Assembly: GCA_963790475.1 (NCBI GenBank)
Contig: CAWBOS010000006.1
Span: 352,001 to 416,000, forward strand
DNA length: 64,000 bases
Reading direction: 5' to 3'
From: an uncultured delta proteobacterium
Lineage (GTDB): Bacteria; Desulfobacterota; RBG-13-43-22
Shown: positions 1-64,000 of the stretch, one piece after another
How the letters are laid out: each line of letters begins with the position of its first letter
How positions within the stretch are numbered: position 1 is the stretch's first letter
The notes under the pieces: generated by a model
The model's input: the letters and a program-made list of their open reading frames with translations, nothing else
The model's database searches: none
What the model was told of the DNA's origin: nothing
Program-made: the position numbers and the translations under genes

Positions 1-244
1 GACAGCCCTTACAGGTGTTACCGGACAGGCTCTGGGTCTCGACATGCCCATTCGGGAGAACCCGATCATTGCCGTGGCAGGCCGCGCAGTCTCCGTTGTC
101 GGTAATCTCCAACCGCTTCGATTCGGCGAAGGCTGTTCCGGCCTGATTCTCTTCCGACCCGAGATAAACATTGGCCATAACTGGAAGAAGAAGGTCCATT
201 CCGAGAACAGGGAGGTATTTCAATATAGAGCGTTTCTGCCGCAC
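1..244 (-). CDS. Multiheme c-type cytochrome, N-terminal part (runs off the window start)
   Basis: Not in the ORF track. Manual translation from GTG 244 gives MRQKRSILKYLPVLGMDLLLPVMANVYLG...DCAACHGND...NTCKGC(H): a signal-peptide-like N-terminus, one full CxxCH and a second cut by the window edge. Confidence 0.7.
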   Translation of the reverse strand, partial: MRQKRSILKYLPVLGMDLLLPVMANVYLGSEENQAGTAFAESKRLEITDNGDCAACHGNDRVLPNGHVETQSLSGNTCKGC

Positions 245-357
245 GGCTTTCTCAGTTCTTCTTCGGCTATCTCAACTATTTCTTGACCGTCTTTGGCATT
301 TGAAAAGTCTATCAGAAGCACTTTTTCCCTCGTCCCACCTGTTTGAGCGATACGTTT

Positions 358-816
358 TTAAAAGAATATCATTCCCAGCATCTGAGCAATACAAGCTGGT
401 TTTTCCTGCCCCTCAATCTCGATGGTGTGGGTCTGTGTCACTAGAATCCGGTTTCCGGGCTTTTCCTCCACCGCCGTAAGCACTATCCGGTCACGTATTC
501 TTGCACCGGAAACCACGGGATTGAGAAAGCGCACCCTATCCAGACCATAGTTGACACTCATCACGGCACCTTCCATTTTCAGCGGAACCTGATAGCTGAA
601 AAAAGGTATATGGGAGAGGGTTAGAAACCCGTGGGCGATGGTTTGACCGAACGGTCCTTTGGCGGCTTTTTCCACATCCACGTGAATCCACTGATGATCT
701 TTGGTGCTGTCGGCGAATTGGTTAATCTGTTCCTGCGTCACCTGTGTCCAATCGGTTAGAAAAATTTCTTTCCCTATGGCCTTCTCCATATCTTTTAGTA
801 CCGATGCCTGAGACAT
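358..816 (-). CDS. MaoC-family (R)-enoyl-CoA hydratase/dehydratase
   Basis: Hot-dog hydratase motif FADSTKDHQWIHVD...IAHGFLTLS and NYGLDRVRFLNPV. Confidence 0.9.
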   Translation of the reverse strand: MSQASVLKDMEKAIGKEIFLTDWTQVTQEQINQFADSTKDHQWIHVDVEKAAKGPFGQTIAHGFLTLSHIPFFSYQVPLKMEGAVMSVNYGLDRVRFLNPVVSGARIRDRIVLTAVEEKPGNRILVTQTHTIEIEGQEKPACIAQMLGMIFF

Positions 817-853
817 GAGTCATTCCCCTTTCAGTCTTTAAGTAACCTACATT

Positions 854-2455
854 TTACTTCAAAATAGCTGTGCCAAGCCCTCCCCGCAACCGCAGCACCC
901 GTTTCACCGCCTGAGGGATCTCCTCCTTCCGATGGGTCACATAAATCGTAGTCACCTTCCCGGTTCGGATCAATTCATCCACAGCTTCCATGAAAACATC
1001 CCGATGTGCCGGGTCAAGACCCTGACCGGGCTCGTCCAGGATGAGTAATTGTGGCCGTTTCACCAGGGCCCGCGCCAGCAGGACCATTCGTTGCAGTCCT
1101 GTCGAGAGGACAAACAGCGGACTGTCAGCCAATTCCAAGACCTGGAATTCTGCCAGCCAGTCGAGTACGGCGGCGCGCCTCTGCCGGCTCGGTGTCTGAA
1201 ATAGACCGACCGTGTCATAAAAACCCGAAGCCACCACCTCAAAACAGGTTGCCTCATCGTTAAAGTGCAGGTGCAGCTCCGGCGAAACCCAGCCGATACG
1301 CCGCTTGATCTCCCAAACCGACTCTCCACTGCCTCGCTGCTTGCCGAAGACCGCAATATCGTTGCCATAGACCTGCGGGTTATCTCCGAGGATCAGACTC
1401 AGCAAGGTCGTCTTACCCGATCCATTAGGACCCAGCAGCGCCCAACTCTCACCGGCCCGCACCGTCCAGTTAATATCGCGGAGGATGACCCGGTCCTCAT
1501 AACGCACTGTCACATTACGCAATTGCAATAGAGGTTTTCTGCCGGACTTCCCGCCCGCGTTGCCGGGTTGCCCTTCCTGTGTCCGTGCTCGCAGTAAGAG
1601 GCCTTTTCCAGCAGCCGCAACCGGTTCGTTGTATACCGGCTGGTGACTAAGGAAACTTTTCCTGCCGGCTGTCAGCAGTCCTTTAACCCGCGAGAGGCCC
1701 AACACCCTGGCCCGCGGCCCGGCCGCTATCACCTGGCACTCATGGAGGCACAATAAATGGGTCACCGGGCGCGGCAAATCCTCGATCCGCGCCGTGATAA
1801 GCAGCACCCGCAATGGTGTCCGCATAAGCCGATTCAGCAGTTCATGAAAATACTTCCGCATCCCCACATCAAGGCCCACGAACGGCTCATCGAGCATGAG
1901 CAACCGCAACGGGCGGCAAAGGGCCCAGGCCAGCTGGACTCGTTGTCTTTCCCCGTTCGACAGAGAAATCAAAGTCCGGTCCCAAAACAGCTCGATTCGC
2001 AAAAGTCTGACTGCCCGGCGCATCCGCCGTTCGAATTGCGCGCGTTCCTGGTCATCGGGGTCCCTCACTTCGAAGGGATTAATCTCCATGACCTGTTCAT
2101 AAGAGAGGAAGTCGCGCACCAGTAAGGCGCTTTCCTCCTCGATGCTGTTCCAGCGTGACTGCACGACCATCTCATGAACATCGAGCCTTCGATCCTCGAA
2201 CGACATATGGCCGATGGCCTCTTCCGGCATCAAGCCTGGCGGCGTTCGAAAATGATATTTTAATTCCCCGTGCACCAACGGCAGTTGACCGCGCAGTGCC
2301 TCTCCCAGAAGGGATTTGCCCGAACCGTTTGCGCCGATGATCGCCCAGTGCTCGTTTCGGTGGAAAACCCACGAGGTATTCTCAAACACTATTTGGTCTC
2401 CCAGCCGAAACGATGCCTTCCTGAGGGAGAGAAAGGGCAGAGAAGAGTGTTTCAT
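854..2455 (-). CDS. Double-domain ABC ATPase, ModF-like
   Basis: Two Walker A motifs (GANGSGKS, GPNGSGKTT), signatures LSNGERQR and LSTGLQRM, and the ModF-typical GESVWEIKRRIGWVSPELH. Confidence 0.85.
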   Translation of the reverse strand: MKHSSLPFLSLRKASFRLGDQIVFENTSWVFHRNEHWAIIGANGSGKSLLGEALRGQLPLVHGELKYHFRTPPGLMPEEAIGHMSFEDRRLDVHEMVVQSRWNSIEEESALLVRDFLSYEQVMEINPFEVRDPDDQERAQFERRMRRAVRLLRIELFWDRTLISLSNGERQRVQLAWALCRPLRLLMLDEPFVGLDVGMRKYFHELLNRLMRTPLRVLLITARIEDLPRPVTHLLCLHECQVIAAGPRARVLGLSRVKGLLTAGRKSFLSHQPVYNEPVAAAGKGLLLRARTQEGQPGNAGGKSGRKPLLQLRNVTVRYEDRVILRDINWTVRAGESWALLGPNGSGKTTLLSLILGDNPQVYGNDIAVFGKQRGSGESVWEIKRRIGWVSPELHLHFNDEATCFEVVASGFYDTVGLFQTPSRQRRAAVLDWLAEFQVLELADSPLFVLSTGLQRMVLLARALVKRPQLLILDEPGQGLDPAHRDVFMEAVDELIRTGKVTTIYVTHRKEEIPQAVKRVLRLRGGLGTAILK

Positions 2456-2553
2456 ATTTTACAGGACTCGTCTATCCGATCAGTCGATAAATGTTTTTTG
2501 CCCCTTTTATTCTTTACCGATTCGGTAAAATGATGGGGCCGGATAATAAGCCT

Positions 2554-3771
2554 TCAGGCGATTACCTTTTCCTCGGAAAATCTTTGTATATCCTCCCAGG
2601 TGTATCCAAGTTCCAGCGGGACTTCTTCGGTATGCTGACCGAACTCGGGAGCGGCCGTTCTGACTGTGGCCGGTGTCCGGCTGAACTTCACCGGCGGGGC
2701 AACTACTTCCATGGGGCCGTAGTTCGGGTGATCAAGGGTAACATAATAATCATTGGCCCGGGCCTGAGGATCATTGACGACCTCCAGAAGATTCTGTATC
2801 GGTCCCGATGGGATCTCGGCAAAGAGGGGTTTCCACTCAGCCATCGTTTTGCTCATAAATCTTTCATCCAAAATCTTGAACAACTCCATACGATTCTCAG
2901 CCCTGGCTTCAAACGTATTAAAGCGGATATCGTGGATCAGATCTTCCCGTTCGAGTGCACGACAGACCCTGGGCCAGTATTGATCGGGAAGCAGGCACAT
3001 CAGGACAAAGGCCCGCCCGTCCTTGGTGGGATACATCCCGACCAGAGGGTTCATGGAGTCCTCCCTGCCCTTAGGCTTAAACTCGGTAAATTCCTTTTTC
3101 TCAACCAAAGCCCCGGATATGTCGAACGACATCTGGAAAACCCCCAAATTAAACAGGGAGGTGTCCACCGCTTGTCCGATTCCGGTCTTCTCCCGGGCGA
3201 ACAGGGCCGTCATGATCCCGAAGGCCAGCATCATTCCACCGAGATTGTCTCCGATGGCCGGTCGAAAACCCAGGGCGTCCAGAAGATAGGGTATAGCGCC
3301 CCTCGACCAGTAGGAGATGACGTCATAGCCCGGCGAATTCCGGTCTGGGCCTTTTAGGCCGTATCCGGTCAGACTGGCAAAGATAAGCCTGGGATTGATT
3401 TTATTGAGCGTTTCATACTCCAGTTGGAATTTTTCCAGTTCGTAGGGCCTCAGATTACTGATAAAGACGTCCGCCTGTTCAATAAGTTTATGGATGATTT
3501 CCCGTCCCTGGTCCGACGCCAGGTCAAGAGTGACCCCCCTTTTATTGATATTGTAGAGTTCCCAGTTATAGTTGATCCGGGAGGGGACCCCTCTCCCCGC
3601 GGTGAGCGGATTATCCGGTGTAGATTGAAAATACCTGTAAGCATCGCCGGTGACAGGGTTTTCGACATGGATGACATCTGCTCCGAGATCGGCCAACAAT
3701 CTCCCTCCCATGGGCGCTGCCGCCCACTGGGCTATTTCAATGATCTTTATTCCTTCCAGTGCTTTGGTCAA
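2554..3771 (-). CDS. Family III CoA-transferase (CaiB/BaiF)
   Basis: LADLGADVIHVE, NINKRGVTLDL, NPRLIFASLTGYG and APEFGQHT motifs; TTG start with GGAGG RBS. Confidence 0.92.
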   Translation of the reverse strand: MTKALEGIKIIEIAQWAAAPMGGRLLADLGADVIHVENPVTGDAYRYFQSTPDNPLTAGRGVPSRINYNWELYNINKRGVTLDLASDQGREIIHKLIEQADVFISNLRPYELEKFQLEYETLNKINPRLIFASLTGYGLKGPDRNSPGYDVISYWSRGAIPYLLDALGFRPAIGDNLGGMMLAFGIMTALFAREKTGIGQAVDTSLFNLGVFQMSFDISGALVEKKEFTEFKPKGREDSMNPLVGMYPTKDGRAFVLMCLLPDQYWPRVCRALEREDLIHDIRFNTFEARAENRMELFKILDERFMSKTMAEWKPLFAEIPSGPIQNLLEVVNDPQARANDYYVTLDHPNYGPMEVVAPPVKFSRTPATVRTAAPEFGQHTEEVPLELGYTWEDIQRFSEEKVIA

Positions 3772-4528
3772 GATTGCCTCCTTTAATTCTTTTTCTAAGC
3801 TTTGCCCAGGTGTTAGTGATCAAGAAGCTCTCCTCCATATTATTAACCATGCTTCTGAACTTGTTCATGGGAAGAGAAAAACTAAGGATTTCTTTGGGAA
3901 CATAAGGCCTGGCTGAAATGTCAAACATACCCAGAACAGCCCGAGGTCGGTACCTATCCTTTTCTAAATAGGGGTACAAAACAATGGAGCCGCACCCGGC
4001 CCCAAAAGGAGCGATGATACTCTCACGCCCCGTTTCTTCAAAAGCGGCCAGGGTAAAAAGCCCGGACAACACATCCGGGGATGCATAAAAAATGATCACG
4101 TCGCATTCGTCCTCTTGAACAAGGGTATCCCATCTTTTAAAAACAATATACTTGGCCGGGGCCGGGTTCCAAGGGGATTCTTCCATCAGTTGCCTTACTA
4201 TTTCCGGAGTCTTTTTGTATCGTTCTCCTTCCGTTTCTCCTTTTAGTCCGCAGGAAAGGAAGTATTCGAAGTTGGATCTTACCTCACGCGTAAACCCCAG
4301 ATACCTTTTCCCCCCACTACAACCGAAAGAATTGCTTCCAAAGCATAGCGACTTGCCTTTTCTCACTTTATTTAAGACCCCAACGAAACACTGGTGACCC
4401 GTTGCCGGAGCCTTGACTAACTCTCCACGTCCTTCCTGATCTGTATAATAGAAGATTATCGGGAGTTCGGCCCCATTAAAATATTTTTTCCACAAACCGA
4501 GGAACTTATCCCTAAATTCTAAATCCAT
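3737..4528 (-). CDS. DUF169-family protein
   Basis: CSGGKRYLGF, FLSCG...EGERYKKTPE, PFGAGCGSIV and LGMFDISARP resemble DUF169 proteins of anaerobes. Confidence 0.75.
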   Translation of the reverse strand: MDLEFRDKFLGLWKKYFNGAELPIIFYYTDQEGRGELVKAPATGHQCFVGVLNKVRKGKSLCFGSNSFGCSGGKRYLGFTREVRSNFEYFLSCGLKGETEGERYKKTPEIVRQLMEESPWNPAPAKYIVFKRWDTLVQEDECDVIIFYASPDVLSGLFTLAAFEETGRESIIAPFGAGCGSIVLYPYLEKDRYRPRAVLGMFDISARPYVPKEILSFSLPMNKFRSMVNNMEESFLITNTWAKLRKRIKGGNLDQSTGRNKDH

Positions 4529-4630
4529 GGCATCCTCCCATTGTATCTCTCTTTTTCATTGTTTCCGCCCCACCCCTTGAATCCCCTTTTTCTCAAGAAA
4601 CGATCTGCTTTGGCAAGAAAAAAGATTTGC

Positions 4631-5305
4631 CTACCATAGGCCAGGAAGGAGCCTGTAGTGGGTGTGTTGCGTGTAGGACTCGTACCCCTCCAGGTCCTGG
4701 CGAAGGGTCCGATCCTCGAGCGCGGTTCGAATGATGAAAAACAGGGCCACTATTCCGGCGGGAATGAAGGTATACCAGGAGCCCAACATCAATGGCGTCG
4801 ATATTGCCCCCAGGATAGCCCCTGCGTACCCGGGATGGCGCACGATTTGGTATGGCCCCGAGGTCACGACCTGGTGGGCTCGATCCGTTTGAATGCGTAC
4901 GAATTGTTCGAAGTATTTGTTTTTGACCATAGCCCATGTGGCCAAGGTGTAAGATAGCGCCATTACAACGGCGCCGCAATAAAGCGTAGCCATGGGCATC
5001 GGAGACCATCCGAGCCGCTTATCCAGCCCGGCAACAACAGGCGTGATAAAAGATAGGGTCAGCCACAAAACGATAAACGCTTTGTCAAAGGCTCTCACAC
5101 CGGCATGCCAGGTACCTCGCTGATCAAGCATTTCTGGCGCTCGCTTTGCCAGTATGATGAGCGTACAGGTCTCCAGGAACAAAGTGTAAACGAGATAGAT
5201 CCACCCCTGCCGCCAACGAAGGGTTCCGGCTGTGGCGAAGAGAATCACCGCAAACACAAGGAGAAGGGTTATACGCTGGATAACATACCGGAAGCCTGAT
5301 GTCAT
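4631..5305 (-). CDS. Isoprenylcysteine carboxyl methyltransferase (ICMT/PEMT)-family membrane protein
   Basis: Multiple TM helices; VVTSGPYQIVRHPGYAG and RTALEDRTL...GY..Y motifs. Start placed at ATG 5305 (AGGTG RBS). Confidence 0.85.
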   Translation of the reverse strand: MTSGFRYVIQRITLLLVFAVILFATAGTLRWRQGWIYLVYTLFLETCTLIILAKRAPEMLDQRGTWHAGVRAFDKAFIVLWLTLSFITPVVAGLDKRLGWSPMPMATLYCGAVVMALSYTLATWAMVKNKYFEQFVRIQTDRAHQVVTSGPYQIVRHPGYAGAILGAISTPLMLGSWYTFIPAGIVALFFIIRTALEDRTLRQDLEGYESYTQHTHYRLLPGLW

Positions 5306-5363
5306 AGTTTCACCTAGGCATCTTTCTTCGTTACGGATTAAAGGGAGTCCCAATTATCACGAT

Positions 5364-6284
5364 TTATTCTCCGGCGTCTTTTTGTTTCTTCTTTTTCTTG
5401 CTCAAATCAGCAACCTGCTCAATCTCGGACACAAAGAACCGCTCACTAAAGCCTGCCGCAATAGCCAAAACAAGATAGGTGGCTCGCGGATTGGAATGGG
5501 CTGTGACAATCGTTATCACGCCGGACACCTGGATCAGATAAACGATCAAAGCGCCGGCGGCTCCGATTAAGGGTTTAAGAAACAACAAGGTCCGCCGGAT
5601 GTAATAAGCGTAAGAAGGTGCATCCAGCGATTCCATGGTCGAAATAGCGCTGACGAGTCCACCGATAGCACCGAAAGCGATAACGGCCAGGACAAATGTC
5701 CAGGTGACTTCGGCCAGGTTAAGAAACTCCGGAACAAGCCAGAGACTGCTGGCCAGCAAAATGCCGAGGATAACGGCGGTGATTACCAGGCGGGTGCGGA
5801 GAAGGTTGACTTTGCGCCAATGGGCGTCCCGCGCATCGGCGGTGAGCCGGGAAAGGCGTTCCATGTCAAAACGGATTTCCGGCAGGGGAAGGGCATGGAA
5901 ATGCTTGTCCTCATCGTGTCTTGGCAGATGGAGTCGAAGAGACTCTTCTATCTTGTCGAGGTCGCCTTCGTAACGCTTCTGTTCTTCCTTGGTAACGTAA
6001 GAAAGACTGCCTCTGATATCCACCACTGCCGATAAAAGATCGGAGATTGAGCCAATTCGGCATATACCATGTCGAATCCTGTGCAGCATCTGCCAAATCC
6101 TATCGTATGCGGAATAACGAAGAAGACTTCGACGATTAAACGTCTCTTCGGCCTGTACAAGCCATTTGTGACATTCCGTTGTATCTTTTCCTTCTTGTTT
6201 GAGTCTTTCCAATATCGCGTGGAAATCCTGGATCCTAACCAGAATCTGAGGATCCCCTCTCAGCTTATGGGTTCGCATTATCAT
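5364..6284 (-). CDS. Hypothetical membrane protein: helical N-terminal domain plus four C-terminal TM helices
   Basis: 306-aa ORF with GGAGG RBS; TM block with GAIGGLVS, KPLIGAAGALIVY and AAGFSERFF. Confidence 0.75.
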   Translation of the reverse strand: MIMRTHKLRGDPQILVRIQDFHAILERLKQEGKDTTECHKWLVQAEETFNRRSLLRYSAYDRIWQMLHRIRHGICRIGSISDLLSAVVDIRGSLSYVTKEEQKRYEGDLDKIEESLRLHLPRHDEDKHFHALPLPEIRFDMERLSRLTADARDAHWRKVNLLRTRLVITAVILGILLASSLWLVPEFLNLAEVTWTFVLAVIAFGAIGGLVSAISTMESLDAPSYAYYIRRTLLFLKPLIGAAGALIVYLIQVSGVITIVTAHSNPRATYLVLAIAAGFSERFFVSEIEQVADLSKKKKKQKDAGE

Positions 6285-6411
6285 TCCTCCTTTCTAATAA
6301 GATCCTTATTGGCCATTTTCAAATTTCCATTTTTCTCAGGCTAAATAAATTCTTTAACATGGTCAGCCCTCCTGAGTCATTAATAGATCATGATGAAGAT
6401 CTTAGCCCTTG

Positions 6412-7014
6412 TCATTCCTGAAACTTCGATGGTTTGAGCGCCTCCTGAAGTGCGGAGGCAATGTCCTGTTCCAATGTTGCGACACCTTTTATAACCTAAG
6501 GGCCGCCATTCTGCCAGTGATCAGTGAAGTTGGCAATGGTTTGCCCAGTGGAAGGTGAGACGGCGCGAATCTCAAGGACCACATCGGTTCCCCCCTCAAC
6601 AAGGGCGAGGGAGGAGAAGAGCTTCACTATCGGTCCCCGTCCGCGAACAGTGATGAAGAGAAGCTGACTGGGGGTGCCCCCATAATCGCCGGCAAGGGCA
6701 GAAACCTCTGCTGACCGAAGGTCGATGGATTCCCGGTCGCCTATCTTGCGGATGACCCTGACCTGGGCAAGGCAGTCAGAAGTGGAAAAGAATCGTTCAA
6801 TCCCGCGCTGGGCAGCGGCCTCGCGGAAGCGGACATTCTTCTGATCGGGGCGCCACTTTGGACCCCAAAAAACAAGTGCCGAAGCCTGTTCGTTGGGCCC
6901 TTGACACAGGGGTTGTTGGGGAGCTTGCCCGGTGATCTGAAAATGAGTGCTGGCGCAGCCGGACAGCACAAGCACCGGGAGTAAAATCAATGGTAGGGAA
7001 CAGATGATGCGCAT
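6412..7014 (-). pseudogene. Lipoprotein gene interrupted by an in-frame TAG
   Basis: Lipobox LVLSGC. After TAG at 6496-6498 the same frame continues VIKGVATLEQDIASALQEALKPSKFQE to TGA at 6412-6414. Confidence 0.6.
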
Positions 7015-7190
7015 GAGTAGAACTTCAACGCACTGGTAAAATGAAAAAGAATTAAAGGGGACGGTTCTAATTATTTGTCCTGACCAGTATTTGGGTTGAC
7101 GTATAGCACCTACAAGTATTCTAAAGGAACCCTTCCAAAAATTAACAATTAGCGTTTGAAATGTGCATTAAAAAGCCATTTTGTGTCCTT

Positions 7191-7735
7191 CTAATCTCTA
7201 ACCGAACCGTACTTGGTAATATTCGTAAGCCTTAGAGCTTTTCCTTCTTCCTTATAAAAAATCCGAACCTCATCTCCAGCATTCCAAGTATATTCCGGCA
7301 AATCAAAGAATTTTTCAGGAAGACTGAAGGTAGCCAATATCTGTTGTCTCCTGGAATAAAGAGTGATTAATTTCCTTTCTCGGTCGATAATTGGGAACTT
7401 TTTAGGCTTATTAGTATTGGTATCAAAAACCAAGGAGTTGTCCAATAAAACCCCTTTTTTTTTATCCAAGAGGGTATAAGAGATGGTCTTGAAATTTCGA
7501 TCGATCGGATCATAAATTATGATTTGGTTATTTGCAGGATTTAACTTCATTCTTAAACCGACTTTTAGTTCCGGTTTAATTCCAATAATGTCTTGGGGTA
7601 GGTCATAGGTAACCGGCAGCAATTCCTTGTTACATAGTATTCTGTATCGTAGTTCCCTTCTCCAAGATAACCGACACAGCCACAACAGGCGATAAGAAGC
7701 AGCGTGCTTGCAATTAAGAGAACTCTTCTTCTCAT
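7191..7735 (-). pseudogene. Frameshifted lipoprotein gene, DUF4881-like
   Basis: ATG 7735 with AGGAG RBS gives signal peptide MRRRVLLIASTLLLIACCGC. The body (TYDLP...RMKL...TLYSRRQQILATFSLP...TWNAGDEVRIFYKEEGKALR) is in another frame and resembles DUF4881 proteins. Confidence 0.6.
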
Positions 7736-7793
7736 ATTGTCTCCTTTCCGTTATTTTGACACTTTCTCCTCCATCCTGTCATCATTCATTAAC

Positions 7794-8246
7794 CTACCTC
7801 ACCAGAAGGACCGGGCATTTGGCACTTCTTACAACCCTTTCGGCCACGCTTCCGATAAGGTGACTCAATAAGCCTGTTTTGCCGTGGGAGGCAATCACGA
7901 TTAAATCTATCTTTTTTTCTTGTTGATCTCTTAAGATTTCCTCGTAGTAAGGGGTTCCATTTCTGATATTGGCTATGATCTCAATTGATTTTGAATTTGG
8001 AATCTTTGCGAGTTGCTCGGTAAGCATCTTTTGGGCCGCATCGACATTTCCCTTTTCCATGAGATTAACTGTTTGTGGATCAAGGCTATAATAGCTCAAG
8101 TAGGTGGACGGAATGACTGTTCCGATCACGTGTAATAGATAGATCTTGCATTTGAATTGTTTGGCGATATCTATCGCCATTTGCAAAGCCTTGTCCGAAT
8201 ATTCGGAAAAATCTGTGGGTACCAGAATGCTTTTTGGTGAAAACAT
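7794..8246 (-). CDS. Universal stress protein (UspA family)
   Basis: ILVPTDFS...DLIVIASHGKTG...IGSVAERVVRSAKCPVLLVR. Confidence 0.95.
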   Translation of the reverse strand: MFSPKSILVPTDFSEYSDKALQMAIDIAKQFKCKIYLLHVIGTVIPSTYLSYYSLDPQTVNLMEKGNVDAAQKMLTEQLAKIPNSKSIEIIANIRNGTPYYEEILRDQQEKKIDLIVIASHGKTGLLSHLIGSVAERVVRSAKCPVLLVR

Positions 8247-8694
8247 GTTGGGCCTCCTTTAAAAATTTGATAGACTTTGCTATTAATGGGAAGAGTATAA
8301 GATAAGGAAAAGACGGGATCAAGGAGAAAAACAGGGCGGAAGGCAAGGGGACAAAGGGAATCTTCTGAAGGAAACAGGACTGAACAGAACCGAATTCAAA
8401 TGTTTCGCTACTAATGGTTATCATTGGCAGGTGTTAACATTAGCGATTACAGATTGAACTAACAAGCCTCTTCATGTTAGATGAGGCAGAAAATCGGAAA
8501 ACTGGAATGCCTCCAGAATTTGAGGAGATGAATATGATTGGGAGTAATTATACCGTTAGAGAGAAGCAAGGTAAGGACTTTAGATGTTCATTTCGAAGTT
8601 GCCCGAACATCAGCCGATATTTCCGGAATGAAGATAGTGATGGTGGATGGGGTTTTATTGATGGAGGAAGATCATTATAATCGGTAAGGATAAA

Positions 8695-10152
8695 ATGCCA
8701 AATAATCAGATAGAAGCATTTCCTAAAGTTTCAAATAAATGGATACCGGCCTATAAGTGGAAGGCCATGGCTACGGTTGCGCTGGGGACGATGATGGGTG
8801 CCATGGATTCCAGTATTACCAACATCGCTTTTCCAATGCTGACAAAGACATTTGGTGTATCGATTACGACGATCGTATGGGTATCATTGGCCTTCATCTT
8901 TGCCAGTACAAGTCCAATGCTGATCCTCGGCCGTGTCGGGGATCTGTTCGGGCGGAAAAGGATATATATGGGTGGAATTCTAATCTTTACATTAGGACTA
9001 ATATTTTGCTCTTTATCCCAAAATGTCACCCAGCTCATTATTTTTCGGATTATTCAGGCCATAGGCGCTGCCATGGCCATAGCCTGTGGTGCGGCCATAG
9101 TTACCGAAGCCTTTCCACAAAACGAACGAGGTATGGGACTTGGCTTATTGGCTGTATCGGTCTCTGCCGGTTTAATCAGCGGTCCGGTTCTGGGTGGATT
9201 TCTACTGGGATGGTTGCCTTGGCGTTCTATCTTTTATGTAAGAATACCTTTAGGGCTTATTGTCCTGATTATGGCCATATTATTTCTCAAAAAAGACCAA
9301 AGAAGAGTAGAAAAGATAACATTTGATCTATGGGGGACCCTATTTTCATCGGGAGGGTTAGCCTGCTTTATGATCGGAGTCAACCAGCTCAACCGGTTTG
9401 GTCTGAAATCTCCTATGTTTTATTTTTTAATGGGTTTGGGTTTATTGAGTCTCATCATTTTTGTTTTTGTTGAAAAAAATGCCCAGGATCCCATTGTTGA
9501 CCTCTCTCTTTTTAAGAATCGAGTTTTTACGAGCGCTTTAATGAGTTTATTCCTTATGTTTCTGACTTATTCAGCTTATATTCTGCTCATGCCATTCTAC
9601 CTGCTGCAGGGAATTGGCATGACTCCTTCAAAGGCCGGGGTTATTATGACGGTGGTCTCCATGACTGCAATCGTTATCGGTCCCATCAGTGGCTGGCTTT
9701 CCGACCGGTTCGGTCAAGTTTGGTTTGCCACCTTGGGGGCTATTTTAACCATCATCTCCTTTTGGCTCATATTTGGATTTGACCTTAAGAGTCGAATGAT
9801 GGATATTATCCCAGCCTTGGCATTGGCTGGTTTAGGGATGGGCATGTTTCAATCTCCTAATAACAGTTCCATTATGGGGGCGGTCAGCAGAGATCGGCTT
9901 GGGACCGCTTCGGCTATGATCGCTACTTCCAGACAGGTGGGGATCTCTCTCGGTACTGCTTTGGCCGGAACTATTTATTCAGGCCAACTCATTTATCATA
10001 AAGCAGAATTAAGCAGGGGAGGTCTCTCTGGGGGGATAGCCGATAGGCTGGCAGTATCGCTTTCCTTCAGTGACTCATTTTTTATCTCAGCGATTCTGAT
10101 GTCCTCTGTGGTGGTGCTATCCATCATGACACGAGAAATAAAAACTCCGTAA
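8695..10152 (+). CDS. MFS transporter, DHA2 (EmrB/QacA) family
   Basis: About 14 TM; MDSSITNIAFP, GRVGDLFGRKR and FQSPNNSSIMG. Confidence 0.93.
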   Translation: MPNNQIEAFPKVSNKWIPAYKWKAMATVALGTMMGAMDSSITNIAFPMLTKTFGVSITTIVWVSLAFIFASTSPMLILGRVGDLFGRKRIYMGGILIFTLGLIFCSLSQNVTQLIIFRIIQAIGAAMAIACGAAIVTEAFPQNERGMGLGLLAVSVSAGLISGPVLGGFLLGWLPWRSIFYVRIPLGLIVLIMAILFLKKDQRRVEKITFDLWGTLFSSGGLACFMIGVNQLNRFGLKSPMFYFLMGLGLLSLIIFVFVEKNAQDPIVDLSLFKNRVFTSALMSLFLMFLTYSAYILLMPFYLLQGIGMTPSKAGVIMTVVSMTAIVIGPISGWLSDRFGQVWFATLGAILTIISFWLIFGFDLKSRMMDIIPALALAGLGMGMFQSPNNSSIMGAVSRDRLGTASAMIATSRQVGISLGTALAGTIYSGQLIYHKAELSRGGLSGGIADRLAVSLSFSDSFFISAILMSSVVVLSIMTREIKTP

Positions 10153-10342
10153 AATGGATAGAATTTGCTTTTGATAGGACAAGAAAAAAAACAGGGCTGA
10201 AAGACAAAGGTCGTCTCAAGGTTGGTTAGGTCAGGGCCCTCATTTTTTTAGCTAAGAGGGCATTGGGAGGACTGGAAACAGGCCGGAATTTAGCTCCTCC
10301 ATCAACGACGGCCAGAATTAGAATTTTAAAAAAGGACACAGG

Positions 10343-11173
10343 AGATGGTTTCGTAAAAAGCAAGAAAACGAGTTAACATTTTGAAATAATGTAATAAAAT
10401 ATTATAATTTTCTTGACAACTCATGGTTCGATTGATTAGAATCAATTTAAAAAACAAACGGTTAAGGTACGAAACATGATTCGGATCAAGGACCACAAAA
10501 CGAGATACATTTTCGACCCCTGGGACTATTTATGCCCCAAAGGGCGGAAGCTCATGGAGGAATCCCGGGCCGGTGTGTTTCGGCAAGAGATCCTCAACGA
10601 ACTACCAGTCAACGAGATCGCCTCCACCTTTTCTGATATTGCTGGCCGTCCGACCAAGGAACTGTATAGGGCCTTGGGGTCCCTGGTGTTGCAACAGATG
10701 CAGGACCTGACCGACGAAGAGACTTCGAAGCAGGTAGCCTTCAATCTGCAATGGCATTATGCCCTGGATATCACCGATCCGGTCCAATATGCGGCATTTG
10801 GGCCGGCTCGGGATCGTGGTGCAAACCAGGCGCAGGCCAGGGGAGTCGAACTGATCGCCCCGGTCATGGGATCGCTGCCCGAAGGCCGTCTGCCCTTATT
10901 CGCCTTTACCTTTTCCGATCAGGGAGAGGTACTCAACTGCCCAGCCGGGCATCCGCCTTTTAAGACCCAGCTGAAGAAGGATCGGCCTCGGGCCTTTTTT
11001 CCCGCCGTGCTTTGTGAAGCGTGTCCTTTGAAAGACCCCTGTCCCACCCAGGCCGGGAAAGACCACCGCTATCTGGGAACATTTTGTTCTTCCCAAGAAC
11101 TCTTGTATCTCTTGGGGCTGATAATTACCCAAATTGCCTTAAGTTGGCCGCATGGCTTTTTGCGAGTCCATCT
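10343..11173 (+). mobile_element. Internally deleted insertion sequence with both terminal inverted repeats
   Basis: Left end AGATGGTTTCGTAAAAAG (10343-10360); right end CTTTTTGCGAGTCCATCT (11156-11173, revcomp AGATGGACTCGCAAAAAG, 15/18 match). Encloses a transposase remnant. Confidence 0.75.
10476..11173 (+). pseudogene. Transposase remnant (IS5/IS1182-like N-terminal domain fused to C-terminal Cys-rich region, DDE core missing)
   Basis: GRPTKELY...LQQMQDLTDEET...FNLQWHYALDI is joined directly to GVELIAPV...CPAGH...CEACPLKDPCP; too short for a full transposase. Confidence 0.75.
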
Positions 11174-11224
11174 TAGGAGACCTTTAATAAATTTAGTTTT
11201 TGTTCAGAGAGGAGAATTTTCCCC

Positions 11225-11566
11225 ATGGGCCGTATGACTTTCGGACCTAGCCGGCGATCCCGGCGGGAATCAAAACCCGGTCAACCCGGCAATAAGACGA
11301 TCAAGGAAATCGTTGAAGAAATCCGGGCCGGCCTGCCTTCCAAGGAGAATTACCGGGACCGATCCCTGGCCTTGCACGGGTTGATCTGTGCCCGATGCGG
11401 ACGGGAGTTTACCCCGGCCCAAAGGCAACTCCTGACGGTCCATCACAAGGATGGTAACCACCTGAATAATCCGGCCGACGGAAGCAATTGGGAAAATCTC
11501 TGTGCCTACTGTCATGAAGATATCCATTCCCGGGAACTGTTGGGAGACTATTTAAAAGGAAAGTAG
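11225..11566 (+). CDS. yajD: HNH nuclease, YajD family
   Basis: YRDRSL...CARCGREF...LTVHHKDGNHLNNPADGSNWENLCAYCHEDIHSR. Confidence 0.85.
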   Translation: MGRMTFGPSRRSRRESKPGQPGNKTIKEIVEEIRAGLPSKENYRDRSLALHGLICARCGREFTPAQRQLLTVHHKDGNHLNNPADGSNWENLCAYCHEDIHSRELLGDYLKGK

Positions 11567-11709
11567 AAGTCATTGAAGGAACGAAAAAAGTACAGTCCCA
11601 TTCTCTTATTGAGAAATGGATTCAATATACAGGTTTCGATCTCCTCAACAGCACATGGAAGCCTTCTCAGGCATCGTGCACCTTGTAGGACGTATCTTCA
11701 TTTTTGCCG

Positions 11710-13674
11710 ATGATATCTCTCAGCCACGTTGGTAAATTTTACGGAAAGCAGGATGTCCTGAAGGAGGTCTCCTTCTCCATCCATCCCGGAGAGCGAATCG
11801 CCCTGGTGGGGGTGAATGGGGCCGGCAAGACCACCCTTTTTAAGATCCTGCTGGGGACCATGGAACCGGACCAGGGCCTGGTTCACAGAAAGAAAGGGCT
11901 TCGTCTCGGATATCTCCCGCAGGATGTGATAGAGCTGACCGGGAAAACCGTCCTTCAGCAGGTGATGGAAGTCAATGCTGCGGTCCAACAGACCCAGGCC
12001 GAATTTAATAAAATCACCAAAAAGCTGGACCAGACCACTGACCGGACCCAATGCGAGATCCTGGCCGTAAAGCAAAGTCATCTCCTGTCGGAAATGGAAC
12101 GTCTCGGGGCCTTTGATCTGGAATATCAAGCTAAACAGGTCCTGGCCGGTTTGGGATTTAAAGAGGATTCCTTCCAGACCCCGGTGGAAAACTTAAGTGG
12201 GGGCTGGATCATGCGGGTGGCCCTGGCCCGGCTCCTTTTGAGCCAACCGGATCTCTTGCTCTTAGATGAGCCGACCAACCATCTGGATCTGGATTCCTTG
12301 CTCTGGCTGGAAACTTTTTTACAAAACACGCCCTCGGCCTTGCTTCTGATTTCCCACGACCGGGCCTTTTTAGATCGGGTCGTTCAAAAAACCTTTGAAT
12401 TGGAAAAGGGCGGTCTCACTTCTTTTCCCGGTAATTACAGCCGGTACCTTGTTGAAAAACAAAAGCGGCTTCAGCTTCAGGAAGCCGCCTATGCCAACCA
12501 GCAGGAAAAGATACGCCAGCTTGAAGACTTTATTGCCCGCAACCGTTCCCGGAAAGACCGGGCCAAACAGGTCCAATCCCGCATCAAGACCCTTGAACAA
12601 CTGGTACGAATCAAACCCCCTTCAGCCGAACAGAAGATTTCTTTCCGTTTTCCGGAACCCGAAAGATCGGGCAAGATCGTTATGGAGTTGGAGCATATTT
12701 CAAAGTCCTTTGGTCAAAACCATCTCTATCAGGGGTTGGATTTAATGATTACCCGGGAAGATCGGATTGCCGTCCTGGGACCGAACGGGGCCGGGAAAAG
12801 TACCCTTTTAAAAATGATGACCGGAGCTGTCAAACCCGATGCCGGTCGCCGCCAAGTCGGCCACAAGGTCCGGATGGGCTATTTTGCCCAACATCAATTG
12901 GAACAACTGGAGGGGGCCCATACGGTCTGGCAGGAGGCGTCTTCGGTAGCCGGTGACCGGACCTACGGGACCTTGCGAAGTTTGCTGGCGGCGTTTCTTT
13001 TTCGAGAAGAAGATATTGAAAAAAAGGTTTCCGTCCTCTCCGGTGGGGAAAAGAGTCGTCTGGTCATACTCAAGATCCTTTTATCGGGGGCCAATTTTCT
13101 GCTCTTCGATGAACCGACCAATCATTTGGATATTCCTTCCCGGGAGGTGTTAGAGGAAGCCCTGAGAAACTTTAGCGGCACCTTGTGCATCATCACCCAC
13201 GATCGTCACCTGATCAATGCCCTGGCCAATAAGGTGCTCTATATCCGGGAAGGAAAAGCGGAACTTTTTCCAGGCAATTATCAGGATTTTGAAGAAATCT
13301 GGAAGGCCCGTCTTTCGAATATCGAACCCGCGCCAGGAAAACGACCGGAAAAAACAGAGACCCAAGCCAATAAATCCATTACCCGGAAATCACAGGAAGA
13401 AAGGCGTCAGGAAGCCGAACAGAGAAATGCCCTTTTCCGCCTCCAGGCGCCCTTAAAAAAAGAAATCGAGAATTTGGAACAGCGACTGGCAAAGGCTTTT
13501 GAGGAAAAGAAAAGAATGGAAACGCTTTTGGCCGATCCCGAAACCTATAAGGATAGTTCTCAGTTCGAGAGTTTGATGCAGGACTATGCTAGCATTGAAA
13601 AAGAAGTCAATCGGCTTACGGTTGACTGGGAAGGTGCGTTATTAAAAATGGAAATGACGGAATTGCAGGAATGA
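11710..13674 (+). CDS. ABC-F family ATPase (YheS/Uup-like)
   Basis: Two ABC domains (GVNGAGKTT/LSGGW, GPNGAGKST/LSGGE), DEPTNHLD twice, no TM segments, C-terminal coiled coil. Confidence 0.93.
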   Translation: MISLSHVGKFYGKQDVLKEVSFSIHPGERIALVGVNGAGKTTLFKILLGTMEPDQGLVHRKKGLRLGYLPQDVIELTGKTVLQQVMEVNAAVQQTQAEFNKITKKLDQTTDRTQCEILAVKQSHLLSEMERLGAFDLEYQAKQVLAGLGFKEDSFQTPVENLSGGWIMRVALARLLLSQPDLLLLDEPTNHLDLDSLLWLETFLQNTPSALLLISHDRAFLDRVVQKTFELEKGGLTSFPGNYSRYLVEKQKRLQLQEAAYANQQEKIRQLEDFIARNRSRKDRAKQVQSRIKTLEQLVRIKPPSAEQKISFRFPEPERSGKIVMELEHISKSFGQNHLYQGLDLMITREDRIAVLGPNGAGKSTLLKMMTGAVKPDAGRRQVGHKVRMGYFAQHQLEQLEGAHTVWQEASSVAGDRTYGTLRSLLAAFLFREEDIEKKVSVLSGGEKSRLVILKILLSGANFLLFDEPTNHLDIPSREVLEEALRNFSGTLCIITHDRHLINALANKVLYIREGKAELFPGNYQDFEEIWKARLSNIEPAPGKRPEKTETQANKSITRKSQEERRQEAEQRNALFRLQAPLKKEIENLEQRLAKAFEEKKRMETLLADPETYKDSSQFESLMQDYASIEKEVNRLTVDWEGALLKMEMTELQE

Positions 13675-13814
13675 TCCTGGGTAAGCCATTGGTTTTCTCT
13701 TGACAAAACCCGGAGCTAATCGGTAAATACGCTCTCTGCAAAATTCCGACCCCCTCCTGCCCCTGCGGGCCTGCAGGCGCAGGCCTTGGACCTTGAACCT
13801 TGAATTAATTGAAT

Positions 13815-14267
13815 CTATCCCCGCCCCTTTGCTGTTCGGTTTAACAAACCTGTCGTGTCTTCCCAAATGATACAACCGGTGGGGCAAATCAGGCTGCAGG
13901 CCGGGGCTTGGCCCTCTTGAATTCTCTCCAGGCAAAGGTCGCATTTGGCCGCCGTATTCTTGCTATCGTCAAACTGCATGGCCCCGAAAGGACAGGCGGT
14001 CACACATTCCCGGCACCCGATACAGGCCTCACCATTGATAAGTACCACCCCTTGCTCATTTTGATAAATGGCCTCGGCCGGGCAGGACTCTTGGCAAGGA
14101 GGCTTGGCGCAATGATGACAATAGACAGGAATAAATAAGGGGCTTTTTTCGTTCACCCGGATTAACCTTGGGCCGATCCCGAGATGATGTTCCTGTTTAC
14201 AGGCGACTTCGCACGAATGACAGCCGCAACAATCCTCTTTGAAAATGGTCAACGATATTTTCCCCAT
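13815..14267 (-). CDS. 4Fe-4S electron-transfer subunit (DmsB/NrfC-like)
   Basis: Four Cys clusters: CCGCHSCEVAC, CHHCAKPPC...CP, CIGCRECVTACP, CDLC...ACSLICP. Confidence 0.92.
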   Translation of the reverse strand: MGKISLTIFKEDCCGCHSCEVACKQEHHLGIGPRLIRVNEKSPLFIPVYCHHCAKPPCQESCPAEAIYQNEQGVVLINGEACIGCRECVTACPFGAMQFDDSKNTAAKCDLCLERIQEGQAPACSLICPTGCIIWEDTTGLLNRTAKGRG

Positions 14268-14278
14268 GGTCTTGCCTC

Positions 14279-16372
14279 CTAACCCTGGTCACACCGGGAT
14301 ATGTTGCACAACAAGACCCTCAGATTGGTGGCCCCCATCACCGGGTCCATGGACTCATGCGAGTCGTCGGTCAATAAATTAATATTGGAAATATCCCAGC
14401 CATGACCGTTATCCCTGATCTCCGGGAACCACCAGCCGTGTTCAGCCACGATCACGCCCGGGTCGATCCCGTCATTCAGCTTGGCCTTTTCCTTGATCCG
14501 GCCTCGGGGAGATTCAATCCAAACCCAGTCCATCTCCTTGATCCCGTGTTTTTTGGCCGTATCCGGATGAATCTCCACAATGGGATCGGGCCTGATCTCC
14601 CGAAGCCAGGGGACCTGGCGATTGGCCGAATGAAAAAAGGTCGGGGTTCTTAACCCCGCATTGAGAATATAAGGATATTCTTTGGCCAGATCAGGCCTGG
14701 AAAGAGGGCTTTCCGGGATCTCCGTGTATTTGGGGAGAGGGTCCCTTCCCCAGTCCTCCAAAAAAGTAGAGTAAAGCTCCACCTTCCGGGTTGGAGTGGA
14801 AAACCCTCCCTTCCGGTATTTGTAATAAACCATATCTCCTTTAAGATAGCCTTTCTCCTTGAACTGTTCCCAGGTCAATCCGGTAGGTTCAAGGAGATAA
14901 TCCAGGGCATCTTCCACGGTCTCCCACCACTCCTGCCCCATCCTTTTACCCAGCTCTTGAAAAATCTTATGGTCCTGCCAACATTCTCCGATCTCCACCA
15001 CCTTTTGACGGGCCAGGACATAGCCATGAAATTTCCAGTTCTCGGCCATATGGTTCTGTTCCAGCCAGGTCCCGGCCGGCAGGAAGATGTCGGCCAGTTC
15101 GGCAGTGGGGGTAAGAAAGAAATCGGCCACGGCCAGAAAGTCCAGTTTCTTAAGGGCGGTGTAAATATCCTTGGCGTTGGCTTCGGTAATGACCGGATTG
15201 GTGCCGACCAGGATGCCGGCTTTAAGAGGATAAGGTTTTCCGGTCAATATGGCATCCCAGGCCGCTCTGGGCGTGATGAGCGCCATCCTGGCCGCCAGCT
15301 TGTATTGTTCCCCGCCTAGTCTTTTTTCCCGCTGGGTCGGCGTCAGGGCGTCATGGCGTGAAAATTCAGAAACCTTTCGTACTTTCGGCGGGACATGGAA
15401 GACGTTTCCCCCGGGGGCGTCGAGATTGCCGGTGGCGGCCATAAGACCGATGGCGGTCCGCGTAAAATCAGTACAATTAATGGTCTGCTCGGTAGGGACA
15501 CCCCAATGGATACCGGCCGGCTTGATTGTCGCATACATCCGGGCCGCTTCCCGGATGAGGTCTTCATCTACCCAAGTGATCTTCTCCACCTTATAAAGAG
15601 GATACTCCTTGATCCTGGCCCTAAAGGCGTCCCAGCCGTGGATGTAATCGGCTACAAAGGCTTTGTCGTACAGTTCCTCTTCGATGATTACCCGGAAAAA
15701 ACCCATAGCCAGGGCGGCATCGGTTCCCGGCCTGAGCTGGAGCCAGAGATCAGCCTTTTGGGTATAGAAATTTTTTCGGGGATCGATGACGATCAGTTTG
15801 GCTCCCTTCTTATAGGCCCTCCAGAAACTGGCCCCCTTGTATTCATCAGGATTGGTCCACAGGGGATTGACAGCCCAGAGGACAATGCATTTCGGCTCTC
15901 CCTCATAATCACAAACCGGAAAACGACCGCAGGTGATTAAAGAGGCGCCTATCCGGGAGAGATAGCACATATGCCCGGCGGTCAGCACATTGGGCGTTCC
16001 CAGGAGGTTTCCGAAGCGGGAAAAGTGGCTTTCATAATCCCGTCCGGTCCCTTGCCCGATAAACAGCGATTCCGGTCCACATTCCTTGATGACCTTATTG
16101 AATTTTTCGGTTATCGTATCCAGGGCCACATCCCAGGAGATGCGTTCCCAGCCTTGTCGGGTCTTTTTCAGGGGATGAAGGATACGGTCCGGATGATAGG
16201 CGATCTGGGTGATGGCCATCCCTTTGCTGCACAAGGTTCCAAAGCTGATGGGGGACTCCGGATCGCCTTCGATTTTGACGACCTTGCCGTTAATGACCTG
16301 AGCAATCACCCCGCAGCCACCGTGGCAGCTTCGACATACGGTTCTGATTTTCTTTATTTCCTCCATATCCAT
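14279..16372 (-). CDS. Mo/W-bisPGD oxidoreductase catalytic subunit (DMSO reductase superfamily, cytoplasmic)
   Basis: N-terminal CRSCHGGC...C FeS motif, TAELADIFLPA, C-terminal VEIHPDTA dinucleotide-binding domain; no Tat signal. Confidence 0.9.
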   Translation of the reverse strand: MDMEEIKKIRTVCRSCHGGCGVIAQVINGKVVKIEGDPESPISFGTLCSKGMAITQIAYHPDRILHPLKKTRQGWERISWDVALDTITEKFNKVIKECGPESLFIGQGTGRDYESHFSRFGNLLGTPNVLTAGHMCYLSRIGASLITCGRFPVCDYEGEPKCIVLWAVNPLWTNPDEYKGASFWRAYKKGAKLIVIDPRKNFYTQKADLWLQLRPGTDAALAMGFFRVIIEEELYDKAFVADYIHGWDAFRARIKEYPLYKVEKITWVDEDLIREAARMYATIKPAGIHWGVPTEQTINCTDFTRTAIGLMAATGNLDAPGGNVFHVPPKVRKVSEFSRHDALTPTQREKRLGGEQYKLAARMALITPRAAWDAILTGKPYPLKAGILVGTNPVITEANAKDIYTALKKLDFLAVADFFLTPTAELADIFLPAGTWLEQNHMAENWKFHGYVLARQKVVEIGECWQDHKIFQELGKRMGQEWWETVEDALDYLLEPTGLTWEQFKEKGYLKGDMVYYKYRKGGFSTPTRKVELYSTFLEDWGRDPLPKYTEIPESPLSRPDLAKEYPYILNAGLRTPTFFHSANRQVPWLREIRPDPIVEIHPDTAKKHGIKEMDWVWIESPRGRIKEKAKLNDGIDPGVIVAEHGWWFPEIRDNGHGWDISNINLLTDDSHESMDPVMGATNLRVLLCNISRCDQG

Positions 16373-16631
16373 CCCCTTTTCTATTCAAGACGCAGTTCCT
16401 ATCCGAAGGGAACCGAGTAAGTCCCATATTTTTTTGTTATCTTATCAAAAAAAAATAAAAAATCAAATCATAAAATATCAACTTATTTAATATCAATATC
16501 TTTAATTCTTGTCATTCGGGTCCTTTTTTAGTATATAAGTTAAATCTTATTCCTGAATTAGCATTAAGGGGCTGGAATCAAAGTTTAACCCTATGACTAT
16601 CAACCATCCTTGACCCCCCTAAGGAGTCACC

Positions 16632-17093
16632 ATGAGGTCAACCAACTATCGAAGCGATTTGAGTACTGACGAGAAAGTCCTGATGGGTGTTATCCGGGCG
16701 GCGGAATCCTTTAAAAGGGTCTTTTCGACTATTTTCAAAAATTACGATCTCTCTTTCCCTCAATATAATATACTGAGGGTCCTGGATGCCTCAATCAAAG
16801 GTCAAAGCCGGATCACCGAGGTAAGCCGGATTATGCTGGTCCCTGGAGCTAATATGACCGGGTTGGCGAAAAGATTGGAAAAAGGCGGCTTTATTCTTAG
16901 AAAGTCCGATGCCAAAGATGAAAGGGCTACCTTGCTTGAAATCACTTCAAAGGGTAAAAAAACCCTGAAAGAAATAGAAAAGGAAAGGGACCAGGGCCTA
17001 AAAGAAATGTTTAACGGTTTTTCTAAAGAGGAAAAGCATGTTCTTGTTGATCAGGTTAAACGGCTGATCAGCAACAGCAGACAACCTGTTTAA
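16632..17093 (+). CDS. MarR-family transcriptional regulator
   Basis: LSFPQYNILRVL...NMTGLAKRLEKGGFILRK...DER...ITSKGK; divergent from the oxidoreductase. Confidence 0.92.
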   Translation: MRSTNYRSDLSTDEKVLMGVIRAAESFKRVFSTIFKNYDLSFPQYNILRVLDASIKGQSRITEVSRIMLVPGANMTGLAKRLEKGGFILRKSDAKDERATLLEITSKGKKTLKEIEKERDQGLKEMFNGFSKEEKHVLVDQVKRLISNSRQPV

Positions 17094-17285
17094 AGCAAAA
17101 TCATAGGATAGGGGGTCCAGCAACTTTTTAGGAGTCCCTCAAATCTAATTCCTGATCTTTTCTCGATTATCTGCGCGGCATCCAAGATCATCAAAGGACT
17201 TGCTCTCAGATGAGCCGTCAAGGAGTGACCATTAGAAATCGTGATTCGCCGAAGTTGGTTTGAAGTCACCGGGGAAGGCGGACTG

Positions 17286-17720
17286 ATGGAAATGTTTGAT
17301 CTGGCCAACCTCGGTCCCGGGGAATATTAAGATGGGGGAGGTCAGTGCCCGCGTTGGAAAAGCCTGCCTGGAGTATCTGGATTTCACCATCTGCCAGGCC
17401 CTGGATGGTCGGGCCGAGGCCATTGTTTTTGCCCCATTGAACAAACTGGCCATGAGTCTGGGCAATCCCGGCTTCAAAGGGGAACAGGGTTATCTTGCCA
17501 AGCATACCAAATCCGAACTCTATGGAGAGATCAATGTCATGGAACCCCTCTTTACCTCCCGGGTATCATGATCAGGGACAGATCGCCCTCAAGCTTCTGG
17601 GCTTCGATCGGGGGGTAACTGTTGCCGAAGGTCGCCCCTTCGTTCTTACTACCCCGGCCCACGGCACTGCCTTTGATATCGCCGGCCAAGGCGTGGCCGA
17701 CATCGGGCCTTACGGGCCGC
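17286..17720 (+). pseudogene. pdxA: PdxA-family dehydrogenase remnant
   Basis: Fragments in different frames: MGEVSARVGKA...FAPLNKLAM and [20 protein letters not shown]...[15 protein letters not shown]; the middle part is missing. Confidence 0.8.
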
Positions 17721-17917
17721 TTTCGGTTAGTACAAGTTGCCCAGCAAGAAGCCTTCATTGAGTTCTACCCGGCCGATAAGTCTTAAAATCCCCGGCCCCT
17801 ATAAAAAATACAGTCTGTTAAAGGCAAAAATAGTGTCTTTCAAGCATTTATTTTTTCCTTATTATGCCTCCATAATAAAAATATATTTTTCTGAAATAAA
17901 TCCAAACGAGGATTGAA

Positions 17918-17959
17918 TTAACGGGCCTTGGTTGAGGGATAAAAACCAAGGCCCGTTAA
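17918..17959. promoter_or_regulatory. Perfect 16-bp inverted repeat (terminator/attenuator-like hairpin)
   Basis: TTAACGGGCCTTGGTT-10 nt-AACCAAGGCCCGTTAA, 40 nt upstream of the next ATG. Confidence 0.6.
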
Positions 17960-17999
17960 CGATTTCATTTAACTATTAGGTGAGGAGGAAAAAAATCAA

Positions 18000-18680
18000 A
18001 TGAGGAGTTGGAAAAAATTGTGCTGTTTCTTTATAGGTTTGTTGCTGTTTATCCCCTTTCCCTTATATGCCGTAGAAACCACGCTTTTTTCAGATGCCCG
18101 CCCTGCAGATAGACTGGAAGATGGGGCATTTTCAAAGAAGCCGGGGATCTTTCTTTCCGGAATCGGGGAGGGATTTCGCACCGGAACAAAAGTTGTGGAC
18201 TTATCCTTCGGGGTAACTCAAGGATTAGAGATATTTGGCAGCGAGGTACGACATGATCTGGGATTGATCTCGGTCTCGTATGGTCAGATGATCGGGAAGG
18301 TTAAGGGGGTTGGCCAATGGTATCAAGGCAACTGGGAACTCCGTGCGGAATTATTCGGCGGCGCTCAGTTTAATCCGGATACCCGCTCAGTCTTTGGATT
18401 GACACCGCACCTGCGATACAATTTTGCTACGGGCACCCGCCTTATCCCTTATCTCGATGTGGGCGCGGGCGTGTCTCTCACGGAAATTCGAGAGCCGGAC
18501 CTCGGCGGCGCTTTCCAGTTTAATCTGCAGGCCGTCACCGGAGCTAATTATTTTGTGCGAGACGATCTGAGCGTCAATATCGGCATACAATATCTTCACC
18601 TCTCGTCACTTAATATTAACCAACCTAATAATGGCCTGAATACACTGGGTTTCTATCTGGGTGTTCAATGGTATTTCTAA
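18000..18680 (+). CDS. Outer-membrane acyloxyacyl hydrolase / PagL-like lipid A deacylase
   Basis: Signal peptide, alternating beta strands, FQFNLQ, YLHLSS...PNNGLN, C-terminal aromatic WYF. Confidence 0.8.
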   Translation: MRSWKKLCCFFIGLLLFIPFPLYAVETTLFSDARPADRLEDGAFSKKPGIFLSGIGEGFRTGTKVVDLSFGVTQGLEIFGSEVRHDLGLISVSYGQMIGKVKGVGQWYQGNWELRAELFGGAQFNPDTRSVFGLTPHLRYNFATGTRLIPYLDVGAGVSLTEIREPDLGGAFQFNLQAVTGANYFVRDDLSVNIGIQYLHLSSLNINQPNNGLNTLGFYLGVQWYF

Positions 18681-18856
18681 ATTAAGATTCCTTTCATCCG
18701 GAACATCCGAAGGCCTGATTCACAGAAACGGCTAATCACCTGGACACTAACGAAAGTCCAACAGTATAGACCCGTCCTGGTCCAGAAGCTCATAGCTGAC
18801 GACTCATAGGGAAAGCAAGAGAAAAGAGGAGCAGAAGAGTCGGGTCCTTTATAAAA

Positions 18857-20248
18857 TTAAGCCAGGCGGGCTTGGAGTTTCAGGAAAGGGCCGCCGTCGG
18901 TCACCTTGACCCATTCCTTGTGCCCTTTGCCGCACATCCCCAGGCCGCTGATTTCCACGGCATTACCGACCATGGTGATGGATTGGAGCAGGTCCGGGAC
19001 ATAGCCGGTGATGATCACCGGGGTAAAGACCCTGCCGGTCAGCCTGCCATTTCTGATTTCCTCGGCATAATAACCCTCCAACTGAATCCCCCATCCTTTG
19101 GGGTCTTCCATGCCATTGGAAGGGTGCTCCAGAAAAAATCCATTTTCTACGGAATTCACCATAGCTTCAAAGGTATCTTCTCCCGGGCCGAAGTAAGTAT
19201 TGGTCATCCGGGCATAGACCTTTCTCTCAAAAGATTCCCGGCGGCCATTGGCTGATCGGACCAGGCCCAGGCGCATGGCTGAATTCAGATCGGTCAGCCC
19301 CCTTTTTAAAATACCCTTTTCAATTATCCGGGTTTCTGTGGCCGGTTCTCCTTCATGATCGAAGAAAAAAGAGGCGGCCTGGCCGGGCAGGGCCGGCGAA
19401 TCGAACATATTCACCAACGGCGAAGCCACCGGCAGATCCAGATAATCTTCACCCCGGGCCCTCTTTTTTAAAAACATATCGGTTTCCATGCCGTGGCCGA
19501 AGGCCTCATGGGCAAAGATGCCGGCAAATTCCGGGGAGAAGATACAATCATAGGTCCCTGGTTTCAGGCGCGGGGCGGTCAAAAGTTTCCCGCAGTCCTC
19601 CACCATTCTTTCCAGTTTATCTTCCGGAATAAAAGCCTTTTCATATCCCCCCTGGAAGGCTTGGCCGGTATGCAGATTAACCGAACGGTCCTCCGCCCGC
19701 ATTACTATCATCGCCGCCATCTGGGTCCGGCGGAGGTCCTGGAAGAGGACCTTGTGACGGTTTACAAACAATTCGCGGGAGCGCACATAGGCATATTGGC
19801 AAGTGGCTTGAACGATCCGGTTATCCTTTTGATGAAGCCGGTCTTTTACATTTCTGCAAGACTCTATCTTTTCCTGCAGGGGTATGGATTCGGGATCGGT
19901 TTCAACGGGAACGAAAAAATCTTTTCCCATCTTCGGCCCGGGGTCGATGGGGAGACCATCATAGAAAACTCCCTGGTTTTTCCCCAAATCCGTGAGTTGC
20001 CCGGAAATTTCTTTAAGCCCTTCTTCGGACAAATTTGAAGTGGCGGCTTCCAGAAAATAGCGGCCGTTAAATACTGTCATCACCACCCCTTTAACCGGGT
20101 CAATTTGTTCGGCCTGCTGCTGCCGTGTTTGTACAGCCAGGCGTTCACCGAGGGTTTCCGTAGCCAGCAGAGAGGCATAAGGGAAAAGGTGTTCCAGGTC
20201 ATAAACCACATCCTTGGCCAATGATTTAAAAAGAGAGGTATTCAACAT
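18857..20248 (-). CDS. tldD: TldD-family metalloprotease
   Basis: HEAFGHG Zn motif, ANGRRES...ARMTNTY and GMCGK. Confidence 0.88.
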   Translation of the reverse strand: MLNTSLFKSLAKDVVYDLEHLFPYASLLATETLGERLAVQTRQQQAEQIDPVKGVVMTVFNGRYFLEAATSNLSEEGLKEISGQLTDLGKNQGVFYDGLPIDPGPKMGKDFFVPVETDPESIPLQEKIESCRNVKDRLHQKDNRIVQATCQYAYVRSRELFVNRHKVLFQDLRRTQMAAMIVMRAEDRSVNLHTGQAFQGGYEKAFIPEDKLERMVEDCGKLLTAPRLKPGTYDCIFSPEFAGIFAHEAFGHGMETDMFLKKRARGEDYLDLPVASPLVNMFDSPALPGQAASFFFDHEGEPATETRIIEKGILKRGLTDLNSAMRLGLVRSANGRRESFERKVYARMTNTYFGPGEDTFEAMVNSVENGFFLEHPSNGMEDPKGWGIQLEGYYAEEIRNGRLTGRVFTPVIITGYVPDLLQSITMVGNAVEISGLGMCGKGHKEWVKVTDGGPFLKLQARLA

Positions 20249-20363
20249 CGGTAGTCCGATCCTTGATTGATTTTAAGGATGATTTTTCCATCCTTTATTG
20301 ATTGTTGAATTCTATCACAAAATCCGGCCTTCCACCAGCCTTTGTTGGCCAGAGGATAAAAAC

Positions 20364-20392
20364 TTGCCCCGGTTTTGGAGATATGCTACTAT
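20364..20392 (+). promoter_or_regulatory. Putative sigma70 promoter of ssb
   Basis: TTGCCC-17 nt-TACTAT with extended -10 TG. Confidence 0.45.
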
Positions 20393-20452
20393 CCCCGTGA
20401 GTTAATTTTCAAGAAAGACAGGAGAGATTGCTCTCAAACAAAGGGGGAGACC

Positions 20453-20884
20453 ATGGCTTCAGTAAACAAGGTCATTTTAATCGGAAACCTCGGGGCTGAT
20501 CCAGAACTGCGATATACAGCCACAGGAACGGCAGTAGCCAATTTCAATATGGCGACTAAGGATTCGTGGACCGGCAAGGACGGTAACAAAGAAGAACGTA
20601 CTGAATGGCATCGGGTGGTGGCCTGGGCCCGCTTGGGAGAAATCTGCGGCGAGTATCTGACCAAAGGAAAACAGGTCTATATCGAAGGAAAGCTGCGTAC
20701 GCGAAGTTGGGAAGACCGGGATGGAAATAAACGCTACACCACTGAAGTTCTGGCGCAGACCATGCAGATGTTGGGTTCGGTCGGGGACCGGGTTCCCGCC
20801 GAAAGGGAAGTAGGGGGTAAAGAATTTGGCGGTGGCGAACCACAGGGCGGGGGGCCTTTCCCCGAGGATGATATTCCTTTTTAA
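20453..20884 (+). CDS. ssb: Single-stranded DNA-binding protein
   Basis: [21 protein letters not shown]...TEWHRVV...EDDIPF; GGGGAG RBS before ATG 20453. Confidence 0.97.
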
Positions 20885-21244
20885 GGGGTTCTTTTTACAA
20901 GAGGGTTTAATACAGATTGTAAGTAAGTTTTAGCGATTATTAAAATGCCTTTGGCCACGAATGTACCGAGAACCACAGACTTTTTTTCAGGCGGACATTC
21001 CCCGGGAATGCCTGCTCGCCCCAAAGGCCAGGCCGGAATCCAATTGAGGAGCCGTTAATCCGATCACATCCCGATTCTTTATCTTGTCTGCCTTGGATGT
21101 GGAAAAAATAAAGAGATTTTTCCATTTGTTCAAAAAAACTAAACTGATCGATTTTCAATTCCCTCGGACAAACCCAGTCCGAGGATCGTTTCACTTGAGC
21201 CAGAAGGAGAAGCCCCTTCCTTCCTTAAGCGATATATACATCAA

Positions 21245-21640
21245 TCACTCCTGAGATAACTCCTCCACCAGCCTCGAAAACTCCTCGGAATTACGATACT
21301 CCTGAAGATGCCTTTGGTATTCCAACCAGGATTTCCAGATCCCCAGCCAGGTCTGGTTATGATAATATTCCTGGCCGGACACCGGGGATCGGCCGGAGAC
21401 CAATTCCTGAAAAAGGCGGTATTCCTCCCAACATCCCGGGCAAAGCCTTAGGGGCAAAATCTCGGAGATGATCTGCGGCTGGGGCACTTCCAATTGGGAC
21501 CCACATTTGGCGCACTTGTGCGGACAGGCCGTGCACTGCATGACCATCCGGAAGGAATCCGTTCTTTGTTTTTTTTCTTTGGAAAGGATCCCTTCCTTCT
21601 GCTTGCGCAGGCGGTCCTGGAAAGGAATGATATCGGCCAT
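21245..21640 (-). CDS. Hypothetical Cys-rich (putative metal-binding) protein
   Basis: CTACPHKCAKC and LCPGC; starts 1 nt after the hemA stop. Confidence 0.7.
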   Translation of the reverse strand: MADIIPFQDRLRKQKEGILSKEKKQRTDSFRMVMQCTACPHKCAKCGSQLEVPQPQIISEILPLRLCPGCWEEYRLFQELVSGRSPVSGQEYYHNQTWLGIWKSWLEYQRHLQEYRNSEEFSRLVEELSQE

Positions 21641-21641
21641 T

Positions 21642-22922
21642 TTAATCTTCCTCCTTTCCTCTATCTAAATTGAATATTTTCTGAATCCGGTCGATCCTTT
21701 CATCTTTATGATCCTCATGCTCCGGTTTTTTCAGAAAAGAGATGGGATCATGCAGAATCTTGTTGATTATGGAATCGGTCATTTGCTCAATTGCTTTCTG
21801 TTGCTCAGGTGTTAAACTTTCCAGTACCGGACTGGTTTTTTTCCATTCCCCTTGCCGAATACCTTCTATCTTATTCCGCAGGGAAATGATGGTCGGAACG
21901 ACCTCCAGCTGATTCAGCCAGGAGCCGAACTTGATCCCTTCTTCCTGAACGATCCTTTCGGCTTGCAAGGCCTCCTGTTTTCTAACGACCATGTTCTGCT
22001 GAACGATCCCCTGGAGATCATCGATATCGTACAGGTAGACATTATCCATTTGATTGATGCTGGGATCAATATCCCGGGGTACGGCGATATCGATGAAGAA
22101 CAAGGGCCTTTGTTTTCTTTGCTTCATGATACTCTTAACCTGTGGAAAAAGGATAACCATCTCCGGAGCCCCGGTAGAACTGATAACAATATCACTTTCA
22201 AACAAGGCCGAGGGGATCTCTTCCAGGGAAATGGCTTGTCCCTGCCATCGCTTAGCCAGTTCCATGGCCCGTTCCAGGGTCCGGTTGGCCACGACGAATT
22301 TCCGGACCCGGTTGTTCAAGAGGTGCTCAGCCGCCAACTCGGCCATCTCTCCGGCCCCGATCAACAGGACTTTTTTCCCGGACAGGTCTTGAAAAATCTT
22401 TTTGGCCAGTTCGACGGCGGCAAAACTAACTGATACGGCAAGGCTGGCAATTCCGGTTTCGGTTCGGATTCGTTTGGCTACGGAAAAGGTCTTGTGAAGC
22501 AGGCGATTGAGGATGACCCCGGTGGTATGACTGCAGACGGCCTCTCGATAGGCCTCTTTAATCTGACCCAGGATCTGAGGTTCTCCGATAACCATGGAGT
22601 CCAAACCGGCGGCTACCCGAAAAAGGTGTTGAATGGCTTTCTCGGCTCTCAAGACATAAATCTCCGCTATAAAATCCGAAGGAGATTCTTGAATGCCCAA
22701 GGCCCAGTAATCCAGCAGTTCCCGGATAGTCCGGTCCGGCTCTTCCGAGGTAAACAGGAACTCAACCCGGTTACAAGTGGTCAGGAGGAGGGTTTCCATA
22801 AGCCCCGGGGTTTCTTTGATCGGCGGGGGGACCGGTCCATTTTGGGTTAAAAAACCGGCCAGACGTTCCCGCAATTCCACGCCAGCGGTGATATGATTAA
22901 GGCCGATGACCACGATTTCCAA
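21642..22922 (-). CDS. hemA: Glutamyl-tRNA reductase
   Basis: TTCNRVE, GLDSMVIGEPQILGQIK, GAGEMA and DIAVPRDI. Confidence 0.97.
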   Translation of the reverse strand: MEIVVIGLNHITAGVELRERLAGFLTQNGPVPPPIKETPGLMETLLLTTCNRVEFLFTSEEPDRTIRELLDYWALGIQESPSDFIAEIYVLRAEKAIQHLFRVAAGLDSMVIGEPQILGQIKEAYREAVCSHTTGVILNRLLHKTFSVAKRIRTETGIASLAVSVSFAAVELAKKIFQDLSGKKVLLIGAGEMAELAAEHLLNNRVRKFVVANRTLERAMELAKRWQGQAISLEEIPSALFESDIVISSTGAPEMVILFPQVKSIMKQRKQRPLFFIDIAVPRDIDPSINQMDNVYLYDIDDLQGIVQQNMVVRKQEALQAERIVQEEGIKFGSWLNQLEVVPTIISLRNKIEGIRQGEWKKTSPVLESLTPEQQKAIEQMTDSIINKILHDPISFLKKPEHEDHKDERIDRIQKIFNLDRGKEED

Positions 22923-22924
22923 AA

Positions 22925-23788
22925 TTAAATCCTTTTTTCAGGGGCCGGGCTTTGAACGGCCGGGGCCTCAAAGGCTGAAAAACTATGATAACCCTTAACC
23001 AGATAATTCACGCCTAAGAAGGAAAAAATCAAAATAAGGAACCCGATAATGGAGATCATGGCTGAACGCCGGCCGCGCCATCCGGACACCAGACGACCGT
23101 GCAGCAAAGCGGCATAAAGCAGCCAGGTGATCAGGGACCAGACCTCTTTGGGATCCCACCTCCAGAAGGTACCCAGGGTGTATTGGGCAAAGATCGATCC
23201 GCTGAGCATGCCCAAGGTTAGAAGAGGAAATCCGATAATCAGGCAGTTGTAGTTCAAGGAATCCAGGACCTCCAGGGAGGGCAGCCGATGATATAGACGC
23301 CCTAATCGCTTGGATTTGATCTGACGTTCCTGGATGAGGTACATGACCCCGGCAAAAAAGGCAACGGCGAAAGCCCCGTTGCCGGCAAAGATGATCCCAA
23401 TGTGAACCATCAACCAAAGGTTTTGCAGTAAAGGGCTGACCGGTCCGCTTTGATGGGGAAGAAAGGAGGAACTGATCATCATCACTGCGGCCAGGGGAGA
23501 AAGAAAAGAGCCCAGGACAAGGATGTTGAAGCGAATCTGGATGATCAGGTATACGCCAATGATCGCCCAGGCAAAAAACGATAAGGACTCCCGCAAATCA
23601 TGAACCGGTAAGTATCCGGTTTCAATGGTCCAAAGGCTGATGCTTAAGGTGTGCGCTAAAAATCCCAAAAGGAGAAGGCCATGAGAAATCCGGGCCATGG
23701 GTTTGATTTGAAAGACGATAAACAAAATGTATCCCAGGGTGCCCAATAAATAGAGACTTAATGCGCCTTTAAAAAAGAAAATGGCCAT
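22925..23788 (-). CDS. ccsA: Cytochrome c assembly protein CcsA/CcsB (HemX-like)
   Basis: WWD-like motif FWRWDPKEVWSLITW, LPSLEVLD and GYHSF; multiple TM. Confidence 0.88.
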   Translation of the reverse strand: MAIFFFKGALSLYLLGTLGYILFIVFQIKPMARISHGLLLLGFLAHTLSISLWTIETGYLPVHDLRESLSFFAWAIIGVYLIIQIRFNILVLGSFLSPLAAVMMISSSFLPHQSGPVSPLLQNLWLMVHIGIIFAGNGAFAVAFFAGVMYLIQERQIKSKRLGRLYHRLPSLEVLDSLNYNCLIIGFPLLTLGMLSGSIFAQYTLGTFWRWDPKEVWSLITWLLYAALLHGRLVSGWRGRRSAMISIIGFLILIFSFLGVNYLVKGYHSFSAFEAPAVQSPAPEKRI

Positions 23789-23794
23789 AGGTCC

Positions 23795-24499
23795 TCACGG
23801 AAAGGAAGGGAGCTGTTGGTTTAATATTTGGGTCAATTTGGACCGGGGGAAAGGCGGATCCAGGAGCTGGTCCATAAGATCATACAGGGCTTCAAAATTT
23901 CCGGTCTCCAGCCAGGATAAAACAGAAGAATCGACCAGGGTTTGGAAAATTTGTTGGTTTTCCTGCTGAGACAGGTTGCGGGCCAGAACCTCGGTGCGAA
24001 TTTGACCCAACAATTCCAGATACAGGCCGTAGATTTCAGGAAAAGCCCTTTCCAGGTCCTGGCGAATTTTTTTAGCCAGGGCCGGACTTTTCCCGGCCGT
24101 GGAGACGGCAATAGTCAAGTCCCCCCTTGAAACCAGGGAAGGGAGGATAAAGTTGCATTCCTGGGGTTTGTCAACAATATTACACAGTATCCCGCGGGCC
24201 CGCGCTTCCCGGCCTATTTTCCCGTTAAGGTTCGGATCATCGGTGGCACTGACAACCAAGAACTTCCCCGGCAGGTGTTCGGTTTGATAGTCCGGGGCAA
24301 GAAGCTGAATCCGGCCCTGGCGTACCTCTTCTTCCAGATAAGGAGTCAGTTCCCGGCTGATCAGAAAAACTTTGGCGGCGCAGGATTGCAGGGTTTTTAC
24401 CTTTCTTTCCCCCACCTGCCCTCCCCCGATCACCAAACAGGGGAGATTTTGTAAATCCAAAAAAACAGGATAGTAGCGCATGAATATCTCACTGGTCAT
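23795..24499 (-). CDS. Precorrin-2 dehydrogenase/ferrochelatase (SirC / CysG N-terminal type)
   Basis: YYPVFLDL...IGGGQVGERK, NIVDKP...CNFILPS, STAGKSPALAKKIR; alternative start at ATG 24481. Confidence 0.92.
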   Translation of the reverse strand: MTSEIFMRYYPVFLDLQNLPCLVIGGGQVGERKVKTLQSCAAKVFLISRELTPYLEEEVRQGRIQLLAPDYQTEHLPGKFLVVSATDDPNLNGKIGREARARGILCNIVDKPQECNFILPSLVSRGDLTIAVSTAGKSPALAKKIRQDLERAFPEIYGLYLELLGQIRTEVLARNLSQQENQQIFQTLVDSSVLSWLETGNFEALYDLMDQLLDPPFPRSKLTQILNQQLPSFP

Positions 24500-24549
24500 T
24501 TTAGTTCGAAAATAGATTTTTAACCACCCTTGCCCTCTGTTAGGGCTCT

Positions 24550-24578
24550 GTAGGGGCGGGTTTGAAACCCGCCCCTAC
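24550..24578. repeat. GTAG-type REP-like palindrome
   Basis: GTAGGGGCGGGTTT-G-AAACCCGCCCCTAC, perfect 14-bp arms starting with GTAG. Confidence 0.75.
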
Positions 24579-24725
24579 GACGTCGGAATTTTCATGATTC
24601 GTGGCGCCCCGGTAGAGGCATGAAGGTTTAACGTATAAATATTACCATGAATCGCTTTCTTGTCAACTTTTACCCTGAAGAACCAATACTTGAAAATTAA
24701 AATGGAATAGTGTATTTAATAAATT

Positions 24726-26270
24726 ATGGCTACTGAATTACTGATCAATGCCCGTTCCTATGAAACCCGGGTGGCGCTTATTGAAAACAATATCCTGGCC
24801 GAGCTCCATGTCGAAAGACCCAGCCGTTACAGTCTGGCCGGTAATATCTATAAAGGCAAGGTCGTCCGGGTCCTGCCCGGGATGCAGGCGGCCTTTGTCG
24901 ATATCGGTCTGGAAAGGGCGGCCTTTCTCTATATTACCGATGTAACCGATAATTATGAAGAATTCGAAGCCATGATGAAGGAGGAGGAGGAAGACCGCGA
25001 GGAAGGTCTAAGCGATCCGGAAGAAGAACCGGAGGAAAAAGCAACCTCCCGTCAACCTTATTTTAATATTGAGGACCTGCTCAATGAAGGACAGGAACTC
25101 CTGGTCCAGGTTGTCCGGGAACCGCTTGGTTCGAAAGGGGCCCGGATCACCACCCATATCTCCCTGCCCGGTCGTCATTTGGTCTTGATGCCCACCATGG
25201 ATCATATAGGCATATCCCGACGCATTGAAGATGAAACGGAGCGTAAGAAACTGAGGGAACTTTTAAGTGAGATCAAGCCGGATGGATTCGGATTGATTGC
25301 CAGGACGGCCAGCGAAGGGGCACTCAAAGATAAAGACAAGATCAAGACCGAAATGGATTTTCTGATCAAGCTTTGGAACAACATCCAACAAAAAATGCCC
25401 CGGGCCGCCATGTCCAGCTTGATTCATCAGGACCTGAATATTACCCTCCGGGCGGTCAGGGACCTCTTTACCAAGGAAGTGGATCGTCTGGTAATCGATT
25501 CCCAGCCGGAATACGAGCAGATTCTCCAATTTATCGATACCTTTATGCCCAAGCTGAAACATCTGGTCCACTTCTACGAAGGGAAGGAACCCCTTTTTGA
25601 CGGCTATGGCATCGAAGTGGAAGTGGGACGCGCCCTGGGCAAAAAGGTCTGGTTGAAATCAGGCGGCTATATCGTGATTGAGGCTACCGAGGCTTTGACT
25701 TCCATCGATGTCAATACCGGTCGTTATGTGGGCAAAAGGAATTTGGAAGAAACCATTCTCAAGACTAATCTGGAGGCGGTTAAAGAGATTGCCTACCAGT
25801 TGCGTTTACGCAATATCGGCGGATTGGTGGTTATCGATTTTATCGATATGGAAAAAAAGAGCGACCGGGAAAAGGTTTTCAATGCCCTGAAAGAGGCCCT
25901 GAAACGGGATAAGAATAAGACCAATGTGCTTAAGATGTCCGAACTGGGTCTGATTGAAATGACCAGGAAACGAACGCGTGAAAATCTGACTCGGCTTTTC
26001 CGGGAACCGTGTTTCTATTGCGAAGGGGAAGGCTGGTTGAAGTCCAAGAATTCCCTTTGTTATCAAATCTTCCGGCAGATTGAGCGCGAGGCCTGGGAAA
26101 TCCCGGCAGACAACCTGACCCTGCAAGTCCATCCGGAGATCGCCGGCCTGCTTCTGGATGAAGAGCATCCGGCCATGGAAGAACTGGAAAAACGGATCGG
26201 CAAGAGGATCTCCGTGGAGTCCAAGGAAACCATGCACCTGGAACAATTTAAAATTACCAATGAAAAATAA
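24726..26270 (+). CDS. rng: Ribonuclease G (RNase E/G family)
   Basis: GNIYKGKVVRVLPGMQAAFVDIG, IDVNTG, RLRNIGGLVVIDFIDM and CFYC; no long C-terminal tail. Confidence 0.95.
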   Translation: MATELLINARSYETRVALIENNILAELHVERPSRYSLAGNIYKGKVVRVLPGMQAAFVDIGLERAAFLYITDVTDNYEEFEAMMKEEEEDREEGLSDPEEEPEEKATSRQPYFNIEDLLNEGQELLVQVVREPLGSKGARITTHISLPGRHLVLMPTMDHIGISRRIEDETERKKLRELLSEIKPDGFGLIARTASEGALKDKDKIKTEMDFLIKLWNNIQQKMPRAAMSSLIHQDLNITLRAVRDLFTKEVDRLVIDSQPEYEQILQFIDTFMPKLKHLVHFYEGKEPLFDGYGIEVEVGRALGKKVWLKSGGYIVIEATEALTSIDVNTGRYVGKRNLEETILKTNLEAVKEIAYQLRLRNIGGLVVIDFIDMEKKSDREKVFNALKEALKRDKNKTNVLKMSELGLIEMTRKRTRENLTRLFREPCFYCEGEGWLKSKNSLCYQIFRQIEREAWEIPADNLTLQVHPEIAGLLLDEEHPAMEELEKRIGKRISVESKETMHLEQFKITNEK

Positions 26271-26278
26271 GGGTATAG

Positions 26279-26422
26279 TGAGAGCCTTGAAAAATGTTCA
26301 ATTTTGGTCAAACTCAAGGAAGGCGAAAATTTTAACCACAGGAATACATGCAGTATTTCGAGGATTAAAAATTGAGTCTGACGTAGAGGTTGGGCAGAAG
26401 GGGACGTTTTTGATGGCTCTCA
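26279..26422. mobile_element. 144-bp palindromic MITE-like element, copy 1
   Basis: Ends TGAGAGCCTTGAAAAATGT ... ACGTTTTTGATGGCTCTCA (16/19 inverted match); colinear and similar to copy 2. Confidence 0.8.
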
Positions 26423-26432
26423 TTGTTTTTTC

Positions 26433-26462
26433 TTGACAGAGGAACAGCGTGTGAGTTAAATT
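26433..26462 (+). promoter_or_regulatory. Putative sigma70 promoter of the tRNA operon
   Basis: TTGACA at 26433 with TTAAAT/TAAATT 17-18 nt downstream, 14 nt before tRNA-Val. Confidence 0.6.
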
Positions 26463-26476
26463 TTTTAGCTTAAGCT

Positions 26477-26551
26477 GGGCGGGTAGCTCAGCGGGAGAGC
26501 ATCGGCCTTACAAGCCGAGGGTCACAGGTTCAAATCCTGTTCCGCCTACCA
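26477..26551 (+). tRNA. tRNA-Val (TAC)
   Basis: GGGCGGGTAGCTCAGCGGGAGAGC, anticodon loop CTTACAA, GGTTCAAATCC, encoded CCA. Confidence 0.96.
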
Positions 26552-26562
26552 TCTGCCAAACC

Positions 26563-26706
26563 TGAGACCTTTGAAAAATATTCAATTTTGGCCAAGGTCA
26601 AGGAAGGCGAAAATTTCAACCACAGGAATATATGTAATATTTCGAGGATTGAAATTTGAGCCTGACGGAGAGATTGGGCAAAAGGGGGCATTTTTCAAAG
26701 GTCTCA
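26563..26706. mobile_element. 144-bp palindromic MITE-like element, copy 2
   Basis: Perfect 17-bp terminal inverted repeat TGAGACCTTTGAAAAAT/ATTTTTCAAAGGTCTCA plus nested internal inverted repeats. Confidence 0.85.
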
Positions 26707-26711
26707 AAATC

Positions 26712-26788
<77 letters not shown>

Positions 26789-26796
26789 GTCATTAA

Positions 26797-26833
26797 AATT
26801 TCCCGGTCCGATTTAAATAAGGACCGGGAAATT
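26797..26833 (+). terminator. Hairpin after tRNA-Asp (probable terminator or processing signal)
   Basis: AATTTCCCGGTCC-11 nt-GGACCGGGAAATT, 13-bp perfect stem; weak U tract. Confidence 0.55.
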
Positions 26834-26954
26834 CAGATTGCTGGTATATTCCAACCTCTTTTTCTGCTTGACATTGTTTTGTCCATTTGAAATTCTGTTG
26901 AATATTCAAAAAATCTATGTTTGAATGGTTCATAATAAGATAAGGAGTTAAATT

Positions 26955-27803
26955 ATGCACGAAACCGTACCCACCAAATTTACCGGGGCCAAAAAATATG
27001 TCCTGGATGAGGAATTGGCCAAAATCGTTAATATTACCATGGGGCTGGAAATGCCTCTGCTGCTCAAAGGAGAGCCCGGCACCGGGAAAACCATGTTGGC
27101 CCACGCCATTTCCGAGGCCTTCGGCATGCGCTTGATAGTCCTTAATGTGAAGTCGAGCATGAAGCTGATCGATGCCCTGTATCAATATGATACCCTGACC
27201 CGTTTAAACGACAGCCGCTTCGGGGATTCCAGCCGGAATGTAAGCAACATTGAAGACTATATCAAGATGGGCAAAATCGGGCAGGCCTTTGTGGCCGATA
27301 AAAAAGTAGTCTTGCTGATCGATGAAATTGATAAGGCCGACACGGATTTTCAGGATGACATGCTGGATGTCCTGGATCAGATGGAGTTTGACATCATCGA
27401 GATTGATAAAACTATTCGGGCCATAAACCGGCCGGTCATTATTATCACTTCCAATGCCAAAAAAGACCTGTCCGACCCTTTCTTAGGCCGCTGCAACTTT
27501 CATCACATCGCCTTTCCGGAGCCGAGCATTATGAGAGAAATCCTCCATGTCCATTTTCCGAATATTGACCAGGACCTGTTGGATAGCGCGGTCCAGACCT
27601 TTTATCGCCTTCGGGATATCCGGGGAATAGAAAAGAAACCGGCCACCCGGGAATTGATCAACTGGATCCGGGCCCTGAAATCCGATCCAGATTTCAAAGT
27701 CAAGGACCTGATTAAAGGGGAAGTCCCTTTTTTGGGGGTGTTGTTTAAAAAGAGTCCGGATTATGTTGTGGCCCAGAATAGTGTGGGCCGGGTAAAAAGA
27801 TAG
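26955..27803 (+). CDS. MoxR-family AAA+ ATPase (CoxD-like)
   Basis: GEPGTGKT, LLIDEIDKAD, ITSNAKKDLSDPFLGRC and KKPATRELINW. Confidence 0.92.
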   Translation: MHETVPTKFTGAKKYVLDEELAKIVNITMGLEMPLLLKGEPGTGKTMLAHAISEAFGMRLIVLNVKSSMKLIDALYQYDTLTRLNDSRFGDSSRNVSNIEDYIKMGKIGQAFVADKKVVLLIDEIDKADTDFQDDMLDVLDQMEFDIIEIDKTIRAINRPVIIITSNAKKDLSDPFLGRCNFHHIAFPEPSIMREILHVHFPNIDQDLLDSAVQTFYRLRDIRGIEKKPATRELINWIRALKSDPDFKVKDLIKGEVPFLGVLFKKSPDYVVAQNSVGRVKR

Positions 27804-27816
27804 GTTCTGAATCGTT

Positions 27817-27897
27817 AGAATCCAGAAGTCAGAATCCAGAATAAACATCCCGAATTCATTATGGGTTCATCCTTATTCTGACTCCTGCCTCCTGGAT
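27817..27897. repeat. Inverted pair of heptamer tandem repeats
   Basis: AGAATCC AGAAGTC AGAATCC AGAATAA ... TTATTCTGACTCCTGCCTCCTGGAT. Confidence 0.7.
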
Positions 27898-27968
27898 ACC
27901 AAAGTTTGGTTGGAAACTGGAAAGGTTTATTACCACACCTTCAAGGGATAAAACCCAAGGATAGATCA

Positions 27969-29162
27969 ATGTTTGTAGATTTTTTTTATTTTCTGAAAAA
28001 AGTGGGGATCCCGGTTTCACCGACCTCATTTTTGAGGTTGCAGAAGGCCCTTGGTATGGGATTAGTCAATTCCCTGGATGACTTTTATATCGCCGCCCGG
28101 ACCGTTCTGGTCAAGAGTGAACGCTATTTTGATCTATACGATCAAGCTTTTGCCCACCACTTTCGCGGAGTCGAATTTAAAGAAGGGGACGAATTCGAAT
28201 TGGACGAATTGGCCCGGGCGTTATTGGAACAGTGGCTTAAAAAACCGGAGGATGTGGCCCAGGCCTTGGGGGTGGATGAAGAGGAACTGAAAAAATTAAC
28301 CCCTGAGGAATTGCTCCAATATTTCCTGGACCGGTTAAAGGAACAAACTGAGGCCCATCACGGGGGCGATAAATGGATCGGGACCAGCGGGACTTCTCCG
28401 GTGGGCCATTCCGGTACGCACCCGGGAGGGATGCGGGTGGGCGGCACGGGGGGCGGTAAGTCCGCCGTTAAAGTGGCCCTGGACCGGAGATACAGGGACT
28501 ATTCCCAGGAAGGTCCCCTTACCCAGTCTCAGGTCGGAGAAGCCTTGAAACGACTCCGGCATATGATTCCGGTTGGTCCCAGGGATACCGTCAATATCGA
28601 CAAAACCATTTATGAAACCATGAAAAATGCCGGGGAAATTGAGATTATTTTTGACCAGAGTCTCAAAAACCGGCTCAAGGTGATTCTGGCTATTGATAAC
28701 GGCGGCTGGTCCATGGACCCGTATGTCGATCTGGTCCAAACCCTTTTTAATTATGCCCGGGACCAGTTCAAGGACCTGAAAACATTTTTCTTCCATAACA
28801 CCATTTACGACTATCTCTGGGAAGATGCGCCGAGACGCGCCAAACCCTTGGCCACCGATCACCTGATCCGTCTGGATCCGGAGACGCGGTTTATTATCGT
28901 CGGCGATGCCAGTATGGCCCCTTATGAATTGCTGGGTAATGACGGCTACATTTATGTCGGAGAGCGCTCCGGCCGGCCCAGTTACGAAAGGCTGAAGTTC
29001 ATTGCCGATACCTTCACCCGAGCCATTTGGATTAATCCCGTTTTGGAAAAGGATTGGTCCTACACCCGGACCATCAACCAGATTCGGGAGATTTTTCCCA
29101 TGTTCGAATTGACCCTGGACGGTCTGGAAAAGGCCGTAACCCACATGATGTCCAAACACTAG
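27969..29162 (+). CDS. VWA-domain protein (CoxE-like partner of MoxR)
   Basis: HHGGDKWIGTSGTSP, MIDAS-like DNGGWSM, FFHNTIY and VGDASMAPYEL; start placed at MFVDFFY. Confidence 0.88.
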   Translation: MFVDFFYFLKKVGIPVSPTSFLRLQKALGMGLVNSLDDFYIAARTVLVKSERYFDLYDQAFAHHFRGVEFKEGDEFELDELARALLEQWLKKPEDVAQALGVDEEELKKLTPEELLQYFLDRLKEQTEAHHGGDKWIGTSGTSPVGHSGTHPGGMRVGGTGGGKSAVKVALDRRYRDYSQEGPLTQSQVGEALKRLRHMIPVGPRDTVNIDKTIYETMKNAGEIEIIFDQSLKNRLKVILAIDNGGWSMDPYVDLVQTLFNYARDQFKDLKTFFFHNTIYDYLWEDAPRRAKPLATDHLIRLDPETRFIIVGDASMAPYELLGNDGYIYVGERSGRPSYERLKFIADTFTRAIWINPVLEKDWSYTRTINQIREIFPMFELTLDGLEKAVTHMMSKH

Positions 29163-29182
29163 TCAAAGATTTTTGAAATTCC

Positions 29183-29272
29183 GGAATCCAGGAGCCAGGA
29201 CGCAGAATTCAGAATGAGGATGAATCGAAAAAAAGATTTGTGGTTTATTCCGGATTTTGACTCCTGGATTCC
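29183..29272. repeat. Inverted pair of heptamer tandem repeats
   Basis: GGAATCC AGGAGCC AGGACGC AGAATTC AGAAT ... TTTTGACTCCTGGATTCC. Confidence 0.65.
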
Positions 29273-29365
29273 ATCCCTGGCAAAAAATTAAAACAGGTAA
29301 GTATATTATACGGAATAAATCCTCAGACTGAACATAGGTCAGAATTGAATTCAAGGGATCATCCG

Positions 29366-29587
29366 ATGAATGGCAAAAATCGGGTTGATATCCGACCCGG
29401 AGCCCGGGTACGGGTGGTACAGAAACAGGATCAGCCTTCCGGGAAACTCACCGAAGGAATCGTCAAGGATATCCTTACCAAATCTCCTAATCATCCCCAT
29501 GGAATCAAAGTGCGCCTGACCAGCGGCGTAATTGGCCGGGTGAAAACGATCCTTCTCGAAAGCCGGGGGGAGGAATTATTTTTATAG
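29366..29587 (+). CDS. YwbE (DUF2196) family protein
   Basis: VVQKQDQPSGKLTEGIVKDILTKSPNHPHGIKVRLTSGVIGRV. Confidence 0.85.
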   Translation: MNGKNRVDIRPGARVRVVQKQDQPSGKLTEGIVKDILTKSPNHPHGIKVRLTSGVIGRVKTILLESRGEELFL

Positions 29588-29694
29588 AACCGGGAGCGCT
29601 TAGACAACGAATCACTGAAATATCCAGACGGCCGGCAAGGGAAAGAAGCTTTTAATCAAATCACCTGAAAACAGGTCTAAAGAATCGAACCGAA

Positions 29695-29964
29695 ATGCCT
29701 TCCCTAATCATCCTCAAGGGGGAAATTACGCTTCATAACCTGGATTGGTTGAACGATCAGCTCCTGTCGGCCCTTCAGGATCGAGGAGATGTATCCTTCT
29801 CCTGCAACAACTTGGATTACTTAGACACCGCGGCCTTTCAACTCTTGGTTTCATTTAAAAAGTCCCTTGAAAACCGTTCGCTTATTTTTCAAGATGTCCC
29901 TAGGGAGATCATTAAAATGGCGGATCTGCTGGGTTTGACCCCTTTTCTCAAGTTAGGAGGATAA
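29695..29964 (+). CDS. STAS-domain protein
   Basis: LKGEIT...LDYLDTAAFQLL...ADLLGL; first gene of the che operon. Confidence 0.85.
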   Translation: MPSLIILKGEITLHNLDWLNDQLLSALQDRGDVSFSCNNLDYLDTAAFQLLVSFKKSLENRSLIFQDVPREIIKMADLLGLTPFLKLGG

Positions 29965-29970
29965 CCGATC

Positions 29971-30348
29971 ATGGACCGAGATATTCTGATTGTCGATGAT
30001 TCCCCGACCCTTCGGACCTCCCTGGGCTTCTGTCTGGAAAATGCCGGTTATCAAATCGTTCAGTCGGAAAACGGTCAGGACGGTTTGGACACATTGGCCC
30101 GACTTAAGGAAGAGGGGAAAACCATATCCTTGATCATCACCGATATCAACATGCCGATTATGGATGGCATTCGTTTTATTCAGGAAGTCAAGGAAACTTC
30201 CTTCCGGTTTGTCCCCATTTTGGTTTTGAGTACCGAAACCGAGAGAAGCTTGAAAGATCAGGCCAAGGCCGCCGGGGCCGCCGGTTGGCTGGCTAAACCT
30301 TTCCGTCCGGAGCAACTGCTTTGGGTCGTAAAAAAATTTATCAGGTAA
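29971..30348 (+). CDS. cheY: CheY-like response regulator
   Basis: ILIVDDS, ITDINMPIMDG, LSTE and GWLAKPF. Confidence 0.9.
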   Translation: MDRDILIVDDSPTLRTSLGFCLENAGYQIVQSENGQDGLDTLARLKEEGKTISLIITDINMPIMDGIRFIQEVKETSFRFVPILVLSTETERSLKDQAKAAGAAGWLAKPFRPEQLLWVVKKFIR

Positions 30349-30383
30349 GATAAATTTTAGCTATCTTATCAGGAAACGGTGAT

Positions 30384-32485
30384 TTGGAAAGCAACGAACT
30401 CTTAGAGATTTATTTTTCTGAGGCCGAAGACCTTCTCCAACGGATCGAGAAAAGCCTCCTGGTCCTGGAAGAGATGTCCGACGATCCTGCCCAGATTCAG
30501 GAGTTATTTCGTGCCGTCCACACCATGAAGAGCAGTGCAGCCATGGTAGGATTTGATACCATCTCGGAGTATGCCCATCTTTTGGAGAACCTCCTCGACC
30601 GGTTGCGGAGTGGGCGGCTTCAATCCTCCCGATCCTTGATCTCTCTTTTCCTTACCGGCCAGGGATTGTTGCGAAACATGGTCGAAAAGGCCTCTCGCGG
30701 GGAGGAACCGATCACCCCCTTTGAACTGACGGCTCAAAAAGAACAACTGGCCCGGTTCATGGGTATTCCGGGTAGGGAAGAAGCGGCCTCGGTCTTGCCT
30801 TCAATTCTATCTTTAAAGGAAGAGCAAGACCATTTTTATAAAATCGTCCTTTCCTTTAAAGAAGATCTGTTTTTTTCCGGGCAAGATCCCTTGATGCTCC
30901 TCAGAGAACTTCAGGACCTGGGGGAGATTGTCCAGGTGAAAGCCGATTGCTCCCGGGTTCCAGAGATTACCCAATTGAATCCTTTTGCCCTCTATCTCTC
31001 CTGGAAAATCCTGTTTCGAACCAAGGAACCCTCGGCTTCCATTGAGGAAGTCTTTTGTTTTGTCAAAGATGATCATCCACTGGAAATAACGGATGCTACC
31101 CGGGAGTTTCCTGAAGGGATCGATCGGTCCCTGGCCGACAAACGAATCGGAGAAATACTTATTGAGGAGGGGTTCATAAATTCAGAGGATTTAAGGGAAG
31201 CTTTACAGGATCAAAAAAAAATCGGCCAAGTACTTTTGGAAAAGGGAAAAGTGGAGGCGAAAACCATTTCCCAGCTCATGGCCGAACAAGAAAAAAGCCG
31301 CATCCTGCAAAGGAAATCGACCATCAGGGTGGACACCCAAAAATTGGATAATTTGGCCAATTTCGTGGAAGAATTGTCGGTTAATCTTTCCAGGGTTTCC
31401 CACGAAATGGAAAAAAATGGTCCCGCCTCCTCCCGGGTCATATTGGAAGAAATGGACCGGGTAGAACAGAATTTAAGAGAAATCCGCGAACAGGTCATGC
31501 GCGTTCGGATGTTTCCCCTGGAAGGGACTTTTCAGAGACTCCAACGGATGGCCCGGGACCTGACCGTCGAGGAAGGGAAAGAAGCCAGGATCGAGATCCA
31601 GGGGTCGGAGACCGAATTGGATAAGGATGTGATCGAGCAGATCACCGACCCGCTGAAACATTGTATCCGAAATGCTGTCGATCATGGAATCGAGTCCCCG
31701 GAAGAACGATTGAAAAGCGGTAAACAACCCCAGGGACTCCTGTCCATCAAGGCCTTTCAAAGGGAAGGGAAAATTTTTATCCAGGTTGCCGACGACGGCC
31801 GGGGACTGGATCTGGAAGCCATCTACCGGAAGGCGGTTGAAAAAAAGCTCATCTCTCCGGAAACTAGGCCGGCACCGGCAGAATTGCAGCGTTTGATCCT
31901 GCTTCCGGGTTTTTCTACAGTTGAAAATATTTCCGATCTTTCCGGCCGAGGGGTCGGTATGGATGTGGTCCAGGACCAAATCTCTCGAATAGGGGGTCAG
32001 GTGGATATTTCTTCTTCTCCGGGACAGGGAACGACTTTCACCTTGAGTATCCCTTTAACCCTGGCGGTCCTGGATGGTCTCCGGATTGATGTTGGCGGGG
32101 AATCCTATCTGGTGCCGGTGTCTTCGGTTCTGACCATCAGGGCGATTCAGGACCAGGACATTAAAACCGTTGAGGCCAGGGAGGAAATGATCCGCTTTGA
32201 AGAGTCTTATATACCGGCTATTCGACTGGAAAACGTATTGGGCACTCCCGAGAAAAGGAAAAACGGCCAAAGATCGCGCTGATTCTGGACAGCGACAAAA
32301 GAAAATTTGCTCTGCTGGTCGATCAGATTTTAGAAACCCGGCAGGTGGTCATCAAGGGGCTGGAGGCCCATTTCCGGGCTATCCCGGGGGTAGCCGGGGG
32401 AGCGATTCTCGGAGACGGAACGGTTTGTTTAATCCTGGATATCTACGGCTTGGACCGCATGATTTTTGGGGATTCCATGACCTGA
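30384..32485 (+). pseudogene. cheA: CheA histidine kinase with a frameshift in the C-terminal CheW domain
   Basis: HPt FRAVHTMKS, IRNAVDHGIE and SGRGVGMDVV. Frame 1 stops at 32282; the -1 frame continues KIALILD...LLVDQIL...VVIKGL...GAILGDGTVCLILDI to TGA 32485. Confidence 0.9.
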
Positions 32486-32606
32486 ACCAAATTGCAGAGG
32501 CTATGTGCAGGATTTACGATAACCCAAACCAAGATTCATTTTTCCCGGTCAATGGAATTCTACAGTCCGAAATTTGAAATCTAAAATTAAAAAAGGGGAG
32601 TCTTTT

Positions 32607-34478
32607 ATGAGTCGGCTGAATTTTAGGGAAATTAGAAAAAGCCTTCGGTTTAAAATTATGGCCATCCTGGTGATTACCTTCGGTTTGCTCGGGGGGGCCT
32701 TGATGTCCTTTTCCAAATACTCCCATTCCTCCATTCAAGAGGTCTTTTCCCTGGGTATCTTGGGAGGGGTGGCCATCATTTTCATCCTCTATTTTTTTAT
32801 TTATAAACTAATAACCCAAAGGATAAGGACCTTAACCAAGCTGACCCGGGAAATTTCTCAAGGGAGTTTAGACCTGGAGATTCCTTTTCTGGGAGAAGAC
32901 TCCCTCGGTCGTTTGGCTGACAATATCCGGATCATGGTTCAAAACCATAAGGACCAGATGGAATACGCCAATATCCTGAAGGGTGTCATTCCCGTCCCTC
33001 TGTTTTTCGTCGATCATGATATGACCGTCACCTTTCTCAATAAATCGGCCTGTACAACATCGGGTCTTTCTCCCGCTGATGTTGAAGGAAAGATGAAGTG
33101 TTGGGATGTGTTTAACTCCAACAAGTGCCAGGATGGCTGTATCTTGAAAAAAACGCTTCAAACCGCTAAATTCAACACCGGTGATGTTCAGTATATTCAA
33201 CCCAAAAAAGGGAAGCCCATGACGATCATGGCCTCCGCCTCACCCCTCAAAGATTCCAAGGGGAACCTCCTGGGTGCCTTGGAAATCTTTCGGGATATCT
33301 CCGAACAGGTTCAGACCGAGAATCTATTAAAGGAAGCCGCTCAAAAAAAGGAGGAGGATCGGAAATATCTGGAAGAGCGGGTCGAGAAACTGACGGCCGT
33401 ATTGCTGAAAGCCGCCGAGGGAGACCTTTCCATCCAGGCCCCGGTTGATGCAAAAAATGATATCATAGACCAGCTTTCCGTTAAAACCAATGAGACCTTC
33501 GATAACATGGGAAGATTGATAGCTCAAACCAAGGGTGCGGCCCTGGGCGTGGCCCAATTGGCCGCCCAAATATCCGGGGGCAATCAGGATCTTTCCCTGC
33601 GGACTCAGCAGCAGGCCGGTACCATGGAAGAAATCAGCGCCACTATGGAAGAAATGTCCACCTCGATTCTTCAAACGGCTAACAACACCAGGCGGGCCGA
33701 TCAAATGGCCAGGGAGGCCGTCGGTCTGGCTCTGGAGGGCAATCAAGTCCTCCAAAAAACCTCTTCTTCCATGGACCAGGTCATTCAATCCAGTCAAAAG
33801 ATTTCTGAAATATTAACCCTGGTCAATGAAATCACCTTTCAGACCAACCTGCTGGCCTTAAATGCCGCCATTGAAGCCGCCAGGGCCGGGGAACACGGCC
33901 GGGGATTCGCTGTGGTCGCTCATGAAGTCCGGAGCCTGGCCAAACGAAGTCAAGAGGCGGCCAAAGAAATTCAGGACCTGATCCATAACAGCCTTGACAA
34001 GGTTTCCTCAGTCCATAAATTAGTGGGAGAAACCCATACCAGCCTGGATAAAATCGGGACCTTGATCCAGAGGCTATCCGAACAAATCTCTCGTGTCGCC
34101 ACCGCTTCTCAGGAACAATCCAAAGGGACGGAAGAAATCAACCAGGCCTTACTTGAGCTCCAAAATATCGTCCAGCAAAATGCCCATTTGGTTGGGGACT
34201 TGGCTCATTCCAGTCAAATGCTGGCCAATAGTGCCGAAGGGCTGCAATTATCCACGGAAGGATTCATCCTGCCCAAGGCGATTGTGGTAAAAATACCGGA
34301 GTTTCAGGCCTATTCTCCAGCAAAAAAAGAAGGATCTCAAAAACTAAAAGATCGGCGAGGCCTCGAACCCCCCATCCGTCGTCGTTTGGAGGAGGACCTG
34401 ATAAAGACCAGTGTTCAGGAGGACAAACCCCTGTCTGCCGATGACCTGGATCTGGAAGAAGGGTTTGAAGAATTTTAA
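32607..34478 (+). CDS. Methyl-accepting chemotaxis protein (2TM-HAMP-PAS-HAMP-MA)
   Basis: [27 protein letters not shown] and a Cys-bearing PAS domain; ATG 32607 with GGGGAG RBS. Confidence 0.95.
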
Positions 34479-34575
34479 ATTATTCCCATTTACTGTTTTC
34501 AAGTTCCGGGAACACTTAACAACCGATAAAAACCGGAAAATGAGCAACGCCTAGTGGATGTTGCCTGAGGAGCCT

Positions 34576-35028
34576 ATGACGACCACTCAATATATCTCTT
34601 TTTTTCTGGACCAGGAAGAATATGCCCTCGAATTACTGAAAATCAAGGAGATCATTGCCTTTCGCCCCCTGACCAGGGTCCCCAGGATGGGAGGATTTAT
34701 CAAAGGGATTTTGAACTTAAGGGGGGTGATCCTTCCGGTCTTTGATCCCCGGGAGAAGTTCGGTCTCCCGGCCCGTCCTTATGACGGTCATACCGTCATT
34801 TTTATCATGGAACTGGTGGGGAGGTTGGTTGGGCTTATTGTGGATATGGCCAGCGATGTCATAGACCTGGACCCGCAGACCATACAACCTACTCCGGCTT
34901 TCTCCAGCTCGACGCAAAGTGATTACATCCAGGGTATCGGCTCCATAGAAAACCGCCTGGTCATCCTCCTGAATGCCGACCGCCTCTTGGACGAACAGGA
35001 AATAGCGGCCCTCGATAAAACAATTTAG
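34576..35028 (+). CDS. cheW: CheW coupling protein
   Basis: EEYALELLKIKEII...GILNLRGVILPVFD...GLIVD. Confidence 0.93.
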   Translation: MTTTQYISFFLDQEEYALELLKIKEIIAFRPLTRVPRMGGFIKGILNLRGVILPVFDPREKFGLPARPYDGHTVIFIMELVGRLVGLIVDMASDVIDLDPQTIQPTPAFSSSTQSDYIQGIGSIENRLVILLNADRLLDEQEIAALDKTI

Positions 35029-35072
35029 AGTTTTATACGGAATGGTCTAAAAGGAGTAGAAGGATTCCTTCT

Positions 35073-35900
35073 TTGGAATTAACCGATTCAGATTTTCAGG
35101 CTTTACGGACGTTTATTGCCGGCGAGGCAGGCATTCAATTGTCCGAGTTCAAGAAAGTCTTTTTAATATCCCGTCTTTCCCCAAGAATAAAAGTATTGGG
35201 ACTCTCAAGTTTTAAGGAATATCTTCGATTGTTACACAACCCTGATTCTAAAAGAGAAGAATTAGGTCATCTAATTAACCAGATAACAACCAATGAAACC
35301 CGGTTTTTCAGGGAAAACCACCACTTTGAATTCTTAACTGAAAACTATCTCCCGTCCTTGGTCCGAGATGATGACACCCCAAGGCGGATATCTTTTTGGT
35401 GCGCCGGTTGTGCAACCGGAGAGGAGGCCTACAGTCTGGCCATGATCTTGTCTGATTTTAAAAAAAAATATCCCTGGCTACAGCCCCACATCCTGGCCAC
35501 CGATATCGATTCCAAGGCTTTGGATAAGGCCAAGGCCGGGCTCTTTCCGGAAAAGGCCGCCAGGTATATTCCTCCTCGACAACTTAAAAAATACTTTCTT
35601 AAAGGAGTCAAGGAACGAAGCGGTTGGATAAAAGCCCGCTCATTGCTCAAGGAACTGATTAGCTTTGAATACTTCAATCTCCATAAGCCGGGGAATCTTT
35701 CCCGGGGACCATTTGACGGGATTTTTTGCCGCAATGTCCTGATTTATTTCCTTCCCCAATCCCAGGAAAATGTCCAGGAGGTCTTCTACCAAAATTTGAT
35801 TCCGGACGGACTTCTGTTTTTAGGCCACAGTGAAATCCTTTTTGGTAGAGAGGATGCTTTTAGAACCTTAGGGAAGACCACCTACCAGAAAATAGGATGA
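35073..35900 (+). CDS. cheR: CheR methyltransferase
   Basis: TTNETRFFRE, WCAGCATGEEAYS, IFCRNVLIYF and LGHSE. Confidence 0.95.
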   Translation: MELTDSDFQALRTFIAGEAGIQLSEFKKVFLISRLSPRIKVLGLSSFKEYLRLLHNPDSKREELGHLINQITTNETRFFRENHHFEFLTENYLPSLVRDDDTPRRISFWCAGCATGEEAYSLAMILSDFKKKYPWLQPHILATDIDSKALDKAKAGLFPEKAARYIPPRQLKKYFLKGVKERSGWIKARSLLKELISFEYFNLHKPGNLSRGPFDGIFCRNVLIYFLPQSQENVQEVFYQNLIPDGLLFLGHSEILFGREDAFRTLGKTTYQKIG

Positions 35901-35905
35901 TTAAC

Positions 35906-36085
35906 CGGTGAAAGGTGACAAGTGTCATGTGACAAGAAAGAAAATGAAGAGTGACAGGGGAACCGAGAGGTGGGAATATTGGAGTAACTGGATATATGAT
36001 CGTCTCGTGCCTCCCTTACTCCGACACTCCATTGCTCCAGTTTCCCGCTTTCCTGGTTTTTCTTGTCACTTGTCACTAGTCACCG
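35906..36085. repeat. Nested inverted tandem-repeat hairpin between cheR and cheD
   Basis: Outer arms CGGTGAAAGGTGACAAGTGTCATGTGACAAGAAA / TTTCTTGTCACTTGTCACTAGTCACCG; inner arms TATTGGAGTAACTGGA / TTACTCCGACACTCCATTGCTCCA. Confidence 0.75.
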
Positions 36086-36101
36086 AGGTTAAGGAAATTT
36101 T

Positions 36102-36683
36102 ATGCAAACCGGATATAGTGAAAAATATCAACTCCCGATCCACTTTTTGAATCCCGGGGAATATTATGCCACCGACCGGCCGGAGATCCTGTGCACCGTG
36201 CTCGGTTCCTGTATCTCGGTCTGTCTGATCGACGAAAAGAACCAAATAGGCGGGATGAACCATTTTATGCTCCCGGGATGTATTTCCAGCAATGAAATCC
36301 TGATCAGCGAAATAGGCCGCTATGGCCTCTATGCCATGGAACTGCTGATTGGGGAAATTATTAAAAAAGGGGGAGACCGCAAGGCGATTAAAGGAAGATG
36401 CTTTGGAGGGGGAGCGGTATTACGGTTCCGCCAATCCGACGGGGATATTCCGGAAGCCAATATCCATTTTATTCGAAAATATTTTGAATTAGAAAAAATT
36501 CCCCTGATTTCCGAAGACCTGGGGGGTGCCCAGGGGCGAAAAATTTATTTCTTTATTCCTCAAGGTCGAGTCCTGTTGAAACGGCTGAAGGATATTACGG
36601 AAGAGCTGATCCAATTGGAAAATGAATACAAAGGCTCCCTTTTTAGGAAAAGGATAAGGCCTTCATTCCCGGCCAAGGGTTAA
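36102..36683 (+). CDS. cheD: CheD chemoreceptor glutamine deamidase
   Basis: TVLGSCISVC, GGMNHFMLP, RYGLYAMELL and EDLGG..GRK. Confidence 0.93.
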   Translation: MQTGYSEKYQLPIHFLNPGEYYATDRPEILCTVLGSCISVCLIDEKNQIGGMNHFMLPGCISSNEILISEIGRYGLYAMELLIGEIIKKGGDRKAIKGRCFGGGAVLRFRQSDGDIPEANIHFIRKYFELEKIPLISEDLGGAQGRKIYFFIPQGRVLLKRLKDITEELIQLENEYKGSLFRKRIRPSFPAKG

Positions 36684-36741
36684 TAATAATTGCCGAGGCC
36701 ATCTTTTTGAAAATAGGTAACCGTTAAACGAGGAGCTTATC

Positions 36742-37798
36742 TTGAAAAGAATTCGCGTGCTGATCGTAGACGATTCCCCGCTGATGCAGTCCTGGCTGCA
36801 AAAAAATCCTTTCGGCCGATCCTGAAATCGGGGAAGTGACCACGGCCCAAAATCCTTATGAGGCCAAATTATCTATTCAGACCAAGCGGCCCGACGTCAT
36901 CACCTTGGATGTGGAGATGCCCGGGATGGACGGAATTTCTTTTTTAAAAGAATTAATGTCCACCAACCCTTTGCCTGTGGTTATGGTCAGCGCCTATACT
37001 CAGGAGAATTGTCAAACCACGATCAAGGCCCTTTCTCTGGGGGCGGTGGATTTTATCCCCAAACCAGGTCCTGGTTTAAAGGAGGAGAAAGAAACCTTCC
37101 CTCAAAGACTTCTGACTAAAGTCAAAGAAGCGGCCCAGGCCCGAGCCCTATCGCCTCTTCCTGCCCCAACCCCTTTACCTTCTTATCGACAGGAAATTGG
37201 AACAGCCCCTCAGCCCTCTCGAGAAGGGCAAGGGGTTGTAATCGGGATTGGGGCCTCCACCGGCGGGACCCAGGCCCTGATCTTTCTACTCTCCCATTTG
37301 CCTGAAGATATGCCTCCGATGGTTATTGTCCAACATATGCCCCCCCAGTTTACTGGCGCCTTCGCCGCCCATTTGGACCAAATCTCTTGCTTAACCGTAA
37401 AAGAGGCCCGATCGGGAGACCGTCTGAAACGAGGGCTGGCCCTGGTTGTTCCAGGGGGTAAACATGGTCAGATCCAAAGAGATCAACAGGGCCTTTTTCT
37501 GACCCTTAATGAAGATCCACCGGTAAATCATCATCGCCCTTCAGTGGATATTTTGTTTCATTCCCTGGCCGAAACTGTTCGAGAAAAAGGAATCGGTATT
37601 CTGCTGACCGGGATGGGGGAAGACGGGGCTCGTGGGCTTCTGGCCATGCGGAAACAAGGAGCCAGTACCCTGGCTCAGGATGAATCGACTTCCACCATTT
37701 TTGGAATGCCCCAGGCGGCCATAAAATTGGGAGCGGCCCAGGCCGTAACCCCTTTGCAGGAAGTGCCTGCCTGGCTTATTAAGATTGCGAGGTCATAA
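36742..37798 (+). pseudogene. cheB: CheB methylesterase with one extra A in the receiver domain
   Basis: TTG 36742 (AGGAG RBS) gives MKRIRVLIVDDSPLMQ. The A7 run at 36800-36806 breaks the frame; A6 would restore QKILSADPEIGEV. Downstream: LDVEMP, GASTGG, QHMP and TGMGEDG. Confidence 0.9.
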
Positions 37799-37804
37799 CC
37801 GGCC

Positions 37805-38719
37805 ATGAGTAAAATCCTGATCATTGATGACAGCCGTCTGATCACTCAGTTCGGAAAAAGCATTCTGACCGGTAAGGGCCTTGAGGTCTTGACCGCCGAA
37901 TCAGGGGAAATGGGCCTGGAACTGGCCGTTCAGGAGCAGCCGGATTTGATCCTTTTAGATGTAATCCTTCCGGGGATGGATGGCTATCAGATCTGTGAAC
38001 AATTAAAAAAAACCGACAAAAGCAAAGACATCCCCGTGATCATGCTGACCTCCAAAGCCGAACCAGCCGACAAAATCAAAGGTCTGGTGCTGGGGGCGGT
38101 GGATTATGTAGCCAAACCCTTTGATGCCGGTGAGCTGATCGCCCGGGTCAATACTCATTTGCGAATAAAAGAACTTTATGAAGCGCTTCAGGAAAGAAAT
38201 CGTAAACTTCAAGAGATGGCCAACCGGGACGGGCTGACTAATCTATATAACCACCGTTTTTTTCATGAGCACTTGAGCCGGGAGATGGACCGGGTGAGGC
38301 GCTATGGCGGGACCATTACCTGTGTCATTAGCGATATTGATTTTTTTAAGAGGGTCAATGACACTTATGGCCACCAGATCGGGGACATTATCTTGAAAGA
38401 AGCGGCCCAGATCCTTGAAAAAGGAATTCGGGAAAGCGACCTGGCCGCCCGTTATGGAGGAGAAGAATTCGGATTGGTCCTTTTACAAATCGAAAGCCAG
38501 GCCGCCCTCTTGGTCTGTGAACGGATCAGGGCCCAGATCGCCGCCAGGCCTTTTACAGCCGTTAATCCCCCCCTACATGTTACGGCCAGTTTCGGAATTG
38601 CCTCTTTCCCTTCGACCGGGATTGAAGAAGAGAAAGACCTGGTTGAAGCTGCCGATCTGGCCTTATATAAAGCCAAGGAAGGCGGGAGAAACAGGGTAGT
38701 GTTATTTGAGGCAATTTAA
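37805..38719 (+). CDS. Response-regulator diguanylate cyclase (REC-GGDEF, WspR/PleD-like)
   Basis: REC LLDVILP; DGLTNLYN, DIDFFKRVNDTYGH, RESD I-site and RYGGEEF. Confidence 0.95.
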   Translation: MSKILIIDDSRLITQFGKSILTGKGLEVLTAESGEMGLELAVQEQPDLILLDVILPGMDGYQICEQLKKTDKSKDIPVIMLTSKAEPADKIKGLVLGAVDYVAKPFDAGELIARVNTHLRIKELYEALQERNRKLQEMANRDGLTNLYNHRFFHEHLSREMDRVRRYGGTITCVISDIDFFKRVNDTYGHQIGDIILKEAAQILEKGIRESDLAARYGGEEFGLVLLQIESQAALLVCERIRAQIAARPFTAVNPPLHVTASFGIASFPSTGIEEEKDLVEAADLALYKAKEGGRNRVVLFEAI

Positions 38720-38729
38720 CCGGACAACC

Positions 38730-39248
38730 TCATAGGTGTTCCCAGTATTTCTTTTCCCTTTTGGCCTTTTTGGAAAGACGAAAAGCAGTTCCCTTTTTCT
38801 TTTTGGGCGGGCCCCCCGGATTTTCTTCCTTAAATGTCTTTTGATTTACAGCCCGGATTTGTTCTTGAATCCGATGCGCGAAATCCTCAGAACGAATCCA
38901 GCCGGCTTTGAAAAACCGGCAATAGGAACCCAATTCCTGATCCGAGGTGACTACCAGGGTTTTCTCCCCCTCTGTTTTAGCTAACCGTTTGATGATATCA
39001 TCAGCGGTCTGTCCTCGGGGAGAATACAGGATTTTTATTCCCTTATAGATATCCCTCCCTTCGGTCAGGCCCCCTCCCTGCCCTCCATCAAAAACAACGG
39101 TGACGGGATTGGGGATTTTTTTCCGGTATTGAGACAGCCATTCCAATAATTTTTCCCGTCCTTGGGAAAAATCGGTTTTTTCCACCCGGGACAAAGGCTG
39201 GTATTTCCGGATCAAATTATAGCCATCAATAAGAATATGAATCGTCAT
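38730..39248 (-). CDS. NYN-domain RNase (YacP/Rae1-like)
   Basis: ILIDGYNL, VVFDG, TADDII and VVTSD. Confidence 0.88.
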   Translation of the reverse strand: MTIHILIDGYNLIRKYQPLSRVEKTDFSQGREKLLEWLSQYRKKIPNPVTVVFDGGQGGGLTEGRDIYKGIKILYSPRGQTADDIIKRLAKTEGEKTLVVTSDQELGSYCRFFKAGWIRSEDFAHRIQEQIRAVNQKTFKEENPGGPPKKKKGTAFRLSKKAKREKKYWEHL

Positions 39249-39286
39249 TTTCTTCCTGGAAGGGGGAGCCAAACTCCCGGACAACC

Positions 39287-39823
39287 TTATAAATTGATTA
39301 TGAAGCCATCTTTATGGTGGAAATCGGCCTCGGGGCCGGGATGGGTCAAGGCCCACAGAGTTACTTCGCCCTGTTTGGTTTTTATAACGGTGCTGACCGC
39401 CATCGTCAAAGCTTGATCGGCCAGAATAATTATACTCAAATCAAATTCCAAGACAAGCCGGAAAGAATCCGGTTGCACCTGAGCTTTACAGGGAAGAAAG
39501 GAGAAGGCTTTTTCTTCAAAGAGCCCTTGACGGTAGTTTTCGAAACAGAAGACATTCCAATCTCCGGAGGGGGAAAGGTTAAATTCCCAGTAACGGTTCG
39601 AATCCCTTGGGCCAATGAAAAACTCAAAGCAGGTGTTCTCCCATAATCCGATCCTTCGGGAAGGTCTGTTGGCTGAGGGGGGGATCTCAATATCTGTTAG
39701 GTCTCCGAAAAGGTGATAGTCGAGGCCAAAGGTGTTGCCCCGGCGAAAGAAGGTGCCGGTCATCTTAAAAGGCAACGGCCGGGTCCCTGGAAACGGCAGC
39801 AAGGAGAAGTTCCGAGGTCTCAT
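39287..39823 (-). CDS. DOMON-like carbohydrate-binding domain protein
   Basis: GLWENTCFEFFI...YWEFNLSPSGDWN...WALTHPGPEADFH. Confidence 0.8.
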   Translation of the reverse strand: MRPRNFSLLPFPGTRPLPFKMTGTFFRRGNTFGLDYHLFGDLTDIEIPPSANRPSRRIGLWENTCFEFFIGPRDSNRYWEFNLSPSGDWNVFCFENYRQGLFEEKAFSFLPCKAQVQPDSFRLVLEFDLSIIILADQALTMAVSTVIKTKQGEVTLWALTHPGPEADFHHKDGFIINL

Positions 39824-40920
39824 TTGATCTCCCCGATAAGGGCCCGAATGGCTGATTCCAGTGACTCAATGCTTTCGGTAAGCTTAAATTGAACCAAGGC
39901 CCGGATCAGATTCTGTTTTTTGTGGCTAATCTTGAAGTAGACATTCCCTTCCAGATAGTCGGTGAAAAATCGGAGACCCAGTTCAAAGGCGATCAGCCGA
40001 ACGGCCTCATAAATGTAATCATAGTCATTTTCTATTAGGAAACTCCGGGCCAGGGGAAGATAGCCCTCCAAAATGTCCCGGCCAAGCTCGGGTTCAAAGC
40101 AAACCGTCTCCCATTGTTCGGTCTCCTCTCCCAGTGGATTGCAGCAGGATCGGAGACAGTCACCGATATCGTAATGAATCAGGCCGGGTTTGACGGTGTC
40201 GAGGTCCACAAGGCTAACGGCCTGCCGGGTGGTGATGTCGATCATGACATTGTTGACCTTGGGGTCTCCATGGATCGGACGGAGATAAAGGGTGCCCTGT
40301 TCTTTAGCCTTTTCCAGAATATCGGCCATGGTCCTTCGCTGGTCTACAAATGCCAACCCATATTTCACCTCCGGGGACCTGGGCGGGCTTTTTTTGCTCA
40401 GGGCGGCGTCAAATCGCCGGAGATAGCCCGGCAGTATATGGAATCCTTCCAGCGTATCGGCCAGTTTTTCAATAGGCAGGTCCCTGGTGAGGGCGTGGAA
40501 CATCCCCAGGGCATAGCCGACTTCCCGGGCATGTGAGGGGTCCTGGATGGTGTCAAAGGACCGGGCCCGATCAATAAAGCTGAGTGCCCGCCAGAAGGCC
40601 CCATCCGGGCCGATCCAGTGGTCCTGACCGTTTTGGGTCAACAAAACCCGGGGAACCCCCCAACGGCGTCCGGGGCTCAAGGGGAAATGCCGGAGGGCAT
40701 TGCGGACATGATCGCTGAAGGCCCTCAGGTTCTGCATGACCAGTTCCGGTTGACGAAAGACACGGGTGTTGATGTGCTGCAGAATATATTTATTTTCTGC
40801 CTGGCCGTCCAGGGTTACCAGGAAGGTGTCATGGACATTTCCCTTCCCATAGGCGCGGATGTTGATAATATTATCCTGCGGTTTAAATTGTTCGGCGGCG
40901 AGGGAAACAGGCTTATTCAA
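39820..40920 (-). CDS. Aminoglycoside-phosphotransferase-fold kinase (N-acetylhexosamine kinase-like)
   Basis: GNVHDTF, HGDPKVNN, DLDTV...DIGDCLRS and LGLRFFTDYLEG. Confidence 0.85.
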   Translation of the reverse strand: MNKPVSLAAEQFKPQDNIINIRAYGKGNVHDTFLVTLDGQAENKYILQHINTRVFRQPELVMQNLRAFSDHVRNALRHFPLSPGRRWGVPRVLLTQNGQDHWIGPDGAFWRALSFIDRARSFDTIQDPSHAREVGYALGMFHALTRDLPIEKLADTLEGFHILPGYLRRFDAALSKKSPPRSPEVKYGLAFVDQRRTMADILEKAKEQGTLYLRPIHGDPKVNNVMIDITTRQAVSLVDLDTVKPGLIHYDIGDCLRSCCNPLGEETEQWETVCFEPELGRDILEGYLPLARSFLIENDYDYIYEAVRLIAFELGLRFFTDYLEGNVYFKISHKKQNLIRALVQFKLTESIESLESAIRALIGEIK

Positions 40921-41132
40921 AATTTTCCTTAGAAGAGAATAAATAGGAAACCGATACTCTTATTCTAAACAAAATTGGCTCGATCAACAAGGATATTAAT
41001 CGGACATGGTTCAATGTGTCCCTATTTTATGAAATCGCTAACACGCTTTTGGGAAAAAAGCGCGAAAAGAAGATGGCCGATTGAATCAAAATCAAATATT
41101 TGCAAGGTGAAATGGGCCCTAGACCAAAGGGC

Positions 41133-41161
41133 TTGACATTCCGGAGTAATCCCGTTATAAC
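41133..41161 (+). promoter_or_regulatory. Putative sigma70 promoter of the rml operon
   Basis: TTGACA-17 nt-TATAAC. Confidence 0.65.
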
Positions 41162-41193
41162 CAACTAAAATGCCTAAAGAAGGAAGATTACTG

Positions 41194-42261
41194 ATGAAAG
41201 CCCTGGTACTATCCGGTGGAAAGGGGACCCGGCTGCGACCGATCACCCACACCATGGCCAAGCAATTGGTACCCGTGGCCAATGAACCTATTTTGGGTTA
41301 TGTTTTTCAACACCTCATGGAGGCCGGCATCAAAGAAGTCGGAGTGGTGGTTGCTCCGGAAACTCAGGCTGACGTCAAGGGCTTTTTAAAAAATGGGTCT
41401 CGCTGGGGATTAAAGATAGAATATATCCTCCAGAATCAACCCCTGGGACTGGCCCACGCCGTTAAAACCGCCCAACCTTTTTTAGGGTCTTCTCCTTTTG
41501 TCATGTATCTGGGAGACAACCTTCTGGCCGAAGGAATCAAGGACTACCAAGAAAGATTTATAAAAGAAAAACTCGATGCCTTTTTATTCTTAAAAGAAGT
41601 GGAGAACCCCAAGGCCTTTGGGGTGGCGGTCTTGAACAAAAAAGGTGATATCACCCGTTTGATCGAAAAACCCGAAAGACCCCCTTCCAACCTGGCCTTG
41701 GTGGGGGTCTATTTCTTTTCTCCCAAGATCCATCAGGCTATCGCCCGCATAAAGCCATCGGCTCGGGGGGAATTGGAGATCACCGATGCCATTCAGGAGC
41801 TGATGAATATGAAGGGTCAGGTAAAAGGTCATATCCTGAAAGGGTGGTGGCTGGATACCGGGAAGAAAGATGATTTTCTGGCGGCCAACACCACCGTCCT
41901 GGATGATTATATCCAACGGGACCTCTGCGGGAAATGCGATACCGGGAGCCAGATTATCGGCCGGGTCCGTCTGGCCAAAAAAACCAAAGTGATTGGCAGT
42001 ATTATTCGAGGACCGGTGGTAATCGGAGAAGGGGCTCAGATCATTCACTCCTTTATCGGTCCTTACACCACCATCGGCCCCTACAGCCGAGTGATCCATT
42101 CGGCGATTGAGCATTCGGTGTTGATGAGTCATTGTCTGGTGGAGAATATTGCCCGTCTGGAAGACAGCCTGATCGGCCGGGAGGCCCATGTAACTCAGGG
42201 AGAAAACCATTCCAAGGCCCTACGTTTGATGATCGGCGACAATGCCGTAGTGGAAGTGTGA
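41194..42261 (+). CDS. rmlA: Glucose-1-phosphate thymidylyltransferase (long form)
   Basis: LSGGKGTRLRP...AKQLVPVAN, ARGELEITDAI, WWLDTG and a C-terminal beta-helix. Confidence 0.92.
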   Translation: MKALVLSGGKGTRLRPITHTMAKQLVPVANEPILGYVFQHLMEAGIKEVGVVVAPETQADVKGFLKNGSRWGLKIEYILQNQPLGLAHAVKTAQPFLGSSPFVMYLGDNLLAEGIKDYQERFIKEKLDAFLFLKEVENPKAFGVAVLNKKGDITRLIEKPERPPSNLALVGVYFFSPKIHQAIARIKPSARGELEITDAIQELMNMKGQVKGHILKGWWLDTGKKDDFLAANTTVLDDYIQRDLCGKCDTGSQIIGRVRLAKKTKVIGSIIRGPVVIGEGAQIIHSFIGPYTTIGPYSRVIHSAIEHSVLMSHCLVENIARLEDSLIGREAHVTQGENHSKALRLMIGDNAVVEV

Positions 42262-42315
42262 CGAGCTCATAGCTCATGGCTGATAGCTGACAGGGGAAGA
42301 TCAGAAGTCGTCTAT

Positions 42316-42450
42316 TGTGTTTGTTGGGTTCATTGAGTTAGTGGGTTTGTTGAGTTCAAGAAAAGACAATCATACTTAACCCAATAACTCAAGTAACCCA
42401 ATAACTCAAGTAACCCGATAACTCAAGTAACCCAACGAACCCAATAAAAC
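42316..42450. repeat. 17-bp tandem repeat with an upstream complementary arm
   Basis: TAACCCAATAACTCAAG x3 at 42377-42427 (one mismatch), plus degenerate copies; upstream TTGTTGGGTTCATTGAGTTAGTGGGTTTGTTGAGTT is complementary. Confidence 0.8.
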
Positions 42451-42472
42451 CCATCAAACCAAAAGGACCAGT

Positions 42473-43513
42473 ATGAGTAAAACCATCTTAATCACCGGCG
42501 GGATGGGGTTCATCGGCTCAAATTTCATCCGCCATTATCATCAAAATCACCCGGAAAACAATATCGTCAACTTGGACAAATTGACCTATTCGGCCAATCC
42601 AGAAAACCTTCAAGATATTTCTTCCGATCCCCGTTACCGCTTTGTCCAGGGTGATATCCTGGATGAAAACTTGCTCTTTAAGATCACTCGGGAATTTTCA
42701 ATCCATACCGTTGTCCATTTTGCCGCCGAGTCCCATGTGGATCGCTCCATTCTGGGGTCCAAGGAGTTTATCCAAACCAATGTGTTGGGCACCCATACTT
42801 TATTAGAGGTCCTTAAACATTATTGGCAAGATACCCTGGCTAAAGATCCGGAGTTTCGTTTCCTTCATATTTCCACGGATGAGGTCTACGGCGCTCTCGG
42901 ACTGGAGGGAATTTTCACCGAAGAGACCCCCTTCCGCCCCAACTCTCCCTATTCGGCCAGCAAGGCCGGAGCCGATATGCTGGTCCGGGCTTATTTTGAA
43001 ACCTACGGTCTTCCGACTCTGATTGTCCGCCCCTCCAACAACTACGGGCCCTTTCAATTCCCGGAAAAATTTATTCCCCTGATGATCACCAATCTTCTGG
43101 AGGACCAACCCATCCCGATTTATGGGCGCGGAGAAAACATACGCGACTGGCTTTATGTGGGAGATGCCTGTCAGGCCATCGATCAGGTCCTTACTAAAGG
43201 GAAAATCGGTGAGGCCTATAACATTGGAGGAGAATCCGAAAGGTCGAATATTGAAGTAGCCCGCCAGATCATTGCCTTCCTGAATAAAGGGGAGGAATAC
43301 CTTCGGTTCGTCGCTGACCGACCTGGTCATGATCTGCGGTATGCCTTGAGTAATGACAAAATTAAGAGGAAGATAGGTTGGTACCCCTCGGTGGACTTTT
43401 CTGAAAGCCTTTCCCGAACGGTCCGATGGTATCAGGATCAGATCGCCTGGTGGAAGCCCCTCAAAGAAAAATTGCTTAAAGAAAGCAAAGGCTTCTGGAG
43501 CGACAAGTCATGA
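42473..43513 (+). CDS. rmlB: dTDP-glucose 4,6-dehydratase
   Basis: TGGMGFIGSN, HFAAESHVDRSI, ISTDEVYG, YSASK and DRPGHDLRY. Confidence 0.96.
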   Translation: MSKTILITGGMGFIGSNFIRHYHQNHPENNIVNLDKLTYSANPENLQDISSDPRYRFVQGDILDENLLFKITREFSIHTVVHFAAESHVDRSILGSKEFIQTNVLGTHTLLEVLKHYWQDTLAKDPEFRFLHISTDEVYGALGLEGIFTEETPFRPNSPYSASKAGADMLVRAYFETYGLPTLIVRPSNNYGPFQFPEKFIPLMITNLLEDQPIPIYGRGENIRDWLYVGDACQAIDQVLTKGKIGEAYNIGGESERSNIEVARQIIAFLNKGEEYLRFVADRPGHDLRYALSNDKIKRKIGWYPSVDFSESLSRTVRWYQDQIAWWKPLKEKLLKESKGFWSDKS

Positions 43514-44346
43514 AAGTAATGGTCACCGGATACCCGGGATTATTGTCCATGGACCTGGTTCCTGTCCTTAAGGAGCGCCATGAAGTAATACCCCTTTCCA
43601 TCGATGATCTGGATATCACCCGAAAGGAAGAGGTCTTTAACACCATGGAGACCCTTCAACCGGAAGTGGTGATCAACTGTGCCGCCTATACGGCGGTCGA
43701 TCAAGCGGAGAACGATTGGGAAGGGGCCTTTCGGGCCAATGCCCTGGGGGTCCATTATCTGGCACTGGCCTGCCGGCAATTTGAGGTGATCCTTGGTCAT
43801 ATAAGCACGGATTATGTTTTTGACGGCCGGATCGGCCGACCCTACCAGCCCTGGGACATCCCCAATCCGATTAGTGTCTACGGGGCTTCCAAACAAGCGG
43901 GGGAATTTTTCATCGAACAACTGCTGAACCGTTATTATATCATCCGCACCAGTTCCCTTTACGGGAAAAACGGGAATAATTTCGTAAAAACGATCATTGA
44001 CAAGGCCGAACAAGAAAAACCCTTGTCGATAGTATGCGATCAGGTCATGTCCCCGACCTGGAGCGTTAATCTTTCACAAGGTATTTTACAGATCCTGGCC
44101 TCGGGTAATTTCGGGGTTTATCATTTGACGGATCAGACCGATGGGGGGATCAGCTGGTTTGATTTCGGCAAAGCCATATTAAGAATCAAGGGATTGAATC
44201 AAGAAATACTTCCCCTACGGTGTCAGGACCTTGACCGCCCGGCGCCCCGGCCGGCCTATTCGGTCTTGGACACCCGTTATCTGACCCTGGCCACAGGATA
44301 TCGTCCCCTTCATTATCAGGAGGCCCTGGAGCAGTTTTTGAAATGA
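43510..44346 (+). CDS. rmlD: dTDP-4-dehydrorhamnose reductase
   Basis: NCAAYTAVD, HISTDYVFDG, YGASK and APRPAYSVL. Confidence 0.94.
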   Translation: MKVMVTGYPGLLSMDLVPVLKERHEVIPLSIDDLDITRKEEVFNTMETLQPEVVINCAAYTAVDQAENDWEGAFRANALGVHYLALACRQFEVILGHISTDYVFDGRIGRPYQPWDIPNPISVYGASKQAGEFFIEQLLNRYYIIRTSSLYGKNGNNFVKTIIDKAEQEKPLSIVCDQVMSPTWSVNLSQGILQILASGNFGVYHLTDQTDGGISWFDFGKAILRIKGLNQEILPLRCQDLDRPAPRPAYSVLDTRYLTLATGYRPLHYQEALEQFLK

Positions 44347-45128
44347 AAGAATCCCCATCCCAGGAACAGTCCTTAAAAGAGTGGACCGATCTATTTTCTG
44401 ATTCGGCCGAAAGCCTGTCTGCTTTGGAAAAAGGGGACTTTTCCGAGCCGACTTTTTCAGCATCTTTGTATTTGGCCCTGTTGTCGGATTTATTTCTAAG
44501 CGCCGGAGAGGAACCGGTGAAAGAAAAGTGGGCTTCGCTGTCCCGGGTAGTGCAGACCGACTTGGGGATTGAACTGCTCAAGGACTATCTTTTCCAGCCC
44601 CTCTATATCCGGCTTTCCAAAGAAAAAAAATTATCACCCATAAAATCACCCCTGAAGCTGGAAAGCCAGGGGAAATTCTTTCGAGTAGAGCATGGGGCCG
44701 GGCCAAACCGGAAGATAGAATTATTATACCCTTTGAACCATCGCCGGTTCTGGCCGGATTTGTTCAGATTATTTGAAGAGGACTTTTTTTCTTCCGAAAA
44801 AGTTTTTAAGGCCCTTGAACCGGAGATACTACTGGCGTCTTCTTCCCGTCTGGAAAAGATCAGACATCGGGCGGAAGACCTTAGCACCCTTTTCTTGAAA
44901 GGAAAACACCCGGAAATTTCCGCCAGCTTGCCGCCCGGAGATCAATCAGAAATAACAAATGCCCGGGAAGATGCCCCCGGGCCAGCCCACGGGGACGTTC
45001 ATCCCCCGGAAAAGATGGAGCCCGACCTGTCGGCACCTGCGATTTCAGACCTGCCTCCTTCCCCTCCCTCGCCACCCAAGAGAAAGAAAAAGAAAAAACC
45101 CTCAGACGATCAGTTGGAACTGTTTTGA
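44343..45128 (+). CDS. Hypothetical protein with Pro/Lys-rich tail ending in QLELF
   Basis: 261-aa ORF overlapping the rmlD stop (ATGA); no family recognised. Confidence 0.7.
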   Translation: MKESPSQEQSLKEWTDLFSDSAESLSALEKGDFSEPTFSASLYLALLSDLFLSAGEEPVKEKWASLSRVVQTDLGIELLKDYLFQPLYIRLSKEKKLSPIKSPLKLESQGKFFRVEHGAGPNRKIELLYPLNHRRFWPDLFRLFEEDFFSSEKVFKALEPEILLASSSRLEKIRHRAEDLSTLFLKGKHPEISASLPPGDQSEITNAREDAPGPAHGDVHPPEKMEPDLSAPAISDLPPSPPSPPKRKKKKKPSDDQLELF

Positions 45129-45143
45129 TATCGGAGGTCTTTA

Positions 45144-45788
45144 ATGAAAATTGCCGATAACCTCTATGCCTTTATCTGGCGTAATCCCCAAGCCAATAAT
45201 TGCAATACCTATCTGATCAAAGGAGCTAAAACGATTCTTGTCGATCCAGGGCATGTCCATCTTTTCGACTATGTCAGGTCCGGGCTTTTGGACTTGAACC
45301 TCACACCCGAACAGATAGACCTGATCATCGTCACCCATGCTCATCCGGATCATCTGGAAGCGGTTACCCTGTTTAAAAACCCCACCCTTTTAACTATGAG
45401 CCTGGCCGAATTTGAGTCTGTCAAAGAATGGTATGGCCGGGAGGCAGTCAGCGGTATTGAACCTGATTTTTATCTGCAGGAGGGTGAGCTAATTTTTGAG
45501 GGCTTGACTTTTCAGGTGATTTCCACCCCTGGTCATTCTCCGGGTTCCATCTGTCTTTACTGGCCTGAACACAAGGCCTTATTTACAGGAGATTTGATTT
45601 TCAATCAGGGAATAGGAAGAACTGATCTTCCGGGAGGAAACGGCCCCCTGTTAAAAGAAAGTATAATGCGAATCGCCGGCCTGGATATTGAATATATTCT
45701 CAGCGGTCATGGGGAGTTGATCAAGGGGAAAAAGGCCGTAGAGGCTAATTTTCGGGAGGTGGAAGACACCTGGTTTGATTATCTTTGA
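45144..45788 (+). CDS. Metallo-beta-lactamase-fold hydrolase (glyoxalase II-like)
   Basis: THAHPDH, PGHSPGS, FTGD, GRTDLPGG and SGHG. Confidence 0.92.
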   Translation: MKIADNLYAFIWRNPQANNCNTYLIKGAKTILVDPGHVHLFDYVRSGLLDLNLTPEQIDLIIVTHAHPDHLEAVTLFKNPTLLTMSLAEFESVKEWYGREAVSGIEPDFYLQEGELIFEGLTFQVISTPGHSPGSICLYWPEHKALFTGDLIFNQGIGRTDLPGGNGPLLKESIMRIAGLDIEYILSGHGELIKGKKAVEANFREVEDTWFDYL

Positions 45789-45818
45789 TGGTCTGTTTAG
45801 AAAAAACAAGCCCGGAGA

Positions 45819-46343
45819 TTAATCTAGGGTATTTTCAGACCAAAGACCAAGCATTTTTTCTTTAACGGCTTTCTTTTCCTGATCTAGGAGTTGTATCCAG
45901 GCAGGATCTCGGTTCAGGTTAGGCAAAATCGCTGAACCCGAAATCCCTTGGATCGACAATCGCTTTAGGGCCTGTTCCGTCAGCCGAGCCTTTTCTTGTT
46001 CCACCTTTTGATTGAATGCCTTCAATATCTTCATAAATGGTTCGCGGGGCATTTCCAGGAGTTCGGTGATTAACTGAAATCGTTTTTCATTTTCCCCTTC
46101 CGGGTCCAGGGGGCCAATTATTTCTGCTTGTAAAATTCTTCTCCATCCTGAGGGGGCTTCTTGGCTGAGGAGTTCGCTCTTCACCTTATCCATATCTATC
46201 CACCCGTCCAGGAACTTTTGAATCCAGCCTTTGGCTTTTTTCACCCACTCCTCGCGGCGGATTTCTTCTTTTTCTTCCGGACTCAAGGTCAGGCCCTTGG
46301 TCTTCTCCATAATCAGGTCCAGGGTACTTTTGATCTCGGCCAT
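45819..46343 (-). CDS. Hypothetical helical protein
   Basis: MAEIKSTLDLIMEKT start with AGGTG RBS; GISGSAILPN; typical codon usage. Confidence 0.75.
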   Translation of the reverse strand: MAEIKSTLDLIMEKTKGLTLSPEEKEEIRREEWVKKAKGWIQKFLDGWIDMDKVKSELLSQEAPSGWRRILQAEIIGPLDPEGENEKRFQLITELLEMPREPFMKILKAFNQKVEQEKARLTEQALKRLSIQGISGSAILPNLNRDPAWIQLLDQEKKAVKEKMLGLWSENTLD

Positions 46344-46445
46344 CTATCACCTGCATTAAAATAAATATTTTGGAACTTTAGGGATCGTTTGTTTTTTCAA
46401 AGATTAGAATCGGAGAAGGATTACTTCCTTATTCTGTCTCCCGGC

Positions 46446-46522
46446 TTCTAAATTCTAAATTCTATCTCTTTAATTGGTTTTCTCTCGCCACTCGCCACCC
46501 GTCACCCGTCACTTGTCACTCG
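46446..46522. repeat. Heptamer tandem repeats
   Basis: TTCTAAA TTCTAAA TTCTA and CGCCACT CGCCACC CGTCACC CGTCACT TGTCACT. Confidence 0.7.
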
Positions 46523-46525
46523 CTT

Positions 46526-47101
46526 TTAAGCATGCCCGACAGAGTCTCCCAGCAGACTGATGTCAACCCCCAGAATTTTTGCCGCCTCTTCCCAACGCTT
46601 TTCGGTCTCGGTTTTGAAAAGAATGGTTTCGTTCACCGGGCTGGTCAGCCAGGCATTGGCCAAGATTTCTGATTCCAACTGCCCGGGTCCCCATCCGGCA
46701 CAACCAAGGGCGATTATAAACGAACCCGGTCCTTTCCCCCTGGCCAGGGCATCCAGAATATCTTTGGAATTACTCAAGGCCAAGGAGGGAGTAACAGCAT
46801 GAAAACTCTCCCAGTCAAAAGGAGGGCCATGGAGTATGAAAATTTGCCCTTTATGAACCGGCCCTCCGAAATAAACAGGTACGTTATTTAGTTGTGGGAC
46901 CGGATCCATTCCCAGTTCCTGAAAGATCATCGTACCAGTCAAATCCGGTAGCACCCGGTTTATCACCACTCCCAAGGCCCCTTCCAGGGTATGCTCGCAG
47001 ATACAGGTTACCGCCTGAAAAAAATTCGGATCCAGCAGGCTGGGCATGGCGATGAGGAATTGTCCTTTAAGGGAAATTTCGGTCTCCTTTTTCCAACTCA
47101 T
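46526..47101 (-). CDS. YqgE/AlgH family protein
   Basis: FLIAMPSLLDPNF...CEH...GGPV...GCAGWGPGQLE...GHA; ATG 47101 with GGAGG RBS. Confidence 0.93.
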   Translation of the reverse strand: MSWKKETEISLKGQFLIAMPSLLDPNFFQAVTCICEHTLEGALGVVINRVLPDLTGTMIFQELGMDPVPQLNNVPVYFGGPVHKGQIFILHGPPFDWESFHAVTPSLALSNSKDILDALARGKGPGSFIIALGCAGWGPGQLESEILANAWLTSPVNETILFKTETEKRWEEAAKILGVDISLLGDSVGHA

Positions 47102-47126
47102 ATGGCCTCCGGCAAAGGTTTTGAAT

Positions 47127-47155
47127 ATTCTATGGCTTGTAAGAAGGCTTGTCAA
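47127..47155 (-). promoter_or_regulatory. Putative sigma70 promoter of yqgE
   Basis: Minus strand TTGACA-17 nt-TAGAAT. Confidence 0.65.
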
Positions 47156-47378
47156 GTAGGCCAGAGTTAACATCAGTGATAGAGAATTTCAAATGCACCA
47201 GCGTCCCGGCCAGGGAATGGAGAAGAGGTCCCTGACCATTAAAATTTCTGATCCTATCTACCCCTGAACTTTCCTCGTTTCTCCTTGACCGCTGCTACGA
47301 TATATTTTATAATTTATTAAAACCTGCGGAAGCCACCATGAACCATAATTACGAAATCTTATTTCCATAATCAAGTCA

Positions 47379-47406
47379 CACAATCAATTTATTGAAATTA
47401 ATTGTG
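47379..47406. promoter_or_regulatory. AT-rich dyad, candidate regulator-binding site
   Basis: CACAATCAATTT-4 nt-AAATTAATTGTG (11/12 inverted match) upstream of the CoA-transferase. Confidence 0.4.
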
Positions 47407-47508
47407 AAGAATGTTTTTCCCTGGGACGAAAAGAAAGGGTATAACCTTACTTGACTATTTGTTTAGTTCTTACCCATGGTTCCTATTTGAAAGGATATTT
47501 AAATAATA

Positions 47509-48747
47509 ATGAATACTGAATTAAGAGAGAGTGATTCCGATCAAAAATTCCCACTTCAAGGTATACTTGTCCTCGAATACGGTGTGTTTCATGCCGGGCC
47601 TGGTGCCGGCGCCATTTTGGGTGATCTTGGGGCGGAGGTAGTGAAAATAGAGGAAATAAATGGAGATCCGGCGCGATTTTGGACTCAAGTAGGCAATTTG
47701 AACACGGAGATGCCCAATGGAGACAATGCCACATTCCACTACTCGAATCGGAATAAACGTTCTATCTGCCTGGACATAAAAACGGCTCAAGGTCGGGGGA
47801 TTCTTGAACGACTGGTCGCCCGCGCCGATGTTTTCCTGACGAATGTGCGCCAGTCCACCAAGAAGAAACTGGGAATCGATTACCAAACCCTTAAGGGCCT
47901 TAATCCAAGAATGATCCACGCCAATGTCTCCGGTTACGGACCGGAAGGGCCTATGGCGGATATCGGGGCTTTTGATCCCCTGGGACTGGCCCGGTCAGGT
48001 TTGGTGTTTGCCACCGGGTCCCCCGAACCTAAACTGATGCATATTGGTTTGCTGGATCAGGCTACGTCCATCGCCGCCAGCCATGCCATAGTCACGGCCC
48101 TTTTCGCGCGGGAACGAAGCGGGGTGGGGCAGGAAGTCCATGTATCCCTTTACAGCACAGGGCAGTGGCTCAACGGAATAGCCCTGATGATCAACAGCCT
48201 TCTGGGGATAGACCCGATCGTCACAGAAGATCGCACTGTCCACTCTCCTTTAAGAAACAGATATATCTGTAAAGACGGAAAATGGCTTATATGCACTCAC
48301 CATCCGGAGGAAAAATATTGGTCCCGATTTTGTGAGGCGATTGAACGCCAGGATTGGCTTTCAGACCCCCGTTTTGCCGATAGCGAAAGTCGCAGGACCA
48401 ACCATGCAGAACTCATTGAACTCCTCGACCGGATATTCAAAACCAGGACGAGCGAAGAGTGGATGAAGATCTTTGTGGACAAGGGGCTCATGTTCTGCCC
48501 GGTACAGCGTGTACCTGAGATTCAAAACGATCCCCAGGCCCTGGTCAACCGCTATATGGTCGATTTTCAGGATCCGGAGATCGGGAGGTTCCGGATTGCC
48601 GGATACCCTATTCATTTCAGTGCCAATTCAGCCGGAACCCGTTCTCTGGCACCTTCCCTGGGTCAGCACACCTCGGAAGTTATTAAGGAACTGGGCTATT
48701 CCGACGAGGAAATCGAACTACTTAAAAGGGAAGGTGTGATCCGCTAA
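47509..48747 (+). CDS. Family III CoA-transferase (CaiB/BaiF)
   Basis: LGDLGAEVVKIE, NRNKRSICLD, SGYGPEGP and APSLGQHT. Confidence 0.92.
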   Translation: MNTELRESDSDQKFPLQGILVLEYGVFHAGPGAGAILGDLGAEVVKIEEINGDPARFWTQVGNLNTEMPNGDNATFHYSNRNKRSICLDIKTAQGRGILERLVARADVFLTNVRQSTKKKLGIDYQTLKGLNPRMIHANVSGYGPEGPMADIGAFDPLGLARSGLVFATGSPEPKLMHIGLLDQATSIAASHAIVTALFARERSGVGQEVHVSLYSTGQWLNGIALMINSLLGIDPIVTEDRTVHSPLRNRYICKDGKWLICTHHPEEKYWSRFCEAIERQDWLSDPRFADSESRRTNHAELIELLDRIFKTRTSEEWMKIFVDKGLMFCPVQRVPEIQNDPQALVNRYMVDFQDPEIGRFRIAGYPIHFSANSAGTRSLAPSLGQHTSEVIKELGYSDEEIELLKREGVIR

Positions 48748-49318
48748 AACAGGCCGACCCTTGCCCTGTCTCTCTTTGTACGAGCAGGACCTCGAACTGT
48801 TCGTGCGCACCCATGTTGATTGGGAAAAATCCCTGCCGAGCGAGAATGAGGCAAAGCGAAAAGAGATCTTCTGGTGGGCACCTATAAAATTAGCTCTGGT
48901 CTACAGCTCTCCAGTCCCTGCTTTCCTCCCTCATCAGAGCAGCCCTGAAAGATATCTCCGCGCAGAGAACCATACCCCGCTTCGTCGCTTTTAAACAATT
49001 CTTAGCTGTCCCCGGTCATAGCTATTCTGATCTTTCAAGATAATGAATACTGAATGAAGCAAACAAAGTCCTCAATGTTTTTCCCGTCCTGAAATGTGAA
49101 CGCCCATACCCGCTGGCCAGTCTGTCACATCGATGACTCATTTTAGTGTCAGCGCCCCATTCAATTATTGACGGAGGTCACGGGAAACGGTATTTGGGAA
49201 ATCAAAGGATTGAACCTTTTGCCTATACTTTTTATTGACTGGGGGCTTTCATTTTTGTAATCTCTATGAATGAAATGCATAGAAAAAATTAGATTCTTAA
49301 ACAATGGAGGGACGAGCG

Positions 49319-50167
49319 ATGGCAGAATTTAAAGTAATTGATACCCTATTCCCCCTGCTTTTAAAGGAATGGAAGCAGAGCTGGGCAAATGCCACCAATT
49401 CTCCGGGGGAGCTGAAATGCGCGGTCGAGGCTTCCTGGGGAGAGGGATACCCTAAGGCCGAGGACATCGTTAAAGCCATGGATGAAGCGGGCGTTGAAAC
49501 AGTCCTGGCAACCGATCTTCTGGCTTGGTCGTACCGCCGGCAGACACGGTTTGCCATCGATATGACCGGGATCATCGACGAAATGACCACCTCCTATCCG
49601 GGAAGGTTTTTCGGTTTGGCCGATTACGACCCTTTCAGGATAAGAGAAAGCCTGGTGAAACTCGAAGCGGATGTCAAGGAGCGCCAGTATAAAGGGGTGT
49701 ATATCCATATTTACGGGTATGATATACCCCTGGATCATCGCAAAATGTACCCCCTTTATGCCAAGTGCGAGGAATTGGGTCTTCCCGTTTCCATGCAGAC
49801 CGGTCACGTTCTCGAAGCCATGCCCAGTGAACATGGCCGACCCATGTACCTGGATCGGATCGCCACGGATTTCCCGGATCTTATCCTGATCGGAACCCAT
49901 ACCGGATTTCCCTGGGTGGATGAAATGATCTCCTGCACCACCAAATGGCCTAATATTTATCTCAGTTTCAGTGCCTGGCTGCCCCGCTACTTCCACCCCT
50001 CCCTGACCAACTTCATGAAATCGAGGGTCGGAGCTGAAAAAGTCCTCTTTGGTTCAAACGGTCTCTCCTGGAAGCGCTATAATGAACAAATGGCCGAAAT
50101 GGGCTTAAGGGAGGATTCACTGGAAAAAATCCTTTATGGAAATGCCAAACGAATTTTCAAGTTATAG
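49319..50167 (+). CDS. Amidohydrolase_2-family protein
   Basis: MYPLYAKCEELGLP...QTGH, DFPDLILIGTHTGFPW and KVLFGSN. Confidence 0.85.
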   Translation: MAEFKVIDTLFPLLLKEWKQSWANATNSPGELKCAVEASWGEGYPKAEDIVKAMDEAGVETVLATDLLAWSYRRQTRFAIDMTGIIDEMTTSYPGRFFGLADYDPFRIRESLVKLEADVKERQYKGVYIHIYGYDIPLDHRKMYPLYAKCEELGLPVSMQTGHVLEAMPSEHGRPMYLDRIATDFPDLILIGTHTGFPWVDEMISCTTKWPNIYLSFSAWLPRYFHPSLTNFMKSRVGAEKVLFGSNGLSWKRYNEQMAEMGLREDSLEKILYGNAKRIFKL

Positions 50168-50408
50168 AAAATTGATGGTCTATTAAAAATAGAAAACGCC
50201 GGGAGGACCCTCCGCTGTTCGCCTGTGAACGCCCCCCGGCTTTCGGATCCGGGATTCGACAGGCCACCATCAGGACCTTTGACTTATTTAATACCTACCT
50301 TGGGGGCCAGTGGCGCGAGTGGGGTCACTATGGAGTAACATAGTCAGCAGGAGTAGGCCGGGCTGGGATAGTAGAACTTAAACACTCTTCTTCAAAAAGG
50401 ATCTTTTT

Positions 50409-50915
50409 ATGATTAAATCTTTTGACGGAAAAGTACCGAAGATTTCCGAATCCGCATATATCTGCCAGACCGCTTATATTATTGGAGAGGTGGAGATCGG
50501 GGAACTATCCGGAGTCTGGCCCGGTGTGGTGATCCGAGGGGATTTTGCCTCTATCAAAATCGGGCGGCAGACCATTATAGAGGATAACTGTGTTGTTCAT
50601 TGTGGTGCGCCTATGGAGATCGGGAATAATGTCATTGTCGGGCACAGTGTTGTACTGCATGGGAAGAGGATCGGCAATAACACCCTGATCGGCAATAACG
50701 CCACAATTCTGGACAACAGTGAAATCGGTGACTATTGTGTTATCGGGGCCGGCTCTTTGGTGAGTCCGGGGATGAAGATCCCGGACCGATCTTATGTGCT
50801 CGGCGTTCCCGGCAAAATTCAAGGTGAAATTAAATCAGGGGTGATGAAACGACTGGAGTCGGGGAACCGCTCTTATCTGGCATTTTTTGAAAAATATCGG
50901 GAAGCGGGGATTTAA
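50409..50915 (+). CDS. Gamma carbonic anhydrase-like protein (YrdA/CaiE/PaaY)
   Basis: IRGD...EDNCVVH...VGHSVVLHG and hexapeptide repeats. Confidence 0.9.
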   Translation: MIKSFDGKVPKISESAYICQTAYIIGEVEIGELSGVWPGVVIRGDFASIKIGRQTIIEDNCVVHCGAPMEIGNNVIVGHSVVLHGKRIGNNTLIGNNATILDNSEIGDYCVIGAGSLVSPGMKIPDRSYVLGVPGKIQGEIKSGVMKRLESGNRSYLAFFEKYREAGI

Positions 50916-50921
50916 TAGAAA

Positions 50922-51812
50922 ATGGTGATCGGCCATCGGGGGGGCGCCGGGCTCATGCCCGAAAACACTCTGGCCTCCTTTAAACGCGGTTGCGAGCTCG
51001 GTATCGACGCCATCGAACTCGATGTCCTGGTATCGGCCGATGGTCAGATGGTCGTGCATCACGATTACAAACTGAATCCGGCCATCGCCCGCTCGGCCGA
51101 TGGAGTCTGGGTATCCTCCGGGTCACAGCCGGCCATCAAGGACCTGACCCTGGCCCAACTCAAATCTTATGACATCGGCCGGCTGAACCCCAAGACCACC
51201 TATGCGGCCCAATTTCCGGAGCAGATCGCCATAGACGGCGAGAGGATCCCCACCTTCAAGGAAGTCATCGATCTGTTCAAGAAATCGTGCAATCCCACCA
51301 CCCGGCTGTTGGTTGAGATCAAGACCTCCCCGGAAGAGCCTGAGCTGGCTCTGCCGCCGGAAGTGATTTCGGACAAGATCGTGAAAATGGTAAGGGATGA
51401 GGGGATCGCCGGGCGCACTTGGATAATCTCATTCGATTGGCGGAACCTGGCGCACATCCAGAAGATCGCCCCGGAGATAATGACCGGCTATCTGACCATC
51501 GATACGCCCCGCTCGAGCAACCTGAAGCCGAACCAGCCCGGGGCATCGCCCTGGCTGGCCGGAATCGATATCAAAGCCTTCAACGGATCGGCACCCCGGG
51601 CGGTAAAAGCGGCCGGCGGCCGTATCTGGTCTCCTTATTTCAAAAACTTGACTCCGGAGTCACTTTCGGAAGCCCGGCAACTTGGGTTGATGGTAAGCGT
51701 CTGGACGCCCGACAATCCCGATGATTTGCGGAAGATGATCGAAATGAAGGTGGATGCGATCACTACCAACCGGCCTGATGTGCTTAAGAAAATACTGGAG
51801 GACAAAAGATAA
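50922..51812 (+). CDS. Glycerophosphodiester phosphodiesterase
   Basis: GHRGGAGLMPENT, IELDV...VVHHD, EIKT and ITTNRPD. Confidence 0.93.
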   Translation: MVIGHRGGAGLMPENTLASFKRGCELGIDAIELDVLVSADGQMVVHHDYKLNPAIARSADGVWVSSGSQPAIKDLTLAQLKSYDIGRLNPKTTYAAQFPEQIAIDGERIPTFKEVIDLFKKSCNPTTRLLVEIKTSPEEPELALPPEVISDKIVKMVRDEGIAGRTWIISFDWRNLAHIQKIAPEIMTGYLTIDTPRSSNLKPNQPGASPWLAGIDIKAFNGSAPRAVKAAGGRIWSPYFKNLTPESLSEARQLGLMVSVWTPDNPDDLRKMIEMKVDAITTNRPDVLKKILEDKR

Positions 51813-52032
51813 CCCTAATAAATTTGGCCGTTCCGTTCGATTTTGCCTTTTGAGGATCAGCGCATTTCCCCGCTCGAGTTTTATCTTTCTCTCGGTCTAT
51901 TTTAGACGCGGAGCCCTGTTGAGGCAGCTTTTTCAATCTACAAAAATATTTACAAAAAATAGTTGCTTGATAATTGTCAGATGATATGCTAATAAGTTAT
52001 CGTATAATAATTAAATATTAAGGGGGGGCGGG

Positions 52033-52317
52033 ATGCGCTTTATTTCAGTCAGAGAATTAAGTACCAAACCCAAAAAAATCTGGGTGGAAATGCAAGAAGA
52101 GGAAATCGTTATTACCTCAAACGGCAAGCCTATTGCTCTCCTCTCGGGGGTGACGGAAAAAAACCTGGAAAAGACTCTCCAATCCATACGCCGGGCCCGG
52201 GCACTTATGGCTTTGGATGAGATGCAAAAGAAATCTTTGAAATTGGGGTTGAATAATCTATCCGATGCCGAAATTGAGGAGGAAATCAGAACCGTTCGAA
52301 AGAGCCGTAAACGATGA
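52033..52317 (+). CDS. Phd/YefM-family antitoxin
   Basis: MRFISVREL...IVITSNGKPIALL; overlaps the PIN gene (ATGA). Confidence 0.88.
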   Translation: MRFISVRELSTKPKKIWVEMQEEEIVITSNGKPIALLSGVTEKNLEKTLQSIRRARALMALDEMQKKSLKLGLNNLSDAEIEEEIRTVRKSRKR

Positions 52318-52724
52318 TTATCGTACTTGATACCAACGTGGTCGTTTCAGGTATCTTCAAGCCCTACGGTAAAGCCGCCGCCATTCTCCGCCTGGTAGTC
52401 AGTGGATTGCTTACCCCGGCTTACGATCAACGGATCCTGGGGGAATATCGCGAGGTTTTGAATCGTCCCAAGTTTCACTTTTCGGAAGAATCAGTTGCCA
52501 ATTTCCTGAACCAGATTGATGAGGAAGGAATGTTGGTTGCCGCTAAACCTCTTTCTTTTTCTCTCCCGGACCCTGACGATGAACCTTTCCTGGAGGTAGC
52601 CCTTTCTTCAAAAGCCGTTGCTCTCATAACCGGGAATAAACGCCACTTCCCCAACAAGGTCTATGGGAAAACGAGGATACTTTCCCCTGCGGAATTTTTG
52701 GAGATATTCGGGAATAAATTGTAA
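52314..52724 (+). CDS. PIN-domain toxin (VapC-like, PIN_3 type)
   Basis: IVLDTNVVVS, EYREVL.RPKF, DPDDEPFLE and LITGNKRHF. Confidence 0.9.
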   Translation: MIIVLDTNVVVSGIFKPYGKAAAILRLVVSGLLTPAYDQRILGEYREVLNRPKFHFSEESVANFLNQIDEEGMLVAAKPLSFSLPDPDDEPFLEVALSSKAVALITGNKRHFPNKVYGKTRILSPAEFLEIFGNKL

Positions 52725-52995
52725 GCCGACCCTTCCGATCTCTCTCAGGCTACTTTTAGGATGTGACCGGTTAGCAGGAAGGATTTCCCGGCTATATTAA
52801 TTTCTTACACCTATAAACAAATGACTTTGAAAAGTTTCGAATTTATGAATTACGATTTGAAATATGCGGTGGCTACTCCCCGAATTCCATCACCCTCTTT
52901 TGATGGCAGGATGGGCAAAAGTGACGGCGTTTGCAGGAAAAACCCATGAGGTATTCTTGGCCGCAGATTTATTTTCGATGTCACTACGAAATAGG

Positions 52996-53415
52996 CTATT
53001 TAGGTAGGAATATATCGGTTATTTCTAAAGCCAATGTAGCTGCTATTTGCTTAATTTTTGGTCTTGGCACATCGTGAAGATATACAATATTGCCGTGATA
53101 TGGATTATCTCCATAATCTTGTGATATTTTCCTCTCATATTTCAAGGAATTTGTTGATTGAGGTTTCTCATTCACGCGATCAATAGCTCTGCGTGGAAGT
53201 CTAAGAGCGCCGAATTTGGCGATAGGTAGTCTAAGGGTGTAACTGACTACTTGGTCATTGTCCTCCCAATTGATAGACGTTTCATACCCACGATCATCTC
53301 TTTGGTCACTTGTTCTAAAATTTGGTTCAAATACCAATGAAGAGATAATACCATCGACTATCCATTCTGCTTTTCGTACACCTCTAATACAATTGTCCGC
53401 ATAATCATTATTCAT
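52996..53415 (-). CDS. Hypothetical protein, possible ADP-ribosyltransferase-like toxin
   Basis: 139 aa in an AT-rich operon; pattern CIRG...F...ETSINW...NPYHGNI. Confidence 0.65.
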   Translation of the reverse strand: MNNDYADNCIRGVRKAEWIVDGIISSLVFEPNFRTSDQRDDRGYETSINWEDNDQVVSYTLRLPIAKFGALRLPRRAIDRVNEKPQSTNSLKYERKISQDYGDNPYHGNIVYLHDVPRPKIKQIAATLALEITDIFLPK

Positions 53416-53425
53416 TGGCGTTATA

Positions 53426-54049
53426 TTAACAAGGTCTCCTTTTTAACCAATCGAGAATCCATAGAAGATCTATAGAGATTAAATCGCCATAGGCTTGTAC
53501 GTTTCCGGTTACACTATCAGATGCAAGAAACCAAGATGAGTCTTCTTGATTCTGTTCAAAGGAAAAGCCGATTCTCCAATGTGGATAAATCCATTCGAAT
53601 AAAATGGATTCTTCACCTTCAAAAGCTCTCAGAGGTTTCAAATTACTAACGTTAATGTCATGCTCCATTAAGGCATAATACAATTTGTTTAAAAAGTCAT
53701 TCGCATTGGGTAGTAATAATTGCTTATCAATAAAACCCATTATACTATTTTTTGCGAGCTGTAAAACAGACTTGACCTCTTTTGATCTTGCCAATAAATC
53801 AATTGGACTTTGTAGTAATACAAATCCTCCCGTTCCAGCAATTAAAGGAGATGGAACTATGAACGTTGAAATAATATCAGTAGTAGCAGATGAAATCGTG
53901 ACTATACCGATCTTTGAAATAATCCCGGCAGGGGTAGGAAAATCATAGTCTTCAGGGTGTGCAATATCCTTTAGGCCAATGATGGGATATGATGGTTCAG
54001 TATCACCCTCGGATAATAAGTTATCTTGAAATTTAGATTGACTTCTCAT
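53426..54049 (-). CDS. Hypothetical protein (low-complexity N-terminus, compact C-terminal alpha/beta domain)
   Basis: 207 aa; ATGA overlap with the upstream gene and 10 nt to the downstream gene; SILFEWIYPHWRIGFSFE...SSWFL. Confidence 0.7.
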   Translation of the reverse strand: MRSQSKFQDNLLSEGDTEPSYPIIGLKDIAHPEDYDFPTPAGIISKIGIVTISSATTDIISTFIVPSPLIAGTGGFVLLQSPIDLLARSKEVKSVLQLAKNSIMGFIDKQLLLPNANDFLNKLYYALMEHDINVSNLKPLRAFEGEESILFEWIYPHWRIGFSFEQNQEDSSWFLASDSVTGNVQAYGDLISIDLLWILDWLKRRPC

Positions 54050-54819
54050 GCTATATCACCATTAATCAATATCTCTTTAGCCAATCCTACACATTCTAAA
54101 TAAATCGAACTAATTTTGTCTTGTGGTAAAGCGCCAGCGTATTCGGCAGAGGTATTCAAATCTAATTCTAATCGCGCGAAGGAATTCTCAGGATTGTTAA
54201 ACTCAAAACCGGCAGAGGAAAATGCGAACTGTTTTAGTACCCCAACTGACCATTTCATAAGTCTATTTATGCTCAAGTTAGCTATGCCTGTAGTTGTATT
54301 CCTGGGTCTGTTAATTTGATACATAAAATCTGAAGATTTGTCGACATCAATTTTTACGCTGGGCAATAATTCTGTAAGAAATTCGTACCCCTCTTTTCTA
54401 CTATTAACTGGTACTTGCAAGATATAACCGACCGCAAATCTGTTTATCGGAGGGAAAGTCTTATACAACTTAGGCATCAATTCAGAAAGCACTTCTTGTG
54501 AATCTAAAAAAGAATCTATGTAAAATTCGCCTTCTATAGGAATATAAAGCCAATCGACTTTTTTAAGATGAACGGATAGGACTAATCTGCCTTTACAATA
54601 GTTACCTTGTTCTTGATATAAATTTTGTTTTGGAAGAATTGATTTCTGCTCAGAAGGCTCGCCAATAACTGCTTCCCACCATTTACTCACGGCAGATTCT
54701 TCAATCTTATCAGAAAAAAATGTAATCCTGATTTGTTCGGCACGCCAACGAGAATATTTTTCTAATTCAGTTATATCCGTGTCCAAAGTAGATGCCTCTG
54801 AATGAAATGTTTTTATCAA
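54046..54819 (-). CDS. Hypothetical protein, distantly TIGR04255-like
   Basis: 257 aa; INRFAVG strand and C-terminal LELDLNT followed by a terminal helix. Start codon uncertain. Confidence 0.65.
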   Translation of the reverse strand: MIKTFHSEASTLDTDITELEKYSRWRAEQIRITFFSDKIEESAVSKWWEAVIGEPSEQKSILPKQNLYQEQGNYCKGRLVLSVHLKKVDWLYIPIEGEFYIDSFLDSQEVLSELMPKLYKTFPPINRFAVGYILQVPVNSRKEGYEFLTELLPSVKIDVDKSSDFMYQINRPRNTTTGIANLSINRLMKWSVGVLKQFAFSSAGFEFNNPENSFARLELDLNTSAEYAGALPQDKISSIYLECVGLAKEILINGDIA

Positions 54820-55323
54820 TTAAAATAATAAGTTGATTTCAATATAAATGATCAAAAATTTTGCCATCTTATGAAAAATTGCAAAGAAAAACGATATAAT
54901 TTTATTATAATAATTCTTATTAGGACTTGCAACTAATAATTTAGACTTAGAATTCAACCTTTTTTGTAAAGGCAACTCCCGAATTGCCCCTGCCCCAACA
55001 AGTTGTACCAGTTTTTATGGGGGCCAACCAATGGAAGTTATCGTCAACGATTATTGTTTGCTATTGTCTTTTTTTAAAAATTGAATTTTGAAGAGTACAG
55101 GAAGCTATTTAAACCGATCAATAACCTGCGGCCAGGTTTTTGTAGCCACAGCCAAATATCATCGATAATTGAGTCGCTATCTTCAAAAGGGTTCCAGATA
55201 CTTTTTATCATAATCTTCTCTTCCTTCAACAAATAACAGAGAGGATGCCATCTTCTCCCCTTGAAAGAGCGCTTTCCCAGAAGATCTCCCCCCCTTACCG
55301 GAATAGAATAGGAGGGGAATAAG

Positions 55324-55406
55324 CCGTCATTCCCGCGGAGGCGGGAATCCAGGTTATTCCAATAGAATCAAAGTCCCTGGATGCCGGATCAAGCCCGGCA
55401 TGACGG
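55324..55406. repeat. Paired palindromic repeat with a dRS3-like core
   Basis: CCGTCATTCCCGCGGAGGCGGGAATCCAG ... CTGGATGCCGGATCAAGCCCGGCATGACGG; contains ATTCCC-N8-GGGAAT. Confidence 0.8.
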
Positions 55407-55469
55407 AGAACAAACAAACTTATAGGTTATTAAAGGTTATTTTCGAACTAAAGATGGTTGAAGAAATCT

Positions 55470-56960
55470 TCATTGAGGGCGGGCTGCTGAATTTTGATTA
55501 TTTTGGGATTCCTTTTTTCCCCGGATCATGGAGGTCCACATTCCAAAGAAGCAGATGGTGGCGGCCACCAGGTAGGCCCGGTGCATCCCGGTCATGAAAG
55601 CGGTCAGCACTTTTTCTCTCTCCGCCGGGGAAGCGGGCCCGTGCAAGACATCGAGGGAGGCGTGTCCGACTACGGCCATCATGACGCTGGCCAGGATGGC
55701 CCCGGCCAGGGCGGTACCGACTACCTGACCGACCGTACGCATCATGGCCAGGAAGCCGCTGGCGATGCCTAAACGATCCCGGGGGATGGACCCCATGACC
55801 GAACTGTTGTTCGGGGATTGAAACAAACCTTGTCCTATCCCTAAGAAGATCAACCGGATCAGGACGTCATGATAATCGGCCTGCGGGGTTAACCCGGAAA
55901 GCCAATAAAGGGTGGCCATGTTGATCGCCATGCCGGTCGTGGAAAGGAGTCGGGCTCCCAGCCGATCGGAGAGCCAGCCGCTCAAAGGGGACACGACCAC
56001 GATGCCCAATGCGGTAGGGGTCATCAGCAGGCCGGCGTGGACCGGGCTGTAACCTAAGGCCAATTGCAAAAAGAAAGGCATCAAAAAGACATTGGCCGAA
56101 AGTGAAAGAAAGGAAAGAAAGCCGGCAATATTACCAAAGCTGAAAAGACGGATTTTAAATAACTGGAGATCGATTAAAGGGTGCTCAGCCCTGGTTTCCC
56201 AAAGGGGAACCAGCAGAAGGGCCGCGGCGGCGATAATCAATTCGCTGATCACTTGCGGTCTGTCCCAGCCCTGTTCTTGTCCGGTGGTCAGGCCGAGGAC
56301 GAGGGCACTCAGCCCGATGATAGTCAGAGCGGCGCCCAAAAAATCGAAACCCTTTTTTTGTCCCAGGGTAGGAGAGACCAAATGCTCCTGCAGAATATAA
56401 ATGGTCATCAAGATGCCGAAAACACCCACCGGCACATTAACATAAAAAATTGCCCGCCAGCTTAAATGACTGACCAAAAAGCCCCCCAGGGTGGGACCGA
56501 CCGTAAAACCGGCGGCCACTACCGTCCCGTTTATACCCAGGGCGCGTCCTCGCTCCTGAGACGGGAATACCGCGGTAACGATGGCAAAGGTATTGGCCAT
56601 GATCATGGCCGCACCCACAGCCTGTATGGAGCGAAAAAGGATCAATTGGTGAATACTTTGGGAAAGGGCGCAGAGGGCCGAACCCGCACTAAAGATAATA
56701 AGCCCCAGGAGGAAGACCTTCTTACGGCCGGTTAAATCAGCCAGACGGCCGAAGGGAAGGAGTAATCCAGTGATGGTCAGCAGATAAGACAAAACCACCC
56801 ATTCGGACAAAGTCAGATTGGCATCAAAGGCGGCCATGATGTTGGGTAGACTGATATTGACGATACTGGCGTCTAAGGTGGCCATAAAGATGCCGATCCC
56901 TACGATGCCTAAGACCCACCAACGATGATTGCGCGCCGATCTTTTCAAAAAGTTTTTCAT
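55470..56960 (-). CDS. MFS transporter, DHA2 family
   Basis: LDASIVNISLP, GRLADLTGRKK and FQSPNNSSVMG; about 14 TM. Confidence 0.93.
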   Translation of the reverse strand: MKNFLKRSARNHRWWVLGIVGIGIFMATLDASIVNISLPNIMAAFDANLTLSEWVVLSYLLTITGLLLPFGRLADLTGRKKVFLLGLIIFSAGSALCALSQSIHQLILFRSIQAVGAAMIMANTFAIVTAVFPSQERGRALGINGTVVAAGFTVGPTLGGFLVSHLSWRAIFYVNVPVGVFGILMTIYILQEHLVSPTLGQKKGFDFLGAALTIIGLSALVLGLTTGQEQGWDRPQVISELIIAAAALLLVPLWETRAEHPLIDLQLFKIRLFSFGNIAGFLSFLSLSANVFLMPFFLQLALGYSPVHAGLLMTPTALGIVVVSPLSGWLSDRLGARLLSTTGMAINMATLYWLSGLTPQADYHDVLIRLIFLGIGQGLFQSPNNSSVMGSIPRDRLGIASGFLAMMRTVGQVVGTALAGAILASVMMAVVGHASLDVLHGPASPAEREKVLTAFMTGMHRAYLVAATICFFGMWTSMIRGKKESQNNQNSAARPQ

Positions 56961-57131
56961 AGACAACTCAGGGTTTTTGCCTCACTTCTCAAGATTTTAT
57001 GTTCAACATTTGAAAACGCCCATTTTGCCAAATTAATAGGACGCTCTACCCTATTAAGAAAAGAGGAGATCATTGTGGCCTGAAAAAGATCAAAGGAGCG
57101 GAAACGTTTAGGCTGTTGGGTTTTGAAATGG

Positions 57132-57938
57132 TTAGGAAAGCGGGATCAACACCGCCCTGGGATCAATGACTTCTCTTATCAGCCTCAATTCCTCCGGGGT
57201 GGGGGCGGGCGTTTCCGGGACCTGATCGGGAATCCAGTTGTGAGCAAAGCCGGTGTTGGTTATTACCTCTTCCAAAGTCACCCCGGGGTGCAGGGACCTC
57301 AGTCTGATCTGTTTGGTCTCAGGGTCAAAATCGAAGATGCATTTATCTGTCAGGACCAGACAAGGCCCCCCTCTGGTCAGGCCCGCTTTCTCCCGGGCAC
57401 CGGGACCCTCAAGGTACCCAGCGCCTGAGATAAAGTCCACTTTATCCACAAAATTTCTCTTCTCATGGTCAACGATGATAACCTCCCGCTTGAACAGCGA
57501 GAAATGTCCGGGTTGGTTTATGGGACCGATGAGTCGAATCTTGGGCCGGTAGTAGTCCCCTATACAAACGATATTGCAGTTGCCGTATTTATCTATCTGG
57601 GCGGCTGAACCGAAACCAAGGTCGCATTCCCCCCGGGCGGCAAGATAACCGGTAGCCCGAGATTCACACCTCCAGAACTGAAGGGCTGTCCCGAATTCAG
57701 TTTCCATACCTGTCGGGATTTCACTGACTACCGGGTTCATCAGCCAGCCGGCCACGGCCATGAATGAATTTGGGGCATGGGTCAGCTGGGCCAGGCACAT
57801 GCCGACTATCGGGACTCTGGAAAGAATCTGAATCGTGGCATCCCCGGTGGCCAGGCCGATAAACCAATTCTCATTATCGTTCAGTTCGTGACTGATGGCC
57901 ACTGCCATAGCTTCGAAAATAGTATAAGGTAAGCTCAT
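57132..57938 (-). CDS. Family I CoA-transferase beta subunit (GctB-like)
   Basis: AAQIDKYGNCN, HEKRNFVDKVDFIS and LHPGVTLEEVITNTGF. Confidence 0.88.
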   Translation of the reverse strand: MSLPYTIFEAMAVAISHELNDNENWFIGLATGDATIQILSRVPIVGMCLAQLTHAPNSFMAVAGWLMNPVVSEIPTGMETEFGTALQFWRCESRATGYLAARGECDLGFGSAAQIDKYGNCNIVCIGDYYRPKIRLIGPINQPGHFSLFKREVIIVDHEKRNFVDKVDFISGAGYLEGPGAREKAGLTRGGPCLVLTDKCIFDFDPETKQIRLRSLHPGVTLEEVITNTGFAHNWIPDQVPETPAPTPEELRLIREVIDPRAVLIPLS

Positions 57939-58840
57939 ACCAGGGTCCCTCCCACGACACGGCATTTCAAAAGGTTCTCCAGGCCGACAAGATTCAGATA
58001 TTCCAGGTGAGACTTTACGCCATAGACATACTTGTCCAGATATTCTTTTAATCCCTCCGGCGTCCGGGACATCCGGGCATACATGCCCATGTGCGCCCGG
58101 TCCTGCTCATAAAGCTTAATGCAGGAGGTGGGATGGGCTCCATAGGGCGCTTCGACAATGGCAGTCGTCCTGAACCTGGGGAGCACATTGAGGTGCGACA
58201 GCCCCATAACGCGATCCCGGCTTACGATTTGCTCCACGGTTACGATAACATTGGCGCAGCTTTGCCCGGCTGTCTCATCCAGCCGTTCCGGCAACTGCTT
58301 CCGTTCAAAAAACAACACATTGCCGTATTTATCACCCATAGGGGCGTGGAGAACAACCCAATCAGGGTCGGCCGCGGGGATCAGGTGATATTTTTGCCCG
58401 TTATAGGGGCTGATCATTTCCTTTATCTTGGGGTTGTATTTGGGAAGGTCGGTCCCCAGCATCTCCTGGGTGGTAAAGAATGACTGCCCCCGGGAACTGC
58501 AGGCAAATCTCTCGAAAGCCACCGGCTCACTGTATTCCTCCAGTTCGATCTGGCCGCTTTCCACCGCCCGGCGGTAGTTTGGAGCCAGCCCATGTTCCTC
58601 CAGGCCGACATACGAAATCTCAACCCTCTTGACACAGCCCGCACCCACCAGGATATCGATTTCGCAGGTGCCGACATGACCCACCAGGGTGAGGTTCTTG
58701 ACCCCTCTCCTGATAAGCTCATAGACAAAGGCCATGGGATGATTATGGACGGAAAATCCCCCGATATGGATGCGGGCGCCATCGGGGATGAGACTGGCGG
58801 CTTCTGAAAGGGTGCAGACTTTTTCCTTTAATTCAGGCAT
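57935..58840 (-). CDS. Family I CoA-transferase alpha subunit (GctA-like)
   Basis: IGGF...PMAFVYELIR, DILVGAG, GDKYGN and VEAPYGAHPTSC. Confidence 0.88.
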   Translation of the reverse strand: MPELKEKVCTLSEAASLIPDGARIHIGGFSVHNHPMAFVYELIRRGVKNLTLVGHVGTCEIDILVGAGCVKRVEISYVGLEEHGLAPNYRRAVESGQIELEEYSEPVAFERFACSSRGQSFFTTQEMLGTDLPKYNPKIKEMISPYNGQKYHLIPAADPDWVVLHAPMGDKYGNVLFFERKQLPERLDETAGQSCANVIVTVEQIVSRDRVMGLSHLNVLPRFRTTAIVEAPYGAHPTSCIKLYEQDRAHMGMYARMSRTPEGLKEYLDKYVYGVKSHLEYLNLVGLENLLKCRVVGGTLV

Positions 58841-58861
58841 AGTCACCTCCCGATTACGACA

Positions 58862-59030
58862 GGATTCAAGGGGTCAAGGGGTCAAGGATTCAAGTAATGC
58901 AGGTTGGCCGTTGCTGGTCAAAAAAAACAAGCAACGAGCAACGAATCGTGAACGATTTAGCAATCTAGGGACATCCCCTATTTACAAAAATAGGTTTTCG
59001 CCGAACGCCCGACGATTAACGCCGAACGGT
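58862..59030. repeat. Cluster of 7-8-nt periodic repeats
   Basis: GGATTCAA GGGGTCAA GGGGTCAA GGATTCAA; GCAACGA GCAACGA; CGCCGAA CGCCCGA CGATTAA CGCCGAA. Confidence 0.65.
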
Positions 59031-59056
59031 TTTTCGTATTAACGGCCAGCCCATCC

Positions 59057-60256
59057 CTATTTATCGGGAAGCCCAAGGACCTGTTTGGCAATGATATTCA
59101 GCTGGATCTCGGAGGTGCCGCCCTCTATGGTGTTCCCCCGGGAACGCAGCCAGGTCCGGCACAACTCCAGTTCCTCCTTTTCAAATCCTTCACCTTCCCA
59201 GCCCAGACACTCCGGTCCGAGAATAGAAACCAGAAGCTCCTGGCGCCTCTGGTTCAGCTCCGTGCCGTATACTTTGAAAATGGAGCTCTCCGGCCCGGGC
59301 CGGTGACCGGCCTTGATGTTGTCGCTGTTACGCTGCACCGTAAGCTGGAAACAGGACTCATCCATCTGGATCTGGGCCATCCGGTTTCGGATCACTTCAT
59401 CCTCCAGCCTCCCATTGCATAAACCGATGTATTTTCTGGCGGCCGCCTCCACTGGGTTTTCGGCCTTCCCGGTCACACTTCTGGTGCCAAGAGTGGCGAT
59501 GGAAGTTCGTTCGTGGCCCAGCAGAGCCTTGGCCACTTCCCATCCCCCGTTCACCCGGCCCAGGACGTTCTTTTGAGGTACGCGGACATCTTCAAAAAAG
59601 ACCTCGCAGAAGATGCTGGCCCCACTAATCAGTTTGATCGGCCGGATTTCGATCCCTTTGGTTCTTAAATCAACCAGCAGAAAGGTGATACCGATCTGTT
59701 TTTTTACTCCGGGGTCGGTACGGACCAGCATAAAGATCCAATCGGCCATATCCCCGCCGCTGGTCCAAATCTTTTGACCGTTGAGAATATAATCATCCCC
59801 ATCGACCACGGCCTTGGTCTGGATGTTAGCCAGGTCCGATCCGGCATTCGGCTCGGAATAACCCTGACACCAGCGGATTTCTCCGCGAACGATTTGGGGA
59901 AGGTACTTTTTTTTCTGCTCCTCGGTCCCGTATTGCAGGAGCGTGGGACCGATCATGGTGATTCCGAACCCGGTCAGGGGGGGTGGTAATTTTAGACGGG
60001 TCAACTCCTCGTTCAGTATCTTGGTCTCCTGTTTATCCAGACCGCCGCCGCCGAACTCCCGGGGCCAGGAGGGAACCGTCCAGCCCTTGTCGGCCATCAT
60101 TTCCAGCCAGGCCCTGGATTCGGGATAGGGCGGAGGTGTTTTGAGCCCCCCCTGATAGACCGACAGGATATCTCCCATCTTGCCTCTTAGTCCTTGGGGG
60201 GCATTTTCTTCCAACCAGCTTCGAACGGATGTTCTGAAATCATTTAACTCTGCCAT
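59057..60256 (-). CDS. Acyl-CoA dehydrogenase
   Basis: WCQGYSEPNAGSDLA, NGQKIWTS and TIEGGTSEIQLNII. Confidence 0.95.
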   Translation of the reverse strand: MAELNDFRTSVRSWLEENAPQGLRGKMGDILSVYQGGLKTPPPYPESRAWLEMMADKGWTVPSWPREFGGGGLDKQETKILNEELTRLKLPPPLTGFGITMIGPTLLQYGTEEQKKKYLPQIVRGEIRWCQGYSEPNAGSDLANIQTKAVVDGDDYILNGQKIWTSGGDMADWIFMLVRTDPGVKKQIGITFLLVDLRTKGIEIRPIKLISGASIFCEVFFEDVRVPQKNVLGRVNGGWEVAKALLGHERTSIATLGTRSVTGKAENPVEAAARKYIGLCNGRLEDEVIRNRMAQIQMDESCFQLTVQRNSDNIKAGHRPGPESSIFKVYGTELNQRRQELLVSILGPECLGWEGEGFEKEELELCRTWLRSRGNTIEGGTSEIQLNIIAKQVLGLPDK

Positions 60257-60356
60257 ATCGATACCTCTTCATTTAATAGTTGCTGTCGGGCCAGCAATAG
60301 GGATGCTCAAAAAAATCGGAAATGATTATATCCGAAATAGTGAAAAAATCCATTTT

Positions 60357-60956
60357 TCATTTCGGGGCCAGACCTTTGTCGTCCGGGGCGGAAAGGGGTG
60401 AGTGTAGCAGCAGCTTTAGCTTCTTGAAATCGTCAGTAAATTCTTTTCCGATTTTGGGGAACCGCATGGCCGCCGCCGGATGGAAAGTGATCAGATAGAC
60501 CCTGTCTCCATCTTTAATAATTTCCCCGTGTTCCCGGCTGACGGAAACCTCCCGGTCCAGGACGGCCCAGGAGGCGACATTCCCCAATAAAACGATGATC
60601 TTCGGGTCAACGACTGCCAACTGCCGGAAAAGGTGGCCGCGGCCGTGGGCGATATCGGCCTTGGTCGGGGTTCCCCGCCGGGGAAGATATTTAACCGGGC
60701 TGGTGATGAAAACTTCTTTTTCCTCCAGGCCGATCTCCCGGATCATCGACCGGAGAAACTTCCCTGATCTTCCGATGAAGGGGCGGCCGACCTTGGCTTC
60801 TTCTTTGCCCGGCGCCTCACCGATAAAAGCGATTTCGGCGTTGGCGTTTCCCTCACCGGCCACCGCCCGGCCCAGCTTCCCTTCCCGGCACTGTTCACAG
60901 TCCTCAATCTCCCGGGCTATTTTCATTAACTCTGATTCCCTGGACGCCTTTTTCAT
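60357..60956 (-). CDS. Uracil-DNA glycosylase, family 4-like
   Basis: GEAPG...GRPFIGRSG motif A and HPAA motif B. Confidence 0.9.
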   Translation of the reverse strand: MKKASRESELMKIAREIEDCEQCREGKLGRAVAGEGNANAEIAFIGEAPGKEEAKVGRPFIGRSGKFLRSMIREIGLEEKEVFITSPVKYLPRRGTPTKADIAHGRGHLFRQLAVVDPKIIVLLGNVASWAVLDREVSVSREHGEIIKDGDRVYLITFHPAAAMRFPKIGKEFTDDFKKLKLLLHSPLSAPDDKGLAPK

Positions 60957-61169
60957 TGAACTCTCCCGGAATGGATGATAACGCCGGAGTAGGGTAAAGT
61001 GGAAATCATTCTTGACAAAATGGCACCGAAGAACTTATTTGCAAAAGCAAGCAAAGTCGGTGATTGGGCCCTCTGAACAAAGGGAAAAAAGATCAAAATA
61101 ACAACTTGGAAGAAACGGTCGATTGAAGCACTTGATCCGAGATCAGGTTTGCCAGGGTCTTATTTTTCG

Positions 61170-61203
61170 ACAGCGGGGGGATAGTGTTTCTCCCCCCGGC
61201 TGT
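61170..61203 (-). terminator. GC-rich hairpin downstream of the thiolase
   Basis: ACAGCGGGGGGA...TCCCCCCGGCTGT, 11 nt after the stop; no U tract on the minus strand. Confidence 0.4.
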
Positions 61204-61214
61204 TATATGTTGTT

Positions 61215-62522
61215 TTAATTCATGGCCTCAACGATGGTGCTGATGCCTTCACCGGCCCCGATACACTGGGTGGCCAGACCGTAACGTTTTCCGCTGCGTC
61301 GTAATTCCTTGGCCACGGTCATGACCAGCCGCGCGCCGGTTGCTCCCAGGGGGTGACCGATCCCCAGAGACCCGCCGTTTACATTGATCTTCTCTTCCGG
61401 AATACCGAGGTCTTTAAGGGAGGCAATAACCTGGCAGGCAAAGGCCTCGTTGAATTCCACCCGGTCGATCTGATCAGCCGCGATCCCGGCATGCTTCATC
61501 GCTTTAAATGTAGCCGGAATTGGGCCTATCCCCATAAGCTGGCCTTTAACGCCGCCTACACCGATCCCGACAATGCGGGCCAGGGGGGTGAGACCCAATT
61601 TTATGGCCATATCCTCGGCCATGATCAGCACCGCTGAGGCCCCGCTGTTGGTCGGGCAGGAATTGCCGGCCGTAATCTGTACCGGTTTATTACAGAAACT
61701 GATAACCCCTTTTACCGGATTCATCTTTCCCAGGTCCTCCATATTACAAGCCGGCCGGATACACTCATCACGGTCAAAAAGGACCATCTCGCCCTTTTCC
61801 TCGGGGACCCACTCTTTCTTCTCGTTGAAAACCGGTTTCTCCACTTCCATGGGGATCACTTCGTCTTTGTAAATCCCCGCGGCATAGGCCGCCGTCAGTT
61901 TTTTATGACTTCTGACGGTAAAGGCATCCAGTTCTTCCCGGGAGATGTTGTACATGTCCACGACATTCTGAGCGGTTTGGACCATGGGCTGCAAGGGGGG
62001 TGAGTCAAGGATCTCATCCGGAACCGGCACGGAAAAGTAGTTGAAATGATCCTCGGCCATGTCCCGCTGGAGTTTGGATTTCACGAAAATATTGGGGTTC
62101 ATTGAGGTCACACGGGTCGGCGGAGGTCCTTCGGGCCTGCCCCCACCAATGGTCCGTCCCATCCGTTCCACCCCCAGGGAGATACCGCAGTCCGTGGCCC
62201 CGACCATGATGGCCATGGCAATGCGCTGCATGGTCTCCATGGAAGAGCCGCACTGGCGATTACTGTGAAAGTTGGTGGTTTCTGCCGGCAATCCGGCCAG
62301 CCGGGAAATACCGCCCAGAATAACCAGATCGGGCGTCCCTCCGGCGTTTCCGATGCCGAAATCTTCGATCATGGTCGGTTTTACCTTGGGGTTTCTTTCC
62401 ATCAAGGTGCGGACGACCTTGGCCGCCACTTCATCCAGACGGGTGGCCTCAAACATGCCTCGGCCCCCCCAGGAAAATGGAGATCGTACGCCATCTACGA
62501 TAACTGCGTTTCTAAATTTCAT
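61215..62522 (-). CDS. Thiolase (acetyl-CoA acyltransferase)
   Basis: NRQCGSS, NEAF, GHPLGATG and CIGAG. Confidence 0.95.
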   Translation of the reverse strand: MKFRNAVIVDGVRSPFSWGGRGMFEATRLDEVAAKVVRTLMERNPKVKPTMIEDFGIGNAGGTPDLVILGGISRLAGLPAETTNFHSNRQCGSSMETMQRIAMAIMVGATDCGISLGVERMGRTIGGGRPEGPPPTRVTSMNPNIFVKSKLQRDMAEDHFNYFSVPVPDEILDSPPLQPMVQTAQNVVDMYNISREELDAFTVRSHKKLTAAYAAGIYKDEVIPMEVEKPVFNEKKEWVPEEKGEMVLFDRDECIRPACNMEDLGKMNPVKGVISFCNKPVQITAGNSCPTNSGASAVLIMAEDMAIKLGLTPLARIVGIGVGGVKGQLMGIGPIPATFKAMKHAGIAADQIDRVEFNEAFACQVIASLKDLGIPEEKINVNGGSLGIGHPLGATGARLVMTVAKELRRSGKRYGLATQCIGAGEGISTIVEAMN

Positions 62523-62685
62523 AAAACTTTTCCTTTCTAATTCATGATATTAAGCTTTGTTTCTAATGGAATCCCATAAACGTTCATCTTATTTTTATAA
62601 TCAATTCAAGGGGTAGGTGTCAAGAATAAAAGATAAGTTTAACCGATGATTAAAATATGGGTAGGGAACTTTAAGTTGCACCCGG

Positions 62686-63282
62686 TTAAAAGGTGATCAC
62701 TTTGTCGGCCACTTGCAGGCTGGTGACGATGTCGAGCATGTTAGTGGTCTCACCGCATTGTTTCTTATCCAGAAGGCCGAAATGGTTCAGACAGGTCCCG
62801 CAGACCAGAATCGATATTCCCGCCTTTTCCAGCTCTTGCAGGACAGGGAGGGTATCGGTCCCTTCTATGGTCAGTTTCACTCCGGAATTGACAAAAACCA
62901 GACGCCACAAGGCGGTTCCCATTTCTTTCAGAGTCCGGAGGAAATTTAACATAAGCAAAGTCCCCAACTGATCATCCCCCCGACCCATGGCCGCTTGGGT
63001 TATCATAATCAGGGTTTTTTGCGTCCTATCCTCTGAACCTTCTAATTCTATTTCACAGCTTCCGGGCCCCTGTCGATGCCCTTGAACCTGGAAATCAGGA
63101 TCAGCCCCATGGATGGAGGCTTTAAAACCATGGGTCCCAAGAAACCGCTCGACATTCCGGGCAGCAGCCAGGTTGTCCACCAAGACCATTACCTCCCTAT
63201 TGTCCGGATGAGCCGCAAGGAAGTCCCTGGTTTCCACCACCGGCTGGGGGCAGGTCAGGCCTTTACAATCTAATAGTTCCAT
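62686..63282 (-). CDS. yedF: Selenium-metabolism sulfurtransferase-like protein YedF (TusA + DsrE domains)
   Basis: LDCKGLTCPQPV, GRGDDQLG, NSGVKL and CGTCLNHF...TNMLDIV. Confidence 0.9.
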   Translation of the reverse strand: MELLDCKGLTCPQPVVETRDFLAAHPDNREVMVLVDNLAAARNVERFLGTHGFKASIHGADPDFQVQGHRQGPGSCEIELEGSEDRTQKTLIMITQAAMGRGDDQLGTLLMLNFLRTLKEMGTALWRLVFVNSGVKLTIEGTDTLPVLQELEKAGISILVCGTCLNHFGLLDKKQCGETTNMLDIVTSLQVADKVITF

Positions 63283-63438
63283 TATAGTCACACTCCAGGA
63301 AAATTAATTTTAATGGATTTGCGAAAAGTCTCCTATAGGGAAAGTTACCTGAGCTTCAATGATATAATTATTGAAAAGTTGAGCGGAGGATGTCAAATAG
63401 GAAATATCTGGGCAATCTGAGAGTTAGATAGGTTCTCT

Positions 63439-64000
63439 CTATGTTTTGCGGATTTCTTCCTCTTCCCGGTTTTCCGCATCGGTTTCGTCATCCGGGGAGT
63501 CCGGTGGTTGTTCATTTTGCTGCGGCTGTTCCTTCGGGGTTCGGAAGCCTTTGGACAATTCATCAAAAATAATCAGATCGATATCACGGACCATTTCGCT
63601 GAGATGCTGGAAGCTGTTTAACAGTTCCAGATGAAGATTGCTGCTCTCCTCGCTTTCCTTAATCCCTTCGGTAAGGCGGTGAATATGGTTTTGCCTGAAT
63701 TCCAGGACCAAAGCCACATTGCGGGGGTGACAGGTGACGGCCTCTTCGGCCAGACGGGGATTGTTCTGGACCAGGGCCTTATGGGTCATCCGCATACCCC
63801 GCATCAGGGATTCGACCAGGGTCATCAATTCTTCCTTGCCCAACAAGGAAAAATGAACCCCCCGGTTAAGCTTGGTCTCAATTCGATACCTGATGTCCCG
63901 TTCAATGATATCGTTGATCTTTTCCAGGCTGTCGAGGAGGCGGATCAGTCCCATGGCATACCCCTGTTCGTCCTGGTTAAGGGACTGACGAAGGACCCGG
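63439..64000 (-). CDS. C-terminal PhoU-like domain, probably of a Na/Pi cotransporter (partial)
   Basis: Frame open to the window end; LEKINDII...FS..GKEEL...RQNHIHRL...SSNLHLELL. Confidence 0.75.
   Translation of the reverse strand, partial: RVLRQSLNQDEQGYAMGLIRLLDSLEKINDIIERDIRYRIETKLNRGVHFSLLGKEELMTLVESLMRGMRMTHKALVQNNPRLAEEAVTCHPRNVALVLEFRQNHIHRLTEGIKESEESSNLHLELLNSFQHLSEMVRDIDLIIFDELSKGFRTPKEQPQQNEQPPDSPDDETDAENREEEEIRKT

Follow-up and report, generated by a model that had tools for sequence, protein, structure and literature searches.

In toxin-antitoxin-chaperone (TAC) systems, the chaperone-addiction element lies at the C-terminus of the antitoxin and the chaperone gene comes last. 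A different modular arrangement is built on PanA (Panacea), a hyperpromiscuous antitoxin domain, and combinatorial toxin-antitoxin networks have reportedly been described under the name NetFlax.

For the TAC systems HigBAC and CmdTAC, two reports describe a constant SecB-like chaperone combined with varied toxin-antitoxin 'warheads', an antitoxin with an extra, poorly conserved extension, and CmdT as an ADP-ribosyltransferase (10.1101/2024.02.24.581848; PMC11618068). The cassette analysed here was found in a 64,000-nucleotide stretch of DNA (the window) from an uncultured delta proteobacterium. It shares with the TAC systems the number of genes, a constant third protein beside an exchangeable presumed toxin-antitoxin pair, a poorly conserved extension on the putative antitoxin, and an ADP-ribosyltransferase-fold protein among the presumed warheads. 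Neither of the traits by which a TAC system would be recognized is present, however: gene 1, modelled with a duplicated TBP-like fold, does not match SecB (PF02556) or any other Pfam family at E up to 1, and it comes first in the operon while the extension of gene 2 is N-terminal.

With the small ADP-ribosyltransferase-fold toxins of Tse2-Tsi2 (5ako), DarT-DarG, MbcT-MbcA and Xre-RES and the Rhs tips TreX, TreTu and RhsP2, gene 3 has in common a length of about 140 residues, the fold and an adjacent protein partner, but it shows no sequence similarity to them, has its own motifs and a new partner domain, and is always accompanied by a third gene. Like Panacea/PanA and NetFlax, the cassette joins one conserved component to many unrelated toxins; here, however, the promiscuous part is a separate protein, gene 1, whereas the antitoxin-like domain co-varies with the toxin.

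Scans of the three window proteins against Pfam, NCBIfam, PADLOC and PHROGs gave nothing usable. In PADLOC-DB v2.0.0 (2023), which presumably carries CmdTAC under an older name, none of the families matched them at E up to 1, and 17 proteins from sister cassettes had no match at E up to 0.01. The literature searched contained nothing on the TIGR04255 (IPR026349 / CHP04255) or DUF7689 families and no TBP-like fold coupled with toxin-antitoxin systems. For tripartite toxin-antitoxin systems with HEPN, MazF or Fic it yielded general reviews only, and supplementary candidate lists may hold the cassette; none of the matching passages of PMC13069673 describes this three-gene system. The cassette probably represents a new family of tripartite systems of the toxin-antitoxin type, which parallels the SecB-type TAC systems but is distinct from them; an earlier note on this DNA had raised the possibility of a distinct tripartite family.

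A coupled three-gene cassette on a mobile unit

The elements of the locus are as follows (window coordinates).

52033-52317, plus strand: PhdYeFM-like gene (E 9e-6; 25.8 bits, below the Pfam cut-off of 29.8)
52314-52724, plus strand: PIN_3 gene (E 7.6e-20)
52810-55060: 2.25-kb mobile unit, comprising the three genes with roughly 240 nt of upstream and 186 nt of downstream sequence
52996-53415, minus strand: gene 3, ORF of 139 residues, predicted ADP-ribosyltransferase-fold protein and presumed toxin
53426-54049, minus strand: gene 2, ORF of 207 residues
53426-53779, minus strand: C-terminal domain of gene 2 (about residues 91-207), partner domain specific to the gene-3 family
53780-54049, minus strand: N-terminal part of gene 2 (about residues 1-90), fast-evolving and rich in Ser, Thr, Ile and Val
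54046-54819, minus strand: gene 1, ORF of 257 residues with a TTG start, constant 'head' protein
54904-54932, minus strand: promoter-like site upstream of gene 1 (TTGCAA-17-TATAAT), a 10/12 consensus match only

Genes 1 and 2 share four nucleotides (ATGA, 54046-54049), and 10 nt (53416-53425) lie between genes 2 and 3. The GC content is 0.315-0.385 across 52800-55199, compared with 0.43-0.61 in the flanks, and its minimum coincides with the stretch upstream of gene 1 that contains the promoter-like site; the region has 17 promoter-like sites against 10.0 ± 2.9 in shuffled sequences. The cassette is convergent with the PhdYeFM-like/PIN_3 pair. This confirms the anatomy described in the earlier note: co-oriented coupled reading frames, AT-richness relative to the neighbours, an AT-rich promoter region, and convergence on a Phd-PIN pair. 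No Rfam family was detected in 51800-55600 and no tRNA gene in 45000-62000, and the repeats flanking the cassette (51800-55600) look like chance.

The start of gene 1 is more likely at 54786, giving a product of 246 residues, because close relatives are 244-246 residues long and their alignment begins at residue 12, and because the TTG at 54786 is preceded by GAGG 8 nt upstream.

Mobility of the unit is shown by sequence comparison with a genome of the same genus (G010), whose contig C328 is 94.6% identical over 52810-54909 and 94.1% over 54483-55060. The contig matches the window nowhere beyond the 2.25-kb unit, and the flanking genes differ on both sides.

Relatives of gene 1 were found in 105 genome stretches. 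The 80 loci kept represent about 15 phyla, including Cyanobacteriota and Chloroflexota, and contain a gene-1 ORF in 79 cases, a gene-2 ORF in 75 and a gene-3 ORF in 69; the architecture of three genes is thus conserved. Of the 75 loci with gene 2, 63 have a 4-nt overlap between genes 1 and 2 and 10 an overlap of 1 nt (together 73/75). That the layout recurs in 75 of 79 loci having a gene-1 ORF, mostly with the identical 4-nt overlap, indicates that it is more than chance. The gene-1 family is widespread and apparently undescribed. In the Protein Atlas, gene 1 led to 'hypothetical protein' clusters only, and it was found neither in the PLSDB plasmids nor in the IMG/VR viral contigs (38 pattern matches, 0 confirmed). 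Flanking ORFs are mostly housekeeping genes; about 15 of 142 are related to mobile elements, defence or toxin-antitoxin systems.

Gene 3, its exchange and its partner gene 2

The structure model of gene 3 is confident. In a wide structural search, at least 22 of the best 25 matches were toxins or enzymes of the ADP-ribosyltransferase superfamily, with the type VI effector Tse2 at the top and several Rhs toxin tips next; a second search placed RhsP2 first. On the basis of this model, gene 3 belongs to the ADP-ribosyltransferase fold, so that the ADP-ribosyltransferase-like pattern noticed earlier holds at the level of the fold. ADP-ribosyltransferases bind NAD+ through a triad, H-Y-E or R-S-E. 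In an alignment of 86 gene-3 sequences, position 11 is Arg in 77 and Lys in nine, Ser-47 is invariant (86/86), and position 94 is Glu in 80 and Asp in five. These residues lie on predicted strands 1, 2 and 4 (8-12, 44-49 and 91-97), and judged by sequence position and predicted strands rather than superposition they resemble an R-S-E set. Asn-104, His-107 and Gly-108 are also invariant; to our knowledge they are outside the textbook ADP-ribosyltransferase motifs, which counts against this assignment. The family has motifs of its own (C-[IL]-R-G, E-x-S-I-N-W-E-D, Y-E-R and N-x-Y-H-G-N). Profiles of 11 and 86 sequences gave no match to PDB sequences, Pfam gave nothing for the 86 relatives, and the Protein Atlas lists gene 3 in 'hypothetical protein' clusters only. 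The family comprises 774 cluster representatives, and within the phylum it was present in just two of 401 genomes.

Across the gene-1 loci, the third position is occupied by proteins of different kinds: MazF/PemK, HEPN, Fic-like proteins, a family with an aspartic-protease-like motif, one large family and others. Among 17 representatives scanned of the 69, PemK/MazF was recognized at E 8e-17 (L038), HEPN at E 2.2e-5 (L070) and Fic at E 0.004, below the cut-off (L059). The three MazF loci have identical gene 1. The commonest family accounts for 44 of the 69 loci and has no recognizable relation to a toxin family, so that only a minority of loci speaks for a toxin slot; the profile of this commonest family returned chance-level rows or none against PDB sequences. 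A relationship between this family and gene 3 of the window found no support (hhalign probability 0.7%), and the two were not merged. When gene-3 types are placed on the gene-1 tree (81 rows; L033, L044 and L049 were excluded as split or truncated, and L061 has no ORF), 19 changes are counted against a minimum of 13, and the well-supported branches force just one origin per type.

Gene 2 changes together with gene 3. Each of the six largest gene-3 clusters has its own gene-2 cluster, except that the gene 2s of the HEPN cluster fall into three sets. Genes 2 and 3 therefore look like a cognate pair and, as in type II toxin-antitoxin systems, they are adjacent small genes whose families co-vary.

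In the gene-2 protein (pI 4.7), about 90 N-terminal residues are not conserved, and the C-terminal 115 or so form a conserved domain. The jackhmmer profile aligns its relatives only from about residues 73-121 onward, and the N-terminal part, in which the alignment has no conserved column, is conserved only among close relatives. An unstructured tail plus a small folded domain had been expected: both the variable part and the domain are present, with the variable part at the N-terminus instead of as a tail. Near-invariant residues of the C-terminal domain are Glu-152, Arg-159, Gly-161, Phe-162, Glu-165, Ser-171 and Gly-188. This domain is homologous in all 37 genes that precede gene-3 relatives in metagenome loci, whatever the head gene, and in none of 75 gene-2 ORFs whose third gene is of another type. 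We read it, from these sequence associations, as the putative antitoxin part. No recognizable DNA-binding domain was seen in gene 2.

Gene 1 and the TIGR04255-headed cassettes

The earlier note compared gene 1 with the sporadically distributed TIGR04255 proteins. Membership in sequence terms was rejected: the TIGR04255 model (cut-off 30 bits) matched neither gene 1 nor its 29 aligned relatives at E up to 1 (0/30), and NCBIfam as a whole gave nothing for these 30 sequences. When the two families were compared by hhalign, the probability was 0.2% for 30 versus six sequences; for 87 versus 33 it was 6%, with an alignment that runs collinearly through 224 columns (P 0.0063). There was no bridge between the families in jackhmmer, and in profile searches against PDB sequences both gave chance-level rows or none.

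What the comparison did capture is the type of cassette. TIGR04255 proteins also head cassettes, in which a head of about 250-290 residues is followed by proteins of 160-290 and 140-200 residues, and these cassettes carry the gene-2 C-terminal domain and the gene-3 family of the window, although their head and gene 1 are not significantly similar in sequence. Thus, the cassette of the window has the architecture of the TIGR04255 type, namely a head, a variable middle gene and a third gene from a shared pool. In metagenomes, 28 loci offer 1.5 kb or more of sequence ahead of a gene-3 relative. Of these, 19 have a TIGR04255 head and four a head of the gene-1 family; in the other five, an unassigned ORF of 190-260 residues occupies the head position. 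The sequence evidence thus presents the head gene as constant and obligatory. Two further gene-3 types are common to both heads (L085/L084 with L072/L073, and L088 with L049/L057). The two head families accordingly have at least three gene-3 types in common, and for two of these (that of the window and L085/L073) the gene 2s match as well.

Proposed mechanism and alternative readings

On balance, we lean towards reading the cassette as a tripartite module of the toxin-antitoxin type, self-contained and horizontally mobile, in which gene 1 holds or stabilizes the extension of gene 2. Gene 3, as its modelled fold suggests, would most likely draw on NAD+ to alter or deplete some target in the cell and so be toxic. 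The acidic C-terminal domain of gene 2 would bind and block it directly, and the fast-evolving N-terminal extension would create a dependence on gene 1. By analogy with the SecB-like chaperone of TAC systems, gene 1 most likely holds or stabilizes that extension, and the TIGR04255 proteins may do the same job in the sister cassettes. A trigger, for example a phage protein or stress, would free the toxin, and the module may in this way serve in defence. Complex prediction for genes 1, 2 and 3, in which gene 1 served as the partner, reached 0.25 and 0.00 where the mark is 0.32, and speaks neither for binding nor against it.

Two observations count against gene 1 as a holder of the extension. No conserved motif that gene 1 could recognize was seen in the N-terminal part of gene 2. 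In addition, the gene-1 alignment contains many invariant polar residues (Arg-31, Arg-127, Asn-170, Asn-185, Arg-186, Asp-220, Thr-223 and Glu-242), which have the look of a ligand or active site and less that of a passive chaperone. Gene 1 might instead be an enzyme or a sensor of a small molecule or nucleotide that gates the same toxin-antitoxin pair by making, binding or destroying a signal or by modifying gene 2 or gene 3; we consider this unlikely.

The first position of gene 1 in the operon and the missing DNA-binding domain of gene 2 would also suit a DNA-binding autoregulator, with gene 2 as a plain antitoxin. Three-component systems with such a regulator are exemplified by omega-epsilon-zeta and paaR-paaA-parE. 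The predicted model of gene 1 has a duplicated beta-alpha-beta4-alpha (TBP-like) fold and resembles the TBP saddle with a Foldseek probability of 0.96-0.99, but the TM-scores to TBP are just 0.24-0.31; SecB is not among the structural matches listed. Gene 1 is acidic (pI 5.1; the family median is 5.2, with 90% of 79 members below 7), and this acidity, together with that of gene 2, is easier to reconcile with protein partners than with DNA binders. As an autoregulator would also leave the long variable N-terminal extension on every gene 2 unexplained, we regard this reading as improbable.

Equally improbable is that no toxin is involved and that gene 3 encodes a harmless enzyme of NAD+-dependent modification or repair, for instance one resembling RNA 2'-phosphotransferase, with genes 1 and 2 as its regulators or substrates. 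MazF, HEPN and Fic-like proteins in the same slot argue against this, as do the patchy distribution, the mobility of the unit and a partner that changes with each effector; patchiness, mobility, known toxins in the slot and partner exchange are typical of toxin-antitoxin modules.

An effector-immunity pair acting between bacteria, in which gene 1, as adaptor or chaperone, would load the toxin onto a secretion apparatus, would accord with the Tse2 and Rhs-tip matches of gene 3 and with EspG and Tle4-Tli4 among the weak structural matches of gene 1, but is very improbable given that the proteins in the gene-3 slot are short (117-326 residues, median 168) with no delivery domain in the 17 scanned, that the presumed immunity gene precedes the toxin, that no secretion-system family was recognized among the 142 flanking ORFs, and that the hosts include Cyanobacteriota and Chloroflexota, in which type VI secretion is not typical.

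A wider proposal can also be made, which we regard as possible but doubtful. Gene-1-type and TIGR04255-type heads might form one large unrecognized class of constant infection or stress sensors for plug-in toxin-antitoxin warheads in at least 15 bacterial phyla. They would be a second, independently evolved solution of the TAC principle, with a TBP-like fold in the place of SecB. The modular logic of a constant controller and an exchangeable warhead would then have arisen more than once, with a warhead library of ADP-ribosyltransferase-fold, MazF, HEPN, Fic-like, protease-like and other folds. TIGR04255, known only as 'sporadically distributed', and its unannotated sister family in many environmental phyla would gain a function, and the toxin catalogue would gain a small ADP-ribosyltransferase-fold family with a dedicated antidote domain. 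A constant controller with swappable toxins would also be a natural test bed for the control of unrelated toxins by one sensor or holder. The genome from which the window derives itself contains a true TIGR04255 gene (C11:263255-263998; 89 bits), which heads a similar cassette.

Structure and surroundings of the cassette

The AT-rich cassette in the window is best interpreted as a mobile tripartite toxin–antitoxin-type module, with a possible role in defence. Its genes and neighbouring elements are:

54046-54819, minus strand: gene 1, ORF of 257 aa with TTG start
53426-54049, minus strand: gene 2, ORF of 207 aa
52996-53415, minus strand: gene 3, ORF of 139 aa
54932-54904, minus strand: promoter-like site TTGCAA-17-TATAAT, a strong consensus match
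52033-52724, plus strand: Phd/YefM-like and PIN_3 toxin–antitoxin pair (Pfam), tail to tail with the cassette

The arrangement described in the earlier note was confirmed: genes 1 and 2 overlap by ATGA, genes 2 and 3 are 10 nt apart, and the GC content is 0.32–0.39 over 52800-55199 compared with about 0.5 on both sides. The likely start of gene 1 is the TTG at 54786, which makes it 246 aa long, because close relatives have 244–246 aa and align from residue 12; GAGG is located 8 nt upstream of this codon. Convergence on a Phd-PIN pair was also correct. The 136-aa PIN_3 protein (Pfam E 7.6e-20) and the 94-aa Phd/YefM-like protein (E 9e-6, under the Pfam cut-off) are encoded by genes sharing an ATGA overlap, a canonical two-gene toxin–antitoxin pair. 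This pair is probably an incidental neighbour, because a genome of the same genus carries the cassette without it alongside. The unit in this congener is 94% identical and corresponds exactly to window positions 52810-55060, with different genes on both flanks. The approximately 186 nt 3' of gene 3 (52810-52995), about 94% identical in the congener, are part of the mobile unit; no terminator was called and no Rfam match was found there.

Matches of the three proteins to Pfam, NCBIfam, PADLOC and PHROGs were at chance level at best, including those from the PADLOC comparison suggested earlier (2023 release). Relatives retrieved by a word-indexed protein search numbered 30 for gene 1, 10 for gene 3 and three for gene 2, the last including the window's own protein. 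By these searches, none of the three genes appears to belong to any described family. Neither the cassette nor either of the two gene families heading such cassettes is described in the article texts searched.

Genes 3 and 2 of the window

Gene 3 represents a large family: a full HMMER search with its profile gave 774 cluster representatives with E ≤ 1e-3, of which 622 reach 1e-10. In the window's phylum, only two of 401 genomes contain a member. Among 86 aligned members, S47, N104, H107 and G108 are invariant, and R39, R95, D52 and G69 are each found in 85; at position 94, 80 members have E and five D, and at position 11, 77 have R and nine K. AlphaFold gave a confident model (pLDDT 90.6), for which Foldseek returned no matches. 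The ADP-ribosyltransferase-like character proposed previously was upheld by an exhaustive VIA search, in which structures of this superfamily occupy at least 22 of the best 25 rows. AvrPphF ORF2 (6.7) and tRNA 2'-phosphotransferases (6.2–6.6) are followed by DarT, diphtheria toxin, Scabin, TreX, pertussis toxin and CARDS; further rows are NarE, RhsP2, TccC3, CopC and MbcT. R11, S47 and E94 lie on predicted strands 1, 2 and 4, which we take to be the expected places of the R-S-E triad in one ADP-ribosyltransferase clade. Gene 3 would act as a toxin with this fold.

Of 62 metagenome loci that contain a gene-3 relative, 37 have a scorable gene directly upstream. All 37 upstream genes share the C-terminal domain of the window's gene 2 protein (about residues 90–205), which is found in none of the 75 gene-2 ORFs that accompany a different type of gene 3. 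The N-terminal ~90 residues, rich in Ser, Thr, Ile and Val, can be aligned only between near-identical relatives. The suggested two-part structure therefore stands, with a conserved C-terminal domain, but the variable part is N-terminal and not a tail. The C-terminal domain would bind and block its cognate gene 3 product.

Exchange of genes 2 and 3 behind gene 1

Scanning one genome per species, we found 105 stretches encoding a gene-1 relative and kept 80. According to record titles they cover about 15 phylum-level labels, including Chloroflexota, Cyanobacteriota, Acidobacteriota, Planctomycetota, Nitrospirota, Myxococcota, Thermodesulfobacteriota, Pseudomonadota and Bacteroidota. Gene order is conserved, with ORFs at the positions of genes 1, 2 and 3 in 79, 75 and 69 loci respectively; where gene 2 or 3 is missing, the sequence mostly stops shortly past gene 1. 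Of 75 loci, 63 show a 4-nt overlap of genes 1 and 2 and 10 a 1-nt overlap.

The third gene is variable. None of the 6164 ORFs in these loci matched the gene-3 profile of the window, and the 69 gene-3 ORFs form clusters of 44, 6, 5, 3, 2 and 2 plus seven singletons. A Pfam scan of 17 representatives assigned the cluster of three to PemK/MazF (E 8e-17), the cluster of five to HEPN (E 2.2e-5 and 0.039), one pair to DUF2934 and one singleton as Fic-like (E 0.004, below cut-off); 10 of the 17 had no Pfam family. Examples of the two largest clusters are:

L001:6726-7842: commonest cassette type (44 loci), third gene of about 165 aa
L019:7389-7883: 'LLDTGA' third gene of sister cassettes (also L040, L044, L046, L055 and L068)

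The commonest gene-3 family has no known relatives; a Ser and a His are invariant, and an N-terminal L-R-x-I-R-K-x-R-W is conserved. The cluster of six (about 160 aa), which lacks a Pfam match, carries a motif of the retropepsin kind, read by eye, and may encode a protease-type effector.

Clustering of the gene-2 ORFs tracks that of gene 3. The gene 2 accompanying the commonest gene-3 family always ends in HEAT repeats: 43 of the 75 gene-2 ORFs match HEAT_2 in their C-terminal part (E ≤ 0.01, many below the Pfam cut-off), all within the 48-member cluster paired with this family. Since gene 3 is exchangeable and gene 2 clusters in step, gene 1 is the constant component and genes 2 and 3 appear to have been swapped as cognate pairs. 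Gene 1 would be a controller working via the variable extension of gene 2. The gene-1 tree, whose deep branches are weak, requires 19 changes of gene-3 type (minimum 13). At L021:6726-7994, the gene-2 equivalent is seemingly split into ORFs of 182 aa and 122 aa, the latter a HEAT_2 piece, followed by a 144-aa third gene.

The 142 ORFs flanking 79 loci (the closest of 110 aa or more on each side) are mostly housekeeping genes. About 15 are related to mobility, defence or toxin–antitoxin systems, including Mrr, a methylase-Mrr fusion, ResIII, two transposases, CopG, Uma2, a terminase, two capsid genes, CHAT and SecB; three integrases come from near-identical loci. Searches of viral contigs and plasmids did not recover gene 1.

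A second head family and comparison with SecB-type systems

The gene 1 protein is acidic. In its model (pLDDT 89.9), a beta-alpha-beta4-alpha unit occurs twice in tandem, and the sheet of the second half carries numerous invariant polar residues. Foldseek favoured TBP with a probability of up to 0.99, yet TM was just 0.24–0.31. The earlier note had likened gene 1 to TIGR04255, a family of sporadically distributed proteins. At sequence level this did not hold: the TIGR04255 model matched neither gene 1 nor its relatives, and profile–profile comparison was not significant (probability 0.2%; with larger profiles 6%, P 0.0063, 224 collinear columns). At the level of the cassette it did, as TIGR04255 genes from the window's order likewise head three-gene cassettes and share gene-3 types with gene 1:

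C11:263255-263998 (locus L085:314-2298), minus strand: TIGR04255 cassette of the window's own genome, 272, 265 and 146 aa
L082:634-1086, minus strand: third gene with DUF7689, a domain of unknown function (E 5.4e-40)
L083:631-1065, minus strand: third gene, probably a close relative of that of L082 judging by its listed start

Besides the gene-3 type of the window, two further types are common to both head families. In one, the third genes of L085 and L084 match those of L072 and L073, which have gene-1-family heads (E 1e-8 to 1e-9), and gene 2 of L085 matches that of L073 (E 7.5e-5). In the other, the third gene of L088, also TIGR04255-headed, matches those of L049 and L057 (E 1.7e-9). In 28 metagenome loci, several of them near-duplicates and thus not independent, a gene-3 relative is preceded by 1.5 kb or more of sequence; here the head is TIGR04255 in 19, the gene-1 family in four and an unassigned ORF of 190–260 aa in five. 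Shared gene-3 types and mixed heads suggest that the two families are functionally interchangeable. DUF7689 is placed in the effector slot by the L082 cassette.

Among known systems, the nearest in logic are the toxin–antitoxin–chaperone systems of the SecB type, which also combine a constant third protein with an antitoxin extension. In these systems the constant chaperone holds this extension and doubles as phage sensor (10.1101/2024.02.24.581848; PMC11618068). The cassette is not a member of this group, from which it differs in fold, in gene order and in the side on which the extension lies. At L068:8288-8779 on the minus strand, a SecB-family gene (PF02556, E 7.6e-7) is located about 400 nt 3' of one cassette and in opposite orientation to it; this lone case may be due to chance.
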